A stretch of DNA of 63,058 nt, counting the filler, from Folioceros fuciformis (taxonomy: Eukaryota): NCBI GenBank assembly GCA_049999805.1. It is 6 parts of 6 records of this genome, joined end to end, with 100 filler letters (N's around TTAATTAATTAA, not from the genome) between each part and the next. Parts side by side here need not be neighbours in the genome. Positions count along the whole stretch, not along the records: positions 1 to 13,410 come from JBNGIO010005478.1; 5 more parts are not named here. One strand, written 5' to 3'. This document shows positions 1 to 63,058 of the stretch, piece after piece. How positions within the stretch are numbered: the stretch's first letter is position 1; every line of letters starts with the position of its first letter. The notes beneath the pieces were generated by a model. That model was not told where the DNA came from and did no database searches. It saw only the letters and a program-made list of their open reading frames with translations. A program made the position numbers and the translations under genes.

Positions 1-153
1 ACAACCATAAGTGGTTGTAACCAATATGTAATTATAACCATAAAGTAGTTGTAACTAATAACTACCTAAGAGCAACTACTTGTGCCCTAGCATTTATTCA
101 TTAAATGTTAGAGCCCTAGTGAATAGTGCCCTAGAAGGTCATACGTTTCATCA
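1..153 (-). repeat. 3' LTR of copia 1 (partial)
   Basis: Aligns without gaps to 6856-7008 with 10 mismatches counted by eye; ends ...TTTCATCA; a purine-rich tract on the minus strand lies next to it. Confidence 0.9.
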
Positions 154-605
154 CTCCCGCTTGCTATGGGATAGGGGTGAAATATAGCTTCTCAACAAGT
201 CTACTTAAGCTCATAGACTCCCACTAGAAACCTAAGTACTAGCAAAGGAAAAAGTAATTTAAATAACAACTTCAAAGCTTAAGTTGATTTAAGCAACCAC
301 AAAATAAGAGCATGCCCTTTTTGTATGTATAAGCGGGGTATATACATTAGTTATGCATCGCATGCTCCTCCTCGTTCATGCGTAAAGCTTGCGAGGAAAA
401 CAGCCTCATCTTCAGCTATGGTGATGGAGGGAGACCAGCACCTGTGCATGAGATCATGGATGAAGAACACCAGCATGTGCACCCAGCATGGACACGACAC
501 ACGTGCGCACCTCACACTCGGCTTGCACGTGCGCATGTGTAGTAGGAGGTGCCGCGCTGAAAAATTTCATGTCCCCCATGCTCCTGTAGCAACCATTTTC
601 GCAAT

Positions 606-1353
606 TTGTGCCTTGGATCTATGTGGGTAAGGTTCCTCGTAAGGGCGTTCTCCTCTAATGGACAAAAAGGGGGCGCCTCCACTCTTGGTCTAGATATCCA
701 TGTGCATCTTCCAAATTCCTCACTAAATTCGAACCCTAATGGATTGAAATGGAGTGAAGCTACTATGCATGAACCTATTGCCGATGTGGAAAGGGATGGG
801 GAGTGAGCGCCTTAGCCTTATGATGCCGATGCAAACATGTTTGTAAAGAATCCCTTTGTTGTTGATCTTAGGTTGCTCCAAGCTGATGCCCAAATTCTCA
901 AGAATGAAGTTGAGGTCTTAAAAGAAAGTGAGCGATTGAATTGGAGCTACCTGTGTCTTTTGATACATTTTCACTAATTTTTTAATAAACATAATGCTTG
1001 CTGTAGATGGAAAAGAAAATGAGGAAAAGGATGCCCCAATGCAGGGTGTGCCCCCGTTACTGGCCACAATGAACTTAAATCACAAGGAGTCACACTTGAT
1101 CTGGATTTCATCATCGTAGTCTTGTCGACCAGAATGGCATGATGACGATACTGGTATATACATCTCCAATAATTTGCTTGCTCAAATAAAAATAGCCAAT
1201 CCACAAGTTCCTAAAATCTGTGAGGGAAGTCCCTCATGGAGGTCGAGGACCCTGAGAAAATCCAATGCTGGGAGAAAGCATATTGAAGAGCTTAGCCTAT
1301 ATGCTATTAGTAAGTGCCTCTCTCAGCCTCTTATACCTCCTCTACTTTTGTAA
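606..1353 (+). pseudogene. Degenerate spliced antisense ORF inside the 3' region of copia 1
   Basis: GT..AG intron 928-1006 with a CTAAT-like branch point joins two frames in phase 1; only three internal stops (TGA, TAG, TAG) in over 200 codons. Confidence 0.45.
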
Positions 1354-1789
1354 AGGTTCCTATTGCATTCGCTAATAGGGAGTTTTGATAAATTAGCTTA
1401 TGAGGGGAGGATAAGTGGATTGGAGGACAACGAGGTGTGTGGCCCATGTAAAGGAAATGAGAAATTGGAAAGTAGTAAGTTAGACAAACAATTTTGAAAA
1501 AAAAAAGGCATTTAGCTAAGGCCATTATGCATGTCCTAACCTATGTTATATGGTGACCATGTGCAGTGAGGTGCATAGACACAAAAGTGACACTTGCAAT
1601 ACCATGAAGGCAATACATTAGTAGGAAGGAAAAATATGACGTCCCGGATGGTTTGATGCTCGTGCGTAGCTTAGATAAGCCAATTTACCTGGTGTGTCCC
1701 GGAGGGGTTGAACATGGTTATACCCCAGAGGAGTCTGTATGCGAGGAAACCGACATACACATGGTGTGGATAGGATGTGAACTTTACCA

Positions 1790-4700
1790 TGAGATAGGAG
1801 CTCCTCCTAGCAGTAGAACATAGCATGATACGGATTATCGGGGTTGCTCGCATAGTCATCATCAGCAAATGTTGTTAGAGTTAATTTTGATATGTCGGGT
1901 GTCTACTTATACATGAGTCCTATAAGCATAGTTCCCTTAAGATACCTGAATATATGCTTAACACATTGCCAATGTTATCTTCCGGGGTTCTCAAGAAACT
2001 ATGAAATTGAGCTAACTTCAAAAGATATGTTTGGTCTTGTGAAGTTTCTTAAGTATATTAAAGTGCCGATAGCATGTTTATAAGGCATTGTTGACACTTC
2101 ATCCTTCTCGGCTTTTGTCTTGGGGCTCATCTTTGAAGTGAGCCTTGTGCCACTAGGAAAAGGTATAGCAGCAAGTTTTGCACCCTAAGTTTTGCTAAAC
2201 TTTCTGTTATATATTTAGTTTGAACTAAGCTGATAGATTTATTATGTCTATCCCTTAGGATATTAACACCAAGGGCATAGGTCAACTCTCCTAAGTTTGT
2301 CATCTAGTAATGACTTCTTAACCATGCTTTAATTTCAGCTAAAGGGAGAGTGAGGATGTTACTAAAAATAAATCATTAACATAGAGTAAGAGGCAAAGGA
2401 TGTTATTTCCTGATCATAATACATACATGCTTGCGTTAGCTTTGCTTTGCACAAAACCATAGTTGATGAGTTTGTCATATATGTCCTTGTTCCATTCCTT
2501 TCCTAATTGCTCAAGGCCATAAAGACCTTTGATTAGTAGTCTATATACCACATCTTCTTTGCCTTTGACTTCATAACCCTTGGGTTGTCTCATGTATATC
2601 TCTTCTTGAATACATCCATGCACATAAGCAGTTTTGACATCTATCATATGAAGATGTAAATCATGTTGAGTAGTCAAGGCAATTACCATTCTTAAAGAGG
2701 CAAATTCTGCTACTAGAGCATATGTAGCCCATGGTATGTAATCTAGACTAGGTATGTGGGTGAATCCTCTGGCTACTAGTCTTGCCTTATATCTTTCAAT
2801 GGAGCTATCACCTTTACGTTTAATTTTGAATACCTATTTACTCCCAACTATTTTTCTTCCTTTTGGTGGTTTAACTTATTCCCATGTGGAGTCTTTAACT
2901 AGGGAGTCATACTCAAAGTCCACTGTGGCTTTCCATAAGTCTTTCTAGGAGAGGAAAATGCTTGTTTTAATGTTATTGGTTTGTCAGATATCAGCAATAG
3001 CCTTGTAAACAACTTGGTGGAAATGAGAGAAAGGTGATATAGGGTCATCAAAGGTAGTAAGGTATCCCAAGGGTGGTTCCTTCCATCCTGCATGCCCAGA
3101 CATAGCGGGTCTGGGTCTTAGGTTGTACATCTTCGTTGATGACTAGTTCTTGAATGTTAACTTCTTCTTTAAGAGATGGCTCGTATACAGAAGTAATTGG
3201 CTCATCTTCAACCAAATATTCAAGCTCGTAAGATTCATTGTTCGGGTCATAAGGAAGATCTTCAAGATGTTGAGGAATTTTCATATCTGGATATGGAGTC
3301 GTAGGTTGTATTGGAGAAGGTGGCTCCTCCTCCTTTTGTAGTATAGGTGCAACCAAAGGAAGGAAAGGGGTGTGTAGAGTAATGAATTAGTTACCATCAA
3401 AATCCGAAGGTTGGCTATTGTCATCAAGAATGAAAGCAGGGGAGTCCACTGAAGAGAAGAGTATGGGAGACTCATGAAAGACATCGATCCGAGCGTATAT
3501 GAGTCTCGTAGTAATGGGATCAAATAATTTGTATCCTTTAATGCCTTTAATGTAGCTAAATATATAAATGTATACTTGGCGGCCTTATCATCTAATTTCT
3601 TGCGCCATGCCTTAGGGATAAAAAACATGAGTAGTATAGCCAAAAACTCGAAGATGGTCGATAGAAGGCTTTTGCAAATAAATGATTCATAAGGTGTCAT
3701 ACTTTTTGCAACAGAAGTTGGTATTCGATTAATGAGATATGTTATTGTTTGCATGACTTTGGCCCAATAAGTTTTGGGTAATTTAGCTTGGGAGAGCAAG
3801 CAACTAGTAATCTCTTGAAGGCATAAATTTTTATTATTTGCTATGCCATTTTGTTGAAGGGTATGCACAATTGTAAGTTGTTGAGCTATACCTTTAGCTT
3901 GACAAAATGCAACAAAAGTATTGTATGTGAACTCTCCTCCATTGTCAAACCGGAGGGTCTTGAGTTTCTTGTCCGTAAGTCTCTTTGCCTACAACATGTA
4001 ATCCTTGAATACTGAAAGGCTTGACTTTTGTATTGAGGGATGTATGTTGTAGTGAAGTGGGATAAGTCATCTATGAAAGTATTTGCAACCACTAAAGGAA
4101 GGTGCAAAGATTGGGCCACAAATGTTTGTATGAACTAACTCTAAAGGGGAATAGGCCCGCTATGGAGAGTTGTTGTGAAAAGGAGCTTGGTGTTGTTTGG
4201 TGAGGACACAAGCCTCACACCAAGAGAGAGGTTCTATCTTTGATAGGGTGGGTTTCTATGAAGATTTCCCTTAAACATTTGTATAAGTTTTTGGCTATGA
4301 GGATGTCCTAAACGACAATGCCAAAGAATGGTGTTGGAGGATGAGGAAGTAGAATTTTGTGAATCTACATGTATGGTATGTAAGGGTCCCACTTAGGCAG
4401 ACCGGTTGTCATCTAGTGTGCCATAGCAGATAGTATGTGTCTTATTTGTGAGATATGAAATATGACAACTATCTACGTGGAGAGTGACTTGCATGCTATG
4501 TTTTGAAGATAAACTAGCGGCAAACACTAAGGTTTTGCACATGGATGGTACATGAAGGACTTGAGAAAGAGAAAGAGTTTGGCATGAGGAACATCTCAAC
4601 ACAACTGAATCTATGCCTACTATGGGAAGGTTGTGATCATCTCCCAAGAGGACATGCTAATGTCCTATGACTGGAGTGTAAGACTCAAAAGAGTGTTTGT

Positions 4701-5871
4701 TGTGGCATATATAAGATGTGGCTCCACTGTCCATATATAAGAAGTGGCTTGTTGATTTAGTTGATGTAAATCAGATAGTTAGGGCCGATGGTGTGGTTAA
4801 AGATTGTTTCTTAACAGCAACATGTGCTCTAAGTGCGACCTCCTTTTTAGGCTCACCGTTCTTCTTTTTCTTGCAATCCTTCTCCATGTGTTTAGGAATT
4901 TTGCATTAATTACATATTACTCCAATCTCCTTGTTACCTCTTGCAAGTGTTGAAGAAGGTGAAGATTCTAAATGCGGAGGATTTGGATTCAAGTGAGGGG
5001 TGTAAGGTCCTTTCCCTCAGCCTCAGCCTCAGCCTCAACCTCAACCTCGACCTCTACCTCTGCCTCTTCCAATGAACATCACTTACTGCCTAGTGGAACG
5101 TGTGTCATGACGACGGCTTGAATCCCCATGTATTATGGCTCATCTTAATTCATTTAAGCTAATATCCAGCATTGAGGAGCTAGCGGCTGCTATTTACTTC
5201 TTAGCATTATGAAGGACCACATTTTGTTTGGTCACAAAAAGCCTTGTAGGAAGGTGGATAAGAGATTAATAAATGCATTCTTCTCGGAGATCTTTTCGCC
5301 ATATGCTGCTTCGAGATTATTTTTGGCCAATCTAAAAGCATTGATATGGCTCTCAATGGAATCGTTTTCTCTCATCGTGAGATTTTGGAAATTTTGAATG
5401 GCCGNNNNNNNNNNNNNNNNNNNNNNNNNNNNNNNNNNNNNNNNNNNNNNNNNNNNNNNNNNNNNNNNNNNNNNNNNNNNNNNNNNNNNNNNNNNNNNNN
5501 NNNNCGTTGGAGGCATATATTTGAGCAAGACATTCCCACATTTCCTTGGAGGTTTCTGCTTCAGGGACTTGTCGAACCATTGATTCGGTAAGTCCACTTA
5601 TGATGATAACTTGAGCCTTCTAATCCTTAATGTCCCACTCTCCTTGAGTATCCTTATTCCAGAGAGGGCGATCAATATCACCCACCGCTAACAATATCTC
5701 ATAAGTCACGTTGCCGCAGTACTCCTTTGGCACGTAATTGCCAAACATTATATCCTTTTCCATTAAATATGCCTTTCTCCTTGAAGCCTTCTCCGTGAAC
5801 CACAATCGTATGTGAGTCATGTTTCTTCTTCCACTTGACTTCTCATTTGCCTCTTTCTTGTGCAAAGCCAT
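1790..5871 (-). pseudogene. gag-pol of copia 1, fragmented
   Basis: ORF fragments 5620-5871, 5232-5597, 4393-4647, 3886-4119, 3281-3868 and 2414-2689 carry copia gag, protease, integrase and RT motifs. Confidence 0.9.
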
Positions 5872-6749
5872 TGTTTAAGCTTTTCAACGTCAGCGCTTGA
5901 ATTTGTAACCTTGTTAATTACTTGCTCCTCATACATTGTAAGTGACATTTAATGAAGGATGCTAGATCGTGCTTGGTGCGATGTTCTCTTGATAAACTTA
6001 GGAGTAACGCGTGAGCACATATTGCACTTCTTCATTGTTTTGTTGCAAATATTTGCATTACCAGACAGAAGGTTAGGAGTATCAACATCTACACTAGTCA
6101 ATTTCTCAACACTTCTAGAGTTTAGATGTATCTCTTGGGTGAGGTACTTCAATCTTTCATTAGTTGAAGTATGGATTTGGATCATTTCTTATCTGATTGA
6201 GTTGAGTAATTACTCCAATCTATCTGGGTTAGGAAAGAAAGTTTTAGTCTTTGTGTTGATGAATGGAGAGGTATTGAGTTTGCAGTCTCTCCATTCATCA
6301 CACAAAGACTAGAACTTACCTAGAGTTTACTCAAACCTAATTGATGGTGGAGAGCAAAGTTCTTGTAGCAAGTATAATGGACTTTACTCTGTGTCTAGAC
6401 TTGGAGAGAAGAGCAGATATGAGGTTACAAATATGGACTTCAAGCATATCATGTTCAATAGGGGAGTGAAGATCAAAGTCCTCTGATGCAACATTTGTGA
6501 AGTCCCTTTGTTGCCTTCTCTTTCTCAAGGTTTGAACTTTTCTTCTTCTACCTTGTTTGCTAGAATTTGGAGAATCCTTGGTGAGCAAACAGAAGGTGGA
6601 TGCACAAACCGCGCATCCTTAGAGCAATTAATGCTACACTTGATTGCTGCCCAAGATTATGTCTCCATGATGCATGGTTCACAATAAAATAAAGCTAGAG
6701 TAGAATTAGGCAAAAGAGAGTGTAGTGTTGCAACATAAAGGGCTATGGT

Positions 6750-6761
6750 GCTTTGATACTA
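6750..6761 (-). promoter_or_regulatory. Primer binding site (tRNA-iMet type), degenerate
   Basis: GCTTTGATACTA versus canonical reverse complement GCTCTGATACCA, directly against the LTR. Confidence 0.75.
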
Positions 6762-7008
6762 TGATGAGAATCAATAGCTCTTAGACATAAAGTGCTAGAA
6801 TACAATGGAATGAATGAAAGTAAAAATTACAAGCCTATTTAAAGGCTATATCTTTACAACCATAAGTGGTTGTAACCAATATGTAGTTATAACCATAAAG
6901 TAGTTAAAATTAATAACTACCTAAGAGAAACTACTTGTGCCCTAACATTTAATCATTAAATGCTAGAGCCCTAGTGAATAGTGCCCTAGGAGGTCATACA
7001 TTTCATCA
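6762..7008 (-). repeat. 5' LTR of copia 1 (247 bp, TGATGA...TCATCA termini)
   Basis: Terminal inverted repeat TGATGA/TCATCA; abuts the primer binding site. Confidence 0.9.
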
Positions 7009-7601
7009 TGAGGCTCATGAATTGGGCAGCTCGAGGAGAAGTGTCAATTGCGATGACATTTCGCAAGCATTTTGCTATTGCTACCATCCCAGACCCAAGC
7101 CCTGCATACCTATAAAGAAACTTATCGCCCTCCACCATGAACAACTCAACCAATTTTTTAAGGAGTTGCATAGGCTTCTGATATGGCTACACCATTGGTC
7201 ATCTGTAGTCTTGTAGCACAACTTGTCCTCCACCGCCTTCTATGAGAAACACAATGTAATTGTCCCCCAACGCCCTCAAAACCATCACACTATTTTGGCA
7301 GTCAACGAAAATTGATGTGGCACATAGTCCTTGATGGATGTCCCTATTGCCACAATCCAAAAGTAACCACCATGATATACTTTATTAACAGGTTTCACAT
7401 TGGTCGTATGCCAGTAGTGACAAGCATGATTATGTGTTGTCGCTTAGATGCATGCAAATAGTAATTAGTTAATAATTAAGTGATGCTAATGAATAACATT
7501 AGTGATAATTAATAACTATTTAGTGAAGATGATGAGAAAGTATAATATAATATAAAGCCAACTAGATACACACCTAGATGTATGGATGTGGTTGCAGCAG
7601 G
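7009..7601 (-). pseudogene. Relic of a beta-class N4-cytosine/N6-adenine DNA methyltransferase-like gene (C-terminal half)
   Basis: Minus strand reads PYQKPMQLLKKLVELFMVEGDKFLYRYAGLGSGMVAIAKCLRNVIAIDTS, matching the N6_N4_Mtase pattern PxQKPxxLLxxLI..GDxxLDxFxGxGS..RxxIxxD/E. Phase-1 GT-AG intron at 7573-7443; stops and one frameshift upstream of PYQKP. Confidence 0.65.
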
Positions 7602-7943
7602 TCTAGAAGCCTAGCTGAGCGGTGTCCACTGTAGTTGTAAGCTTGTATTCTCTTGCTTTCTGGGAATAGGCTTTCTCTTGATGGTAAAAGGAATAGGAGG
7701 TAGGATAAACAGTTATTAAATAGCCAGCATTATTTCCATAATTAATTAGGCTATAACATGAACGAACCGACGGATATGAATCACCGTGATTCATACCGTC
7801 GTAACGAAACGGCAACCGCCACACGTCACGGGACACTCCCAACGGTCGTGTCCACCCGCACATCTTTTAAGCGGCCTCACGGGCACGCCATAATTCATTC
7901 ATTCCTTTTATGCAATCTATCTGCCATCGATCCTAGTTCTAGA
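7602..7943 (+). repeat. Putative 5' LTR of copia 2 (TCTAGAA...TTCTAGA termini)
   Basis: 7-bp terminal inverted repeat; right end abuts the primer binding site; left end coincides with the break in the methyltransferase exon; partner LTR not in window. Confidence 0.6.
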
Positions 7944-7955
7944 TGGTATCAGAGC
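7944..7955 (+). promoter_or_regulatory. Primer binding site, tRNA-iMet
   Basis: Exact TGGTATCAGAGC. Confidence 0.92.
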
Positions 7956-8149
7956 ATAGGCATGGACTCCGCCGCGTCGCCCGCTGACAAATGCAAGATC
8001 TGCAAGAGCAATTCCTGCATCAGAAATCTCAAGCATGAAGATTTTCGATCCCTGATTGCAGCATTAAAAATTGTCTTGAGCAGATTTGGCGACATGGCGA
8101 GTACCTTCTTGGCAGATGCTGTGTACCACTACTACAGCTGAAGATTGCA

Positions 8150-8848
8150 ATGCCGAGGTGCCGTGGGAGCAGGAATAAGGCGCATTCTGGCTGGTCTGCA
8201 CAACAATCCTCCAAGAAATCTGTGGGAAGACCACAAACACACCTGGATCAATTCCTGAATGACACATTCTTGCCTGGCTGTGAGCACAAAGCAAGGAGCA
8301 CACAAGTAAAGGAAGAAGGTGCGGTGTTTGATCGATTCCCACAATGTGAGGAGTGTGTCTTTGAAGTCAGAGACGGCCGCTGGGATTACCGCTGCATTCC
8401 CGCACCATTTAACCCACAGCACCCAAAATCTGCTGAGATTCCTGCACTAGCAAACCTTAGAACTTGTGTTAGTAGAAAAATTCCCTACGCACAATCTGTA
8501 GCTAGTCATGAAAAAAACCTAGTATGCAGTCAATGTTCTAACATAGGCCACTTTCCTACATCTAGTGAACATCTGCTAGCAGGAATCCAAGATCTTCCCA
8601 TTGCACAGACCGACAAACTTCATTCAGCCTTAGAGGTCATTACAAATGACATAGTAGACCTCAGGAGGTCTATCCTACAGGTATCTCAGCAACTTGCTAA
8701 TTTGTCATACAAACTTAGCAAACCAGATGAGCAACCCAAACAACATTACCCAACATTGGACTTCCTAAAAATGGCAGCTGTGCTGAAGGATGCTGTGACC
8801 AGTATGGAACCAAGCTGCACTAGGGTTGCAGCACCTCTGGATGCCTGA
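8150..8848 (+). CDS. Extra ORF upstream of gag in copia 2 (232 aa, Cys motifs plus a coiled-coil-like segment)
   Basis: Open frame between the primer binding site and gag; CEEC, CSQCSNIGH and a heptad-like LEVITNDIVDLRRSILQVSQQLANL. Confidence 0.45.
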   Translation: MPRCRGSRNKAHSGWSAQQSSKKSVGRPQTHLDQFLNDTFLPGCEHKARSTQVKEEGAVFDRFPQCEECVFEVRDGRWDYRCIPAPFNPQHPKSAEIPALANLRTCVSRKIPYAQSVASHEKNLVCSQCSNIGHFPTSSEHLLAGIQDLPIAQTDKLHSALEVITNDIVDLRRSILQVSQQLANLSYKLSKPDEQPKQHYPTLDFLKMAAVLKDAVTSMEPSCTRVAAPLDA

Positions 8849-8870
8849 ATCTTATGAATGACACCTGTCC

Positions 8871-10217
8871 ATGTCATACAGAAATTGGCGCAACAGAATT
8901 CCATTGCGCAAGACACCTAAGAGGCCTAATCAGGATCCTTCTTTGCTACCACTAGCAGTAGATCCTTTAGGACTTGCACACCAACCTGCTCAGTCAGCAG
9001 CATCGGTGGGGAGTACCAATGTTGTACCTGCAAATTTACTAGCAGCACAATTAGCTCATGTAGCACAGGCTGTTTTCATACCTCAGCAAACACAAGTAGG
9101 ACAGGTGACCCAAGCTGCCAGTGCAGCACTAGCAGCACAACTAATCACAACATTTAGCACAATGGGTACTCCACAAAATATCACCAACAACACAACTGTG
9201 AATAACATTAAAATAGACTTTAAGGAAAAAGACAGATTTACAGGTTCACAGTTTGACATATGGTCTCTACGAGTTCAGACCATCCTGAAAGAGCATGATT
9301 TATGGGAGGTTGTTGATGGAACCTCTGTAAAACCTGCAGCAGGTTCACCACCTGCTGACATTGCAACATGGGTTAAGAAGGACTTACGAGCATTGGGAGT
9401 TATTCAGTCCGCGCTTGATGGGATGATGATGCATCACACGAGAGATGCAGCATCAACAAAGGCCGTCTGGGACTCTCTTTCTCAAGTATACCAGGTTGTG
9501 AATGGTACATCCTTGGTTTGTGCAACCCGGGACTTCTACAACTGCAAAATGCGAGAAGGTGAATCAGTCGAGCAGCACGTCATTAAGTTTAGGCAACTAA
9601 GGTCAAAACTTACCTCAAGTGGCACCACCACTACTGAGATGCAGGCCGCTGTGGCTCTACTGTTGTCACTTCCTGAAAGCTATCGAACATTCGTTAGCAA
9701 TTACAGCACATCTCTTCGTCAAATAGGACTGGCCACACCAGCAGGCCAGCTTCCTCTTGTTACACTATCTGACCTCATTGGTGCTCTTCTTGAAGAAGAG
9801 TCTACTAGGCATACAAGCAAGGGTGGTTCTCACAAGGGAGACCACATTAATAGGGTCCTTTACACTAAAGGCCCTCGGAGGCAACCTCCACGACAAGCTT
9901 GGCCTGCTAGTAGCAGCAGTGGTAACACTAAGAAGAAACCAAGTGCTGCCACCACTAAGAAAAAAGGCACCTGCAACTGGTGCTTGATTCCTGGACATTG
10001 GGAAGCTGAGTGTAGAAAGAAAAAGGCTGGAGAGCCTAAAAGGACTGCACCTCCTGAAACCAATGTGGTACTTCGAAAAACCAACACCATACTTGCAGTC
10101 TGCCTTGTCTCATCTGTATCAGATAAGCACATCTGGTTCTTAGACTCCGGAGCCTCTGCACATATTTGTCATACAAAGGATTCCTTTGACAACTATAGAC
10201 CAGTGCAACCTAGATAG
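8871..10217 (+). CDS. Copia Gag plus protease N-terminus (ends at a premature TAG)
   Basis: FTGSQFDIWSLRVQTILKEHDLWEVVDG, CCHC knuckle, WFLDSGAS; frame continues SVKLGDD after the TAG. Confidence 0.9.
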   Translation: MSYRNWRNRIPLRKTPKRPNQDPSLLPLAVDPLGLAHQPAQSAASVGSTNVVPANLLAAQLAHVAQAVFIPQQTQVGQVTQAASAALAAQLITTFSTMGTPQNITNNTTVNNIKIDFKEKDRFTGSQFDIWSLRVQTILKEHDLWEVVDGTSVKPAAGSPPADIATWVKKDLRALGVIQSALDGMMMHHTRDAASTKAVWDSLSQVYQVVNGTSLVCATRDFYNCKMREGESVEQHVIKFRQLRSKLTSSGTTTTEMQAAVALLLSLPESYRTFVSNYSTSLRQIGLATPAGQLPLVTLSDLIGALLEEESTRHTSKGGSHKGDHINRVLYTKGPRRQPPRQAWPASSSSGNTKKKPSAATTKKKGTCNWCLIPGHWEAECRKKKAGEPKRTAPPETNVVLRKTNTILAVCLVSSVSDKHIWFLDSGASAHICHTKDSFDNYRPVQPR

Positions 10218-13200
10218 TCAGTCAAGCTGGGGGATGACAGAGGTCTTACCATAGAAGGAGTCGGTACAGTTCCAGTTGTCCTTGCAGATAAGACAACTAT
10301 CCATCTTAGTGATGTGTTACATGTGCCTGACATGGCAAAGAATCTAGTGTCTATACGTAGGTTCACAGCTCAACATCCTCTTGACATCTCGTTCAGTAGA
10401 GATGAATGTCACATTACTGATCCACGGTTGGGAGACAAAGTAGTTGCAGTTGGTACCCCACTGCATGACCTGTACAAGGTCAACTTTACCTCCAAGTTTG
10501 GCACACGTCCTGCAAGAGCACATGTGCATGTCATGTCAGTCAAGAGGAGAAACAACAGCAGCAGGCCATGCTATGGCNNNNNNNNNNNNNNNNNNNNNNN
10601 NNNNNNNNNNNNNNNNNNNNNNNNNNNNNNNNNNNNNNNNNNNNNNNNNNNNNNNNNNNNNNNNNNNNNNNNNNNNNTGCCGCCTGGCTCATGTCAACTT
10701 TGACAAACTAAAAACTATGGTGGCCAGTAACAATTTGTATAGAGAAAAATTTATGCTCAAGTTTGCAGACAAGCAGTTCTGCGAATCATGTGTCTTCGGC
10801 AAACACAAGAGGCTACCCTATGCTGATAAGAATCCTACAAGAGCAACTAAGTTGCTGGAGCTCGTAAATACTGACCTATGTGGCCCCATGTCCACAGCCA
10901 CCTTTGGAGGTGCACTCTATATTCTGTCCTTTTTAGATGACTGGAGCCGCTATGTGGTAGTATACCTGCTCAAACACAAAAGCCAAGCCTTGAGCCGCTT
11001 CCAGGAGTACGTTCCCTATGCACAAAGACAAACAGGCCAACTAATTAAGTGCCTTCGCAGTGATGGAGGAGGTGAGTTCTGTTCAAATGCTTTTGAGGAA
11101 TACTGTAAGGACCTGGGGATAAGCAGACAATACACTGTACCTTACACATCTTCTCAAAACCCTCTTGCCGAGTTGAACAATAGACACCTTCAAGAAGCTG
11201 CTAAGTCTTTGCTTCAGTTTTCTGGTTTATCACGGGGTTACTGGGGTGAGGCAGTTGTAACAGCTGCATATGTCAGAAATAGGCTACCCACAAAAGCCTT
11301 TGAGGGTGCCACTCCATATCAGAGATGGACTAATCATAGACCAAGGATCAATCATCTGAGGATCTTCGGGTCGCCTGCGTATGCACACCTTGCAGAAAAA
11401 CAACGCAGGAAGTTAGATTACAAATCCCGTAAGTATGTGTTTATTGGTTACACAGAAGGAATTAAAGGGTATAAATTATATGACCCAGTGTCTAGAACCA
11501 CCACACATGCTAGGAGTGTAATCTTTAATGAGCAGCTGCTGTTACATCCACCTACAGCCAATGCACCTCAGCAGAACCCTACCTCAGACCAAGCTGATGA
11601 GCCTCATGACATCACCTTAGAAACTGGAACTATGTCTACATCTCAAACTTGTGCACAGCAGCAACAGATTAGAGTACCCCAGTCCTCTACACCATCATCC
11701 AGTCAGGCCCCACACCCATCTATGGATACTGACCTCTCAGATGATGATGACGAGCCAAGTGTGTTCCCTGACAATGATAGTGAAGGGGAGGAGCCAGTCT
11801 CCTTTGAATCTGTGCACAATGCAAGTGATGGTGAGGAAGATCAGCCACATACAGAAACAGCAGCAGCAGAAAGTGCACCTGAACCTGAACTTAGAAGGAG
11901 CAGCCGAGTGCATACCTCTTCTCCAGCTGAGTGGAAGGAGCCACCACTTACATACAAAAGCTTTCTAGTCCAAGAGGATGCTGATCCCATGGATGCAGGA
12001 GACCCTCAGTCCTACCAAGAGGCTCTAAATTCACCAGATAAAGAAAAATGGAAGGAGGCCATAGAGTCTGAGTATGAATCTATTATGGAAAAACAAAACG
12101 TGGGTTCTTGAGGATCTCCCTGCAGGAAGGAAGGCTGTGACATGCAAATGGGTCTTCAAGACCAAGTTGGGAGCGGATGGGTCCATAGCCCGATACAAAG
12201 CAAGACTTGTAGCACGTGGCTACAGTCAGGTAGAAGGGCTAGATTACACAGAAACTTTCTCTCCAGTGGTGAGGGCCACATCTGTCCGTGCATTGCTGGC
12301 CTTGGCTGCTCAAAATGATTTCCTGTTACAGCACATGGATGTTAAAACCGCATTCCTGAACGGAAAATTAGAAGAAACAATTTATATGAAGCAACCAGAG
12401 GGTTATGTGGATCCTAAACATCCACAGAAAGTCTGTAGACTTATTAAAACTATCTATGGACTGAAGCAGTCCCCAAGAGAGTGGTATAAACGTATTGATG
12501 CCTATCTCAAGCAATGTGGCTTTGCACAAAGCGAAGCGGATTCAAATGTTTATAAACTACATGACAAGGACGGTGTAGTATACCTGGCCCTGTACATTGA
12601 TGATGCGATCATCATGGCCAGTAGCCCAAAGCACATGGCAACAGTGAAAGGGTTTCTGACCTCTGAATTCTCTATGACAGATTTGGGCCAGCTAACATTC
12701 TTTCTTGGCATACAGATCCAGCAGAACCTTCCTGCACACACAATAGCCAATGGCATTCCTGCAAAGCCAGTGGCCACACCTATGGCTGTTGGAGATAAAC
12801 TGACTCTTGCACAATGTCCAAAGACCGAAAAAGAAAGGCAGAAGATGGAATCCATACCGTACAGACAGGCAGTGGGAGTTTGCATATATTTCAGGAACTG
12901 GACACGTCCAGAGCTGTCACATGCTGTTGGGGTTGCATCCCAATTCTTGTCAAACTATGGTTCTGCCCACTGGCACGCTGTACAGCGGATACTTAGATAT
13001 CTTGGTACCAAACCAAGATTAGGTATGCTATATGCTAAGAGACCAGAAAGACTGCTACTTACCTGCTACTGTGACGCTGACTGGGCAGCGGACACTGATA
13101 GCAGAAGATCTATCTCAGCACATTGCCTTATGCTAGGCAAAGATGAATACCAGTCAACAGTCATAGCCTGGCACTCAAAGAAGCAGCAAGTGGTAGCACT

Positions 13201-13336
13201 CTCCTCTACTGAGGCTGAGTACATAGCCACTACAACGGCTGCCCAAGATATCCTCCACTGCCGAGAGCTGTTGGCATCACTAGGGGAGACACAATCTGCC
13301 CCAACACCACTACTCAGCGATAACCAATCAGCCATC
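10218..13336 (+). pseudogene. Copia pol (protease C-term, integrase, RT, RNase H), frameshifted near 12090 with an internal RT deletion
   Basis: ORFs 10444-12111 and 12074-13342 overlap in different frames and carry integrase and RT/RNase H motifs. Confidence 0.92.
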
Positions 13337-13410
13337 TGTTAAGCATGATTAACGTTGATATTTATTAGTGCTAATCCAGCTTATTGAGTTTGTACTAATT
13401 AGTGGTAAGA
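13337..13410 (+). mobile_element. Start of a different LTR inserted into copia 2 RNase H
   Basis: Begins TGTTAAGCA; closely matches the reverse complement of the right end of solo LTR 28876-29267. Confidence 0.85.
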
Positions 13411-13510
13411 NNNNNNNNNNNNNNNNNNNNNNNNNNNNNNNNNNNNNNNNNNNNTTAATTAATTAANNNNNNNNNNNNNNNNNNNNNNNNNNNNNNNNNN
13501 NNNNNNNNNN
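13411..13510. other. Artificial contig linker
   Basis: 44N + TTAATTAATTAA (six-frame stop) + 44N. Confidence 0.97.
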
Positions 13511-15145
13511 CTTCTCCCGCACTCTCGCACCATAGCGAAGGTCCCGAGCCAGTCCTTCAACCTGCGAGGTTACTTCCACGAGAGGTTACCCCACTCGCTT
13601 AGCTAACTAACTAAGGGAGAAACAGAGCAGGCCAGGCACGCAACCTCGCGCACCTGAAAGCGCTTTTTCACGACGTCGAGTGGGTGGCACAACAATTTCG
13701 CCACAGTTCCTGCGGCTAGCCCGCAGCAAAAATGCTCCAGCGTCGATAGCTCAGCCGAGTCGCTCGCACCAGGCCTCTCTTTGTTCCGCTCCTGCAAAGA
13801 GGAGAAGGCACGGTTCAGGCAGGAAAATAAATTTTGCCTTTCTGGGCAAGGGGTGGGAGGGGACCGTACACCAAGGATGTCACAACTCACAGAGGTCCAG
13901 CGTTTTAAAATGTCATAAGCGCCGAATTGAATCCCAGCGTAGGGAACGATCTCCACTAACGACGGTGTCAAGCCCGCGTACAGGCCTGTCCATCCCTTTG
14001 CCCGAACAATGCTTCTAGAGGCAGACCTGAGATTAGGGTAAACCTGCACCAGACGGTGTTGTTATTAAAATTTGAACAATCCACTGCGGATTTCCTTCAC
14101 CCACCTGTGAAAACAGGGGAAGACAAATAGAACCCACTTTAGGCTCCCCTTGTGATGCTAGGATGGTGCGCAAAAGGTCAAATGGGTAGGAACCGATGGT
14201 GGCTGCACATCCAGCTAAAGATCCACCGGCAAACGACATGGCAGGGCCGAGCTTTGCGATCTCATCTGATGTCAAGACAGGGCAGGTTGTTAGAGAAGGG
14301 AGAGCCTGTCTGCCAGGACCACGGTTAGCACCAGAATCATGCCCAACTGGCCACGGGTGGAAAGCCAAGCCAAGCCAAGCTAAGTTCTGCATCTGCGGCT
14401 GAATCCCGAATGTAGCAGGATGTCCATTAAATCAGGGACAAATCTGAACCTCAAAAAACCTTGTCTCTGCTGCAACGAGAGGTTTCCAGAATGCTGCTGG
14501 AGAGGCCAACCTCCCTTGCTGGAGCCAGCAACAATGGCCTTAAAATTTTGCAAAACCACAAATTGAATTGCTGTGTACGGCATCACCAACATCAGAGCTG
14601 GCAAATTCCCCCTCCACAATCCCTGATCCATACACCACACGCGCATCAGACCAGAGCTCCCAACACATCTGCAAGAACGGGCAGGAGGGGGGACACCGGC
14701 ACGCACACGAATCCCTTCCTCCCGCACGATGTCCCGTGCAGCCTGGACGATGCCGGTGTACTTGGACACTCCAGAGAATCCAGCCGGTCCCCCGTGCCTC
14801 GTTGTGGGCTCGAGCTGGACCTGGACCGAGCACCCGACGGAAGTCAGTCCCAATTCCCAATCCCAACGCGCTCGCGCTCCCTCAGATCTCAATTGTTGGT
14901 GCCAGACTCACCTGGAATCGGATCTTGATCACGTCCAGGGGCGATACCACAGTCCGGGCAGCTGCCCCTGCCACGGCCCCCGCCACAGCATCCACGACCG
15001 CTCTTCGATACACGTGCCCGTACTGCTGCTGCTGTTGCACGTGGCCGGCGCTCTGCCCATCCGCTGCGCCATGGCCCATGCCCCCAGCTCCGCTTCCCAG
15101 CCTGCTTCCGCTGCGACTGCCATGTTCTACGATCATGGGCGCCAA
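13511..15145 (-). CDS. TPC: Mitochondrial thiamine diphosphate carrier (SLC25 family), 3' end cut by linker
   Basis: Exons 15145-14912, 14820-14707, 14622-14511, 14265-14138, 14043-13891, ~13791-13654 and ~13561-13511 with GT-AG introns. Three carrier signatures: [36 protein letters not shown]. Start Met uncertain. Confidence 0.9.
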
Positions 15146-15555
15146 ACCCTAGGACGCTCCCCTTCCAGGACCCACTCACCTGCCCGGCCCGGCTCTCGTC
15201 CTGCCCGAAAGTAACGAGGACGTCGAGGCCCTGGATTCCGGATTCCGGATTTCGGCACTGCGTCCAGGGTGTGATGTGAGGGTTTTCAATCGGGTAGTGA
15301 GGGACGGACCACGCTACCTGTGCTCGTCATTCAAATCGCACGCACGTTGGGTTGTTCGCCGGTGTGCCGTGCAGAGCGGATCAGTTGGCGTTGGAGCAGC
15401 TCTTTCTCCTGACGCGCGATATTTGTACATGCTGGGCAACAGTGAGTTCCGGTTGTGGCAGAATTCTATTGGAGTCAATTTCCTGCCATTTACCCAGTCG
15501 GCATTTGGAAAACAAGCTGCCAAATGCGGACTCGGCGTCGCAGGGTAGAAGCGAC

Positions 15556-18500
15556 ATGAATTTTCTGCTGCGGAATTCGCACCCCAGTGCTCAACCGACG
15601 GATCTCCCCGTAGACGTGGACAGGGACAACAGGCTTGCGGATGGGCTGAATGCCTGGCAAGTAGGATTGCCAGCGCTGTCGTCGGCTCCGGAGTCGTATG
15701 CGACGGCTGAGGAGAGCAAGGGTTCGACAGAGTTCGGGAGAACCAGGATGCGGATGGCTATTGAAGACCACGCAGATGTTCCCCTCACGGAAGGCTCCAT
15801 TCTGATTCCCTACAGTACGCTGGGTGACGCACTTGGGCCTGCTGAAGAGTTTTGGCTTGAGTGTTCCAGGGTTAGGCTTGAGTGATGTTGTGGTGCCATG
15901 GTGGGAATGTGTGTAGGGGATCTTCCGGAGAATTGGGATTCGGCTCCAGAGGTGGCAGCACTGTTTTTCTTGGATCGGGGGTTTCTGTTTCCTGGTGAGA
16001 GCTGTGTTAGGTGTTGTGGGGTTTCCAGGGAGCTGTGTTTCCGAGGCACTGGATTGGACTGACGAACTCTGGTGCAGGGGAGCAGCTGCATGTTCTGGTC
16101 CATGTGTCGTCTCGTGACCTAGCGGTCCCAGACATTATCACTCCGTTTAAGGTTGCGGAGGCCAACAGGAGAGCGTCGCAGAATGCTGGAAACGTCAACT
16201 CCAGTGCAGATGGGCAGACGTCCGACGCTGCAGGTGGGCCAGCTTGGAAGTTCGGTAAAGCTTGGAAAGAGAGGATCTCTGTGTCTTCCATGTTTAAACC
16301 CAAAGGCGGTCTACTTGACGGGAGGGGGTTCAACCTGTCTCGTGGAGGCGGAGTTATTGCTTTGCCCAGGGGTGCAAATGCCGCTAGCGGTGATCTTTTG
16401 GCGAGTGAGGGACACAAAAGACGCAGTGCCTTGCTGTTGAGCAGTTTCCAGAAGTCGCATTTTTTCGTCCAACTTTCTGCTTCGGATGAGCAGTCTTCAC
16501 AGCCGAATATTTCTGCGGAATCTGACTCGTCAGGGAATGAGGGGAATGGTGGCCGGAAGGCGTCTACTGCAGAGCTGCTGGGCTGTTATCCAGTCGTTAT
16601 TGAGGCAGGGATGTACAATCCTGTGACTGCCGGCGGGGTTGCACGGGCTGCAGTTGCCAGCAGTTCTCTGGCTGATGGAGGTGTTGCGGTAAGCAGCTGT
16701 GTTTTGTAGCCGTAAACCCGTTTGTCGCCTATTTGCTAATCCCGTGGACCTGAATGTGCTGAATTCAGATCCCATGACCGTATCTAGCTAATTGACATGT
16801 GGCAGAATGCAGGTGGTGCTCCGATTGACAGTAGCGACAGAGTTGTCTCGATCTGATGCAGTCCTTGAGGTCGTGCAATACGAAAAGCATGAATTTTCAG
16901 CTGCAACAGGCCCTGCTGGTCAACAAGGCAAACCTGTTTTCCCCCAGCAGGCCAGTAATCCTCTCTTGGATCCTACTCAAGGACTGCTTCAGTGGTTACT
17001 CCCACTTGATCGACCAGCATCCCCCCCGCCCCCTCCGCCACCTCCTCCTCCTCAGCCTCCCACCGTTGCCAATCCATCACCAACTAAACTCACATTTGCA
17101 AGCAATTCCAGCTCTACCTTGTTTTCCTTTCCCACTCTGCGGACCTCATCGACAACTTCACTGTCACCAGCTCTTCTACCACCTGTCTCCCCTTCCCCGT
17201 CGACAGTGGCTACTCCAATCTTTGGGCCTGAGGATTGGGATCGTTCAAGCAAAGAGAAGAGGAGCTTGAGGGGTCAAGATGTGGGGAGTGAGGGACTTCT
17301 GTCGTTTAGGGGTGCCACCCTTGAACCTCAACGCTTTTCTGCGCACTGTGGGCTACAGGGCCCACATGTCCCGGGAAAAAGGTGGAGGAGAAATGTTGCT
17401 GTTTTACAACCAGTATCTGTGAAGTCATATGCTGCTAACTGCAACTGCCAGGATCTCATTTGTGTGCTTGTGAAGGTTTGCATCAACCAAAACGTGTGCT
17501 CTCCTCTTTCATGTTCGGGACTAGTTTCGTACCGTTTGCTTAGGATGTGCTTCATGACGGAAGCTTGTGGGAAGATGTTTCCAGGATCTCGCTTACTACT
17601 TTCTCTCTTGCTTTCTGTAGAATATTTTGCCTGCAGATGGAGTCGCAGAAGGGGTCGTAATTTTTGTTGATTCGCTGAGCATCATATGCCAGTCAACTAC
17701 TCCTGGTAGCCCACCTCTACCTGTGCCCCTTGCATGTGTGGATGTTGGGGAAAACCATAGACTGCCGGGAGTTGCCCTAAGGTAGGGTGCCCTCGGTTTC
17801 ACTTCATTTTGGTGGCAGTTTGTCTGCCAGCAAGAGTGATTGTTTTTAAGTCAGCTTCTTGAGGTTTTGTTATGCAGAGCTGGGGAGCAGCATTCTTTCA
17901 TTCTGAGGCCAGCCACACCTTGGAAAGCTGCTGTGTCGGAAGGGAGCAAGCATAGTCCATCTGCCTCTGGTTCAGGTCGTGATTTGCAACTTAGACTGAC
18001 GTCAGGAAGCAAACAGCCTACAGACTGGGCTCTTGTGGACCCAAGTTCTGGTCAATATGCAGTAATCGTTTCGTGCCACTGTAGTCACACGGGTGAGCTT
18101 GTTTGTTGGTGGATCTTCGTATGTGCACTGCCAACCAGATCTTGCTTGTATGTTGGGCCTAATGAATGTGCGTATGTCCACAGAGTCTAGACTTTATTAC
18201 AAGCACCCTCTACAATGGCGACCCAGGCCTCAGAGAAATCTCTTGCTGTCCGTGTCTTTGGAGGAATCCTCTCTCGATCACAGTTCCAATGAAGCTCTAC
18301 CTCAGTTTACTCCACAGGTTTCCGCTGTTTAGTCAAAACCACCTGCCTTCATCGCTTCAGCTTTTACTCGTATACCAAGTAAGGAAGCATGACTGAGGTA
18401 CCGTCTGTGCTGTGCAGGTTGTGACAGTCCAGGCAACTAACCTGACTGGGAATGAGCTTGATCTTACCCTTCTTGCTCCCAGCTCCTTGGCATCCTCTCC

Positions 18501-19193
18501 TCTTTCTGTTCTTGCATTCCCAGCTTCCCCAGTTCCCTCCATTTTAGCCGACAAACGGTCATCAAGCTTTGGTGATAAGAAAGGAAGGTTGCCACCAAAG
18601 GCAGATACGAGGAGGGAAAAGGTTGATGCTCCTTCTCCATCTGCTGCCCAACTCTCTAACCTGCGGTCTATGTCCCTTCCGCCTGTGAGGAGGATGGAGA
18701 GCGTGATTGGAATAGCACCGACAGTCTTGAGGGAGAGTTCCATTTCTGCTGCAGATATAATGGCCGACAGTAATCCAGCAAGAACTCACCTATGGTTGCA
18801 AAGTGCAGTTCCCCTTGGGTACGATTGTGATTGTCCCGCATCCTGGAATGCATGTTCGTTCTGCTACTGGAAGGGCACGTGTTTATTGTTGGACGCAGGT
18901 CCGTAACAGAACCTGTTGGTGTCTGCAGGCGTATCCCAGCACATTCCACCACTGCTGTGAAATGTGAGCTGTTGCCTTTGACTGATGGCATCATAACTCT
19001 GGACACTCTTCACATCTCGACAAAGGAAAATGGTACATGTGCTCTCAACCTGTGCAGTTCAGGGTTCCTCGTTGCATGACTGCGGTGCATGTTAACATAC
19101 ATAGGCCCTCTCCTTGGTGCAGATGCCCTGTATATTCCCGAAAATCCACTCCAAATCCATGCGACCTCGGGCATCGCGAGTGGAGTGTCCTAA
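15556..19193 (+). CDS. TRIPP: TRAPP-interacting plant protein (At3g17900-like), multi-exon
   Basis: MNFLLR start, IPY|RDLPENW..LDRGFLFP|GEQL..IITPFKVAE, LLSFRG..LEPQRFSAHCGLQG, THLWLQSAVPLG, ELLPLTDGIITLDTL; short GT-AG introns. Confidence 0.85.
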
Positions 19194-19429
19194 ACTGAAT
19201 CTTTTGTTAGTGATTTCATGTCACGCTGATTTACTAAATTGATGTTTCTACGTCTTCGTTCGTCGCCGAGCATCTGCGACGATTCCTGCTGAGGATTTTG
19301 CTTAGTTCCTTTGGGGGTAGACGTAGTATCCTCCCAAGTAAAGATGGAGTTGCTTGATGTGCAACACGGACGAAATTTGGGTGTGCAGTAGATTGCAAGC
19401 TGTTGAGAGTCCTAGTAGTCTCACATGCA

Positions 19430-20639
19430 TCAATATCCAAGCCACGCCGGTGGGATGAGATCAAACTTGTGTTTGGCGCGAGTGAGGACATCGAAATAGT
19501 CCAGCTGCGTAAGGCAATCACGGAAGTCCGTGAAGAGACGCTCAAACAGTTTCCACTGCACAGCTTGTGATTTGGAATACGGGTGAGGCAGGAAGACCTG
19601 CAGGGCACCGCAATGCTGAATCAAGAGGAGCGTGGCTTAGAAATCCTCAGCTTGTAGCGTGTTGTGGTATCGGGGAAGGAGCAAGTTGTACGTACCTCCC
19701 ATTCTTGAGCAATACGCATAAGAAGCTTGAATGTGTGGTCACTTTCATCCAAATTATCTAGCACGGCGAGCCAGACTTTGGAGGCCAACTCATGGGCTAC
19801 GTCACCCGCCTTTCCGCATGCTAGAAACTGATCTGCATAATCAATGAAGAAGGTGAGCAGAGCGTGCGCCACTGAGAAGCACAGACGGAGCTGCCAAATC
19901 CAGCGTGCTTTAAGTACCTATTATGGTCCCGTGGAGCAAGGCGTACGATAACGGGGAAGGAGACGACTCAAGCTGCTCCTTGAGGAACAGGTACACGTGC
20001 CCTGTCACTTCATCCACCTCGTCGTCCGACCCTTGCAGCAGAAACATGCTCTTGCTCACATGCAGAGCCGTGTACTGCCTATCCGTCATAAAACCAATGG
20101 AAACAGCACAAATGAGCAAACTTCGTCCACAAGACAAGACCCGAAGATTCAAGACAAACCCCGAAAGGAAAGAGAGTCTGGCAGAAGTCACCGTTTAGTG
20201 GATCCCCTTCCGATGGGACCCGGCCATCTCTTTCCGCGGCCAGCCCGCGGCCATCGTCTTGCGAGCGCAACCTTCCACAATGCGTCGCCTTCAAACAGGC
20301 TGGCACATCGCTTTTGCACGCAAGCGACGGCAGGCCAATCCGCAGTGGACACGCGAACCAGCACCTGGGCAGGAAAGAATGGCAACATCAGCACGGCCAG
20401 AAATCCATGCCCGCACGCGCAACACCGCACGCTCTGATACACACGAATAGGCGCACCTCCGTGAGCAAATGGTCAGGGAGGCAGTCGAACAGATTTCTCC
20501 CGTCACCNNNNNNNNNNNNNNNNNNNNNNNNNNNNNNNNNNNNNNNNNNNNNNNNNNNNNNNNNNNNNNNNNNNNNNNNNNNNNNNNNNNNNNNNNNNNN
20601 NNNNNNNCCTCCCCCAACTTCAGGGCTCAAGTCCTCCAT
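19430..20639 (-). CDS. Conserved plant F-box protein (spans a 100-N gap)
   Basis: F-box LPDHLLTEV|LVRV..W..VACVQKR; conserved KRWPGPI, GHVYLFLKEQLE, LHGTII|DQF, FTDFRDC, AWLGY*; GT-AG introns. Confidence 0.85.
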
Positions 20640-21691
20640 CTCCGACCCTGCTCCTGCTCCTCTTCCGCTACCTCCCTCGCATACCCTCTCCGTTTTCACA
20701 ATTTCCTTTCCCCGCACGTCTCTCTTGCGTGCTGAACTCTCCCATGCTCCGTGAGCTGAGTGCCCACCCTCTAACCCTACCGTCGCAATGATCCCAGACC
20801 CTGCCGTTCCATCGCCGGGCTTCACATCCATCCTGACCCCGAGATCCTGTGTCTCCGGCAACAGAGCAAACACTTCCTGCGCCGCATCTGCCTTAGCCCG
20901 CACATGCGGCCTCATGGTCAGAGAGAGGGGAACCGAAGATCATGCTGCCAATTCTGGCCACTCAACGTCCACCACTCGAACTTGGTCCATCTGTGGCACG
21001 GCACGCACTGTCTATGCTTCCCGCATCTCGCTTTTCCAACTCAACTTCTGGCTTGCCATGTGTTCTCGAATCGGAATTTCTGCGACACACCCCCACAAAT
21101 TCCTCTGCTCCAGGTAGCATGGCAGGAGGTCTACTCATCCATTTCGTAAGCTACAAACCCAACCCTATGCCGTTCAGTTCAGTTCAGTTAGTGCGCATAC
21201 ATGGATCTCCCAGCACTGTCGGACAGCACAGTGTCATCCTGGATTAATCTAGTCCAAGATATTCAATGTCATGCATTCCTGCCTCCACCTGGACGTGCGG
21301 GAAATGGGCCCCGCCCGGTTCAGGCCGTCTAAACTGTGGAGGTGCCACCCACTGTGTCCTCGACAAGAGTCAAAGCCCCCTGCGTGCCAAACTCTCCCTC
21401 CCAGCGCCGCAAGCCCGTCGCAAATCCCCTGTGTACCTTCCTCTCTCGCCCTCTCAAGCTCACACCCAGACAACAAGCCGGGTCTGCACCCAATCCTTCA
21501 CCTGGTTGGCTAATTGGCATGGTATGTATAATATTCATTATTTTATTACAGAGTAATATGACTAGTACATACTTGTTGCGTGTGAAATATAGACTACGTT
21601 AATTCTATCTACACAACTTAATAACACATGAGAGCATCCTCTTCATCTTTGCCTCAACAACTCACACAAGACTTAGAAGTACTTGTATGCA

Positions 21692-23228
21692 TCAACTTCG
21701 TCGAGACCTTGCTGTACACGTTTTTTCAAACACAACCGCAACGCAGCTGCAAGTTTTACACACAACCAAATACCAGTTGAGAACAAGTTCATAAAAGCAT
21801 GTAGTATAGATAAACTGATGCACAAAGATGCATGTCCAGATGACAATGTTTAGTGCTTGTACCTTGAATGCTCTCAATCTCTTTCCCTAGTTTGTTTGAA
21901 GCAAACCCTTCCATAATAGTGTCCACCCTGCTTTGTATGAGGTAGGGGTCCTGGTCTCGAGCCAATTGCAACTCCGGTTGATGTATAAAAGAAGATACAA
22001 TACCTTGAGGTCGTTCCATATTGGAAAATCTCCTCGGAGGTGGCTGAGATGCATAGGCCATGTAGATTAATTCTCCTCTTGGTCCTAGAGGTGGCTGAGA
22101 TGCATAAGCCATGTAGCATAATTCTCCTCCTTGCCCCAAAGGTGGCTGAGATGCATAAGCCATGTAGCATGATGCTCCTCCTGGCCCCAAAGGTGGCTGG
22201 TTGCTTGATGCTCCTCNNNNNNNNNNAGGTGGCTGGTTGCTTGATGCTCCTCCTGGCCCCAAAGGTGGCTGGTAGCTTGATGCTCCTCCTGGCCCCAAAG
22301 GTGGCTGGTAGCTTGATACTCCTCCTGGCCCCAAAGGTGGCTGGTAGCTTGATGCTCCTCCTGGCTCCAAAGGCGGCTGAGATGCATACACCATGTAGCT
22401 TGATGCTCCTCCTGGCCTCAAAGGTGGCTGGTAGCTTGATGCTCCTCCTGGCCTCAAAGGTGGCTGGTAGCTTGATGCTCCTCCTAGCCCCAAAGGTGGC
22501 TGAGATGCATACGCCATGTAGCTTGATGCTCCTCTTGGCCCCAAAGGTGGCTGGTAGCTTGATGCTCCTCCTGGCCCCAAAGCTGGCTGAGATGCATACG
22601 CCATGTGGCTTGATGCTCCTCTTGGCCCCAAAGCTGGCTGAGGTGCATACGCCATGTGGCTTAATGCTGCTCCTGGCCCCAAAGGTGGCTGGTAGCTTGA
22701 TGCTCCTCCTAGCCCCAAAGGTGGCTGAGATGCATACGCCATGTGGCTTGATGCTCCTCCTGGCCCCGGAGGTGGCTGAGATGCATAAGCCATATGGCTG
22801 GATGCTCCTCCTGACCTCAAAGGTGGCTGAGATGCATAAGCCATGTGGCTGGATGCTCCTCCTAGCCCCAAAGGTGGCTGAGATGCATACGCCATGTGGC
22901 TTGATGCTCCTCCTGGCCCCGGAGGTGGCTGAGATGCATAATCCATATAGCTTGATGCTCCTCCTGGCCCCGGAGGTGGCTGAGATGCATAAGCCATGTA
23001 GCTTGATGCTCCTCCTGGCCCTGGAGGTGGCTGAGATGCATAAGCCATGTAGCTTGATTCTTCTCTTGGGAATCTCTGAAATGGTTGGTGCAAGGTATGT
23101 GCCATAGAAAGCCTATGACTTGGTTCTCCATGTGGAACCCTTGGAAGGGACGATTCCTTACTTGGTTCCTTACTTGGTTCTTTACTTGGAACCTTTGGAC
23201 AATCTGCTTTAAGACTTTGAGGCTTCAT
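21692..23228 (-). CDS. Low-complexity tandem-repeat protein (G/A/S/Y/Q/P-rich), putative
   Basis: 479-aa ORF built of 16-aa (GASSYMAYASQPPLGP) and 10-aa (GASSYQPPLG) units; a phase-1 intron 21862-21712 leads to a short last exon ARSRRS*. Confidence 0.45.
22038..23058. repeat. Compound minisatellite of 48-bp and 30-bp units
   Basis: Recurring GGTGGCTGAGATGCAT..CCATGT.GCTTGATGCTCCTCCTGGCCCCAAA and GGTGGCTGGTAGCTTGATGCTCCTCCTGGCCCCAAA. Confidence 0.95.
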
Positions 23229-23301
23229 TTCCTAGCTTGCTTTGAGCCTTGATGTCCTTGAGTTGAACAAAATTCCTATACCTTTTTATCTTTTATTCTG
23301 T

Positions 23302-23529
23302 GACACCAACTTGCATACATAGTTGAAGTCTTCCTTGGACCTTGATCTTATCTTCCTTTGTTTCGATTTGTGTGGAAACTAGACACGTACTCGCATATAT
23401 AGCTGAAGTCTTCCTTGGACCTTGATCTTATCTTCCTTCGTTTCGATTTGTGTGGAAACTAGACACCAACTCGCATATATAGCTGAAGTCTTCCTTGGAC
23501 CTTGATCTTATCTTCCTTCGTTTCGATTT
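23302..23529. repeat. 80-bp tandem repeat (~3 copies, runs into contig end)
   Basis: AG(C/T)TGAAGTCTTCCTTGGACC at 23321, 23401 and 23481. Confidence 0.9.
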
Positions 23530-23629
23530 NNNNNNNNNNNNNNNNNNNNNNNNNNNNNNNNNNNNNNNNNNNNTTAATTAATTAANNNNNNNNNNNNNNN
23601 NNNNNNNNNNNNNNNNNNNNNNNNNNNNN
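23530..23629. other. Artificial contig linker
   Basis: 44N + TTAATTAATTAA + 44N. Confidence 0.97.
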
Positions 23630-25329
23630 AACTTGCGACGCAAAAGTGGGAGGAGAAACATCTATAAGTTGTGGTGTAAAAGGTAAAAAGGTAGCATCTC
23701 CTTAAGTGAGGTACGCCATGAAAGTCTCGTTATAGGTACGTGGTGCAGGAGAGCCCATAGCAATGAATGATTGAAGCATTGAACCCCTACACAACAAAGA
23801 ATGAATGACATTTTGTGTTCTTTGCATCCCTATGTAAGGATATTTGGGCGGGCAAGATTCAAGTTGTGAGACAACCATGGCAGGCAAACCTGAACGAGTG
23901 CCAAGGTTTGAGTTTCGAACACGCTCGCACACATGCCATGGCGAGGAGGGGCGCTTGCTATGAGTTTACAACATCGTAACTTGAACAAGTAAATATGCCA
24001 TGTGGCAGCACATCATTGTACGTAAAAACTCAACCGGGGTATGTCAGTTTCGACCGGCATCATGAGGCCGGTCGAAACTGACACAATTTCATGCGGTATT
24101 CTTGGGTGATCGGGCTCTTTGTGTGAAAGGCAGGAAATGATCTTGGCCAATAAAAACGTCCTGATTTGTCCACCACCACCATATGTGAATCTAGCCTAAA
24201 CCTGGTCAACTGAAATTTGAGGGATGACATGTATGGGTGGTTCTCCTCCTTGGAACAACCATGGATGGAGGAGCTACAACCATATGGACACGTGAGGATG
24301 CAGGAGTTCACTACTACAGGCAGGTGCTGCCAGACTCCCGTCACCCTGAGCAACCTGCCACAAGACATTGGGAAGGAAGATGGAGGAGAAGCAGAACTGG
24401 AAGCTCAGTTCGAAGGCTTGGCATCCATTTCCAATAACTGGGCCTAAGAAACGCTTAGTTTGGAGTACCGCAGAGCTACGGCGAGCAAGGGTGCATGTGC
24501 AACCCTTGGGGTCCTTCATGTGGCTTTCACATCAAAGAAGACGAGCTTCCTCTTCACTACGCAGTGCACTTCAATGAGTTGCATCGGAAACCTAGAATAG
24601 AAATACTACGCGGTTTTCAGGCTCACGTCGCCGTTCGTAATGAACGGCGCCGTGAATCGCGTAGTGCTTGGGGAGAAGCTTTCATAATGAGGGTCCGAAA
24701 AGTGCTGAATTGGTCAGCGCTATCTCAGGGTTGGGTTCCGGCGAGCTAAATAATGAAGTTAATTTATAATCTCATTCTAGGAGAGCATGAGATCATAAGA
24801 GATAGGCCTAGAGTCTAGACCTAAACCTACATAAGAAGGCAGTGTATATACGTCTTTCCACTCTTTGGATTCTTATGTTAGGGTTTTTATTTCTTGGTTG
24901 TCCTGTCCCATTTCCTTGGTGGAGAAGAGTCTTGCTTGTTTTTGTCATGTGTTATGTTAGAGTTGTTTTTTCTGTTATTTAGTTTTCGTGGTAGAGACAA
25001 TCCTCTACCAAGGTTTTGGTATCTTGAAGTTTTGAAGTGCATGGTTTCTTCATTTTGGTTTTGTATGATATTTTATGCCCCAAAATAGGTTTGCAATCTT
25101 GTTTCTTAACTTGGTTCTCCTAATGCACTTCTTCAAGAGGATAATTTATTGCTTTATTCTATGATTATAGCTGTTTTAATGACAATTATTGAGGTAGCTA
25201 CCGGAGAGGAGATTGAACAAAAAGCGGGCTAGAATATGGTGGAAATTCCCTTGTCAAGTAACATTGTGGTGAGATGTTCACATGAGAGCTTGACAAACCA
25301 ATGGAGAAGCGGTGAGAGATGCTCAGTGG

Positions 25330-25690
25330 CATTTTGCTTATAGGATGTCATACCCTAATTTCATGGCCTTGGTTGACCTTTTCAAGCCTTATATTGTGCA
25401 TGTTGGGTTAAGAGAACCAGTGGAGTTACACCATGTTGTTGCCATGGTATTGCATTGACTTGCTAAAGGGCTTCCACCACATACTGTTGTAGACATGTAT
25501 GGTGTTGGGGCATCCACTATGGTTCAGTACACTTTGTTGGTTGCTAAAGTTTTAAGCAATCGTGACAAGTTGTTCTCAAGATTTATTTCTTGGCCCTCTA
25601 CAATTTGGCTACAGAATGTATCTACAAAGGTTTTGGTTCTCACAAGATTACCAAATATGGTTGGAGCAGTAAATGGATCTCATATAAACC
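25330..25690 (+). pseudogene. PIF/Harbinger DDE transposase fragment
   Basis: LREPVELHHVVAMVLH*LAKG..DMYGVGAST..FISWP..LPNMVGAVNGSHI resembles the Harbinger HTH and the FPNCIGAIDGTHI motif; contains stops. Confidence 0.75.
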
Positions 25691-26297
25691 CCTCGTCACA
25701 AGAGGACCAGGAAGATCCTTAGGGTGGTCGAGAGCTGTCTCTCCAACTCCGCGATTGGTGTGGCTAGTGTAAGAGGTGTTCTACACCTGTGAGGAAGAGA
25801 AACTTCTACAGAGGGTCAGGTGGGGAACGTGAGTTTCGCGAAACCCCTGGAAAGCCGAGAGGGAGCTCAAGTTTTGTGAAACTCTTGAGAGCCATCCGGC
25901 TGTGATTTTTCCCTTCCTCACGCCGCTATCTAACCAGGCCGTGTTTAAATCTCTGTGAGGAGTGTGTGTGGCTCAAGGAGGAGGCTTGAGTGGAGATTGA
26001 GTGTGTGAGAACTGTGTATGGATGAGACTGAGAAGTGCTAAGGAAGATTGCTGATAGATTGAGTGGAACAATACGCAACTTGATGTACCGTGGCTTCATA
26101 TCAACATACACGACATAGTAGCAACATCAGTTTGTGGTTCCCGTCGCATACTCGGGTTTTTGCACCCGTTCTCTGTACCTGCATTTCCATACCCGACTTT
26201 CCATACACGGGATGGAAGGATTCCAAACCCATAATGTTTTGCTTTCTCTTTCACAAAGATTTGAGGTTAATCTGGATGTCTAGATGCATGAATGCAG

Positions 26298-26489
26298 GAG
26301 CGGGCTTACGAGAGTGACTATGGCTCACAGGCCGACTATGGCATGAAGCACATGCGATCCTTCACAAACATGTGCAACTTTGGGTTCGGTCCTGAGAAGG
26401 TGGCAAAAGCTGTGGCAGAAGCATGTTCGATCGACATGATCAGTGGTGGTAGGGAATGGGCACCTCTTACAACAGGCTTTAGTACTTAA
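26298..26489 (+). pseudogene. Isolated last exon of a vacuolar processing enzyme (legumain) gene
   Basis: After a CAG acceptor: ERAYESDYGSQADYGMKHMRSFTNMCNFG..AVAEAC..WAPLTTGFST*, matching the VPE C-terminal prodomain (YGMKHMRS.ANICN..WSSL..GFSA). Confidence 0.7.
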
Positions 26490-28194
26490 GTTTTCTCACC
26501 GGGTTTGGAGGAGTTGCTGTACATAGTGCATGCTGCTGGCATTGAGCCGAATTCTACCCTTCTAAAACCAAAAGCGTGGATTCTGACCTTCTAAGACGAA
26601 AAGTGTAATTGACCCAATCAAAACTGAGTGCTATCTGCTATCTCCTCTCAACACCCTACAAAAGTGGATTGGTCACCTTCTAAAACCAAAAGCCTATTTT
26701 AGCTCATCAATCCACCCTTTATCAACTGCCTATGTTCCACCTCACTGTCTTTTTCTTCTTACACACAACTTCCTCCAATCCAACATATTGTTTCAATCTG
26801 TTTGTGCCCTCATTCTCAACAAAAGTTTCCAACACTTGTTTCCGTTGAGGTTCTTCGTCTGCTCGTGCCACTAACTGTCTCACCTTCTGTTGAGTTTGCT
26901 CCATAATGCAAGCTATCCCAAAAGCTAAATCTAAATGCTCAAATGCGGTATCACGTACTTCAGTACATGCCGTTTTAATAAAATCCAACCGTTTTTCTTT
27001 TGCCATCTCCAATTGTGTCTTACATATTGGTGCCACCAAGGGGTTACTAGGCAACACAATGTGTGGAGCTTCTTGATCCTTCATCCAAAAAGCCATAGCC
27101 AAGTTGTTGGTATCACTACTTTCAGCAACATACGCTCCATTTGTTCTTCCATTTTGCCTAGCTGCTGCTCATCCTTGTATATGCCAAGGAGTTGTTGAAC
27201 GTTCACCACATGCTTGTAGATGAAACCTTTGTTCTCCATTGGACATGAGCATGTAGCGCAAAGAGACTAAACATGTTCAATCACATACCACAAGTTAGAG
27301 GTCGATGAAGACAAACAATGTGCAGCAACATTTTCGGCATGCGGTAAAATAACTGAGCTAATAGGAATAGTTTCTGTACCCTTCATAGTGGTTTCCTCCA
27401 AAGCCTCCACCTTCTTGTAATGCCTGTATCCCCCTTCTTTCATGAAGTGCTGCACTAATAATGTCGGGTAACCACATTCACTAATTGGTGTAGTAACCAG
27501 TCTAGTCTACGGCCAGACAAACTTGACTTGCTAAATGCTGCACGTTCTTTTATAAATCTATGGAATCCTTCCACAGCTGAAGTTGTATGTTGCCCTACAT
27601 GAGGTAACATTCTAGCATTACACAACCACATATCTATATATGAAGGTCCCCATTGGACCTTCATATATCTCACAAAGTCTCCTTCCCTTGTACCCCACTT
27701 GTCATAAAAATTGTGTAGTATACTTCTTCCTATGGAAACACACTGTGAAGATGTGCTTGCCCCAGTAACATACATAATATCCCCTAGCTCTGCCCATATT
27801 GAAATTCGATTACTTTGTGAGTGCACTTTTTTCAATAAATTCCATCTCCACGCTTTCCGCACATGCCACAAGCATAATAATATAGGCATATTATGATTCC
27901 ACACAGGGCGAATAGCAGAAATCTCTGTCTGACAATCATCAACAAGGAATGAACTAGGTGTCCAATCCTTGTTGATCTTTTTAATCTTTTCCTGTAAAGC
28001 TGAAAGCCACCTCACAAGTGACTCAGTACTAGCATCTTTTGTAATAGCCCATGCTATTGGAACACCGTTCAAGTAATGGTTAAAACCCATCGCAATGAAT
28101 AAGTGGTAGCGATACCTGTTCAACCCAAAAGTTGCATCCATATCTAGCACATTACCATTCTCATAAAATAACATGCAATTTAACATAAAAGGAG

Positions 28195-28234
28195 TTTGGG
28201 TTTAGGGTTTAAACCCCTAAACCCTAAACCCAAA
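28195..28234. repeat. Inverted (head-to-head) plant telomere repeats
   Basis: TTTGGG TTTAGGG TTT AAACCCCT AAACCCT AAACCC AAA. Confidence 0.85.
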
Positions 28235-28669
28235 GCGAAAGGTTGATTCTTGATTGATTGGTGGAAGACTATAGATGCATTTTGCTCCGACCATAGGGAT
28301 ACTGATGTGGCATCATCCGGGGCTAGCTTCCATGCACCAACTTCAGTGTAAGTATATTGAGAATATCATATTTTTGCATATAATCATCTCTTACTAGCTC
28401 ATATACCTATGTCTGATTATTGATTTGAGCATACAATGCATCTTGATGCCGATACATTATTTCATCAACAGGAACTTTGCAATACAGGCAATGACTAATC
28501 CAATCCTTCTTTTCCTGTGAAAGCCATGCTACTGTGGCATCACAGGATAAGCCTTCGTACCCAGGCCCATGACATATAGCATTTGAAAGGTCAATCTGCC
28601 TATGTTCAAAAAGACCAATCTCAGCAACCGTAAGCCACATAAGAAGTTTCTTCACCCTAAAATTTGATT

Positions 28670-28849
28670 GGCAACCATGCTTGAAACTCTCTCCACGGAG
28701 GACCTTACACTTGTAACCATGCTTGAAACTCTCTCCACGGAGGACCTTACACTTGNNNNNNNNNNACTTGTAACCATGCTTGAAACTCTCTCCACGGAGG
28801 ACCTTACACTTGCAGCCATGCTTGAAACTCTCCACGGAGGACCTTACAC
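28670..28849. repeat. 42-bp tandem repeat inside the MULE ORF (~4 copies, 10-N gap)
   Basis: Unit AACCATGCTTGAAACTCTCTCCACGGAGGACCTTACACTTG(T/C), translating as CKVLRGESFKHGYK. Confidence 0.85.
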
Positions 28850-28875
28850 CCTAAACTGTATTAGCACCACGTAAC

Positions 28876-29267
28876 TGTTGAGATGTCACCCCCGCCATGC
28901 TCAAAAGAGGTTAAAACAAGTTAGTTGAAGCAAGATGCAGAATCCCAAAAATAAGAGCACTATAAACTCAGTTAAACTCAAATAAAAGGAGAATTACAAA
29001 AACAACACAATACAAGTGAAGAGGGAGTTAGACTACAAATACTAGGTGGGTTCATCCCTTCTTTTATGGACCTATGGGTGGCACTCTCATTTCGTGCCCA
29101 ATATGGGATAAATGACCCCAAACCCTACAATAGCTTTTTGCCTAACATAACAAAGTCTAATAAGCTATATATATTAATCATAACCTTAATCACTCTTACC
29201 ACTAATTAGTACAAACTCAATAAGTTGGATTAGCACTAATTAATCTCAACATTAATTATGCTTAACA
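28876..29267 (-). mobile_element. Solo LTR (392 bp) with 5-bp target-site duplication GTAAC
   Basis: TGTT...AACA termini; GTAAC at 28871-28875 and 29268-29272; same family as the LTR start at 13337. Confidence 0.92.
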
Positions 29268-30799
29268 GTAACACTCCCACCTCCTTTTGGCGAAAGTCTT
29301 GAAAGTCTTCTAGGTTGTAAGAACACAAATACTTGCAAGCCAGCCTCACAATGTTAATACCTCTCTAAGTAATAAAACAATTTGCATACTTCAAACCTTC
29401 TTACCTAACCTATGATGAAGCTGTATGCATTGTCTGTACTCCAAGGCGAGATAAACTCCCCGGCCCCTTAGAATCTTTATTGTAGAAGTTCATAGGATGA
29501 GAACTTATAACACTCATTCCCCCCAATAAAGTCTCCCAATTTAGAAAAGAGTATGTGAGCCATCTTCACATGTTTTTGCTGCCTTGGTGCCCCTAGAATG
29601 GTCATATTGAGAAGAAACCTAGTTTAGGTCCCTAATTTAGGAAGGTGTGTTAGTTGGTAACTCTTCTAAATTAATATAAGAACTCAAATCCATATTATTA
29701 TTCATAAATTATATTTTCCTATACCAAAGAAAAAAAACCTTAATCCTAACCCTAATCTCAACCTTTAACCAAAATCCCTATCCCTAATCACAAAAGCGCT
29801 TGAAAGCCAAGATTGAACATGCCGCTCTAAACTCGCATATTACGCTATCGCTATGCAAATGACGGGAGTTCACATACCATAAGCTTGTGAGCCAGGGTGC
29901 ACTTGGAGCCTTAAACAAGTATTATTAGTAACGTATAAGCGGGTAGGGACGAGCGGATTTCTTATGTCCCGTGTTGGTGGTATGTAGCGCACGGGCGTCA
30001 AAACTTTTGGCCACCTATTCGGATTATGCATGACTAACCATAGCATGCGATGGGCAAGGACATACAGGGGTATACAGGGGTATGTGTCGTGGCCGTGGAG
30101 GGCCGTGCGGACACACGTGCCGACCTTAATGGCCATCGGGTATCCATTTGGAAGCGTGCGGATGTGGTGGGTACACAGGCCCACAGGGCAAGTGCGACAA
30201 GGCGCTGGACCGGTGGACTGACAAGGCTTCTCGTCGAGGAAGGTTTGCCAGAAGCTGCACTGCTCATGCGCGTGGGTGCTTCCCTGCTATAAAGCTGTCC
30301 AGGCTTCGCTGCTGATGGGAGGGTTGCTAGTGTTGGGCTGCCGGGCACGGGGTTTGGTGCATGTGGAGGTTGAGAGAGCCCGAGGGCCCGGCTGGTGCGT
30401 GCGCAGGCACGGTGTGAAGTTTGGAGCTGCAGTCCGTTTGCTGATGTCCACTGGAGTGCAGTAGGGATAGTGGCAGGGTTTGTGCGATTGGCTTGAGAGG
30501 TGGTGGCTGTTGTGGTAGGAACTTACATACTTGTGCCTTCACATTGAGGTTGTTGGTGGGAAGTGTGTCCAAGATTGGTAAGTGGCAGCAGTGAGTGAGC
30601 GCTGACTCTGATGAGAAATGTATGTCGGGTGGGGCTCGGGACGGCACAGATGACGAAGCAAGCGGGCTTGGAGGTGGTGTTGCCCACGGCTGGTAGGCGG
30701 TGAGTCAGGTGGTGGGATGACGGGTGGACATGGTCGGTGCGAGACGCGTGTGCTCGGCGAGCGGTAGTTTGGCGGAAGAGCGAATTTGATGGAGTGTAA

Positions 30800-32350
30800 G
30801 TGGAAGGATGGTGTGATGATGCGGGATTGGTGGCATGGTGCTTAGGTGAGGGACAAGTGGTTGTGAAGAACGCGTGTGCCGGCGGTGTGCAAACTGTTGT
30901 GTTCCGAGCTGTGTTGCCAGATGATCGTCTGCCGAGCGGCAGATGCAGCGCCGCTTGAGTGTTGTGTTGGCAGATGTGTGTGTAATCTGAAGTTGGTGAA
31001 GTGATTGTGTGGAGGGGCCACGGCAGTGAAACTGTAGATTGCAGGATCCGGAGCCCGTGAATGAGCTGGTGGGGCAGGGCAGGGGTGAAGTGGAGTAGTA
31101 CTCCCGGGGTGGATTGAAAGTTTTGTCGCTAGCTAGTTCATTGTCTGCCGACCGAGATGGAGGCACTGGATGAGTGTTGTGAAGCTTTGCGAAAATGTGT
31201 CCAGAGGTCATGGCAGTGACGGTGTGGGTGGCAGGATTCGGATGCCGTGAATGACGTGCCTTGATACAACAGTGGGCACCCTTGGTGTGAGACGCCTGGG
31301 ATCGGCTCAGCGGGGTGTGTTTTCATGCGTAGTTCGGCAAGACACGCGTACTTGACGACTGCGCGGCGAAGGACGCTTTGATGATGCGATATTGGTGCCA
31401 TCGCGCCCAGGTGGGGAACAAGTTGTGGAACGTGTGTCCCGGCAGTGTGCAAAGTGACGCTTGTGGGACGGTCTTTCGGGGTGGATTGAAAGTTGGGTGA
31501 CTAGTTGCTCCTCTGCCGACGCGGATGGATGCAGTCCCAGATGAGTGTCGCGATGGCTGATGTCCCTTCAAGCTTGGTGTATCCTTTCCAGGGGTGATGA
31601 CAGTGAAACTGTCATCACCCCTGTGTGGCAGGATCTGGATGCCGTGAATTAGCTGGTGAGATAACGGTGGACACTTTTCTTCGAGAGACGCATCTGCTTG
31701 ACGGGCGGTGTCGGTGCGACCGTGGTTATTTTGGGAGAAGAGCCCGTTGATGGAGTCAACAACTTTGTGATCGATAGCTTGCGGGCTTGGTGGCATGGTG
31801 CTTAGGGGAGGTGCGAGGGGTGGAACTGGTGTCTTGACTTGTGTGCATACGTACGTGTGGTTGATGGATGTCAGTCGATTGTGTGTGGATCCGAATCGAT
31901 GCACGGGATGAGTGTTGTGATGACTGATGAATGTTGAAGGTTTGTCAAATTGTCTTCAGAAAAGTGCTGGCATTAACGCTGTGGGTGGCAGGTTCGGGAG
32001 CATGTGAATCGGCTTTTCTGATGCAAGGGTGGATATCTCGGGTGCGAGACGCGTCGGGTTGGCTGGCGGTGCAGGTGTGCGTATGGTCAAAACATCGCAT
32101 TTCATTATGTATTGTGAGGGGGAGGATGTGCGATGATGCGGGCCTGGCGGCATGGTGCTGAGGTGAGGCTCAAGTGGTGGGCAGGAACGCGTTCCCTGGA
32201 TGTGTGGATGCAATCTGACGATATTTTGGATAGCACTTACGGGTGGATTGAATGAGGAACAGTTGTGTTGGTAGTTCATCCTGTGCGCGCCGCGCCCGGC
32301 GGGATGGATGCACCGGATGGGTGTTGTGATGGTTGATGGGTATTGAAGAT
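30800..32350. repeat. Highly degenerate tandem array, ~4-5 units of ~350-400 bp
   Basis: Anchors recur in order: TGGCATGGTGCT.AGG (~30831, 31395, 31791, 32149), GGTGGATTGAA (31108, 31480, 32243), GATGAGTGTTGTGA (~31169, 31540, 31907, 32317), GTGGCAGG.T..G (~31227, 31625, 31985). Confidence 0.7.
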
Positions 32351-32549
32351 TTGGCGATGATGAGGCAGAAAATGGTGCGTGCTTGCTGAGAATATGATGG
32401 TGATGTTGATGGCAGATTGATGGCGGGTGCAGGTGATTGTGTACAGTGGGATTCCTCCTAGACTGGAAGTGCCGTAAATTGTTGAACCTGGTAGTTGGCT
32501 GGGGTGGCCGGCTAGCGGCGAAGAGTGGTGGTGACGTCCATCGGCTGGC

Positions 32550-35500
32550 ATGGCAAGTTCGAGCTCCAGTAGACCGAAGGCTCAGGATTTGCATTCGGAT
32601 GAGGAGGTGGATCTTGTTGCGTGGCCGTGGCTTATGGTTCGTATGACAGGGACTCGTAGCAGTGTACCGAAGTTTCGTAAGGTGGATGTGGATATGCAGG
32701 CGTTTCCTACTAATTGGCAGCAACTTCTGGCCGAGCTGCGTGGCGACCCTTGGCCAGCAGGTGCCGATGGTTCCCACCCGCCGCGGCCGCCACGGCGCAC
32801 TAAGTTTCATCCTTATGATACGCTATTTTGGGAATTTGAAGACGACATATGCAACTGTCGTTGGGGAAGAGTGGAAGAGTGGCGGATGGTCTTGCTACAG
32901 GTGTTGGATGCAGTTAGCGTATGCCCGACTCTTGAGAACGTTGAGCTAAATGAGGTATTATCATCTGTACTGGACGTGGAAGGGTGGATTCGGTTCATGG
33001 TATCCTTATCCGGCAACTCCAATCTAGAAACTCTGGAGATATGCAGACCGGATAGGACAACTCCTGCGTATTGGATTGCTCTGGAACAATTACTGCTCCG
33101 CAGTCCTAAACTGAGCAAGTTGGTGATGAAGGAGAATAATGATAGGTAGTGGACGCCGATGATGTGCAGTTTGACGTGGAAGTCAGACAACAGAAACGTG
33201 GAGATGTTGGAGCGGGGCAATGTGGAAAGGAAGGTGGTAATGTTGTACAATACAGATGTTCTTCACAACTGCAACTTGATGTGGAGAAAGGTGCAGAACA
33301 ATCCGTCCTCCGCTTTGCAAGTGTTGCGCACAGATAATGTGCTACTCACTGTTAAAGCGGCTCATGAGGTCGTCACCTGTAATGATGATCGGATGGTACT
33401 AACTGATGCAGTGGTCATCCATAATAATGAGCGGAATGATGGTGTGCCAGTATTATCATTGGTGCACATATTGGAACAAAATGATGACCTTTTGCAAGAG
33501 TTGGCCATTCGTTTTACTAACGTCAAAGTTGAAAGAGGATGGAGAACTATGGTGGAAACAGTAGCAATGGCGTTGTCCAGAAACAAGTATCTTCAAAATT
33601 TAGACGTAGACATGCCTCTTTACAGAGGACTGATGCAGTGGCAGTGGGTGGCACAGTTTTTGCACATTGGATTAGGGATGGTGGGAAATAAATCTATTAC
33701 CAGCCTCCGTCTTAAGAATTTGCCATATGAATGTCTACCAGCCTTCAATGACGTGTTGACACTGAACGCAAAATTGCGAAATTGTCATCTCAACATGGAT
33801 AGGTTTCAGCCAACGGACAAGGATAGCGAGACATTACGTTTGGATACTATACATGCTGAGGGTTTGAAGGAACTGTATCTAGATGGCTACCACACACCAA
33901 TCTTCTTGCAAGAGGTTTTCCTCTCTTTAGGGCGCAATACTTCACTAGAATTGGTTATCGTAAAAGATGTGGATGTGCGGATGATTTTCGCAGACCTTCC
34001 ACGCGTCTTGAACAAAAATAGCACATTGAAAACGTTGAAGATAAATGATTATAGGTGGAAAAGAAGTAGCCAGTATGCTTTGGTGGAAGAAATTTTGAAG
34101 CGAAATCGATGTCAAGCTATATATTTACCTACACTATACCGACAGCAACTCCATTTTGATATTCCAAAAGTGGGTAAACTTTTCCTTTGTGGACCTTCGC
34201 AAGCAGGTAAAAAATACTAATTTTTACCATTACTTGTTATTACTTTCTTCTTAGAATGTTGTTATTGCTTATTTTCTGTTCTTCTTTTACTTATATGGAG
34301 CATGTGGTTAATTGTATGCTCGTAGGGAAGACCACCTTACGACGAAATATGGTACGTTATTTTCATCATTTCAAAGGTTGGACGTGTTTGGCAATACCAA
34401 ACCGAATCTCCTGGGTGATGACTAAAGGCATCGAAATCAAAAACATCATAACTCACGAGAAAGATTTCCAAGTAAGCATTTGGGATCTTGCTGGGCAAGT
34501 TGAATTTCGTATTCTCCATGATTATCTCTTTCCTAATATTCACCAAGCCTGCTTATTTTGCTTTGTGTTTAGTCCCTTTAATCATGCATCGGGACAGATG
34601 ATGTCTATTGAAAAGATGAGTCTAGAGTTTGAACAAGAGTTGTCATATTGGTTATCATTTATTGCGTCTAATGTCAAACAAGGAGGTGTAGTGAAACCGA
34701 AGTTATTGGTTATAATTACATATGTCGATAAATTTAAAAGCATGAAAACCGCAATTGAAAGTATTTTGAAATTGAAAATGGGAAAGCTAATTGAAACTTT
34801 TAAAGATATAATATATGTAGTTTCACATATAAAGATCATTGAGGCTCGCTCATTGAAATATATGCATGAACTATCGAGTGAAGTGATTATAAACTTGAAA
34901 ACTTTATGTCGAGAATCCGACAATGTTGTCCCTGAAGTGTGTCAAAAGTTGAGTAGTATCTTGATGAAGTGGGTATCTAAACATGCTTCCCAACCTTTCA
35001 TGAGGCAAGAAGAGTTCAGCAACTTTTGTGTTAAAAAACTAGAGGAGTTGACCAGGTTTGAGGGTAATAGTCGAGAAGAGATTATAACTGCCATTATAGC
35101 TTATCTCCATGATACTGGCAGAATAATTCATTTTAAAACTAATAACCTAATAGCTATTAATCCTAATTGGATTACTCAAGTCTTTCTTGGTGAGTTGATA
35201 CAATCACATGAACCACTCCTAGCCCGAAGCAGTCAAGGATTTGTGGAAAGAGACCAACTCCACTCTACCCTTGTTGACTTCACAAAGAATTTTATTGGAT
35301 TTGAGGCCCAAGACTTGGTGAATATTATGTTGGAGTTGGAGTTATGTTATGAAGCANNNNNNNNNNNNNNNNNNNNNNNNNNNNNNNNNNNNNNNNNNNN
35401 NNNNNNNNNNNNNNNNNNNNNNNNNNNNNNNNNNNNNNNNNNNNNNNNNNNNNNNNGCCCTAGAAGATATGAAGACGCCAGGGTTTTTCATTCCAACAAC

Positions 35501-36736
35501 AATCGATCAAAGGGCAGGTTTGAGCATCGACAAATCTCAAAAATGGCTCACTCAAGAAAAAAAAAATGATCAACCATATAACTTTCTAGGACGGAGATTG
35601 TTGTGTGAAGATGTTCGCACCTTTTTAACTGAAGGGTTTTTCCCAAGGTTTCAGGTATGTATCCAAACTTTGTGTCACCAATTTTGGTTTGAGATGAGAT
35701 AAAAGAACATCATGGGAAAAAACACATTATCCACTAACTCTTTTCGCTCTTTGAAGGTGGTTTTGCGTAATCGTCTTTTCTCGAAGACGCAATTGGGAAT
35801 GATAAGTGATGACTACAAATTTGGGTACAACCTTATTTCAGTTTTCTATAATGGGATGGATGTTCTTATAGAATATAGCGGAGGAGACACAACGATCTAC
35901 TATGTTGACATCTTGATGAGGTCAAGACAGCCTCCTAGGATTGCTCATACATTTATGAGAGAGCATATTTTGCAAGACTTGAGAGAGTTCTGCGCTTCGC
36001 CAAGAGGTTGTCCTGGGGTCTCTCTAGGAGAAGGATTCATCAATCCTTACTGTGTAGAGCATTTGATCCCTTGCAAGTTGAGACAAAACCAAGCGAAACT
36101 TGAGTCAGAATTGACAAAGTTTCTTCTGGACGAAGAACAAGGTTGGGAGTGCAGCCAAGGGTATTTTGGTTGTCGTGATCCTATATTGGATTTCAGACAT
36201 AGTTGGCCTGCTATAGGGGTGGATAATGGCATCAAGGTCTCCCATAAACTGGAGGAGTTTGTGGATGCAGATTACTTGGATGACATAGTGCGAAGGAATG
36301 CAGAGTTTCATCAACGGCAAAAAGATTGCATTGAGAAATCTTTAACAGATCTTGGAGTGAACACAAGTTCAGACCCTTCGGGCAACCCCATTCCTGCCCC
36401 TGCACGGTGTCTATCTGATCTCTCCCTGGACAAAGGGAGCACTGAAAGGTATGTGCTGTCACACAAACAAGATCGTAATCACAAGCAGGTGATGGAGGAA
36501 CTACAGGAGCTGAAACGTAATCAAAAGGAGATCCTTGATGCGATCAGGTCAGTGGAAGCAGAGGTGGTGAGGTCCAAACAGGAGACACTACGGACTTTGA
36601 AGAGTAAGATGGATGATATTCTAGGGTACAATGGCTCCACCATGCCCCGTCGCCCGTTTTTGTCTGTTGATGGTGTCTCCTTGCAAGAAAGGATTATGGC
36701 CTCGATTCAGGTAGGCAAGGCTGTTCATTTACATCT
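32550..36736 (+). CDS. TORNADO1-like ROCO protein (RI-like LRRs, Roc GTPase, COR); in-frame TAG at 33147; 3' end cut by linker
   Basis: P-loop CGPSQAG|KTTL split by intron 34207-34325; TKGIEI; SIWDLAGQVEF; IITYVDK; COR-like YLHDTGRII..INPNW; GFFPRFQ|V intron; ORFs 32550 and 33159 share one frame. Confidence 0.85.
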
Positions 36737-36836
36737 NNNNNNNNNNNNNNNNNNNNNNNNNNNNNNNNNNNNNNNNNNNNTTAATTAATTAANNNNNNNN
36801 NNNNNNNNNNNNNNNNNNNNNNNNNNNNNNNNNNNN
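36737..36836. other. Artificial contig linker
   Basis: 44N + TTAATTAATTAA + 44N. Confidence 0.97.
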
Positions 36837-38086
36837 GCACCAGGTACATCACCATAGACGCACCAGTAGCACACTCACTGCTGGGTTGGGGGTGCTTGCC
36901 GAGAAGTATCGTACTTTGTCGTCAGAGTGTTTGCGGACTCTTCGGATGGAGCTGCAGCTAGAGGCCATATACCATCTTCAGGTTCAAACATGTTTCATCT
37001 AGTGGTTTTCTTGGGGTTCCAGTTCCAAGCGTGAGTGTAATGACGAGTAGTCATCCTAGTGACGTGCTCAGAAGCTCATAGACTTCTACAAAGCTTTCAC
37101 ATGACCCTGGCCTGATTATCTTGTTTGATGGATTTTAGAGCATGATCGGAAGGGGTTACACGACTGATCAGGATGCCGAGGAGCCTGAAGACTTTATTGT
37201 CCAGCTAACCTCGATGGTAGGATCCTTGAATGGTCTACTATATGTTATGTTTTGCTGGGGCTTTTCATGTATACCTCTTAAGATTTAACGACCAAAGCGA
37301 GTAAGTAATGAATGTCTTTCATGCAGATTTCACGAAGGGATGAGGAACTTGCAGCATGTGTGCCCCCTCTGAAGCGCAGCTATGTCTTTGGTGGTGTCTG
37401 CAGTATCGCAGCAATGGCATTCATCAAGGTATTAGGAGGGGGGATTGCTGCATCTGCATATTTGATTAAACGGATCAACCAAACTTCTGTGTGTGGCAGG
37501 TCTTGAATGATCTTAGTTCTGTCAACATGCTGGGTATCAGGCAAATCTGCCGCAATTGCATTGCGCTTCAGCAGGTGGGTTAGCTCTTATTGGTGCCATT
37601 TGTGACAATTGTGGTCTCGTTTCTCTAAGTCTGGCAGCTTCTGAACACATGTGCAGGCCCTTGCAGCACTAGCTTCAAGTAGCGGCAACATCGTTCAGCA
37701 GTCGTTGGATCGTGTTCGAACGTATTATGAGCTTTTGAACCTTCCTTTTGAGGTAACATACTGAGCTACCTCAAGATTGCTACCTTTTGCTCTCAGAAAT
37801 TTTCACGCTAATTGCACCGTGGTATCTCCTAATCATTTACCGTATCTTCTCACGCAGGCCTTAATCGCTTTTGTCACTGAGCATGACAAATTGTTCACAT
37901 TCCCAGAGTGAGTTTTTCTGCCTTGCACCTGATGGGTTGCGTTCATTGGGTACTGTCTGAAGGCTGAGCTTCTCTTGTCTGTGACTGAACAGATACTCCA
38001 GCCTCCTGAAAGTAAATGTTCCGGGGAGGGAGATACCTGCTGATGCTATCCAGCGAATTGGCAAAATTTTGGCTCCTGGATTGTAG
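36837..38086 (+). CDS. SEC8: Exocyst subunit SEC8, C-terminal exons (5' part outside contig)
   Basis: CLRTLRMELQLEAIYHLQ|..DQDAEEPEDFI..|ISRRDEE..YVFGG..|QICRNCIALQQ|AL..LDRVRTYYELLNLPFE|ALIAF..|YSSLLKVNVPGREIP. Confidence 0.93.
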
Positions 38087-38464
38087 GTTTTCGTGGAAAT
38101 ATGTGTTGGAACGATGTATATTGATTTAGGGCATCACACCATTTATGTGTGATATAAAATTCTTTTGGTGTGTTCCTCCTCCTCCTCGGCTTTGCATGAA
38201 CCAACATCCACGTGGTGTCAGTTGCCCCTTCCAAAAAAATATCATACCATCTGCTACTTAGAACGGACGACGATTCAGAACCGAGAGCGACATACTGCGC
38301 AAGGTACCTCGGGTGATCGGCCTCAGGGAAGTTGTGGGGACGCTGAGGGCAAGTGGCAGGGCAATGGCATTGCAGATCCTTGATCCTTCCCCCGGGTCAT
38401 TATTTGTCCATCCACACTGGAGCATGTAGATCTCCAATGCTTATATCTGTTTTGAAGTGTACAA

Positions 38465-40037
38465 TCAGCTGCTCGCCAAAATCAACGAGTGATCGAAGCC
38501 AGTTGCGGCCTGGAGCACCACCATACTTTCTATTTCTTCCAAAGACGATGGAAGTTGCTGATCGCGACTGCTTCCCAATCCCAATCTTCCATTTCTGCCA
38601 CTTCCCCATGACCACAATCGGCCCTGTGCCGTCACAGCCAGGGAGTGAACACGCCCTCCCGACAATGACACAACCTCCTCATGCGACAGCTCTTCAATCA
38701 CCCCAGGCACGGCGAAATCTTCAAAACTCTTGTCCGTACGTCCAAGCTGATGACCAAGATTCCAACCCCATGAAAAAGGCATTCCTGACTTTGCACAACT
38801 CCCTACTTTCTCGAATCTCTTGCTAGACTTAACTATTGAGGATACCACTGCCAGGGAATGCCCCAGCCCAGCACCAATCGACAGCACAGGCCGGCCTGAG
38901 AAAGCTGCTGCCAAGGACTTAACCGTAACATTGGAGGATGACCCAAGCTGATTCAGAGAGTTGTCTCCGAACGAGAACAGCTCTCCATCTTCTGAAGAAA
39001 AAGAAGAAGCAAGTCAGTTAGCAAACGTCCGCAAGCGAGTTGAGAGTCGTACATGGCATGCACCATACCTACGAGGACAAGGGAGTGGTCCAGGCCGGCA
39101 GCAACTTGAGCTATTCTGAATTGGGAAAGCTCCTGTACTGAACGAGGCTCCCAAGTTAGAACGGCAAGGCGCTCCTTTTCTTTGTCCTCGTCCACTTCAT
39201 GTTCAGCTTCCTGCTTGATCTGGCTGGAGCTGAAGCTGTTTGGAGGGATGCCCAACCGTCCGTCTGCAGCATATCCCCAAGAGAAGAGCTCCCCTTCAGT
39301 TGTGCACGCTAGGGCATGTCCCCACCCCAGGGCTACCTGCCACACGAGGGACTGAGCAGTGCTGCAATTTGGGAGCAGGATAAGTCTAGATGAAAGAGTG
39401 TAGATGTACCTAACCACCTGCACAACATGCCGTCCCTTCAAGGCTTTAATCTGTGTGGGGAGGAGAGTCTCTATGATCCCCATGCCCAGCCCCAGCTGTC
39501 CTCGTTTAGACCTGCCCCAAGCCCACACAGATCCATCTTCGGCCACAGCCATGGACACAACTCCGGAGCCTGCCACCTGCTTCACGCGGATTTTCTCCAG
39601 CCCCGTCACTTTGGCAGGAGCACTCCAATCTCCCCTGACAATCAGACCAAGAAACACTTCAGCTCCAGGGGCTGGGGACAGGCAAACCCACAAAAGTTCC
39701 CAGCGCGCGACCTGGATAGATCGGACTGAACGTGGCCACGACCCAGCTGGCCTTCGGAGTTTCTTCCCCAGGCCCAAACTTCTCCACCATCCGTGACAGC
39801 AAAGGAATGGTAATGCCCACACGCAACTGCCACCAGAGCGCCTGGCAGGCCTGCAACAGCCTTGGGCTCGTAAACATCTTCAGCAAGCACGCCTCCGCCA
39901 TGGCCGAGGGCTCCGCTGCTGCCAGCTCCAAAGCTGAGTACCCTTGTCTCTGACGAACGAACTGTGCTCAAGTGGCTGACATGCAAAGACCGCTGCAAGT
40001 AGCGCAGAAAGGAGATGTCGCGTACACTTGTTCTCAT
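38465..40037 (-). CDS. RUG3: RCC1/UVR8-family protein, RUG3-like (mitochondrial)
   Basis: VLSFGAGSSGALG..ACGHYHSFAVT..WAWGRNSEGQLG; WAWGRSKRGQLGLG; VALGWGHALA..WGYAADGRLG; GRVHSLA..WSWGSGRNGRLGLG; transit-peptide-like N-terminus. Confidence 0.82.
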
Positions 40038-40189
40038 GTTGGAAGCCAGGAGCGAACATAGGCGTGGAAGGCGTATGAATGTAATGAAGATGCACATAGG
40101 AGAATCATTTATTTCGGGAACTTACATAACAGAATCATTTATTAGTCCACGGAGTCTAGCAGGTAGGAAATAGGCAAGCGCGCGCTCTT

Positions 40190-41259
40190 TCAAAGCCAGG
40201 ACAGCCCATACTTCGGATCGTCCAAGAGCAAATCCCACTTTTCAGCCAGGGTTTGCTCGGGAGGAACGCTGAAAATCAAGCGACGGCCGTGTAAGTATCC
40301 ACAGTACCCCACACCATACACGTAGACCCCGCCACTCTCCATAGCTGCAGCAGCCACGGCATCACCTATTGACGAGACGAATTAAGGACGGTCAGTAGAC
40401 GATCAGTCCACTCAATGATGCAGGCATATCCTGGAACTCGCAAGAATACTCACCGTGTGTCACACACAATATGTTCTCGGAAGGGAAACAATTAGTAACA
40501 TAGTTGATGGCTTTGCTGAATCTTGCATGGGCATCCTCTGTGCTCTCTTCCATAGAGGCGAGCTGCCAAACTTTTGACGATGTGAGTTTCAGCTCAACTA
40601 CAGGGCAGCACCGTTATAAACTTATGGACAGATCCTGACCTTCCTGAGAAAGGGATCGAAGGAGTAATCTCTCATCTGGGCAGGAAAATAATCCAACAAG
40701 ACAGGCAAGTCCAAAGCGGACACAGTAAACTTCGGACAGACCAGAAGAATTTTTGAGTTCATGACTTCCCCAATCCCATAATCGATGCACACCTGCACAC
40801 ATGAAAAGCATGGCCTCGGGCCAGGTCAGCATGTTGCAGCCAGACACACCTAGCTCCAGACACTCACGACATGCAGAATAAAACTTTGGCAGCAAATTCA
40901 CAATGCACCTTGATCTCTGATGAACATGAATTGCCCTCGCTCGCGTCGTCCAAACAAAGAGCTTTCACAACCTCAGCAGCAGTCTGGACGCAGCGTAGAA
41001 AGGGAGAGCAAACGATTCGCGTGACATTCCACTGCTCCCGCTTCATGGTGAAGCCAAATTCCATGGCCCGATTTTTGCCGCTGTCCGAGAGAGGCGGATC
41101 ATACGGCCTGTCTGCTGTTTCATACCATGACTCATCCTCTGTGTCCAATCTCTCCCCGTGCCGCATCACAAAGCAGTTTTGCAAGAATAGCCGGTTTTCC
41201 CCCGAGCCCGAGCTGGCTTCCCCTGCATTCAGGATCCCTTTCATGTCTGGCGAAGACAT
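40190..41259 (-). CDS. Histidine phosphatase / phosphoglycerate-mutase-like protein (4 exons; N-terminus uncertain)
   Basis: VMRHGERLD, RPYDPPL, CSPFLRCVQTA, NILCVTH|G; GT-AG introns; stop TGA at 40190. Confidence 0.88.
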
Positions 41260-41621
41260 ATGCTCCTCACCGGCTGGCCCCCTCGCTGCAGACTGAGATC
41301 TCCTGTGTTGCACAACGACAATACATACCCCTGCTCCTCACTTGACGGGGATCCCGTCAGAAGGGCAAGGACCGACAGCTATCCCGCCGTTTCTGGCCTG
41401 CCTTGCCTCCCTCCACATGGCACCCTCCTTCTCCATGCCCTTAGGCCCCCGGGCCACCGTCATGTGCAGAGGCTGGGTCAGGATGCCAACCGCACCCCAG
41501 GTAGAAGGCCGCATCGACATCGACCTTCATCGCGTTCACAAAACAAAGGAGGCACAAAAAATCCAGGTGCACCTCACTCACCATTGAATAGGGAAGTAAG
41601 AAAACTTGTTTTCGGACTCTA

Positions 41622-43039
41622 GGTTACGTCCTTAGACCAATTGTACTTCTCCATTTTTGTAGTCACTTCGGAACAATTGTACTTCTCCATTTTTGTAGTC
41701 ACTTCGGAACATTATATGTCCAGGCACCTTCGAGTGTGCTGTCGATGATTTGGCTCAGAAGTAGGCTTCTTTGTTAGTCGCTTTTGGAGGGGTTGATTTT
41801 TTTGGCCATGGAGGTCTCTGCCCTAGCTGCTTTTTTTAGCAATTGGGCCCTCTCTATTCCAATTTTGGCATCTCGTTTTTTTGCTACAGGATTCCCCTGT
41901 TCTTGAAAGTTTTATTTCAAGTGTTGTGGAGGGCATTTTCCCTTTATAGAGGTCTCTTAGCCAAGCGAGGGATTCTCTACCTTTGGAGGCTCATGAGGCT
42001 CTACCTCCTTTCACCTCCTTTCCTAGGGAAGGGTTGAAGGGTCTCCAAGCCTCCTTCCTAGAAAAGCAATATGGCCAAGCACTAAGAGCCCTTCTTTCGG
42101 ACTCATCTATCCCTAGGTCTTCTCGAGCTCGTATTCGATCTTGTTCAGGTAAAGGAGCGGGCTCTTGGTTTTTAGCTCGACCTTGCATCCAAGCGTTTCG
42201 AATCGCACCAGCAACTTTCGCCACCGCGATGAGATTTTGCTTAGGTTTGGCCCACCCTTTGGCTTTTTCTCTCTCTACATGCAGTTGTGTGGTTTCCATT
42301 GTTGATACATGGTCCCATTTGGCACGTTGTCCTGTTAGGGGGCACCATATTACCACTCATGATGCAATTCGGGATGTCATGTTCTCAATGGCTAGGGAGT
42401 GTGGCTTTCTTCCGTATAAAGAGCGTTTATATATTTTGCGCAATGGGGTTTCACTTAAAGTTGACCTTTTCTTCACTAGGGAAGAACAGGTTTGTGTCGC
42501 TGACGTGGTTGTTACATATCCTTTTAGGAATTCGATTTGTGAGCACGTCATCATTAACCCCCCTGGTTGGGCAGCAGAGGGTTGTGCAAGTGCCAAAGTC
42601 CATAAGTATTCTCCCTTGCAAGACGATTATACTTTCATCCCCCTTGCTCTTTAGACTCATGGAGCTATGGGCAAGGACTTTTCAAGGTTTATCAAGGAGT
42701 GCGCCAAGGTTTATCAGAACAGTAGGAATGGTGTTCTCCCTCTTTCCTCTGTGGTGACCTTCTTTCGACAACGTGTATCCATTGCTTTGCAACGAGCATT
42801 GGCCAATGAAATTTTTAGAACAGCAACAAGCGTAGGTCAAGCGGCTTCTTCAGCACCAGTGGTAGGTAGGCCTTTTCTTATTCCACATCATGACATTTTG
42901 GGAGCAGTAGGTAGTTTTTGAAAATGATATTCGCAGGGGAGAGTACATCTTTTTGCCTTTGGCCTTAATGGGGTTATTCCTCTAATCTTTGGAGTAGATG
43001 AGACTTTCCATCTCTTTTTCAATCATAGAAAATACCCCA
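41622..43039 (+). mobile_element. 5'-truncated non-LTR retrotransposon of the RLE (CRE-like) type with 13-bp target-site duplication
   Basis: CxC..HLARC zinc motif, HDAIRD, KVDL..ADV..K..KY, FIPLAL*THG, RVSIALQR; TTTTCGGACTCTA at 41609-41621 and 43040-43052. Confidence 0.8.
41638..41710. repeat. 36-bp direct repeat (2 copies)
   Basis: CAATTGTACTTCTCCATTTTTGTAGTCACTTCGGAA twice. Confidence 0.85.
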
Positions 43040-43900
43040 TTTTCGGACTCTACTAACAAAGGTGAGGAAACTTTGTTGGCAATGTACAAACAAACGTAAG
43101 GAAACTAGGGTTGAGAATGCACTAACAAACTAGAAGTAAGTTATATCAAACTTGGGTTGAGTTGATTAGTTGAAGATCTAAATAAGTATCAATCTTTAAT
43201 AAATAAAAATAAGCATGAGATAAAATTATATTTGGTAAAGTAAGATTATTAAATGTATGTATTCTCTACAACAATTGCCAAGGTATTTGGTGGTTGTTGT
43301 TGTGCAAGATGCACAATTAATGGTATGTAGATTTGAAAATTATGTATCATTAATAAATTTTCTAAAATCTGTAACTAACTATTACAAAAAATATGGGATT
43401 GCCAAATATATGCATGTTGAGTGAATAGTGGTAAATGCGTTACGAGTAAAGGTTGCTTACTCCACACTTGGATAAGTAAGTAGAATGGGCAGATTAGTAC
43501 AAGCTTATGAGAATGCTAGGTTTGTCGTAGTTATGAGTAATGGGGTTTTTATGTATTATAGGAAAACAAGATGGAAAACCTACCTACCTCTAAATAGATA
43601 AATCATGATTAGGACAGTTGGGGCTAACTCCTTGAAGCTTAATGATTACAAATTAAATATCATGGTCTAAGAAAGAGAACGGGTCTAGCTACCAATCAAC
43701 AACACCTCTCTTGCCAATGTGATGTCATGTACATGGCATAAGCCAAAGTTCATTAAAAAAGCCTTCATTTCTATAACATAAAACGGCTTGAGTTTGTTTT
43801 GCTATTCTTTTAAGGTAAGTCGAACATGTATGGGAGGTTACAAGTATGATTAGGCTTTAGAGCAACTATTTCAAATAGCCTTTATGATCTTCGCGCAAGT

Positions 43901-45097
43901 TATTTTTCATTATTAAAAAAGAGATGGAAAGTCCTATTTACTCCAAAGATTGGAGGAACAATCGAGTAGGGCCAAAAGGTACTAGCTCCTTCGAATATCA
44001 TTCTCAGAAACTACCTATTGTTCTCAAAATGTCATGATGTCGAATAGCAAAAGGCCTACCTGTGCTGAACAAGCCACTTGACCTACACTTATTACTATTC
44101 TAAAAACCGCGTTGGCAAATGCTCTTCGCTTAGCAATGGATACGCGTTGTCAAAAGAAGACCATCACAAAGAAAAGAGGGAGAACACCATTTCTATGACT
44201 CTGGTAAACCTTTGCACACTCCTTCATAAATCTTGAAAAAGTCTTTGCCCATGCATGGCTCATGAGTCTTCAGAGCAAAGGGATGAAAATATGCTTGTCT
44301 TGCAAGGGAGAATACTTATGGACTTAAGCACTTGTGCACATCTGCAACACATACTTGTTCCCTGCTAGTGAAAAAAAGGTTGGCTCTAGGAGAAATCCCT
44401 TTGTGCAAAGTATATGGACGCTCCCTGTACGGAAGAAATACATATTCCCTAGCCATTGAGAAAGTCACATCTCGAACTGCATCATGGTTGGCAATGCAGA
44501 GCCCCCCGATAGGACAATGTGCTAAATAGGACCCTATGTTGACAATGGCAACCCCACAACTCCATGTAGAGAGAGAAAAAGCCAAGGGGGGTGGACTAAA
44601 CCTAAGTGAAATCTCATCACATTAGGGAAAGTTGTAGGTGTTATTCAAAACGCTTGGATGCAAGGTTAACCCAAAAGCCAAGAGCCCGCTCCTTTACTTG
44701 AACAAAGGCGAATATGAGCCCAAGAAGACTTAGGGATGGATGAGTCCGAAAGAAGGACTCTTAATGCTCGGCCATTTTGCTATTCTAAGAGGGAGGCTTG
44801 AAGACCCTTCAACCCTTCCCTAATAAAGGAGGTGAAATAAAGTAGAGCCTTACAAGCATCCAAAGGTAAAGAGTCTCTCGCTTGCGTAAGAGATACATGT
44901 AAAGAGAAAATGTCCTCCTCAACACTTGAGATAAAACCTTCAAAAAGAGTGGAATCTTGCAATAAAAAACGAGAGGCCAAAATTGGAGCTAAGAAGCCGC
45001 TAGCAACTAACAAGAAAGGCAGCTTGGGCAGAGGCGTCCAAGGCCTTGAAAAAGAGTGGAATCTTGCAATAAAAAACGAGAGGCCAAAATTGGAGCT
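43901..45097 (-). mobile_element. Second, more decayed copy of the RLE (CRE-like) element in opposite orientation
   Basis: Minus-strand ORFs 44316-44585 and 44780-45013 are homologous to 41983-42654; same 3' terminus CTTTCCATCTCTTTTT.AAT.AT..AAAATA. Confidence 0.82.
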
Positions 45098-47733
45098 NNN
45101 NNNNNNNNNNNNNNNNNNNNNNNNNNNNNNNNNNNNNNNNNNNNNNNNNNNNNNNNNNNNNNNNNNNNNNNNNNNNNNNNNNNNNNNNNNNNNNNNNCCT
45201 TGAAGACAAAGTTCCTTCTTTACTCTATTTACACTTATGGTTTACACAAAGTAAAGACTTTTGTTTTGAAAGACTTGCACCTTATGGCATGCAAGAGGCC
45301 AAGCTTGAAGATCTTGCCTAAGGCCGTGTTTATACTAGGGTGGTCATGACCACCATGTCAGGAAATGGAGATAAACACTAGGGTGGTCATGACCACCATG
45401 TCAGGAAATGGAGAGGCGTGATTGGGTGGTGCATGTAAACCCCTTGTACAGAGGCGGGATTGGGTGGTGCATGTAAACCCCTTGTACATTGCATGGTCAT
45501 GTCATGGTCACATACATGGCAGCTTCTCTCGCTTCTGAAAAAAAGGGCAACACCCAACATAAAAAACTCGTACGCAATTGTATGCAGACCCATGGCATAT
45601 TTAACAATGTTATTACGGTCAATGATTTACTAGGCACATTCTATTTCTTCACATGCAATTCATTTTATTACTTCAGCAGACCGCGAAACATACTTCTTCC
45701 TCAAATTTGGAGAGCCATCTCATTGTCCTCCCTTTCCATGTAAGAGCCTTCTCTATGGCCATTCTATAGCGTTGCCAATTCCATGTCCTCGTAGCTATCC
45801 ACTTCCATCACCACAGGAATTTGGAGAGCCATCTCACGCTCCTCACTTTCCATGTAGGGCCTTTCTCGCAACCCTAAGTTGGTCTACCAGCGAGAATGAT
45901 TGCCAAGGTAGCGGGGACGAGCACGGTTGAGTGACACGCTTGTGACACTCATAATTACGGAATTATATGATGCCTATGGAATACCGATACGGACAGGGGG
46001 CGGCGGTATACAATGCAAAGATAAGCGACATAACGTTTGTGCCCGCTTCGGTCACAGGACACAAAGTAGGTGTCTTGATCGGGACACCTACTTTGTAACA
46101 AAGAGTAGCGTTCGTTCAGTGCATCGTATCGAGGAATGAGTTGTCCCATCCAAGAAGCAAGTCAGGTATCCTCAACAACCGTTCTACACAAGGCGCTGTG
46201 GCGGAGAACACAAAGTAGGCCCAGACACGTACAAAATCAGGTCTGATTCTCAACACCAGCCACTCTCCATGCGCCATCGCAAGAAGCGTGGTCCAGGTCG
46301 ATGTAAAATAGCTTTGTCCCACCTCCCTGCTCCTGTAAATTTGGAGGCAATTCAGCTCCTGTTCGTACGTACTTCTAGCTTCAGAATCCTCATCCATTCT
46401 GCCAAAATCAGCATTGTAGGATTGGCCTACATAAGAGGCACGCAAACTGCACATCAAGCAAGCCTACTCGTTCCGCCTGATGAGACCAGATTCTCCACAA
46501 CGAAGCTATCTCCGCAGCAGTTTCCTCCGCATGCTGCACACACCCTAGGCTCATGTTGTCACTCATGGCTGCGACATACCATTTGGGGGCATTTCTCCGA
46601 GGACTGAGCGCGCTCACGAAATTCAGCATCTCTGCCGTATGGCCGTGTCATGCTGTTGCTGTATGGGAAACAGAGCACCTAAGACTCTATGACTGGATAC
46701 TGACTAGAGCATCCTGGGCATAAGCCCTGAATGCTGAAATGACTAGATACTGACTGGAGCATCTCGGGCATAAGCCCTGATGCTGAAGTGCTTGATGATG
46801 TCATGTACATGGCCCATGGATGGCCTGCACATGACATGTATGCCATATATGCATGTGTGCCATGTATGCATGCATATGGAGATGAAGGATGACATGTGAT
46901 GTATGTGGACATGTGGCAGGTGATGTGTCATGGCGCATGCAACCTATATGCATGGTTGTGCATGAAAGGCGCGGTGCTATGCCGCATATATAGATAGCAG
47001 ATTTATATTAGAAGATATTAGAAAATACATGAAAATCATAAATCAAGGAAAGTAGGATTATAAAGTGCCCACCATCGATACGGGTGGACACTTCATCGAG
47101 AACTCCTGGGGGTTTTTGCTTATATATGTAGGCACCCAGCCATGGATTCTCGGATTGTTGATGTTTGTCTTGTTCCAATAGACAGCCATACTTCGTCCCT
47201 GCTGTGTCTTTGTCTCCTAGAGGTTCTTGTGNNNNNNNNNNGCCATACTTCGTCCCTGCTGTGTCTTTGTCTCCTAGAGGTTCTTGTGGTTCGTTGCATT
47301 GCCAGGTTGGGAGAATTTTCCAGCTTGATTTCACCACATCAACAATCCGCTTGTTGGGGACTAAGATACGGTACTGGAGGAGACTGTGGCGCGCTGGAGA
47401 TTGGATGAAGAGGCGGAAATCGTCCACCATCCAACCCAGGAGACAGCTGCGATCCGAGAAGGTTGGGTGTTGCAGAGGCAGCACTAAGAGATAGGCTGAT
47501 GTTTTTCTGATGGACAGGAATTCTGCCATTGATTATACACGGCTTAGGTGTGGTAGTCTCACGATTGCTGAGTTAGCAGAGCTGTCGGGAGAAGAGCCTG
47601 CATACGTCTGGAGTCGTTTGTGGATAGAGGCAATGGATGTACTTTTCTGGCTAGCTGATTGGGCTAACGGTGGAAACAATTTGCCCTTTGACAACATCCG
47701 TGCAGTGGTCAGGCATAGGAGAAGTAACCATTG

Positions 47734-49114
47734 ATGGTGTTCCTGAGATCAGGGTGGACTGACGAAAGGACACCTGCGCCGTCTTCAGTCGGAGAAGTGC
47801 ACGACGGCTACTACTCGCCATTCAAGAGGACACCGGAACAATACAGAGACAACGCGCCAGTCACAAGGAGACAGTTTGGCGATTGGAGCGGAGAGTCTGC
47901 AAGAATGGAGCTTGAGTTCACACCAAGTAAGAACGATGTCTTCACAGGAAAACATGGAAGCATGTCTCTTGCAGATTTCGAGGAGAAGTTTCGTTGGGCA
48001 ATGGCGGAAAACAAGATGAAATACAAGGACGAGTTCACTCAGAGGATGGCGTTCATGAAGATGTCATCCTACCTTGCGGGTGAGGCTCTAATGTATTACA
48101 GAGATGAGAAGGCTGGGATCCTGAAGGTGGCCGAGAGAAGAGAAGCAGTGCACGAGGCGGCCAAGAGGGCTGGTTCGACTGCACCCCCTACTGACGAGGA
48201 CAAGCTCGAGCATCTGGTGGACTTGATGTTCGCCAAGTTAACCACCATGTTTCCTACAGCTTCGCTGGAAAAGATCCAGGAACTGTCGAGGTTTTCTTTC
48301 AGGCCTAACGAGACATTGCGTGCATCTTACCTCAGACTGAAGGTTCTGGTGGAAGACACGGGAGTGAAGACGATGAGGGAGGCTGCCGAGATCTTCATGG
48401 CAGCATTGCCTGCCAGACAAAGAAGGAAGGTAATGGACTCGCTGCATGGAGCGATGGGAGAAAGATATCAGTTGATAGACGCCTACCAAATTGCTGAGAA
48501 GGTGCTCAAAGGAGATGCAGTGAGCCAGGCTTACTTGGAAAATCACGGAGTCGTGAAGGGCTCCTCGCAGCACGGGTCTGGAGGACACGGGAATTCCAGG
48601 TTTGTTCCAAGGTACCAGTACCGGGAGCAAGCACAGTCCTCAGGACATGGCAAGCAGCCACATGCGCCGAAGGAGAGGCCAGCTAACAATGCAGGTCAAG
48701 CAGCTGTGAAGTGTGGCAGATGCTGTGGAGCGCACAAGGCGTTCGAATGCGACTACAAGCCAGGTGGTCCGAAGGGCAAGGAAGCCTGTAAGTCTTGTGG
48801 CAGATGGGGTCACATGGAGGCAGCGTGTTGGGAAGCTCATCCAGAGCTGAAACCCAAGCTTGCATCAGCTGAGAACGAGAAGGGCAAGGGCCCGAGTCGT
48901 AAGGCTCTCCTTGGGCAAGTGGAGGAGCTCAAGAAGGAGATGGCCAACATGGCCAGCAGAATAGAGCAGAGGATTTTGTTCTCTGACTCTGATGATGATG
49001 AGGCATTTGGCATGATGGCGGTGCGCAAGAAAAAGAAAAAGGCTGTTGCTAACTTTGGTGAAGGCGTCACTGCGAAGGGAGTGCCGGAACGGGAATCGAC
49101 CAAGATGCCGGAGA
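47734..49114 (+). CDS. Retrotransposon Gag-like protein (probably Ty3/gypsy), cut by linker
   Basis: Capsid-like FTGK..LADFEEKF..YLAGEALMYY; zinc knuckles CGRCCGAHKAFEC and CKSCGRWGHMEAAC. Confidence 0.75.
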
Positions 49115-49214
49115 NNNNNNNNNNNNNNNNNNNNNNNNNNNNNNNNNNNNNNNNNNNNTTAATTAATTAANNNNNNNNNNNNNNNNNNNNNNNNNNNNNN
49201 NNNNNNNNNNNNNN
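49115..49214. other. Artificial contig linker
   Basis: 44N + TTAATTAATTAA + 44N. Confidence 0.97.
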
Positions 49215-49846
49215 GGCCACGCTTGCAGGCTTGGTGCAGTCTTCCATGATATTCAAGCAGGGTTGGTGTTCGTCAAACAGTAGGCGAGAGTGATACCAAT
49301 GTCAAGGTTCCCTAGGCGTCCCTCCAAGTATTTTTAGACTCTACATATTCTCTCACTTGATTGGAAACGATGAGCAGAAGCAGAAGCACAAAGACAGCTA
49401 TATTTCACACAAAGACAGCTATATTTCACACAAAGACAGCTATAATTCAGTCCACTTCGTTAAGAATGGCAGCTATATCTCAGTCCACTTCGTCAGAAGT
49501 GCAGCTATATCTCAATCCACTTCGTCCAAATGGCCTCGTGTGGTGTGGTGTATGTACAACAAGACCTTCTTCTCACAAGACCATCTTCTCATGACGTGCA
49601 ACTGAATCTTCGTATGTTCAACAAGACCTTCTACTCATGCCGTGCAACAAAATCTTTTCGCCGTGGTGTAGTGGTACTTCAACACCATGCACCAAGATAT
49701 GAGCGTCCACCCCGAGCCTATCGTGGTGTTAATGCTACCCAACGCGAACCAATTCTAGATGTATAAAATACGCTCCATGGCCTGCCAAGCTTGTGATGGT
49801 TTTGGTAGCTGTCATGCGTGTCACCTTCGCCTTCCCCTTCCCCTCT

Positions 49847-51278
49847 TCATGTACAAGGTGTGCGGAACGGGGCCAGATTGTCCACGGTTCCGAACGGTTT
49901 CTCCAAGTTGGCCTTCCGAAACTCAGAATAGGTGAAGGACCTGTAGGCGGGCTGCTGGCCTTGGAGAAGCAGCTCGGGCAAAGGGGCCAGGACGGCATCC
50001 ATGGGAGACCGTATGAAGAGGGCCATGGAGAACCTCTCCTGGGACCTGTTCACCGCCGCCCTGTGCCACACGCTCATGTACACGTCGTTGCTGTAAACCT
50101 GCAAGGGTTGGGCCCAGCTGCGTATTTATTATTGGTGCTTCACGGCATTGCAAACTTGCTAAGGCAGAGATGGGGAATGCGGTGGTGGTGGTGGTGGTGG
50201 TGACGGTGCTAGTAGTAGTAGTAGTGGTATCACGCACCTGCATGGAGTCTCCCACGTTGAGGATGAGGCAGCCTGGCCTAGGACGGACGGCAATCCATTG
50301 CCCGTTCTTACTACTCTGCAGGCCTCCAACCTGTTCCTGGTGCAGTATGGTTATGAGACCCGGGTCCGCGTGGGGCACAAGGCCCATAGTGAGGTCGGGG
50401 ATGGGGAAAGGCGGGTACAAGTTCAGCTTCAGCCCTAATCTGAGTTAGATCCTCTTGCCGTTGGTTAGGGTGAGGGCGTGGGGCGTGCAGCCCAGTCCTT
50501 CCAGCAGCAGCTCCAGCACCTCCCTTCCCAAGGATTCCATCACTGTGAAGTAGGACTGGACGCCAGAGCTGTGACGGTCCCACACAGGAATATATCTCGC
50601 TTCAGCACCACATGCGAATGCGAATGCGAATGCGAAAACGAGAGCAGAGGCTGGCCAGGCCCTGGCTCACCTCAACTCCTCGTCCCCACCCGGAAACAAG
50701 AGGTCTGTCCAGCTTCGGATGAGCTCGGGAGTCTGCGGGAAGTGGAAAGACTCCATCCAGCTGATGTTCAGCACCCTCGTGTCCTGCCCCTGGGCGCCCA
50801 TCAGCGGGGACCCCAGTGCCCCGCAGGAGTACCCGTCCGAGGTCAGGGGTTTGCACAGCGCGGCGAGCTTACGATCCGGCGGCAACGCGAACAGCCTGCG
50901 ACCCAGCCCCTCCACCTTCTGGATGAAGGATAAGTCCACGCCGTGGTTACTCACCTGGAAGAAGCCCCACTCCTTGGTGGCGTCCACCAACCTCCGCAGA
51001 GCCGCTTTTCTGCCACCGTCTCCTGCGGTTCCCGATCTCAACACCGACAGGTCGAAGCATGGCAGCTCCGACTCCTCGCAGAAAGCATCATGGGGGACAC
51101 GAGGCCTGTCCTCTTCCTTCCATACGTAGTCATCCAACTTGGAGTACTTGGGGTCGCTGAGCAGAATGTTGGCCGCCGAGCTGCTCGCCACAGCCAGGTT
51201 CCCCAAGTTGGCGGACAAGTGCACTGCACCGATACCAGTTCCACTTCCGCTTCCGCTGCCGGTGATGCTGCCTGCCAT
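49847..51278 (-). pseudogene. 2-oxoglutarate/Fe(II) dioxygenase (DOXC class, GA-oxidase-like), 3 exons, in-frame TAA at 50447-50445
   Basis: LPCFDL..WGFFQVSNHGV; YPP..GLVPHADP (HxD); GGLQ; NVGD; HRAAVN..RFS (H..RxS); exon 2 reads KRI*LRLGLKLNLYP. Confidence 0.8.
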
Positions 51279-52119
51279 CTCCCTTCGCAGGCCGGAGCTG
51301 GTTGTGGCACATATTCGGAGCGCTACCATCGTCAGCCCAGACAGACTACATTTCTCGCAACTCCCATCTTTGTAGGGAATCGTCCTCCACCGCTAAATGG
51401 TATCTTCACCGTATCGCAAACCCGATGTTCTCTTCGGACTACGACACGAAAGACCATCCTTAACCTACGGTGAGAACGTTGTGCAGCGAAACCTCGACTC
51501 GAGTGAAAGGAACGTGTGACGTACGGCCGCCATAGCCACTTGTCGCGAGTTTCTGACAAAAGTTCCCTAGGGCGTGATTCATATACCGTCTGACAGCACC
51601 ACACTGCGTGGCTAAGGAATGATCCTTCACAGACGAGGGACCAACAGTTAACACCGTTGGCCGTTGGACAATTTTCTGCTGAATACCAAGGTCCAAAAGA
51701 AGTTGGCATCTTGAAGGGGTCGCTATAGGAGTCAGCAGCATAGCGGATAGATAATGCATACGACACCCGTTCACATGGCACGCCAACTTGCATGTCCCAG
51801 GACTAGAGTTGGTTTAAACAAGGATGACAATACATCTACACGCTTTGTTGCAGACAAGGACGTGACACCCCACAGGAGCTATCAGAATCGCCCGCCTTCT
51901 GGATCGTTGTAGAGCTTGCATCCGTCACCTGGACTGATCAATGACGGGATCTCAGTTTCTGGATGAAGGAAGCGTTTTAATTTTGGAAAAGAAAGACGGG
52001 TCTTGCACCTACCAAGAGTTTCCAGTAGTCGGCTTTTTGCACCCGAGTGCTGCATCTGGCCAGATACGTGACGCGTACGTACTGTTACAGGACCACAAAC
52101 GGATGCCGTTTTGTGGTCA

Positions 52120-53822
52120 TCAGTGCTCACCACTTCTGCGATCACCTTCCCAGCGCCTTGATGTGTTCTGGTCCTTCCCTTCCAACCGTCCATCATTCTC
52201 ACCGTCCAACTCCTCACCATCTTCCCCACCTCTTTCCAAAATTCGGGTCTTGAGAAGGTTGATTTTCCTGACCATGGCGTCTACAGCTATGTCAAATGCA
52301 TCCTTCATGCTCTCCAACCTATGCCTTGGATCAGCATAAGTTAGCCCCGGAATCAGCTTTATCACTTCATTGCGCATCGTAACTATTTGCTGAGGAGAAA
52401 TCTGTGCCAAGACAGCCTCAATTTTGATGTGTTGATCACGGATGTCCTCCTCTGGAATAAACACAGAATACTGACTGTGATTTTTAGGCAGATGCCATAC
52501 ATACTGCGAGTAAGCCGAATGCTGATGGAAGAACACAGGGATGCACCCAGCCAACATGGAGTCGAAAATGGAACGCCTTGTGAAGGAATCTCCTTGAGGC
52601 TGCAGGCAGAAGATGGATTCCTTGAAGAGCTTCATGACTGTGCTCGGCTTGTGGCATACAGTTGGCACCTTCTCCATCTTTGGGCACTCCAGCAGCTTGC
52701 AACGGTTACTCTTTGAACACTGCTCCAGGATCTGGCCCCGGATAGATGACGGTATACCTGGCCTTGATGCCCCAGCAAATGCAAACAAGTTGGGCCTTGA
52801 GATCTGTCTCAGATGATCCTGCCACTGAGTGATGTCAGCGTCCTTTGAGGGATGGAAATAGGTAGGATAAGGAATGCCAAAATCGTTTGTGTGAAAGGGG
52901 CTCTTCTCAATGAGGAGCACTGACATATTCTGTGTTGCCGGCAGATTCAGCAGTTTGTTGCCCCAGTCAGATTCTTTCTCTGTCTCCCTCCTGAAATCCC
53001 AGGTTATCCTACCAGTCACCATGAAATGGTCTCTGCCACCCAACAAGGCCCACGCTTGCTGGTTCTGCACCCACTCTGCTAGCTCAAGTGATGCCTTGTC
53101 CCTCATCGTAATGTTTGAACCCCAAAGATATCTGGATATATCCAAACCTGCCATGCAAGACACAACCACCGTCACACTCACAAGGTGACAGCAACAACTT
53201 GCCTTTTAGCTACAATTGCAACTGATTCAGTACCTGCGTAAAAGGGAACGTAAAATGCAGCTGCCTTCTCAGCGTCTTGTGTGAGACAAACATACTGCTT
53301 CATCCGATTGTGAAATATAACCTCGGCTGCAAACTGGTTGGTTGCAAACCATCCATTGGCAGGAAGGATATCATCACTGTTCTGGATTTGAGGTCCCAAA
53401 CCATCATTTACCAGGTACTTGCACATATTTGTCCACAGACTAAGATTCCGGCAATTTTGCAGCATTTCCAAATTGAAGACATCTGGAATCTTGTGCATAT
53501 GTATGTAGCGTCCCCGACATGGATCAAATGGGCTGCTGCCTTTCTCCATAGACCTCTTTATGGCTGCGAGCCAACTTGCAGAAGCTGGTGTCACATGATT
53601 TCTTGAAGGAGAGACAATCAGGTCTGTCTGGGGATAAACATTTGAAGAGGGTAATGTGGAATCTCTCTCAGTGCCCAGGATCCAAAAATGGAACACAAAA
53701 AGAAACCACCAAACTAATGCTGCAAACGCTATCAAGAAACACCGAGAACCGAGGGAGGAGGACCTGCTCTTCTCCATCCTCTCACTCTTACGCCCCACAG
53801 AATGATGATGGATATGAGGCAT
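52120..53822 (-). CDS. MUR3: Xyloglucan galactosyltransferase, GT47/exostosin family (MUR3/KATAMARI1-like), one intron 53233-53148
   Basis: N-terminal TM; CRGRYIHMH; WFATNQF..EVIFHNRMKQY; FYVPFYAG|LDISRYLWG; GRDHF..GRITWDFRR; PYPTYFHP; FCLQPQGDSFTRRSIFD; GCIPVFF. Confidence 0.9.
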
Positions 53823-55979
53823 GAAAATGGAGTTCAGTAGACAATTGGGACTGAGGATGACTCGATCTGCTGCTACTGAACATCAGATCACCATATCCAA
53901 GTAATCTTTCACTTTGCCGCTTTGATTTTCGCTCGCTTCAACTTCTCATCGAGCTAATAAAGTAGTAAGCCCAGATAACACCATTGAGCTGGGCAGGCGA
54001 CGCTTAACCCTGCTGGCCTTCATTGTTAAAAACACCATGCCCACTGCTCCTTCGCAGCGTTTCATCCCTTCAGCTCGGTATGCACACCTGCACCAGCACC
54101 AGCACCGCCAGTATAGCGCGCACACGGGAAATCGATCCGTCCTGCGCAGTCCGCTCCAGATGGCATGGAGCTCTTGTTCAGCCCAAGGTGGAGGCACCGT
54201 CACCCCCTAACACACCGAGTCCAGGAATTTCAACCACCAGATCCCTAGGAAGCGGGTGGCAAAGAGCAAAACAAAGCCGCAAATTCCTGGCTAACCTGCT
54301 GCGAGGAGAGTAAGTAAGTCACAGATGCTCAAAACGGCTGCGCCAGAAGGCTGAAACAAGGATATCAATAGACGAAACCTTCCCCAACCAGCAGATCCGC
54401 TCACTGGATCAGCAAATCAGAAAATCAGACATCACCGAAGGACGCAAGCGAAGCACAAGCATTCGGAAGAATTTCTACCGGTCATTTCTAAAGCGCATCA
54501 AACTAGCTGCTACGGCGTCATCGCCTGGCACCAGCAGTACGGCTAGTGTCCAGAATTTCAACGGGGCCTCACGTGCCCTGCGTGCGAGAAACGAAGGGAC
54601 ATTAAAAGCAGCCTGCAACAATCAGCTCAACTCCTATTCCACCGCAGATCTGACACCAGAAGAAACGTGGCGTCCAGCTCGTGCATCGGGGAGACAGAAG
54701 AATTGAGGCCAAATCGAAATTGTTCGTGTTCCCAACATGGAAAGTTACCTGGCGACGTGAGCCGACGACTGGGCGCGCCAATGAGGCCGGGTGGAAAGGA
54801 GCGCGATTCACGAGATGCAGCGAGCCAGCTGAATCATTTGAAACTGAAGGCACGCAACGCGAGTCCTGCTTCGCATTTCCGTCCCCGCCAACTTGCTTTC
54901 ACAAAGAGCAGCGGTGCGAGGGAAGAAATGGCGAGAACAGCGTCCAAGGCAGCCCGCCTGACATGACGAGGTAAAAGAATTATAATTTACTCTCACTTTC
55001 CGTTACATGCAACCACGTCGGTTCCATGTCCTACGACATGAGGCAAATAATAATTAACTCAGGATAACACCAACCCTTTACTTTCATCCATAAATTCCTC
55101 AAGACGCAACAAAGTCACCGCGGATCCGCACCATTCTCACTACCTACCGCATTATTGAACATTGCCCAAATATTGGGCTTGCAGTATGGTTTGAGAAATA
55201 TTATTTAAATATATTTACATTAAATATATATTATACTTCAATTTGATAAATTAAGACTAAAAATATTTTTCTATTCTCTATATATTTAGGGTTCAAGATT
55301 TAGGATTTCCTTGTACGTATTAGTAGATATATACTGTAAATATAGCTTGTAGAAAAATATATCCTCTAATCTTATATTTTAACTTCTTAAAACTAATCTT
55401 CTTACACTCAATACTAATAATTACAGTTTGTTCCATANNNNNNNNNNNNNNNNNNNNNNNNNNNNNNNNNNNNNNNNNNNNNNNNNNNNNNNNNNNNNNN
55501 NNNNNNNNNNNNNNNNNNNNNNNNNNNNNNNNNNNNNGCATAATCCTTGTTTAAGAAGATTCTTCTTTATGAGAGAAGAAAAAGTTTGACCAAAAATCTT
55601 ATAACTCAAACTTTAGTTAAGTGTGTGTTTATACAATTTATTTTGTTTATGAAGATTAGGGCATCCAATGGGATGATGACTTAGTCGATCCCAAGCTGAA
55701 AAATGAGAACAACAATCAAGATAATTATCAAGATTCAACAATCAATGTAATTATCAAGATTTAATATATCAGATGTATGTAAGAACATCATTAAGAAGGA
55801 TATGAGTTGTAAGAAAATAATACAACTTGGACATACATAAGGACATTAATGCGGATATGCCCTATACACTCTATATTTTTCCTCTTATGGATACTCAATA
55901 ATATACTCCAGAATCTATCACATATTCATGTATTCTACATCACCACATCACTAGGCCCACCTCTATATTGTAGATAGAC

Positions 55980-56403
55980 TTTTTTTTTTTTTTTTTTTTT
56001 TCTTGTCAATGTATGAGGCTTGTGGACCAATGCCATAGTATAGACTGTATACAGGAAACATCGCGGGGTTTAGGGTTGAGGAGGCATTCACACATAAACC
56101 GGTTGAGGAGACGTTCACACATAAACCGTTCCACACCAAATTGGGTATGAAGCAATTTAGGGTTGCTAGCCTCTTCCTCCTTCCCTCCAGCCCATAGCAT
56201 TCTCAAGGTTGGATGCTTTGGACCTGAATTGACAACATTTTTGCATGTTAGCCTCTTCATCCTTCCCTCCAATCTAGAGAGATCTGAAGGTGTGGATGCT
56301 TAGGACCTGAATTCTGAAGGTGTGGATGCTTAGGACCTGAATTCTGAAGGTGTGGATGCTTAGGACCTGAATTCTGAAGGTGTGGATGCTTAGGACCTGA
56401 ATT
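55980..56403 (-). mobile_element. Poly(A)-tailed retroposon 3' fragment (SINE/LINE-like) ending in a 30-bp tandem repeat at a gap
   Basis: T-run at ~55980-56001; unit TCTGAAGGTGTGGATGCTTAGGACCTGAAT x4 at 56283-56403. Confidence 0.4.
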
Positions 56404-56936
56404 NNNNNNNNNNNNNNNNNNNNNNNNNNNNNNNNNNNNNNNNNNNNNNNNNNNNNNNNNNNNNNNNNNNNNNNNNNNNNNNNNNNNNNNNNNNNNNNNN
56501 NNNCACTAGATGCTTATAGGAAGCCCTCAAGATTTTGGAGTTGTGCAAAACTTTGGGGCCTTCATCATCCCCACTTATGATATTCCATACATTAGCTGTA
56601 AGGAGATGGATCAAATTAATTTCAAATATGATGTTATCTCACCTCCATGGGTGAATTAACTCCGATATTTATGATTACTAGTGGAGGTTAGTACCGCCGG
56701 CCAAGATAAACTCACTTACACAAGATGGGAGTCCAGGACTCGTGGAGAAAATGGGTTCCCCAATGACACATCGCGACATATTTGGTAGGTCATATTGTCC
56801 TCAGAAAACTCCGAGCCGGCTCGAGCCGCAATAGCTTTCAGAATAGTCTACCAAATTACCTTGGGTGGACAGTAAAACCGAGACCGCAAGGAATGAATGA
56901 AGTTTATTTTACAAACGACAACGCCCCTTGCCTGGA

Positions 56937-58048
56937 CTACTCTTGCCGCTCCAGTTCGGTCATCCTCTCAATGATAGCCTGCACGACACAAACGGTCGCA
57001 CGTTCAACCTTTGCATGAAGCAGGCATGATGACAACAGCCGATATGCTGACGAACCGATGAATTGGACGGGCTATAAGACCCACCTTCTTACTGGTTTCT
57101 TGCAACTCCCCGGCAAGGATGAACTCATCCAGTATCAAGTAAACCTATTCCACATCGTAGGAAGAACAGGAACACAAGTCAAGGATAACGAGAACGGCGG
57201 GAAAAGCATTGGGAAATCAGATACTATCACAAGGAGGAAGAAAGACCTTGTGAAAATTGAAGACCAGATCCAGTTCGCAAACGTTGCTGAAGAAATGATC
57301 AAGGATCTCCACAAAGAGATGGATGCTTTCCAGGTATGCCAGCTCATTGTCAGTTATGTCCACGCACATAGAGAAGAACAATCCTGCATACCTTCGATAA
57401 ATCACCTTATGCGTTCGGAACTGCACGCAACATCCGTCAATAATCAGCTCATGAGGTAGGTACCTCTGCATGCATCCATGAAGCATGTTTCAGACGACAG
57501 GCGACAGTGCGCAAGCATAATTTCCAAACTGAGGGCCATCACAGATTGCTGAAACCAAATCTGAACGTCGCACAACCAACCTCTACAAAGTTGGTGAACT
57601 TGGGATCTCTGTTTACCACCAATCTGTGAACCTGAGTTCACGGCAATGGTCAGCTGGAGACAACCTTTCTTCTTCACAATTAGGGTTCAAGCTGCAACCT
57701 GGCAAACATACTTGGCGCATCTGTCTACAAACCTACAGCGACTTGGCAAGGAACCAGCCCGCAATAAAACAGTCCTTCCTCGGACTGGCCAGATGGGACC
57801 CTGAACCGACAATCCGTGGCAGCAAAGGAACAAACCTCATATTCAAGCTTGTGCTTCTCCGAGTCTTCCAGTGGCACATAGTACTTTGCCAGCCGCGTTT
57901 TGCCCTGTCTGTTCTGCAGCAAAATGAAGCGAATCTGCACAGATCGCAAGTGTACAAGGAATCCAATGGTAAGCACAAGGAAATCAGGTGATTAACACAG
58001 CATCCCCTATATTCCGCAATCACCGAACACAGGCACCAGCCATACCAT
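56937..58048 (-). CDS. AP2S: AP-2 complex sigma subunit
   Basis: ATG|gt first exon; [75 protein letters not shown]. Confidence 0.96.
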
Positions 58049-58375
58049 GGCTACACAAGATTGAGGCGAACCAGATCTGCGGTGCGGCGCCACGCAATGC
58101 TGAGCTACTTCGGACAACACGATAACGAAGCTGAAAGTCCTCCCTGGTTGTGCGTCAGGGGACTGGGAAGGACTGGAGCGGGCCGAGTTGTGGGAGCTTC
58201 GCGGCAGTCAGCCGACCGGTAATCCTTACTGACCGGTAATGCCTTCTGACCGGTAGCCCATCTTAAATCGCCAGACGGATGCAAGCATGTATGTAGTCTA
58301 TGTAGGTTTTTTACAATCTAGCTCAAGCGTTTCAACCTCGAACTCCTGGAAATACCGCGTTCAGTTGGAAGGAGC

Positions 58376-59205
58376 ATGACGAGCTTGCCACCGCTGCAGC
58401 TGCCTCCTCAGGATGCATCGTTCCTTTTCGCGGCGTCGGCTTCTGGTAAGCTTGGATGCCAGATTTGAAATTCAGGGAGCGACATTAGCCCTTGACATTA
58501 GACTCTCTTGGTGGCAGTGGCTCAGGAGTTCGCAAAAATGGCAGTGGAGGTCATTGTGAAGGGTGAGGGTGCTGCCAAAGGTTATGGCAAGGCTGCAAAG
58601 GTATTGGGTGTCAAGGTGGAGGCTGTCGGCCAGGGAGTCAGTTCCCTCTGCAGCATTTTCACCACAGCCGCTCGGTCTGATCTCTCTGGCCAGCAAATGC
58701 TGAAGCTGCTTGCGGATTTGGGGTTTGAGCAAGTTGCAGGGGAGGTTTTGGCACAATATTTTGTGCTAAGGAAAGGCGAGATCAGGGATGTTGTTGCAAT
58801 TTCCAAGCTGGAGCTGCCGTCGTACAAACGTCTCGATTGGCGGTTGGATGTTCAGGTGAACCTGTGCGCAGCGAGGAGTGGACCCAACTGTGGAGCATAC
58901 ACCCATGTTTGGTGTAGTTGGTCGATACCTGACACGTACTGTCCTGGATGTTTTTGTGACAGGTTGCGAGTAGACATCTGAGGAATCAGGCGTCCCCTTC
59001 CTTCTTTCTTCGTCTTGTCACGAAACAAGGAAGCAGCTCGACGTCAAGCGAGCCCCTTGCTCAAATCCACACGGACAGTGACTGCAAGGGGGCATTTCTG
59101 GAATCTGACTACGCCACTCTGAAGGCGGTTTGCGCAGAGTTGGAGATGGCTCTTCAAGAGTCTTCCTCTCGCCATGTTCGACGTGTGGTGAGATATTTCA
59201 AATGA
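58376..59205 (+). CDS. COMMD2: COMM domain-containing protein 2
   Basis: Exons 58376-58445, 58518-58855 and 58963-59205 are in phase. VAQEFAKMAVE, LPSYKRLDWRLDVQ|VASRHLR and ELEMALQE..HVRRVVRYFK parallel animal COMMD2 (LPSYHNLEWRLDVQLASRSLR..HCRRVVRNIK). Confidence 0.88.
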
Positions 59206-59601
59206 TGGGGGTGATATCGTTGAAGCTCAGGCCTACAAACTCCGGGTATCTGAGTGGATGACCCTACAACGGACAAGGAAGTGTCTCTATCCCTGTAAGT
59301 TCAAATATTTCAACCTTTGGGAGGGGAACGGGGGGAGAGGGAGGGCAGGGCAGGAGGGGTCGTGGGTATCTTGTATCTGGTATCATGCAAGGCACACTTG
59401 ATTGAGCTCGTTCTTAATTGTTTTGTTTGCAAGTTTCAGTAGTACCAAACATCTTGGCAGTTGTCATAGCAGCACTAATCGGTGCTGTGTTTTGCTCCGC
59501 CGAACTGAAGATTGCCTTCTTTGTTTCAGAACAGTGATTCTCCGCTGACAGTTGACAGTTTTGACGTCTTTCATCTCAGAAACGCACAAGCACTTGACGA
59601 C

Positions 59602-59719
59602 TGCTTGAGGTGGCACATGCCGACGACCCTTTGCTGTGTTGGTGGGACTACGGCACAGAGACGTGGTGGTCGATAAGGTTGTTCTACTTGGTGTGTAATA
59701 TTTTGTGCCACCTCAGGCA
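59602..59719. ncRNA. Candidate structured RNA hairpin (MIR-like)
   Basis: 16-bp outer stem TGCTTGAGGTGGCACA / TGTGCCACCTCAGGCA (one G:U pair) enclosing nested stems CGACGACC/GGTGGTCG and CTGTGTTG/CGGCACAG. Confidence 0.35.
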
Positions 59720-61521
59720 CTCTTGATGTACGTGACGCACCGTCAAATTGTCATTCAATGTCTAGCTACAGGGTAGAATCCAATTCTCCTCCTATTCTGT
59801 AGGGGTAGTAGGTTTTTGTTTTGTTACATGAGTCGGATCATTTTATTTCCATTCATGGACCACCATTTCACAAACGTGGTTTCCCTAGTAGAGTCTCGTG
59901 AACAGCCAGATTATTGGTAAGGAATTTTAATAAAGTGGTCCTTGAACACAAATGCACGCATACTCCACTTGTGGGTGAATCCTGATGGTGTTTTGAAGAT
60001 GGTATCCGTGGGCAAATGGCTGAATCAGGTCAGAAGGCTCGCTGGCCACATTCCAGACTAACATTCTGCAGAGATTATCTAGCGTGTGGTACGAAGAAGA
60101 ATGCCAGTACACATTTCATGCGGGTCAGCTTTCTCACGTACGTGCAGCTGACTGACATTGGTTTACTGGTTTCAGATGCCTCAGATACTTTCAAAGCTGG
60201 CAGGGAGGAGTGTACTAAACTCTCCAGTCTCGTGCCTCATACTGCAGGATTGTACTCCAAAACTGCGGCTGGCAACGCTCCTTCTTGGTACCAATTCGCT
60301 GACAGTAACAAACGACATGTCTCAGCATTTGGAGCTTCTGCGTCTACTTTACACCTACTCTAGTGGCTCCGTCTGTGAACATGTCTGGGTGTCTGCTCTT
60401 GCGACAACTGTCGCTGCGGCTCTGGCTGCGGCTGACTACATACCTAGTATCCACTGTGAGGAAGAAGGGCAGTTGAAATCGCGTGCTGCCCACATGGTCA
60501 CTTCTGTGAAGTATGTTGAGAGCGTGTGCAAGAAATGTAGTTTAAACTATTGTCCTTCCTCTATGTACGAAGGCCCATAATTTCATAGCTAAGAGTGGAA
60601 TACGATTACTTCAAGCTGCTCTCAGAAACTGCCAACTACCGAGAGCCTAAAGAAATGGAGCCGTAGCCTACGGCTCCATTTTGTACCTGTATGTCCTTTA
60701 GTATGCAAAGCATAGGTTTTTTTACATAGTATGCATTCTGATTGATTGCTATATGTGTGGGCAGTCTTTACAAGTCTAGCTTTTTTTTTTGTTTCCTTTT
60801 GTCATTGTGCCTCCTTGGAACATGTAGAACATGATACGACTATGCCACAAACATCTTGCAAAATCTATCCACTATTGTTCTATATGGTTCCTATTGTTAA
60901 TTAATAGACTAAAAGTCTTACAAACCGATTACACTATTCTGTCAAAAGTGTGAATTTTATTACAAAGAATATATTACTATTAATTAAAATTTATGATGTC
61001 GCTTGCTAACAAACAAGTCAAAGAACTATGGACACTACTTGACTCAGAGTTACTACTGATAATATAATATTTTAACATATAAATACTAAATATATGATAT
61101 TATTATATCTTTTTTCAATTAAAATAGCATTAGATATGAAATACTTGCTCATGCAAGACCGGTAAAAGCATGCTTCTTTGGTGGCTTTAGAATTTTGTGC
61201 TTGTTACGTTCGCCACTAGCTAAATCTGTTACAGCCATTGAAATAGTATTTTCTTCTATTTACGCAATGTGTTTGGCTCTTCACTTTAAAAAGAGTATCG
61301 TAGTGGAGTGGGTGACGAGTGCGCCCGGGCGTGTGACCGAGTCCATCGCACCAACACGACGGGAGGCAGTGGGTTGCAAGACTGCAAGGGGTATTTTCGT
61401 CGTGCTACAAGTCGTGATTGCCAGTTAACCCGGGTAAAGACCACCATTTGTGTTCAGACCAACGTGGTGCTCGTGAGTTTGGCGGGTTTACGGGGTGTTG
61501 CCGCCGTTCCAGCACGGAGCG

Positions 61522-61621
61522 NNNNNNNNNNNNNNNNNNNNNNNNNNNNNNNNNNNNNNNNNNNNTTAATTAATTAANNNNNNNNNNNNNNNNNNNNNNN
61601 NNNNNNNNNNNNNNNNNNNNN
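61522..61621. other. Artificial contig linker
   Basis: 44N + TTAATTAATTAA + 44N. Confidence 0.97.
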
Positions 61622-62090
61622 GCGGAGTAAGAAGAGCAGGGAGGCTAGGAGAGCTCGCCCTGCTAAGCATCCAGCAGCAAAGGAGGAATGGGATGAAACC
61701 AATCTGGTGGAGACCAACTTAAGGGTTGGCGGCTGGAAAGTGTTGTTCAACGTGACCTTGTGATGGGCGAAACCCGGAAGAGAAGAAGGGCTCCCAGCGG
61801 ATACTGGCGATGAGACCAGTTTGATGAGGCCGCTAGAGGAGGCACATAGACTGCTTGGGCTGCTGAAAATATTGCAGGAAGAAGAGGTAGCAATCGGGGA
61901 AAACCAGCATACAGGTGATTGGATTAACTTCGAGCTTCATCCACCTGACCTGTTTTTCAAACTGTTGCAGTGTTGTGGTAGCTAACCCTCCCTGTCACCT
62001 GATGGCAGGCACATAAGAGCACAGAAGGAAGAGCTACATTCCACAATACTGAGGACACGGGCGTCACCCATAAGTCTTGTTTATAGTAGG

Positions 62091-63058
62091 TTAAGCTGCG
62101 GGTTTGAAATAGGAGTGGAAGTTTATCAGCCCAAGTGCCTGCATATGCTTCTGATGTTTATCCTTTAGTAGGGCCTTTGTTAGGATGTCTGTTGTGTTAT
62201 TCTCAGTAGGCACGTAGAGAATTTTAACTAACCCCCTCGCAGCAGCATCTCTAACATAGTGATGATGGACTTCAATATGTTTCATCCGAGCGTGGAAGCG
62301 GGGATTTGCAACAAGGGCGATGGCTGATTGATTGTCACAGTAGAGGTGAGTAGGGCCATCTTGCGTTTGCCCAAGGTCATGTAAAAAAGACCGCTCCCAT
62401 TCCACTTCCTTAGTAGCATCAGTAAGGGATTTGTATTCGACTTCAGTGCTTGACAGGGCTATACTGGTATGCTTTTTGCAGCTCCAATTGATAGAAGATT
62501 GGGCAAGGAGGAAAGTATAGGTGGACAAACTCTTACAGGAGTCACTATCCGAGGCCCAATCAGCGTCAATATACCCTTCAAGAGTGAGCTGAGAGGTTTG
62601 GTGTGCTCCTCGTCTATAGCAGAGTCCAATGTAGGGCGAGCCTTTGAGGTAACGAAAAATACGTTTTACAGCAGTTTAGTGAGCACGACCAGGGTTATCT
62701 AAGAATTGGGACACTGTACTAACGGAATGTTGAATATCAGGGCGCGTCCAGTTGCTGACGAAAAGTAAGCAGCCAACAGCCTGTCGATAGGGGACATCCT
62801 GCATGTCCAAGCGGTCAGCATCTGTGACAGGACACTTAGATCGGGTAAGTTTAGCTCCTACAGAGCCTAGAGTAGAAGAGGGGTGAGCTTGTCCCATGTT
62901 GAATTTGTGTAAGATCTCAGCAACATATTTGTGTTGATGGATAATGAGAAGCCCCTCTGATCGAACTCGAAGCACTTGTATCCCTAGGCAGAAAATTAGA
63001 TCACCACTGTCTGTCATTTCAAATGTTTTTCTCAACATATCCTTTACGTGTGACAGGA
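62091..63058 (-). mobile_element. Ty1/copia element 3, RT C-terminus and RNase H (with stops)
   Basis: FEMTDSG..LGIQV; PYRQAVGCL..TRPDI; SSTEVEY; YCDNQSAI; KHIEVHHHYVRD; DILTKAL. Confidence 0.93.

Follow-up and report, generated by a model that had tools for sequence, protein, structure and literature searches.

The question raised by this locus is whether the DNA between positions 7009 and 7601 of the analysed window (63,058 nucleotides of Folioceros fuciformis, filler included) contains the remains of a domesticated, intron-bearing DNA methyltransferase gene cut by two copia insertions, as it was suggested by the original prediction. We found that there is indeed a methyltransferase relic, although it is of smaller size and tells less than had been proposed: it is confined to minus strand positions 7420-7009, corresponding to about 138 residues of the C-terminal portion of a beta-class (Pfam N6_N4_Mtase) domain. 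Very probably this segment is a non-functional, single-copy pseudogene fragment holding the C-terminal 60% or so of a permuted beta-class N6_N4_Mtase-type methyltransferase domain.

The relic and its flanking elements

The peptides quoted earlier can indeed be read on the minus strand. An open reading frame of 66 amino acids at 7186-6986 opens with PYQKP, and the frame opening at 7443 continues through WHTTNV as far as KAVEDKLCYKTTDD. When the relatives described below were aligned with the whole 63-kb window by tblastn, E values of 4.7e-17 to 3.6e-12 were obtained at 7195-6992, and a second, collinear segment extended from 7428 or 7413 down to about 7201; the relic corresponds roughly to residues 164-303 of the relative P0003. 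As judged from these alignments, the resemblance is far beyond chance. The same comparison, together with the translation, confirmed the claimed frameshift at about 7205-7195 and revealed four in-frame stops. Three of these are located in the upstream segment (7287-7285, 7278-7276 and 7242-7240), and the further one (7189-7187) replaces the Ser which stands before PYQKP in the relatives. With four stops and one frameshift this copy is dead, in agreement with the original prediction. Even in the best-kept segment the SAM-binding motif I is degenerate: PYQKP is followed by Y-R-Y-A-G-L-G-S-G, where the conserved Asp has been substituted and a Ser has become Leu.

The relic is flanked by two copia elements, as previously stated, and the domain order, the LTRs and the tRNA-Met primer binding site (PBS) of the flanking elements are those of Ty1/copia. 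Element 1 has a minus-strand orientation, with RVT_2 at 2414-2833 and gag at 5232-5597; the gag match is weak, and so is that of rve. Its RVT_2 domain was found by scanning single open reading frames, while a read-through of 1000 amino acids from 1-3000 gave no Pfam match. Element 2, on the plus strand, has gag, integrase and RVT_2 domains and an exact PBS, and its source contig ends at 13410. The copia reverse transcriptase has its nearest clusters in Streptophyta, and the relic is in physical continuity with copia LTRs. At the 3' side the relic is cut off by the LTR of element 1 at 7008/7009, and this junction is bridged, since a contig of 826 bases (6625-7450, depth 9.3 in two DNA runs) matches it without a single difference. 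The claim of an exact truncation at LTR ends on both sides could consequently be maintained only for 7008/7009, where the bridging contig and a TG...CA LTR are found, but it is doubtful for 7601/7602, where another genomic copy joins 7557 to 7621. The coordinates are collected in Table 1.

Table 1. Positions of the relic, its parts and the neighbouring repeats along the window
Feature	Positions	Strand	Evidence
Part of 3' LTR, copia element 1	1-153	-	93% identical to 6856-7008; cut by window start
PBS-like site, copia element 1	6750-6761	-	2 mismatches to tRNA-Met PBS
5' LTR, degenerate copia element 1	6762-7008	-	TGATGA...TCATCA ends; LTR pair; bridging contig
Very probable pseudogene fragment of a beta-class methyltransferase-like gene	7009-7420	-	tblastn; depth 9.3; bridging contig 6625-7450
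Best-kept segment: PYQKP block, degenerate SAM-binding motif I (AGLGSG), then RNVxxxD strand	7010-7186	-	PF01555, 2zie_A, relatives
Frameshift and stop zone	7187-7205	-	tblastn with relatives, translation
Upstream segment in a separate frame, WHTTNV to AVEDKLCYKTTD	7201-7428	-	tblastn, translation
High-copy repeat bounding the relic on its 5' side; contains proposed intron and exon 1	7421-7601		Depth 350-600; loose ends; joints in other copies
LTR sequence, copia element 2, directly 5' of PBS	7602-7943	+	TCTAGAA...TTCTAGA ends at 7602 and 7943
Exact tRNA-Met PBS, copia element 2	7944-7955	+	PBS match
gag, integrase, reverse transcriptase, copia element 2	8862-13342	+	Retrotran_gag_2, rve, RVT_2

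Family assignment and predicted fold

A search of 1.84 billion protein representatives connected the relic to a small unnamed family of six proteins (P0002-P0005, P0007 and P0008) at E 1e-3 or better, of which P0002-P0005 share 45-55% identity with it (E 1.4e-10 to 3.4e-7). All six come from raw-read assemblies only and are intact or partial, and none of the matches to the relic family bears any name. On its own the relic open reading frame reached 20.4 bits against PF01555 (E 5.4e-4, profile positions 163-216 of 221), which is under the gathering threshold of 26.7 bits, whereas P0002-P0005 scored 56.4, 30.0, 54.5 and 50.1 bits, so that all four relatives tested passed. The HMMER comparison succeeded for the relatives, with the relic alone staying under the threshold; the assignment of the relic to PF01555 is one of transitive homology. 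Its own best sequence match among the proteins of the PDB is TTHA0409 (2zie_A, E 2.1e-4). The profile of the family matched eleven sequences of solved structures, each of them a beta-class DNA amino-methyltransferase, the alignment being confined to about the last 60 residues, and the best ten language-model clusters with an assigned family all belong to PF01555.

The N-terminal halves of the relatives behaved differently: by the family profile, hhalign and phmmer no sequence similarity to solved methyltransferases was found in them. Only 56 columns of the family could be aligned with P0009 by hhalign, and phmmer with P0008 returned only spurious matches (designed armadillo repeats). P0002-P0005 contain no second Pfam domain over the cut-off, and some relatives carry low-complexity C-terminal tails. 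A word-index search for longer proteins with the 66-residue open reading frame gave seven candidates, none of which scored. When prokaryotic genomes were searched by pattern, 48 matches were obtained; three of them are distant matches of bacterial MAG origin, with 32-55% identity over 29-76 residues.

Support for the whole domain was provided by the AlphaFold model of the intact relative P0005 (pLDDT 60, pTM 0.66). In Foldseek this model matched the beta-class enzymes with E values of 2e-11 to 7e-8, among them M.BceJIV, CcrM, MboIIA, M1.HpyAVI, RsrI, PvuII, TTHA0409 and the N4CMT of A. vaga. VIA-align, over residues of about 42-320, gave Z scores of 16-19 for beta-class enzymes, those with CcrM, M.BceJIV, RsrI and PvuII being 17-19 over nearly complete chains, and 12-13 for METTL3 and MTA1; the top 20 fold matches are all permuted DNA amino-methyltransferases. 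The permuted order, in which the region of motif IV precedes motif I within a single Rossmann-like fold, is seen in the P0005 model and not in the relic, which keeps only the C-terminal part.

The origin from a beta-class N6_N4_Mtase-type gene, as originally predicted, is supported by the PF01555 scores of the relatives, the matches to solved structures and the fold. As far as sequence likeness can tell, the parent gene is a member of a very rare, unnamed methylase-like family. This family is patchily distributed and so far undescribed, and it is probably of eukaryotic origin.

The upstream repeat and alternative origins

The other half of the original prediction concerned the region upstream of the relic, where a GT-AG intron (7573-7443) and a preceding exon (7600-7574) had been proposed. 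The summed contig depth is 9.3 at 7008-7415, 350-600 at 7416-7568 and 39-61 at 7569-7619, the values referring to assembled contigs from two runs of one sample, which is possibly the source sample of the window assembly; accordingly, 7421-7619 is present at about 4 to 60 times the single-copy depth. At 7421/7422 five to nine contigs per run have loose ends with unrelated flanks. The start of the repeat unit is probably at 7421, which is 22 bases within the proposed exon 2, because the depth jump coincides with these contig breaks. Other genomic copies show a joint that links 7557 with 7621 across 7601/7602, its shorter side having 61 letters, and another one from 7470 to 7629. Probably 7421-7601 belongs to the LTR of copia element 2, as its outer portion. 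The LTR start at 7602 is based on the TCTAGA ends only, which match as an inverted repeat automatically because they are palindromes, and it could not be fixed by comparing one LTR with the other, since the window contains no second copy of this LTR or of the 7421-7601 repeat. MITE-like terminal inverted repeats around 7421-7601 were also sought; only short AT-rich pairs were seen, none of them convincing.

An intron can be recognized by homology on both of its sides or by spliced RNA, and here no relative aligns upstream of 7428 in tblastn. None of the three relatives bearing the upstream residues (P0003, P0005 and P0008) gave a segment with E < 0.1 in 7429-8000. The proposed intron and first exon lie in high-copy repeat DNA, and for this reason the intron is no evidence of eukaryotic domestication.

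These data bear directly on the explanation from which we started, namely a horizontally acquired, domesticated 4mC/6mA writer gene with a phase-1 intron, cut exactly at 7008 and 7602 by the ends of copia LTRs. The GT and AG dinucleotides do occur at the proposed sites, the spliced SIHL/A loosely resembles, by eye, the SILMA of P0003, the open reading frames of P0002 and P0004 begin near the splice position, and the TCTAGAA...TTCTAGA ends abut the PBS. Nevertheless, we consider this explanation quite improbable, given that a repeat terminus falls inside its second exon, that the N-terminal residues of the relatives find no counterpart there, that the joint of another copy runs across the proposed LTR start, whose supporting ends are palindromic, and that the relatives have no (D/S)PPY. 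Alternatively, the relic might belong to a multi-copy mobile element, as a methyltransferase borne by a transposon or a virus and not a host gene. Its surroundings consist entirely of transposable elements, the feature-based clusters closest to P0005 are for the most part phage methyltransferases, and the patchy, rare occurrence of the family would also fit. However, 7008-7415 is at single-copy depth in both runs (9.3 and 9.2, at a likeness of at least 90%), tblastn detected no other copy of the relic in the 63-kb window, and neither the 116 pattern matches in viral contigs nor the 138 in metagenome contigs included a relative. No longer, fused form of the family was scored among 7998 candidates, which is weak evidence. 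The carriage by a larger transposon, raised as a possibility in the original prediction, is therefore left without support, and we regard a mobile origin as unlikely.

Far less probable still is that the peptide stems from one of the ordinary Rossmann methyltransferases of RNA or protein (TRM5/Trm11/RsmD/HemK-like). Weak Pfam and NCBIfam matches to TRM5-TYW2 (E 0.021 for the relic, 0.0025-0.04 for the relatives) and to a HemK-related family (E 0.11) point in this direction, but they are far under the cut-offs, whereas PF01555 was passed by the relatives and the profile and fold matches were uniformly permuted DNA amino-methyltransferases; moreover, the bacterial-type proteins P0001, P0006 and P0009 have an HPTQKP-type block before motif I. 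A best match of the Trm11/RsmD type, which would have spoken against the original prediction, was looked for and did not appear. It is hardly credible that the relic is an artefact, be it a chance open reading frame, bacterial contamination or mis-assembly. This draft assembly contains N gaps, and separate contigs are chained together in the window; against this stand E values of 1e-10 to 1e-17 and the bridging contig, which links relic and copia LTR at equal depth in the two runs, these being from one sample and hence not independent.

A decayed single-copy fragment remains the preferred reading, and its history is very probably the following. The relic starts at the conserved Trp-x-x-T-N-V strand, continues across an insert that is lineage-specific, and then takes in the PYQKP block, the SAM-binding motif I and the next strand. 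Its 3' end was lost through the insertion of the copia element with the LTR ending at 7008, and its 5' half, the expected site of the catalytic loop, was removed or displaced by the high-copy repeat. What was left has decayed, acquiring its stops and frameshift and losing the Asp of motif I, and it has no present-day function.

Possible function and comparison with known systems

What the intact relatives do has to be judged from their motifs. Their motif I, preceded by PYQKP, reads D-G-C/Y-A/S-G-S/A-G-S-T/G, with G272, G274 and S275 of P0003 invariant among them. At the position of motif IV all three relatives with an N-terminal half (P0003, P0005 and P0008) have DLPR(G) in the context LDLPRG, so the catalytic (D/S/N)-P-P-(Y/F/W) was found in none of them, and the relic lacks this region. 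In a MAFFT alignment of seven sequences LDLPRG is paired with TDPPYF of P0009, a canonical enzyme, and in the P0005 model DLPR comes immediately after a confidently modelled strand (residues 83-89). From this alignment and this middling model, with its low-confidence loop beyond residue 90, DLPR may be the equivalent of motif IV, the N-terminal halves having no sequence similarity to solved methyltransferases. The prediction of a 4mC/6mA writer is undermined, since DLPR(G), and not DPPY, SPPY or TSPPY, is located where (D/S)PPY belongs. We somewhat favour the view that intact members bind SAM, the classical N6-adenine or N4-cytosine DNA methylation having been lost (as in a pseudo-enzyme or a partner subunit of the METTL14 kind) or altered; that they are putative active writers of DNA 6mA or 4mC is rather doubtful. 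There is also a small chance that they form an undescribed streptophyte family of beta-class fold, acquired from bacteria or phages independently of DN4MT1 and N4CMT, whose expressed members either write 6mA/4mC on DNA by means of a D-L-P-R catalytic loop without precedent or act as non-catalytic SAM-binding regulators of DNA or RNA methylation.

Few eukaryotic members of the bacterial N6/N4 amino-methyltransferase type are described in sources including PMC8885841, which name a 6mA enzyme from early fungi besides the bdelloid N4CMT and DN4MT1 of Marchantia. Each such enzyme altered the views on the DNA marks that eukaryotes can use. The window adds no working enzyme to them; it provides physical proof that such a gene was once present in a copia-rich nuclear genome of plant type, and it leads to six unnamed relatives. 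If these are plant genes, their DLPR loop could be a new catalytic solution, a sign of a new substrate or the mark of a pseudo-enzyme; the proposed intron, being repeat, is unusable as evidence of domestication. Literature searches yielded no paper on a plant PF01555 family with DLPR, and the supplementary phylogenies and sequence lists of the DN4MT1 and N4CMT studies may bear on this point.

Compared to the bacterial and phage beta-class enzymes (M.BceJIV, CcrM, MboIIA, M1.HpyAVI and M.RsrI, which are N6-adenine enzymes, the N4-cytosine enzyme M.PvuII, and TTHA0409), the intact relatives share the predicted whole-domain fold, an arrangement in which the SAM-binding half follows the catalytic one, the xPxQKP block and the GxGS(T/G) of motif I. 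They differ from these enzymes in having DLPR(G) for (D/S)PPY (three of three), D-G-C/Y for D-P-F in motif I, and an insert, about 50-70 residues long, that separates the W-x-K-T-N-V strand from PYQKP; the relic differs further as a dead fragment in a eukaryotic setting rich in transposable elements.

Among eukaryotic proteins, DN4MT1a/b of Marchantia polymorpha belongs, as the relic family probably does, to the plant lineage, and like that family it is akin to prokaryotic beta-class amino-methyltransferases. According to its description it has TSPPY and clusters with prokaryotic N4C enzymes (bioRxiv 10.1101/2021.02.12.428880), and in this published motif it differs from the DLPR-bearing family. 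The catalytic motif of the bdelloid N4CMT is SPPY, the change of which to APPA abolishes the activity, as reported in PMC8885841. N4CMT (8s9m, 8s9n, 8s9o), a permuted eukaryotic N6_N4_Mtase, matches the P0005 model with Z 16.1-16.2 and is among the sequence matches of the family profile (E 2.5e-6); in contrast to the relic family it has SPPY in place of DLPR, and a C-terminal chromodomain, for which P0002-P0005 gave no Pfam match at E 1 or better. The MT-A70 clade (METTL3/METTL14 and the ciliate MTA1/MTA9) has a related permuted fold, with Z scores clearly under those of the PF01555 enzymes, and P0002-P0005 show no MT-A70 Pfam match; there is also no DPPW. This clade includes non-catalytic partners with a degenerate motif IV, METTL14 (EPPL) and MTA9, which may offer a functional analogy for a protein with DLPR.

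Descent and decay of the relic

It was recognized that the minus-strand methyltransferase-like fragment (the relic) descends from a gene of the permuted DNA-amino-methyltransferase type, since the relatives' PF01555 scores, the structure-profile matches, the feature-based clusters and a predicted fold all lead there. The quoted peptides are present in the sequence, and the 66-aa minus-strand ORF at 7186-6986 begins with PYQKP. Compared alone with Pfam N6_N4_Mtase (PF01555) this ORF stayed under the cut-off (E 5.4e-4; 20.4 against 26.7 bits; profile positions 163-216 of 221), whereas all four relatives tested passed. It also matched the putative modification methylase TTHA0409 (2zie_A; E 2.1e-4) and, far under the model's cut-off, an NCBIfam DNA methyltransferase subfamily (E 0.0013); the remaining three ORF pieces matched no family.

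With the relic ORF as query, a word-index search brought up no proteins of greater length; HMMER, run exhaustively over 1.84 billion representatives, detected six at E <=1e-3. P0002-P0005 (185-446 aa) share 45-55% identity with the ORF (E 1.4e-10 to 3.4e-7) and also match the upstream peptides of the original prediction; P0001 and P0006 are canonical bacterial-type enzymes. In P0001 (1598 aa) a long N-terminal region is followed by canonical DPPF-type N6_N4 methyltransferase domains, three in tandem, and this repetition alone made it top-scoring. A profile search (seven matches among 8000 candidates scored) added P0007 (C-terminal part) and P0008 (N-terminal part), the sole other match being P0009, a canonical TDPPY enzyme. 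P0002-P0005 are singleton clusters known solely from public read-set assemblies and none is named, which holds likewise for P0007 and P0008.

All 11 solved structures matched by the family profile, with just the last ~60 residues aligned, are beta-class DNA amino-methyltransferases, namely TTHA0409, A. vaga N4CMT, M1.HpyAVI, M.BceJIV, RsrI, MboIIA and CcrM, and PF01555 is present in each of the best ten feature-based clusters that have a family. The AlphaFold model of P0005, a middling one from a 7-sequence alignment (pLDDT 60.3, pTM 0.66), has a core matching CcrM, M1.HpyAVI, MboIIA, RsrI, M.BceJIV, N4CMT, TTHA0409 and PvuII (Foldseek E 2e-11 to 7e-8), and VIA-align gave Z 16-19 over residues ~42-320 and near-whole target chains. 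The MT-A70 clade (METTL3, MTA1) fitted less well, at Z 12-13. A Trm11-, RsmD- or HemK-like origin was rejected, such families matching far below cut-offs only.

With the relatives as tblastn queries, two collinear homologous pieces were detected in different frames, switching near 7205-7195, where the predicted frameshift is borne out. The upstream frame holds stops at 7287-7285, 7278-7276 and 7242-7240; a further stop at 7189-7187 stands opposite a residue that is Ser in 5/5 relatives covering the site. Motif I has another residue for its conserved Asp and reads G-L-G for G-S-G. Through these stops, the frameshift and the motif I damage the copy is dead, as had been proposed, and it is a fragment without any function. 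No further family fragments were found elsewhere in the window (tblastn, E <0.1).

Boundaries and surroundings

On the 3' side the LTR boundary 7008/7009 holds, and homology to the relatives reaches the last codon before it (FMSL). The neighbouring copia element 1 is decayed and lies on the minus strand, with a PBS-like site (two mismatches) directly after its 5' LTR. Bases 1-153 of the window are 93% identical to 6856-7008, which, at a plant substitution rate of ~1.3e-8 per site per year, would roughly place the insertion a few million years back.

For the 5' side, contigs from two DNA runs (both from a single sample and study, possibly the assembly's own source) were placed on 6600-8100. A contig at depth 9.3 spans 6625-7450 with zero differences. 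At 7421/7422, 5-9 contigs per run end, and flank agreement is 0.54-0.63, no better than expected of unrelated sequences; these breaks and the depth jump indicate that a high-copy repeat has its terminus at 7421, 22 bases within the proposed second exon. The AT-rich stretch 7421-7568 stands at ~40-60x single-copy depth, above both the LTR beside it (115-467) and the interior of the copia element (42-109). The proposed GT-AG intron (7573-7443) lies within this repeat DNA and has no support beyond its GT and AG dinucleotides; the first exon (7600-7574) is likewise repetitive. The three relatives holding the corresponding upstream residues gave no alignment in 7429-8000 at E <0.1.

Copia element 2, on the plus strand, is real. 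The exact LTR boundary claimed at 7601/7602, which rests on palindromic TCTAGA-type ends, is doubtful, since other genomic copies are joined across it: 7557 to 7621 (shorter side 61 letters) and 7470 to 7629 (shorter side 23 letters), both spanning 7602. Given these joints, the start of the repeat unit, which is probably this element's LTR, is most likely at 7421; the window holds no second copy of it. Within this LTR a perfect 10-nt palindromic pair, TATGAATCAC / GTGATTCATA, with 1 nt between, lies at 7775-7795. As a whole, the original prediction stands for the methyltransferase relic, the frameshift and one LTR boundary; its intron and first exon, and the exact position of its other LTR boundary, are not supported.

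The window is no continuous piece of genome but a string of draft contigs, with five spacers (44 N, TTAATTAATTAA, 44 N) between them at 13411-13510, 23530-23629, 36737-36836, 49115-49214 and 61522-61621; features are not readable across these or across the 100-N scaffold gaps and 10-N gaps inside the pieces. The relic is on the first piece (1-13410). The clusters closest to the copia reverse transcriptase are Streptophyta, which hints at a plant or streptophyte alga as the source. A long tandem array at 22011-23116, with interleaved 51-nt and 36-nt periods (60-100% identity), can be read through in several frames, on either strand (ORFs 21789-23231, 21874-23112, 21989-23107), and has no Pfam match. 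The long ORFs 33150-34220 and 35703-36788 on either side of a ROCO-type ORF also gave no Pfam match. An inverted repeat (41804-43032 / 43904-45045) has arms of ~1.2 kb, ~80% identical and ~0.9 kb apart.

Features of the window, with summed contig depth around the 5' boundary
Feature	Coordinates	Strand	Remark
Copia element 1 RVT_2	2414-2833	-	plus weak integrase and gag matches
Copia element 1 5' LTR	7008 down to 6762	-	TG...CA ends
Relic downstream piece	7195 to ~6992	-	tblastn of relatives, other frame
Relic upstream piece	7428/7413 to ~7201	-	tblastn of relatives, one frame
Contig depth	7008-7415		9.2-9.3
Contig depth	7416-7568		350-600
Contig depth	7569-7619		39-61
Contig depth	7620-7772		115-467
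Copia element 2 tRNA-Met PBS	7944-7955		exact
Copia element 2 gag, integrase, RVT_2	8862-13342	+
Mitochondrial carrier	13603-14061	-	host-type gene piece, another contig
MULE transposase domain ORF	27455-28201	-	E 3e-13
ROCO-type protein ORF	34211-35569	+	452 aa, uninterrupted; Roc GTPase and COR-A domains
RCC1 repeats	38953-39879	-	host-type gene piece, another contig
GT47 exostosin-type glycosyltransferase	52120-53205	-	host-type gene piece, another contig

Distribution and proposed catalytic motif of the family

Carriage by a larger transposon, which had been suggested, has no support: in the contigs of the two DNA runs the relic occurs once at >=90% likeness, and a search for fused long forms of the family gave none, the latter being weak evidence. 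No relatives were found in viral or metagenome contigs, and prokaryotic genomes gave just three distant bacterial matches. A horizontal origin would be plausible from the distribution of the fold family. Bacterial 4mC methyltransferases are described as having been acquired independently by Marchantia and Adineta, and a prokaryotic 6mA enzyme is described in early-branching fungi (2025, PMC12344493). Among the papers listed by full-text searches none describes a plant PF01555 family with a DLPR loop; supplements may have wider taxon lists.

P0003, P0005 and P0008, the only relatives with the N-terminal half, all read L-D-L-P-R-G-L behind a hydrophobic strand. MAFFT sets this DLPR stretch opposite T-D-P-P-Y-F of P0009, and in the P0005 model it comes after a confident strand (83-89), with a strand-short helix-strand pattern upstream that looks like what normally precedes motif IV. 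We infer from the alignment and the model that DLPR may be equivalent to motif IV; the sequence methods (family profile against solved structures, hhalign against P0009, phmmer of P0008) did not confirm it. If this is right, neither the aromatic residue nor the first Pro of (D/S/N)PP(Y/F/W) would be present in the family. SAM binding by the relatives seems plausible, because their motif I is well conserved.

What gives the relic value is that it points to a methyltransferase-fold branch of the beta class, very rare and unnamed, that is probably eukaryotic and has a putatively non-canonical catalytic loop; the interest would become high only should intact members turn out to be expressed plant genes acting on DNA. 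The relatives are of the PF01555 fold type, yet, with motif IV placed as proposed, they would fail a defining feature of active amino-methyltransferases. The proposal of a 4mC/6mA writer would accordingly be disfavoured only as far as this placement goes, 3/3 N-terminal-bearing relatives having DLPR and not (D/S)PPY, which bears on a refuting test that the original prediction itself had set. In rotifer N4CMT, changing SPPY to APPA kills the activity (PMC8885841), and Marchantia DN4MT1 has TSPPY (bioRxiv 10.1101/2021.02.12.428880); by the motifs these sources give, the family described here, with DLPR, is not like either writer.
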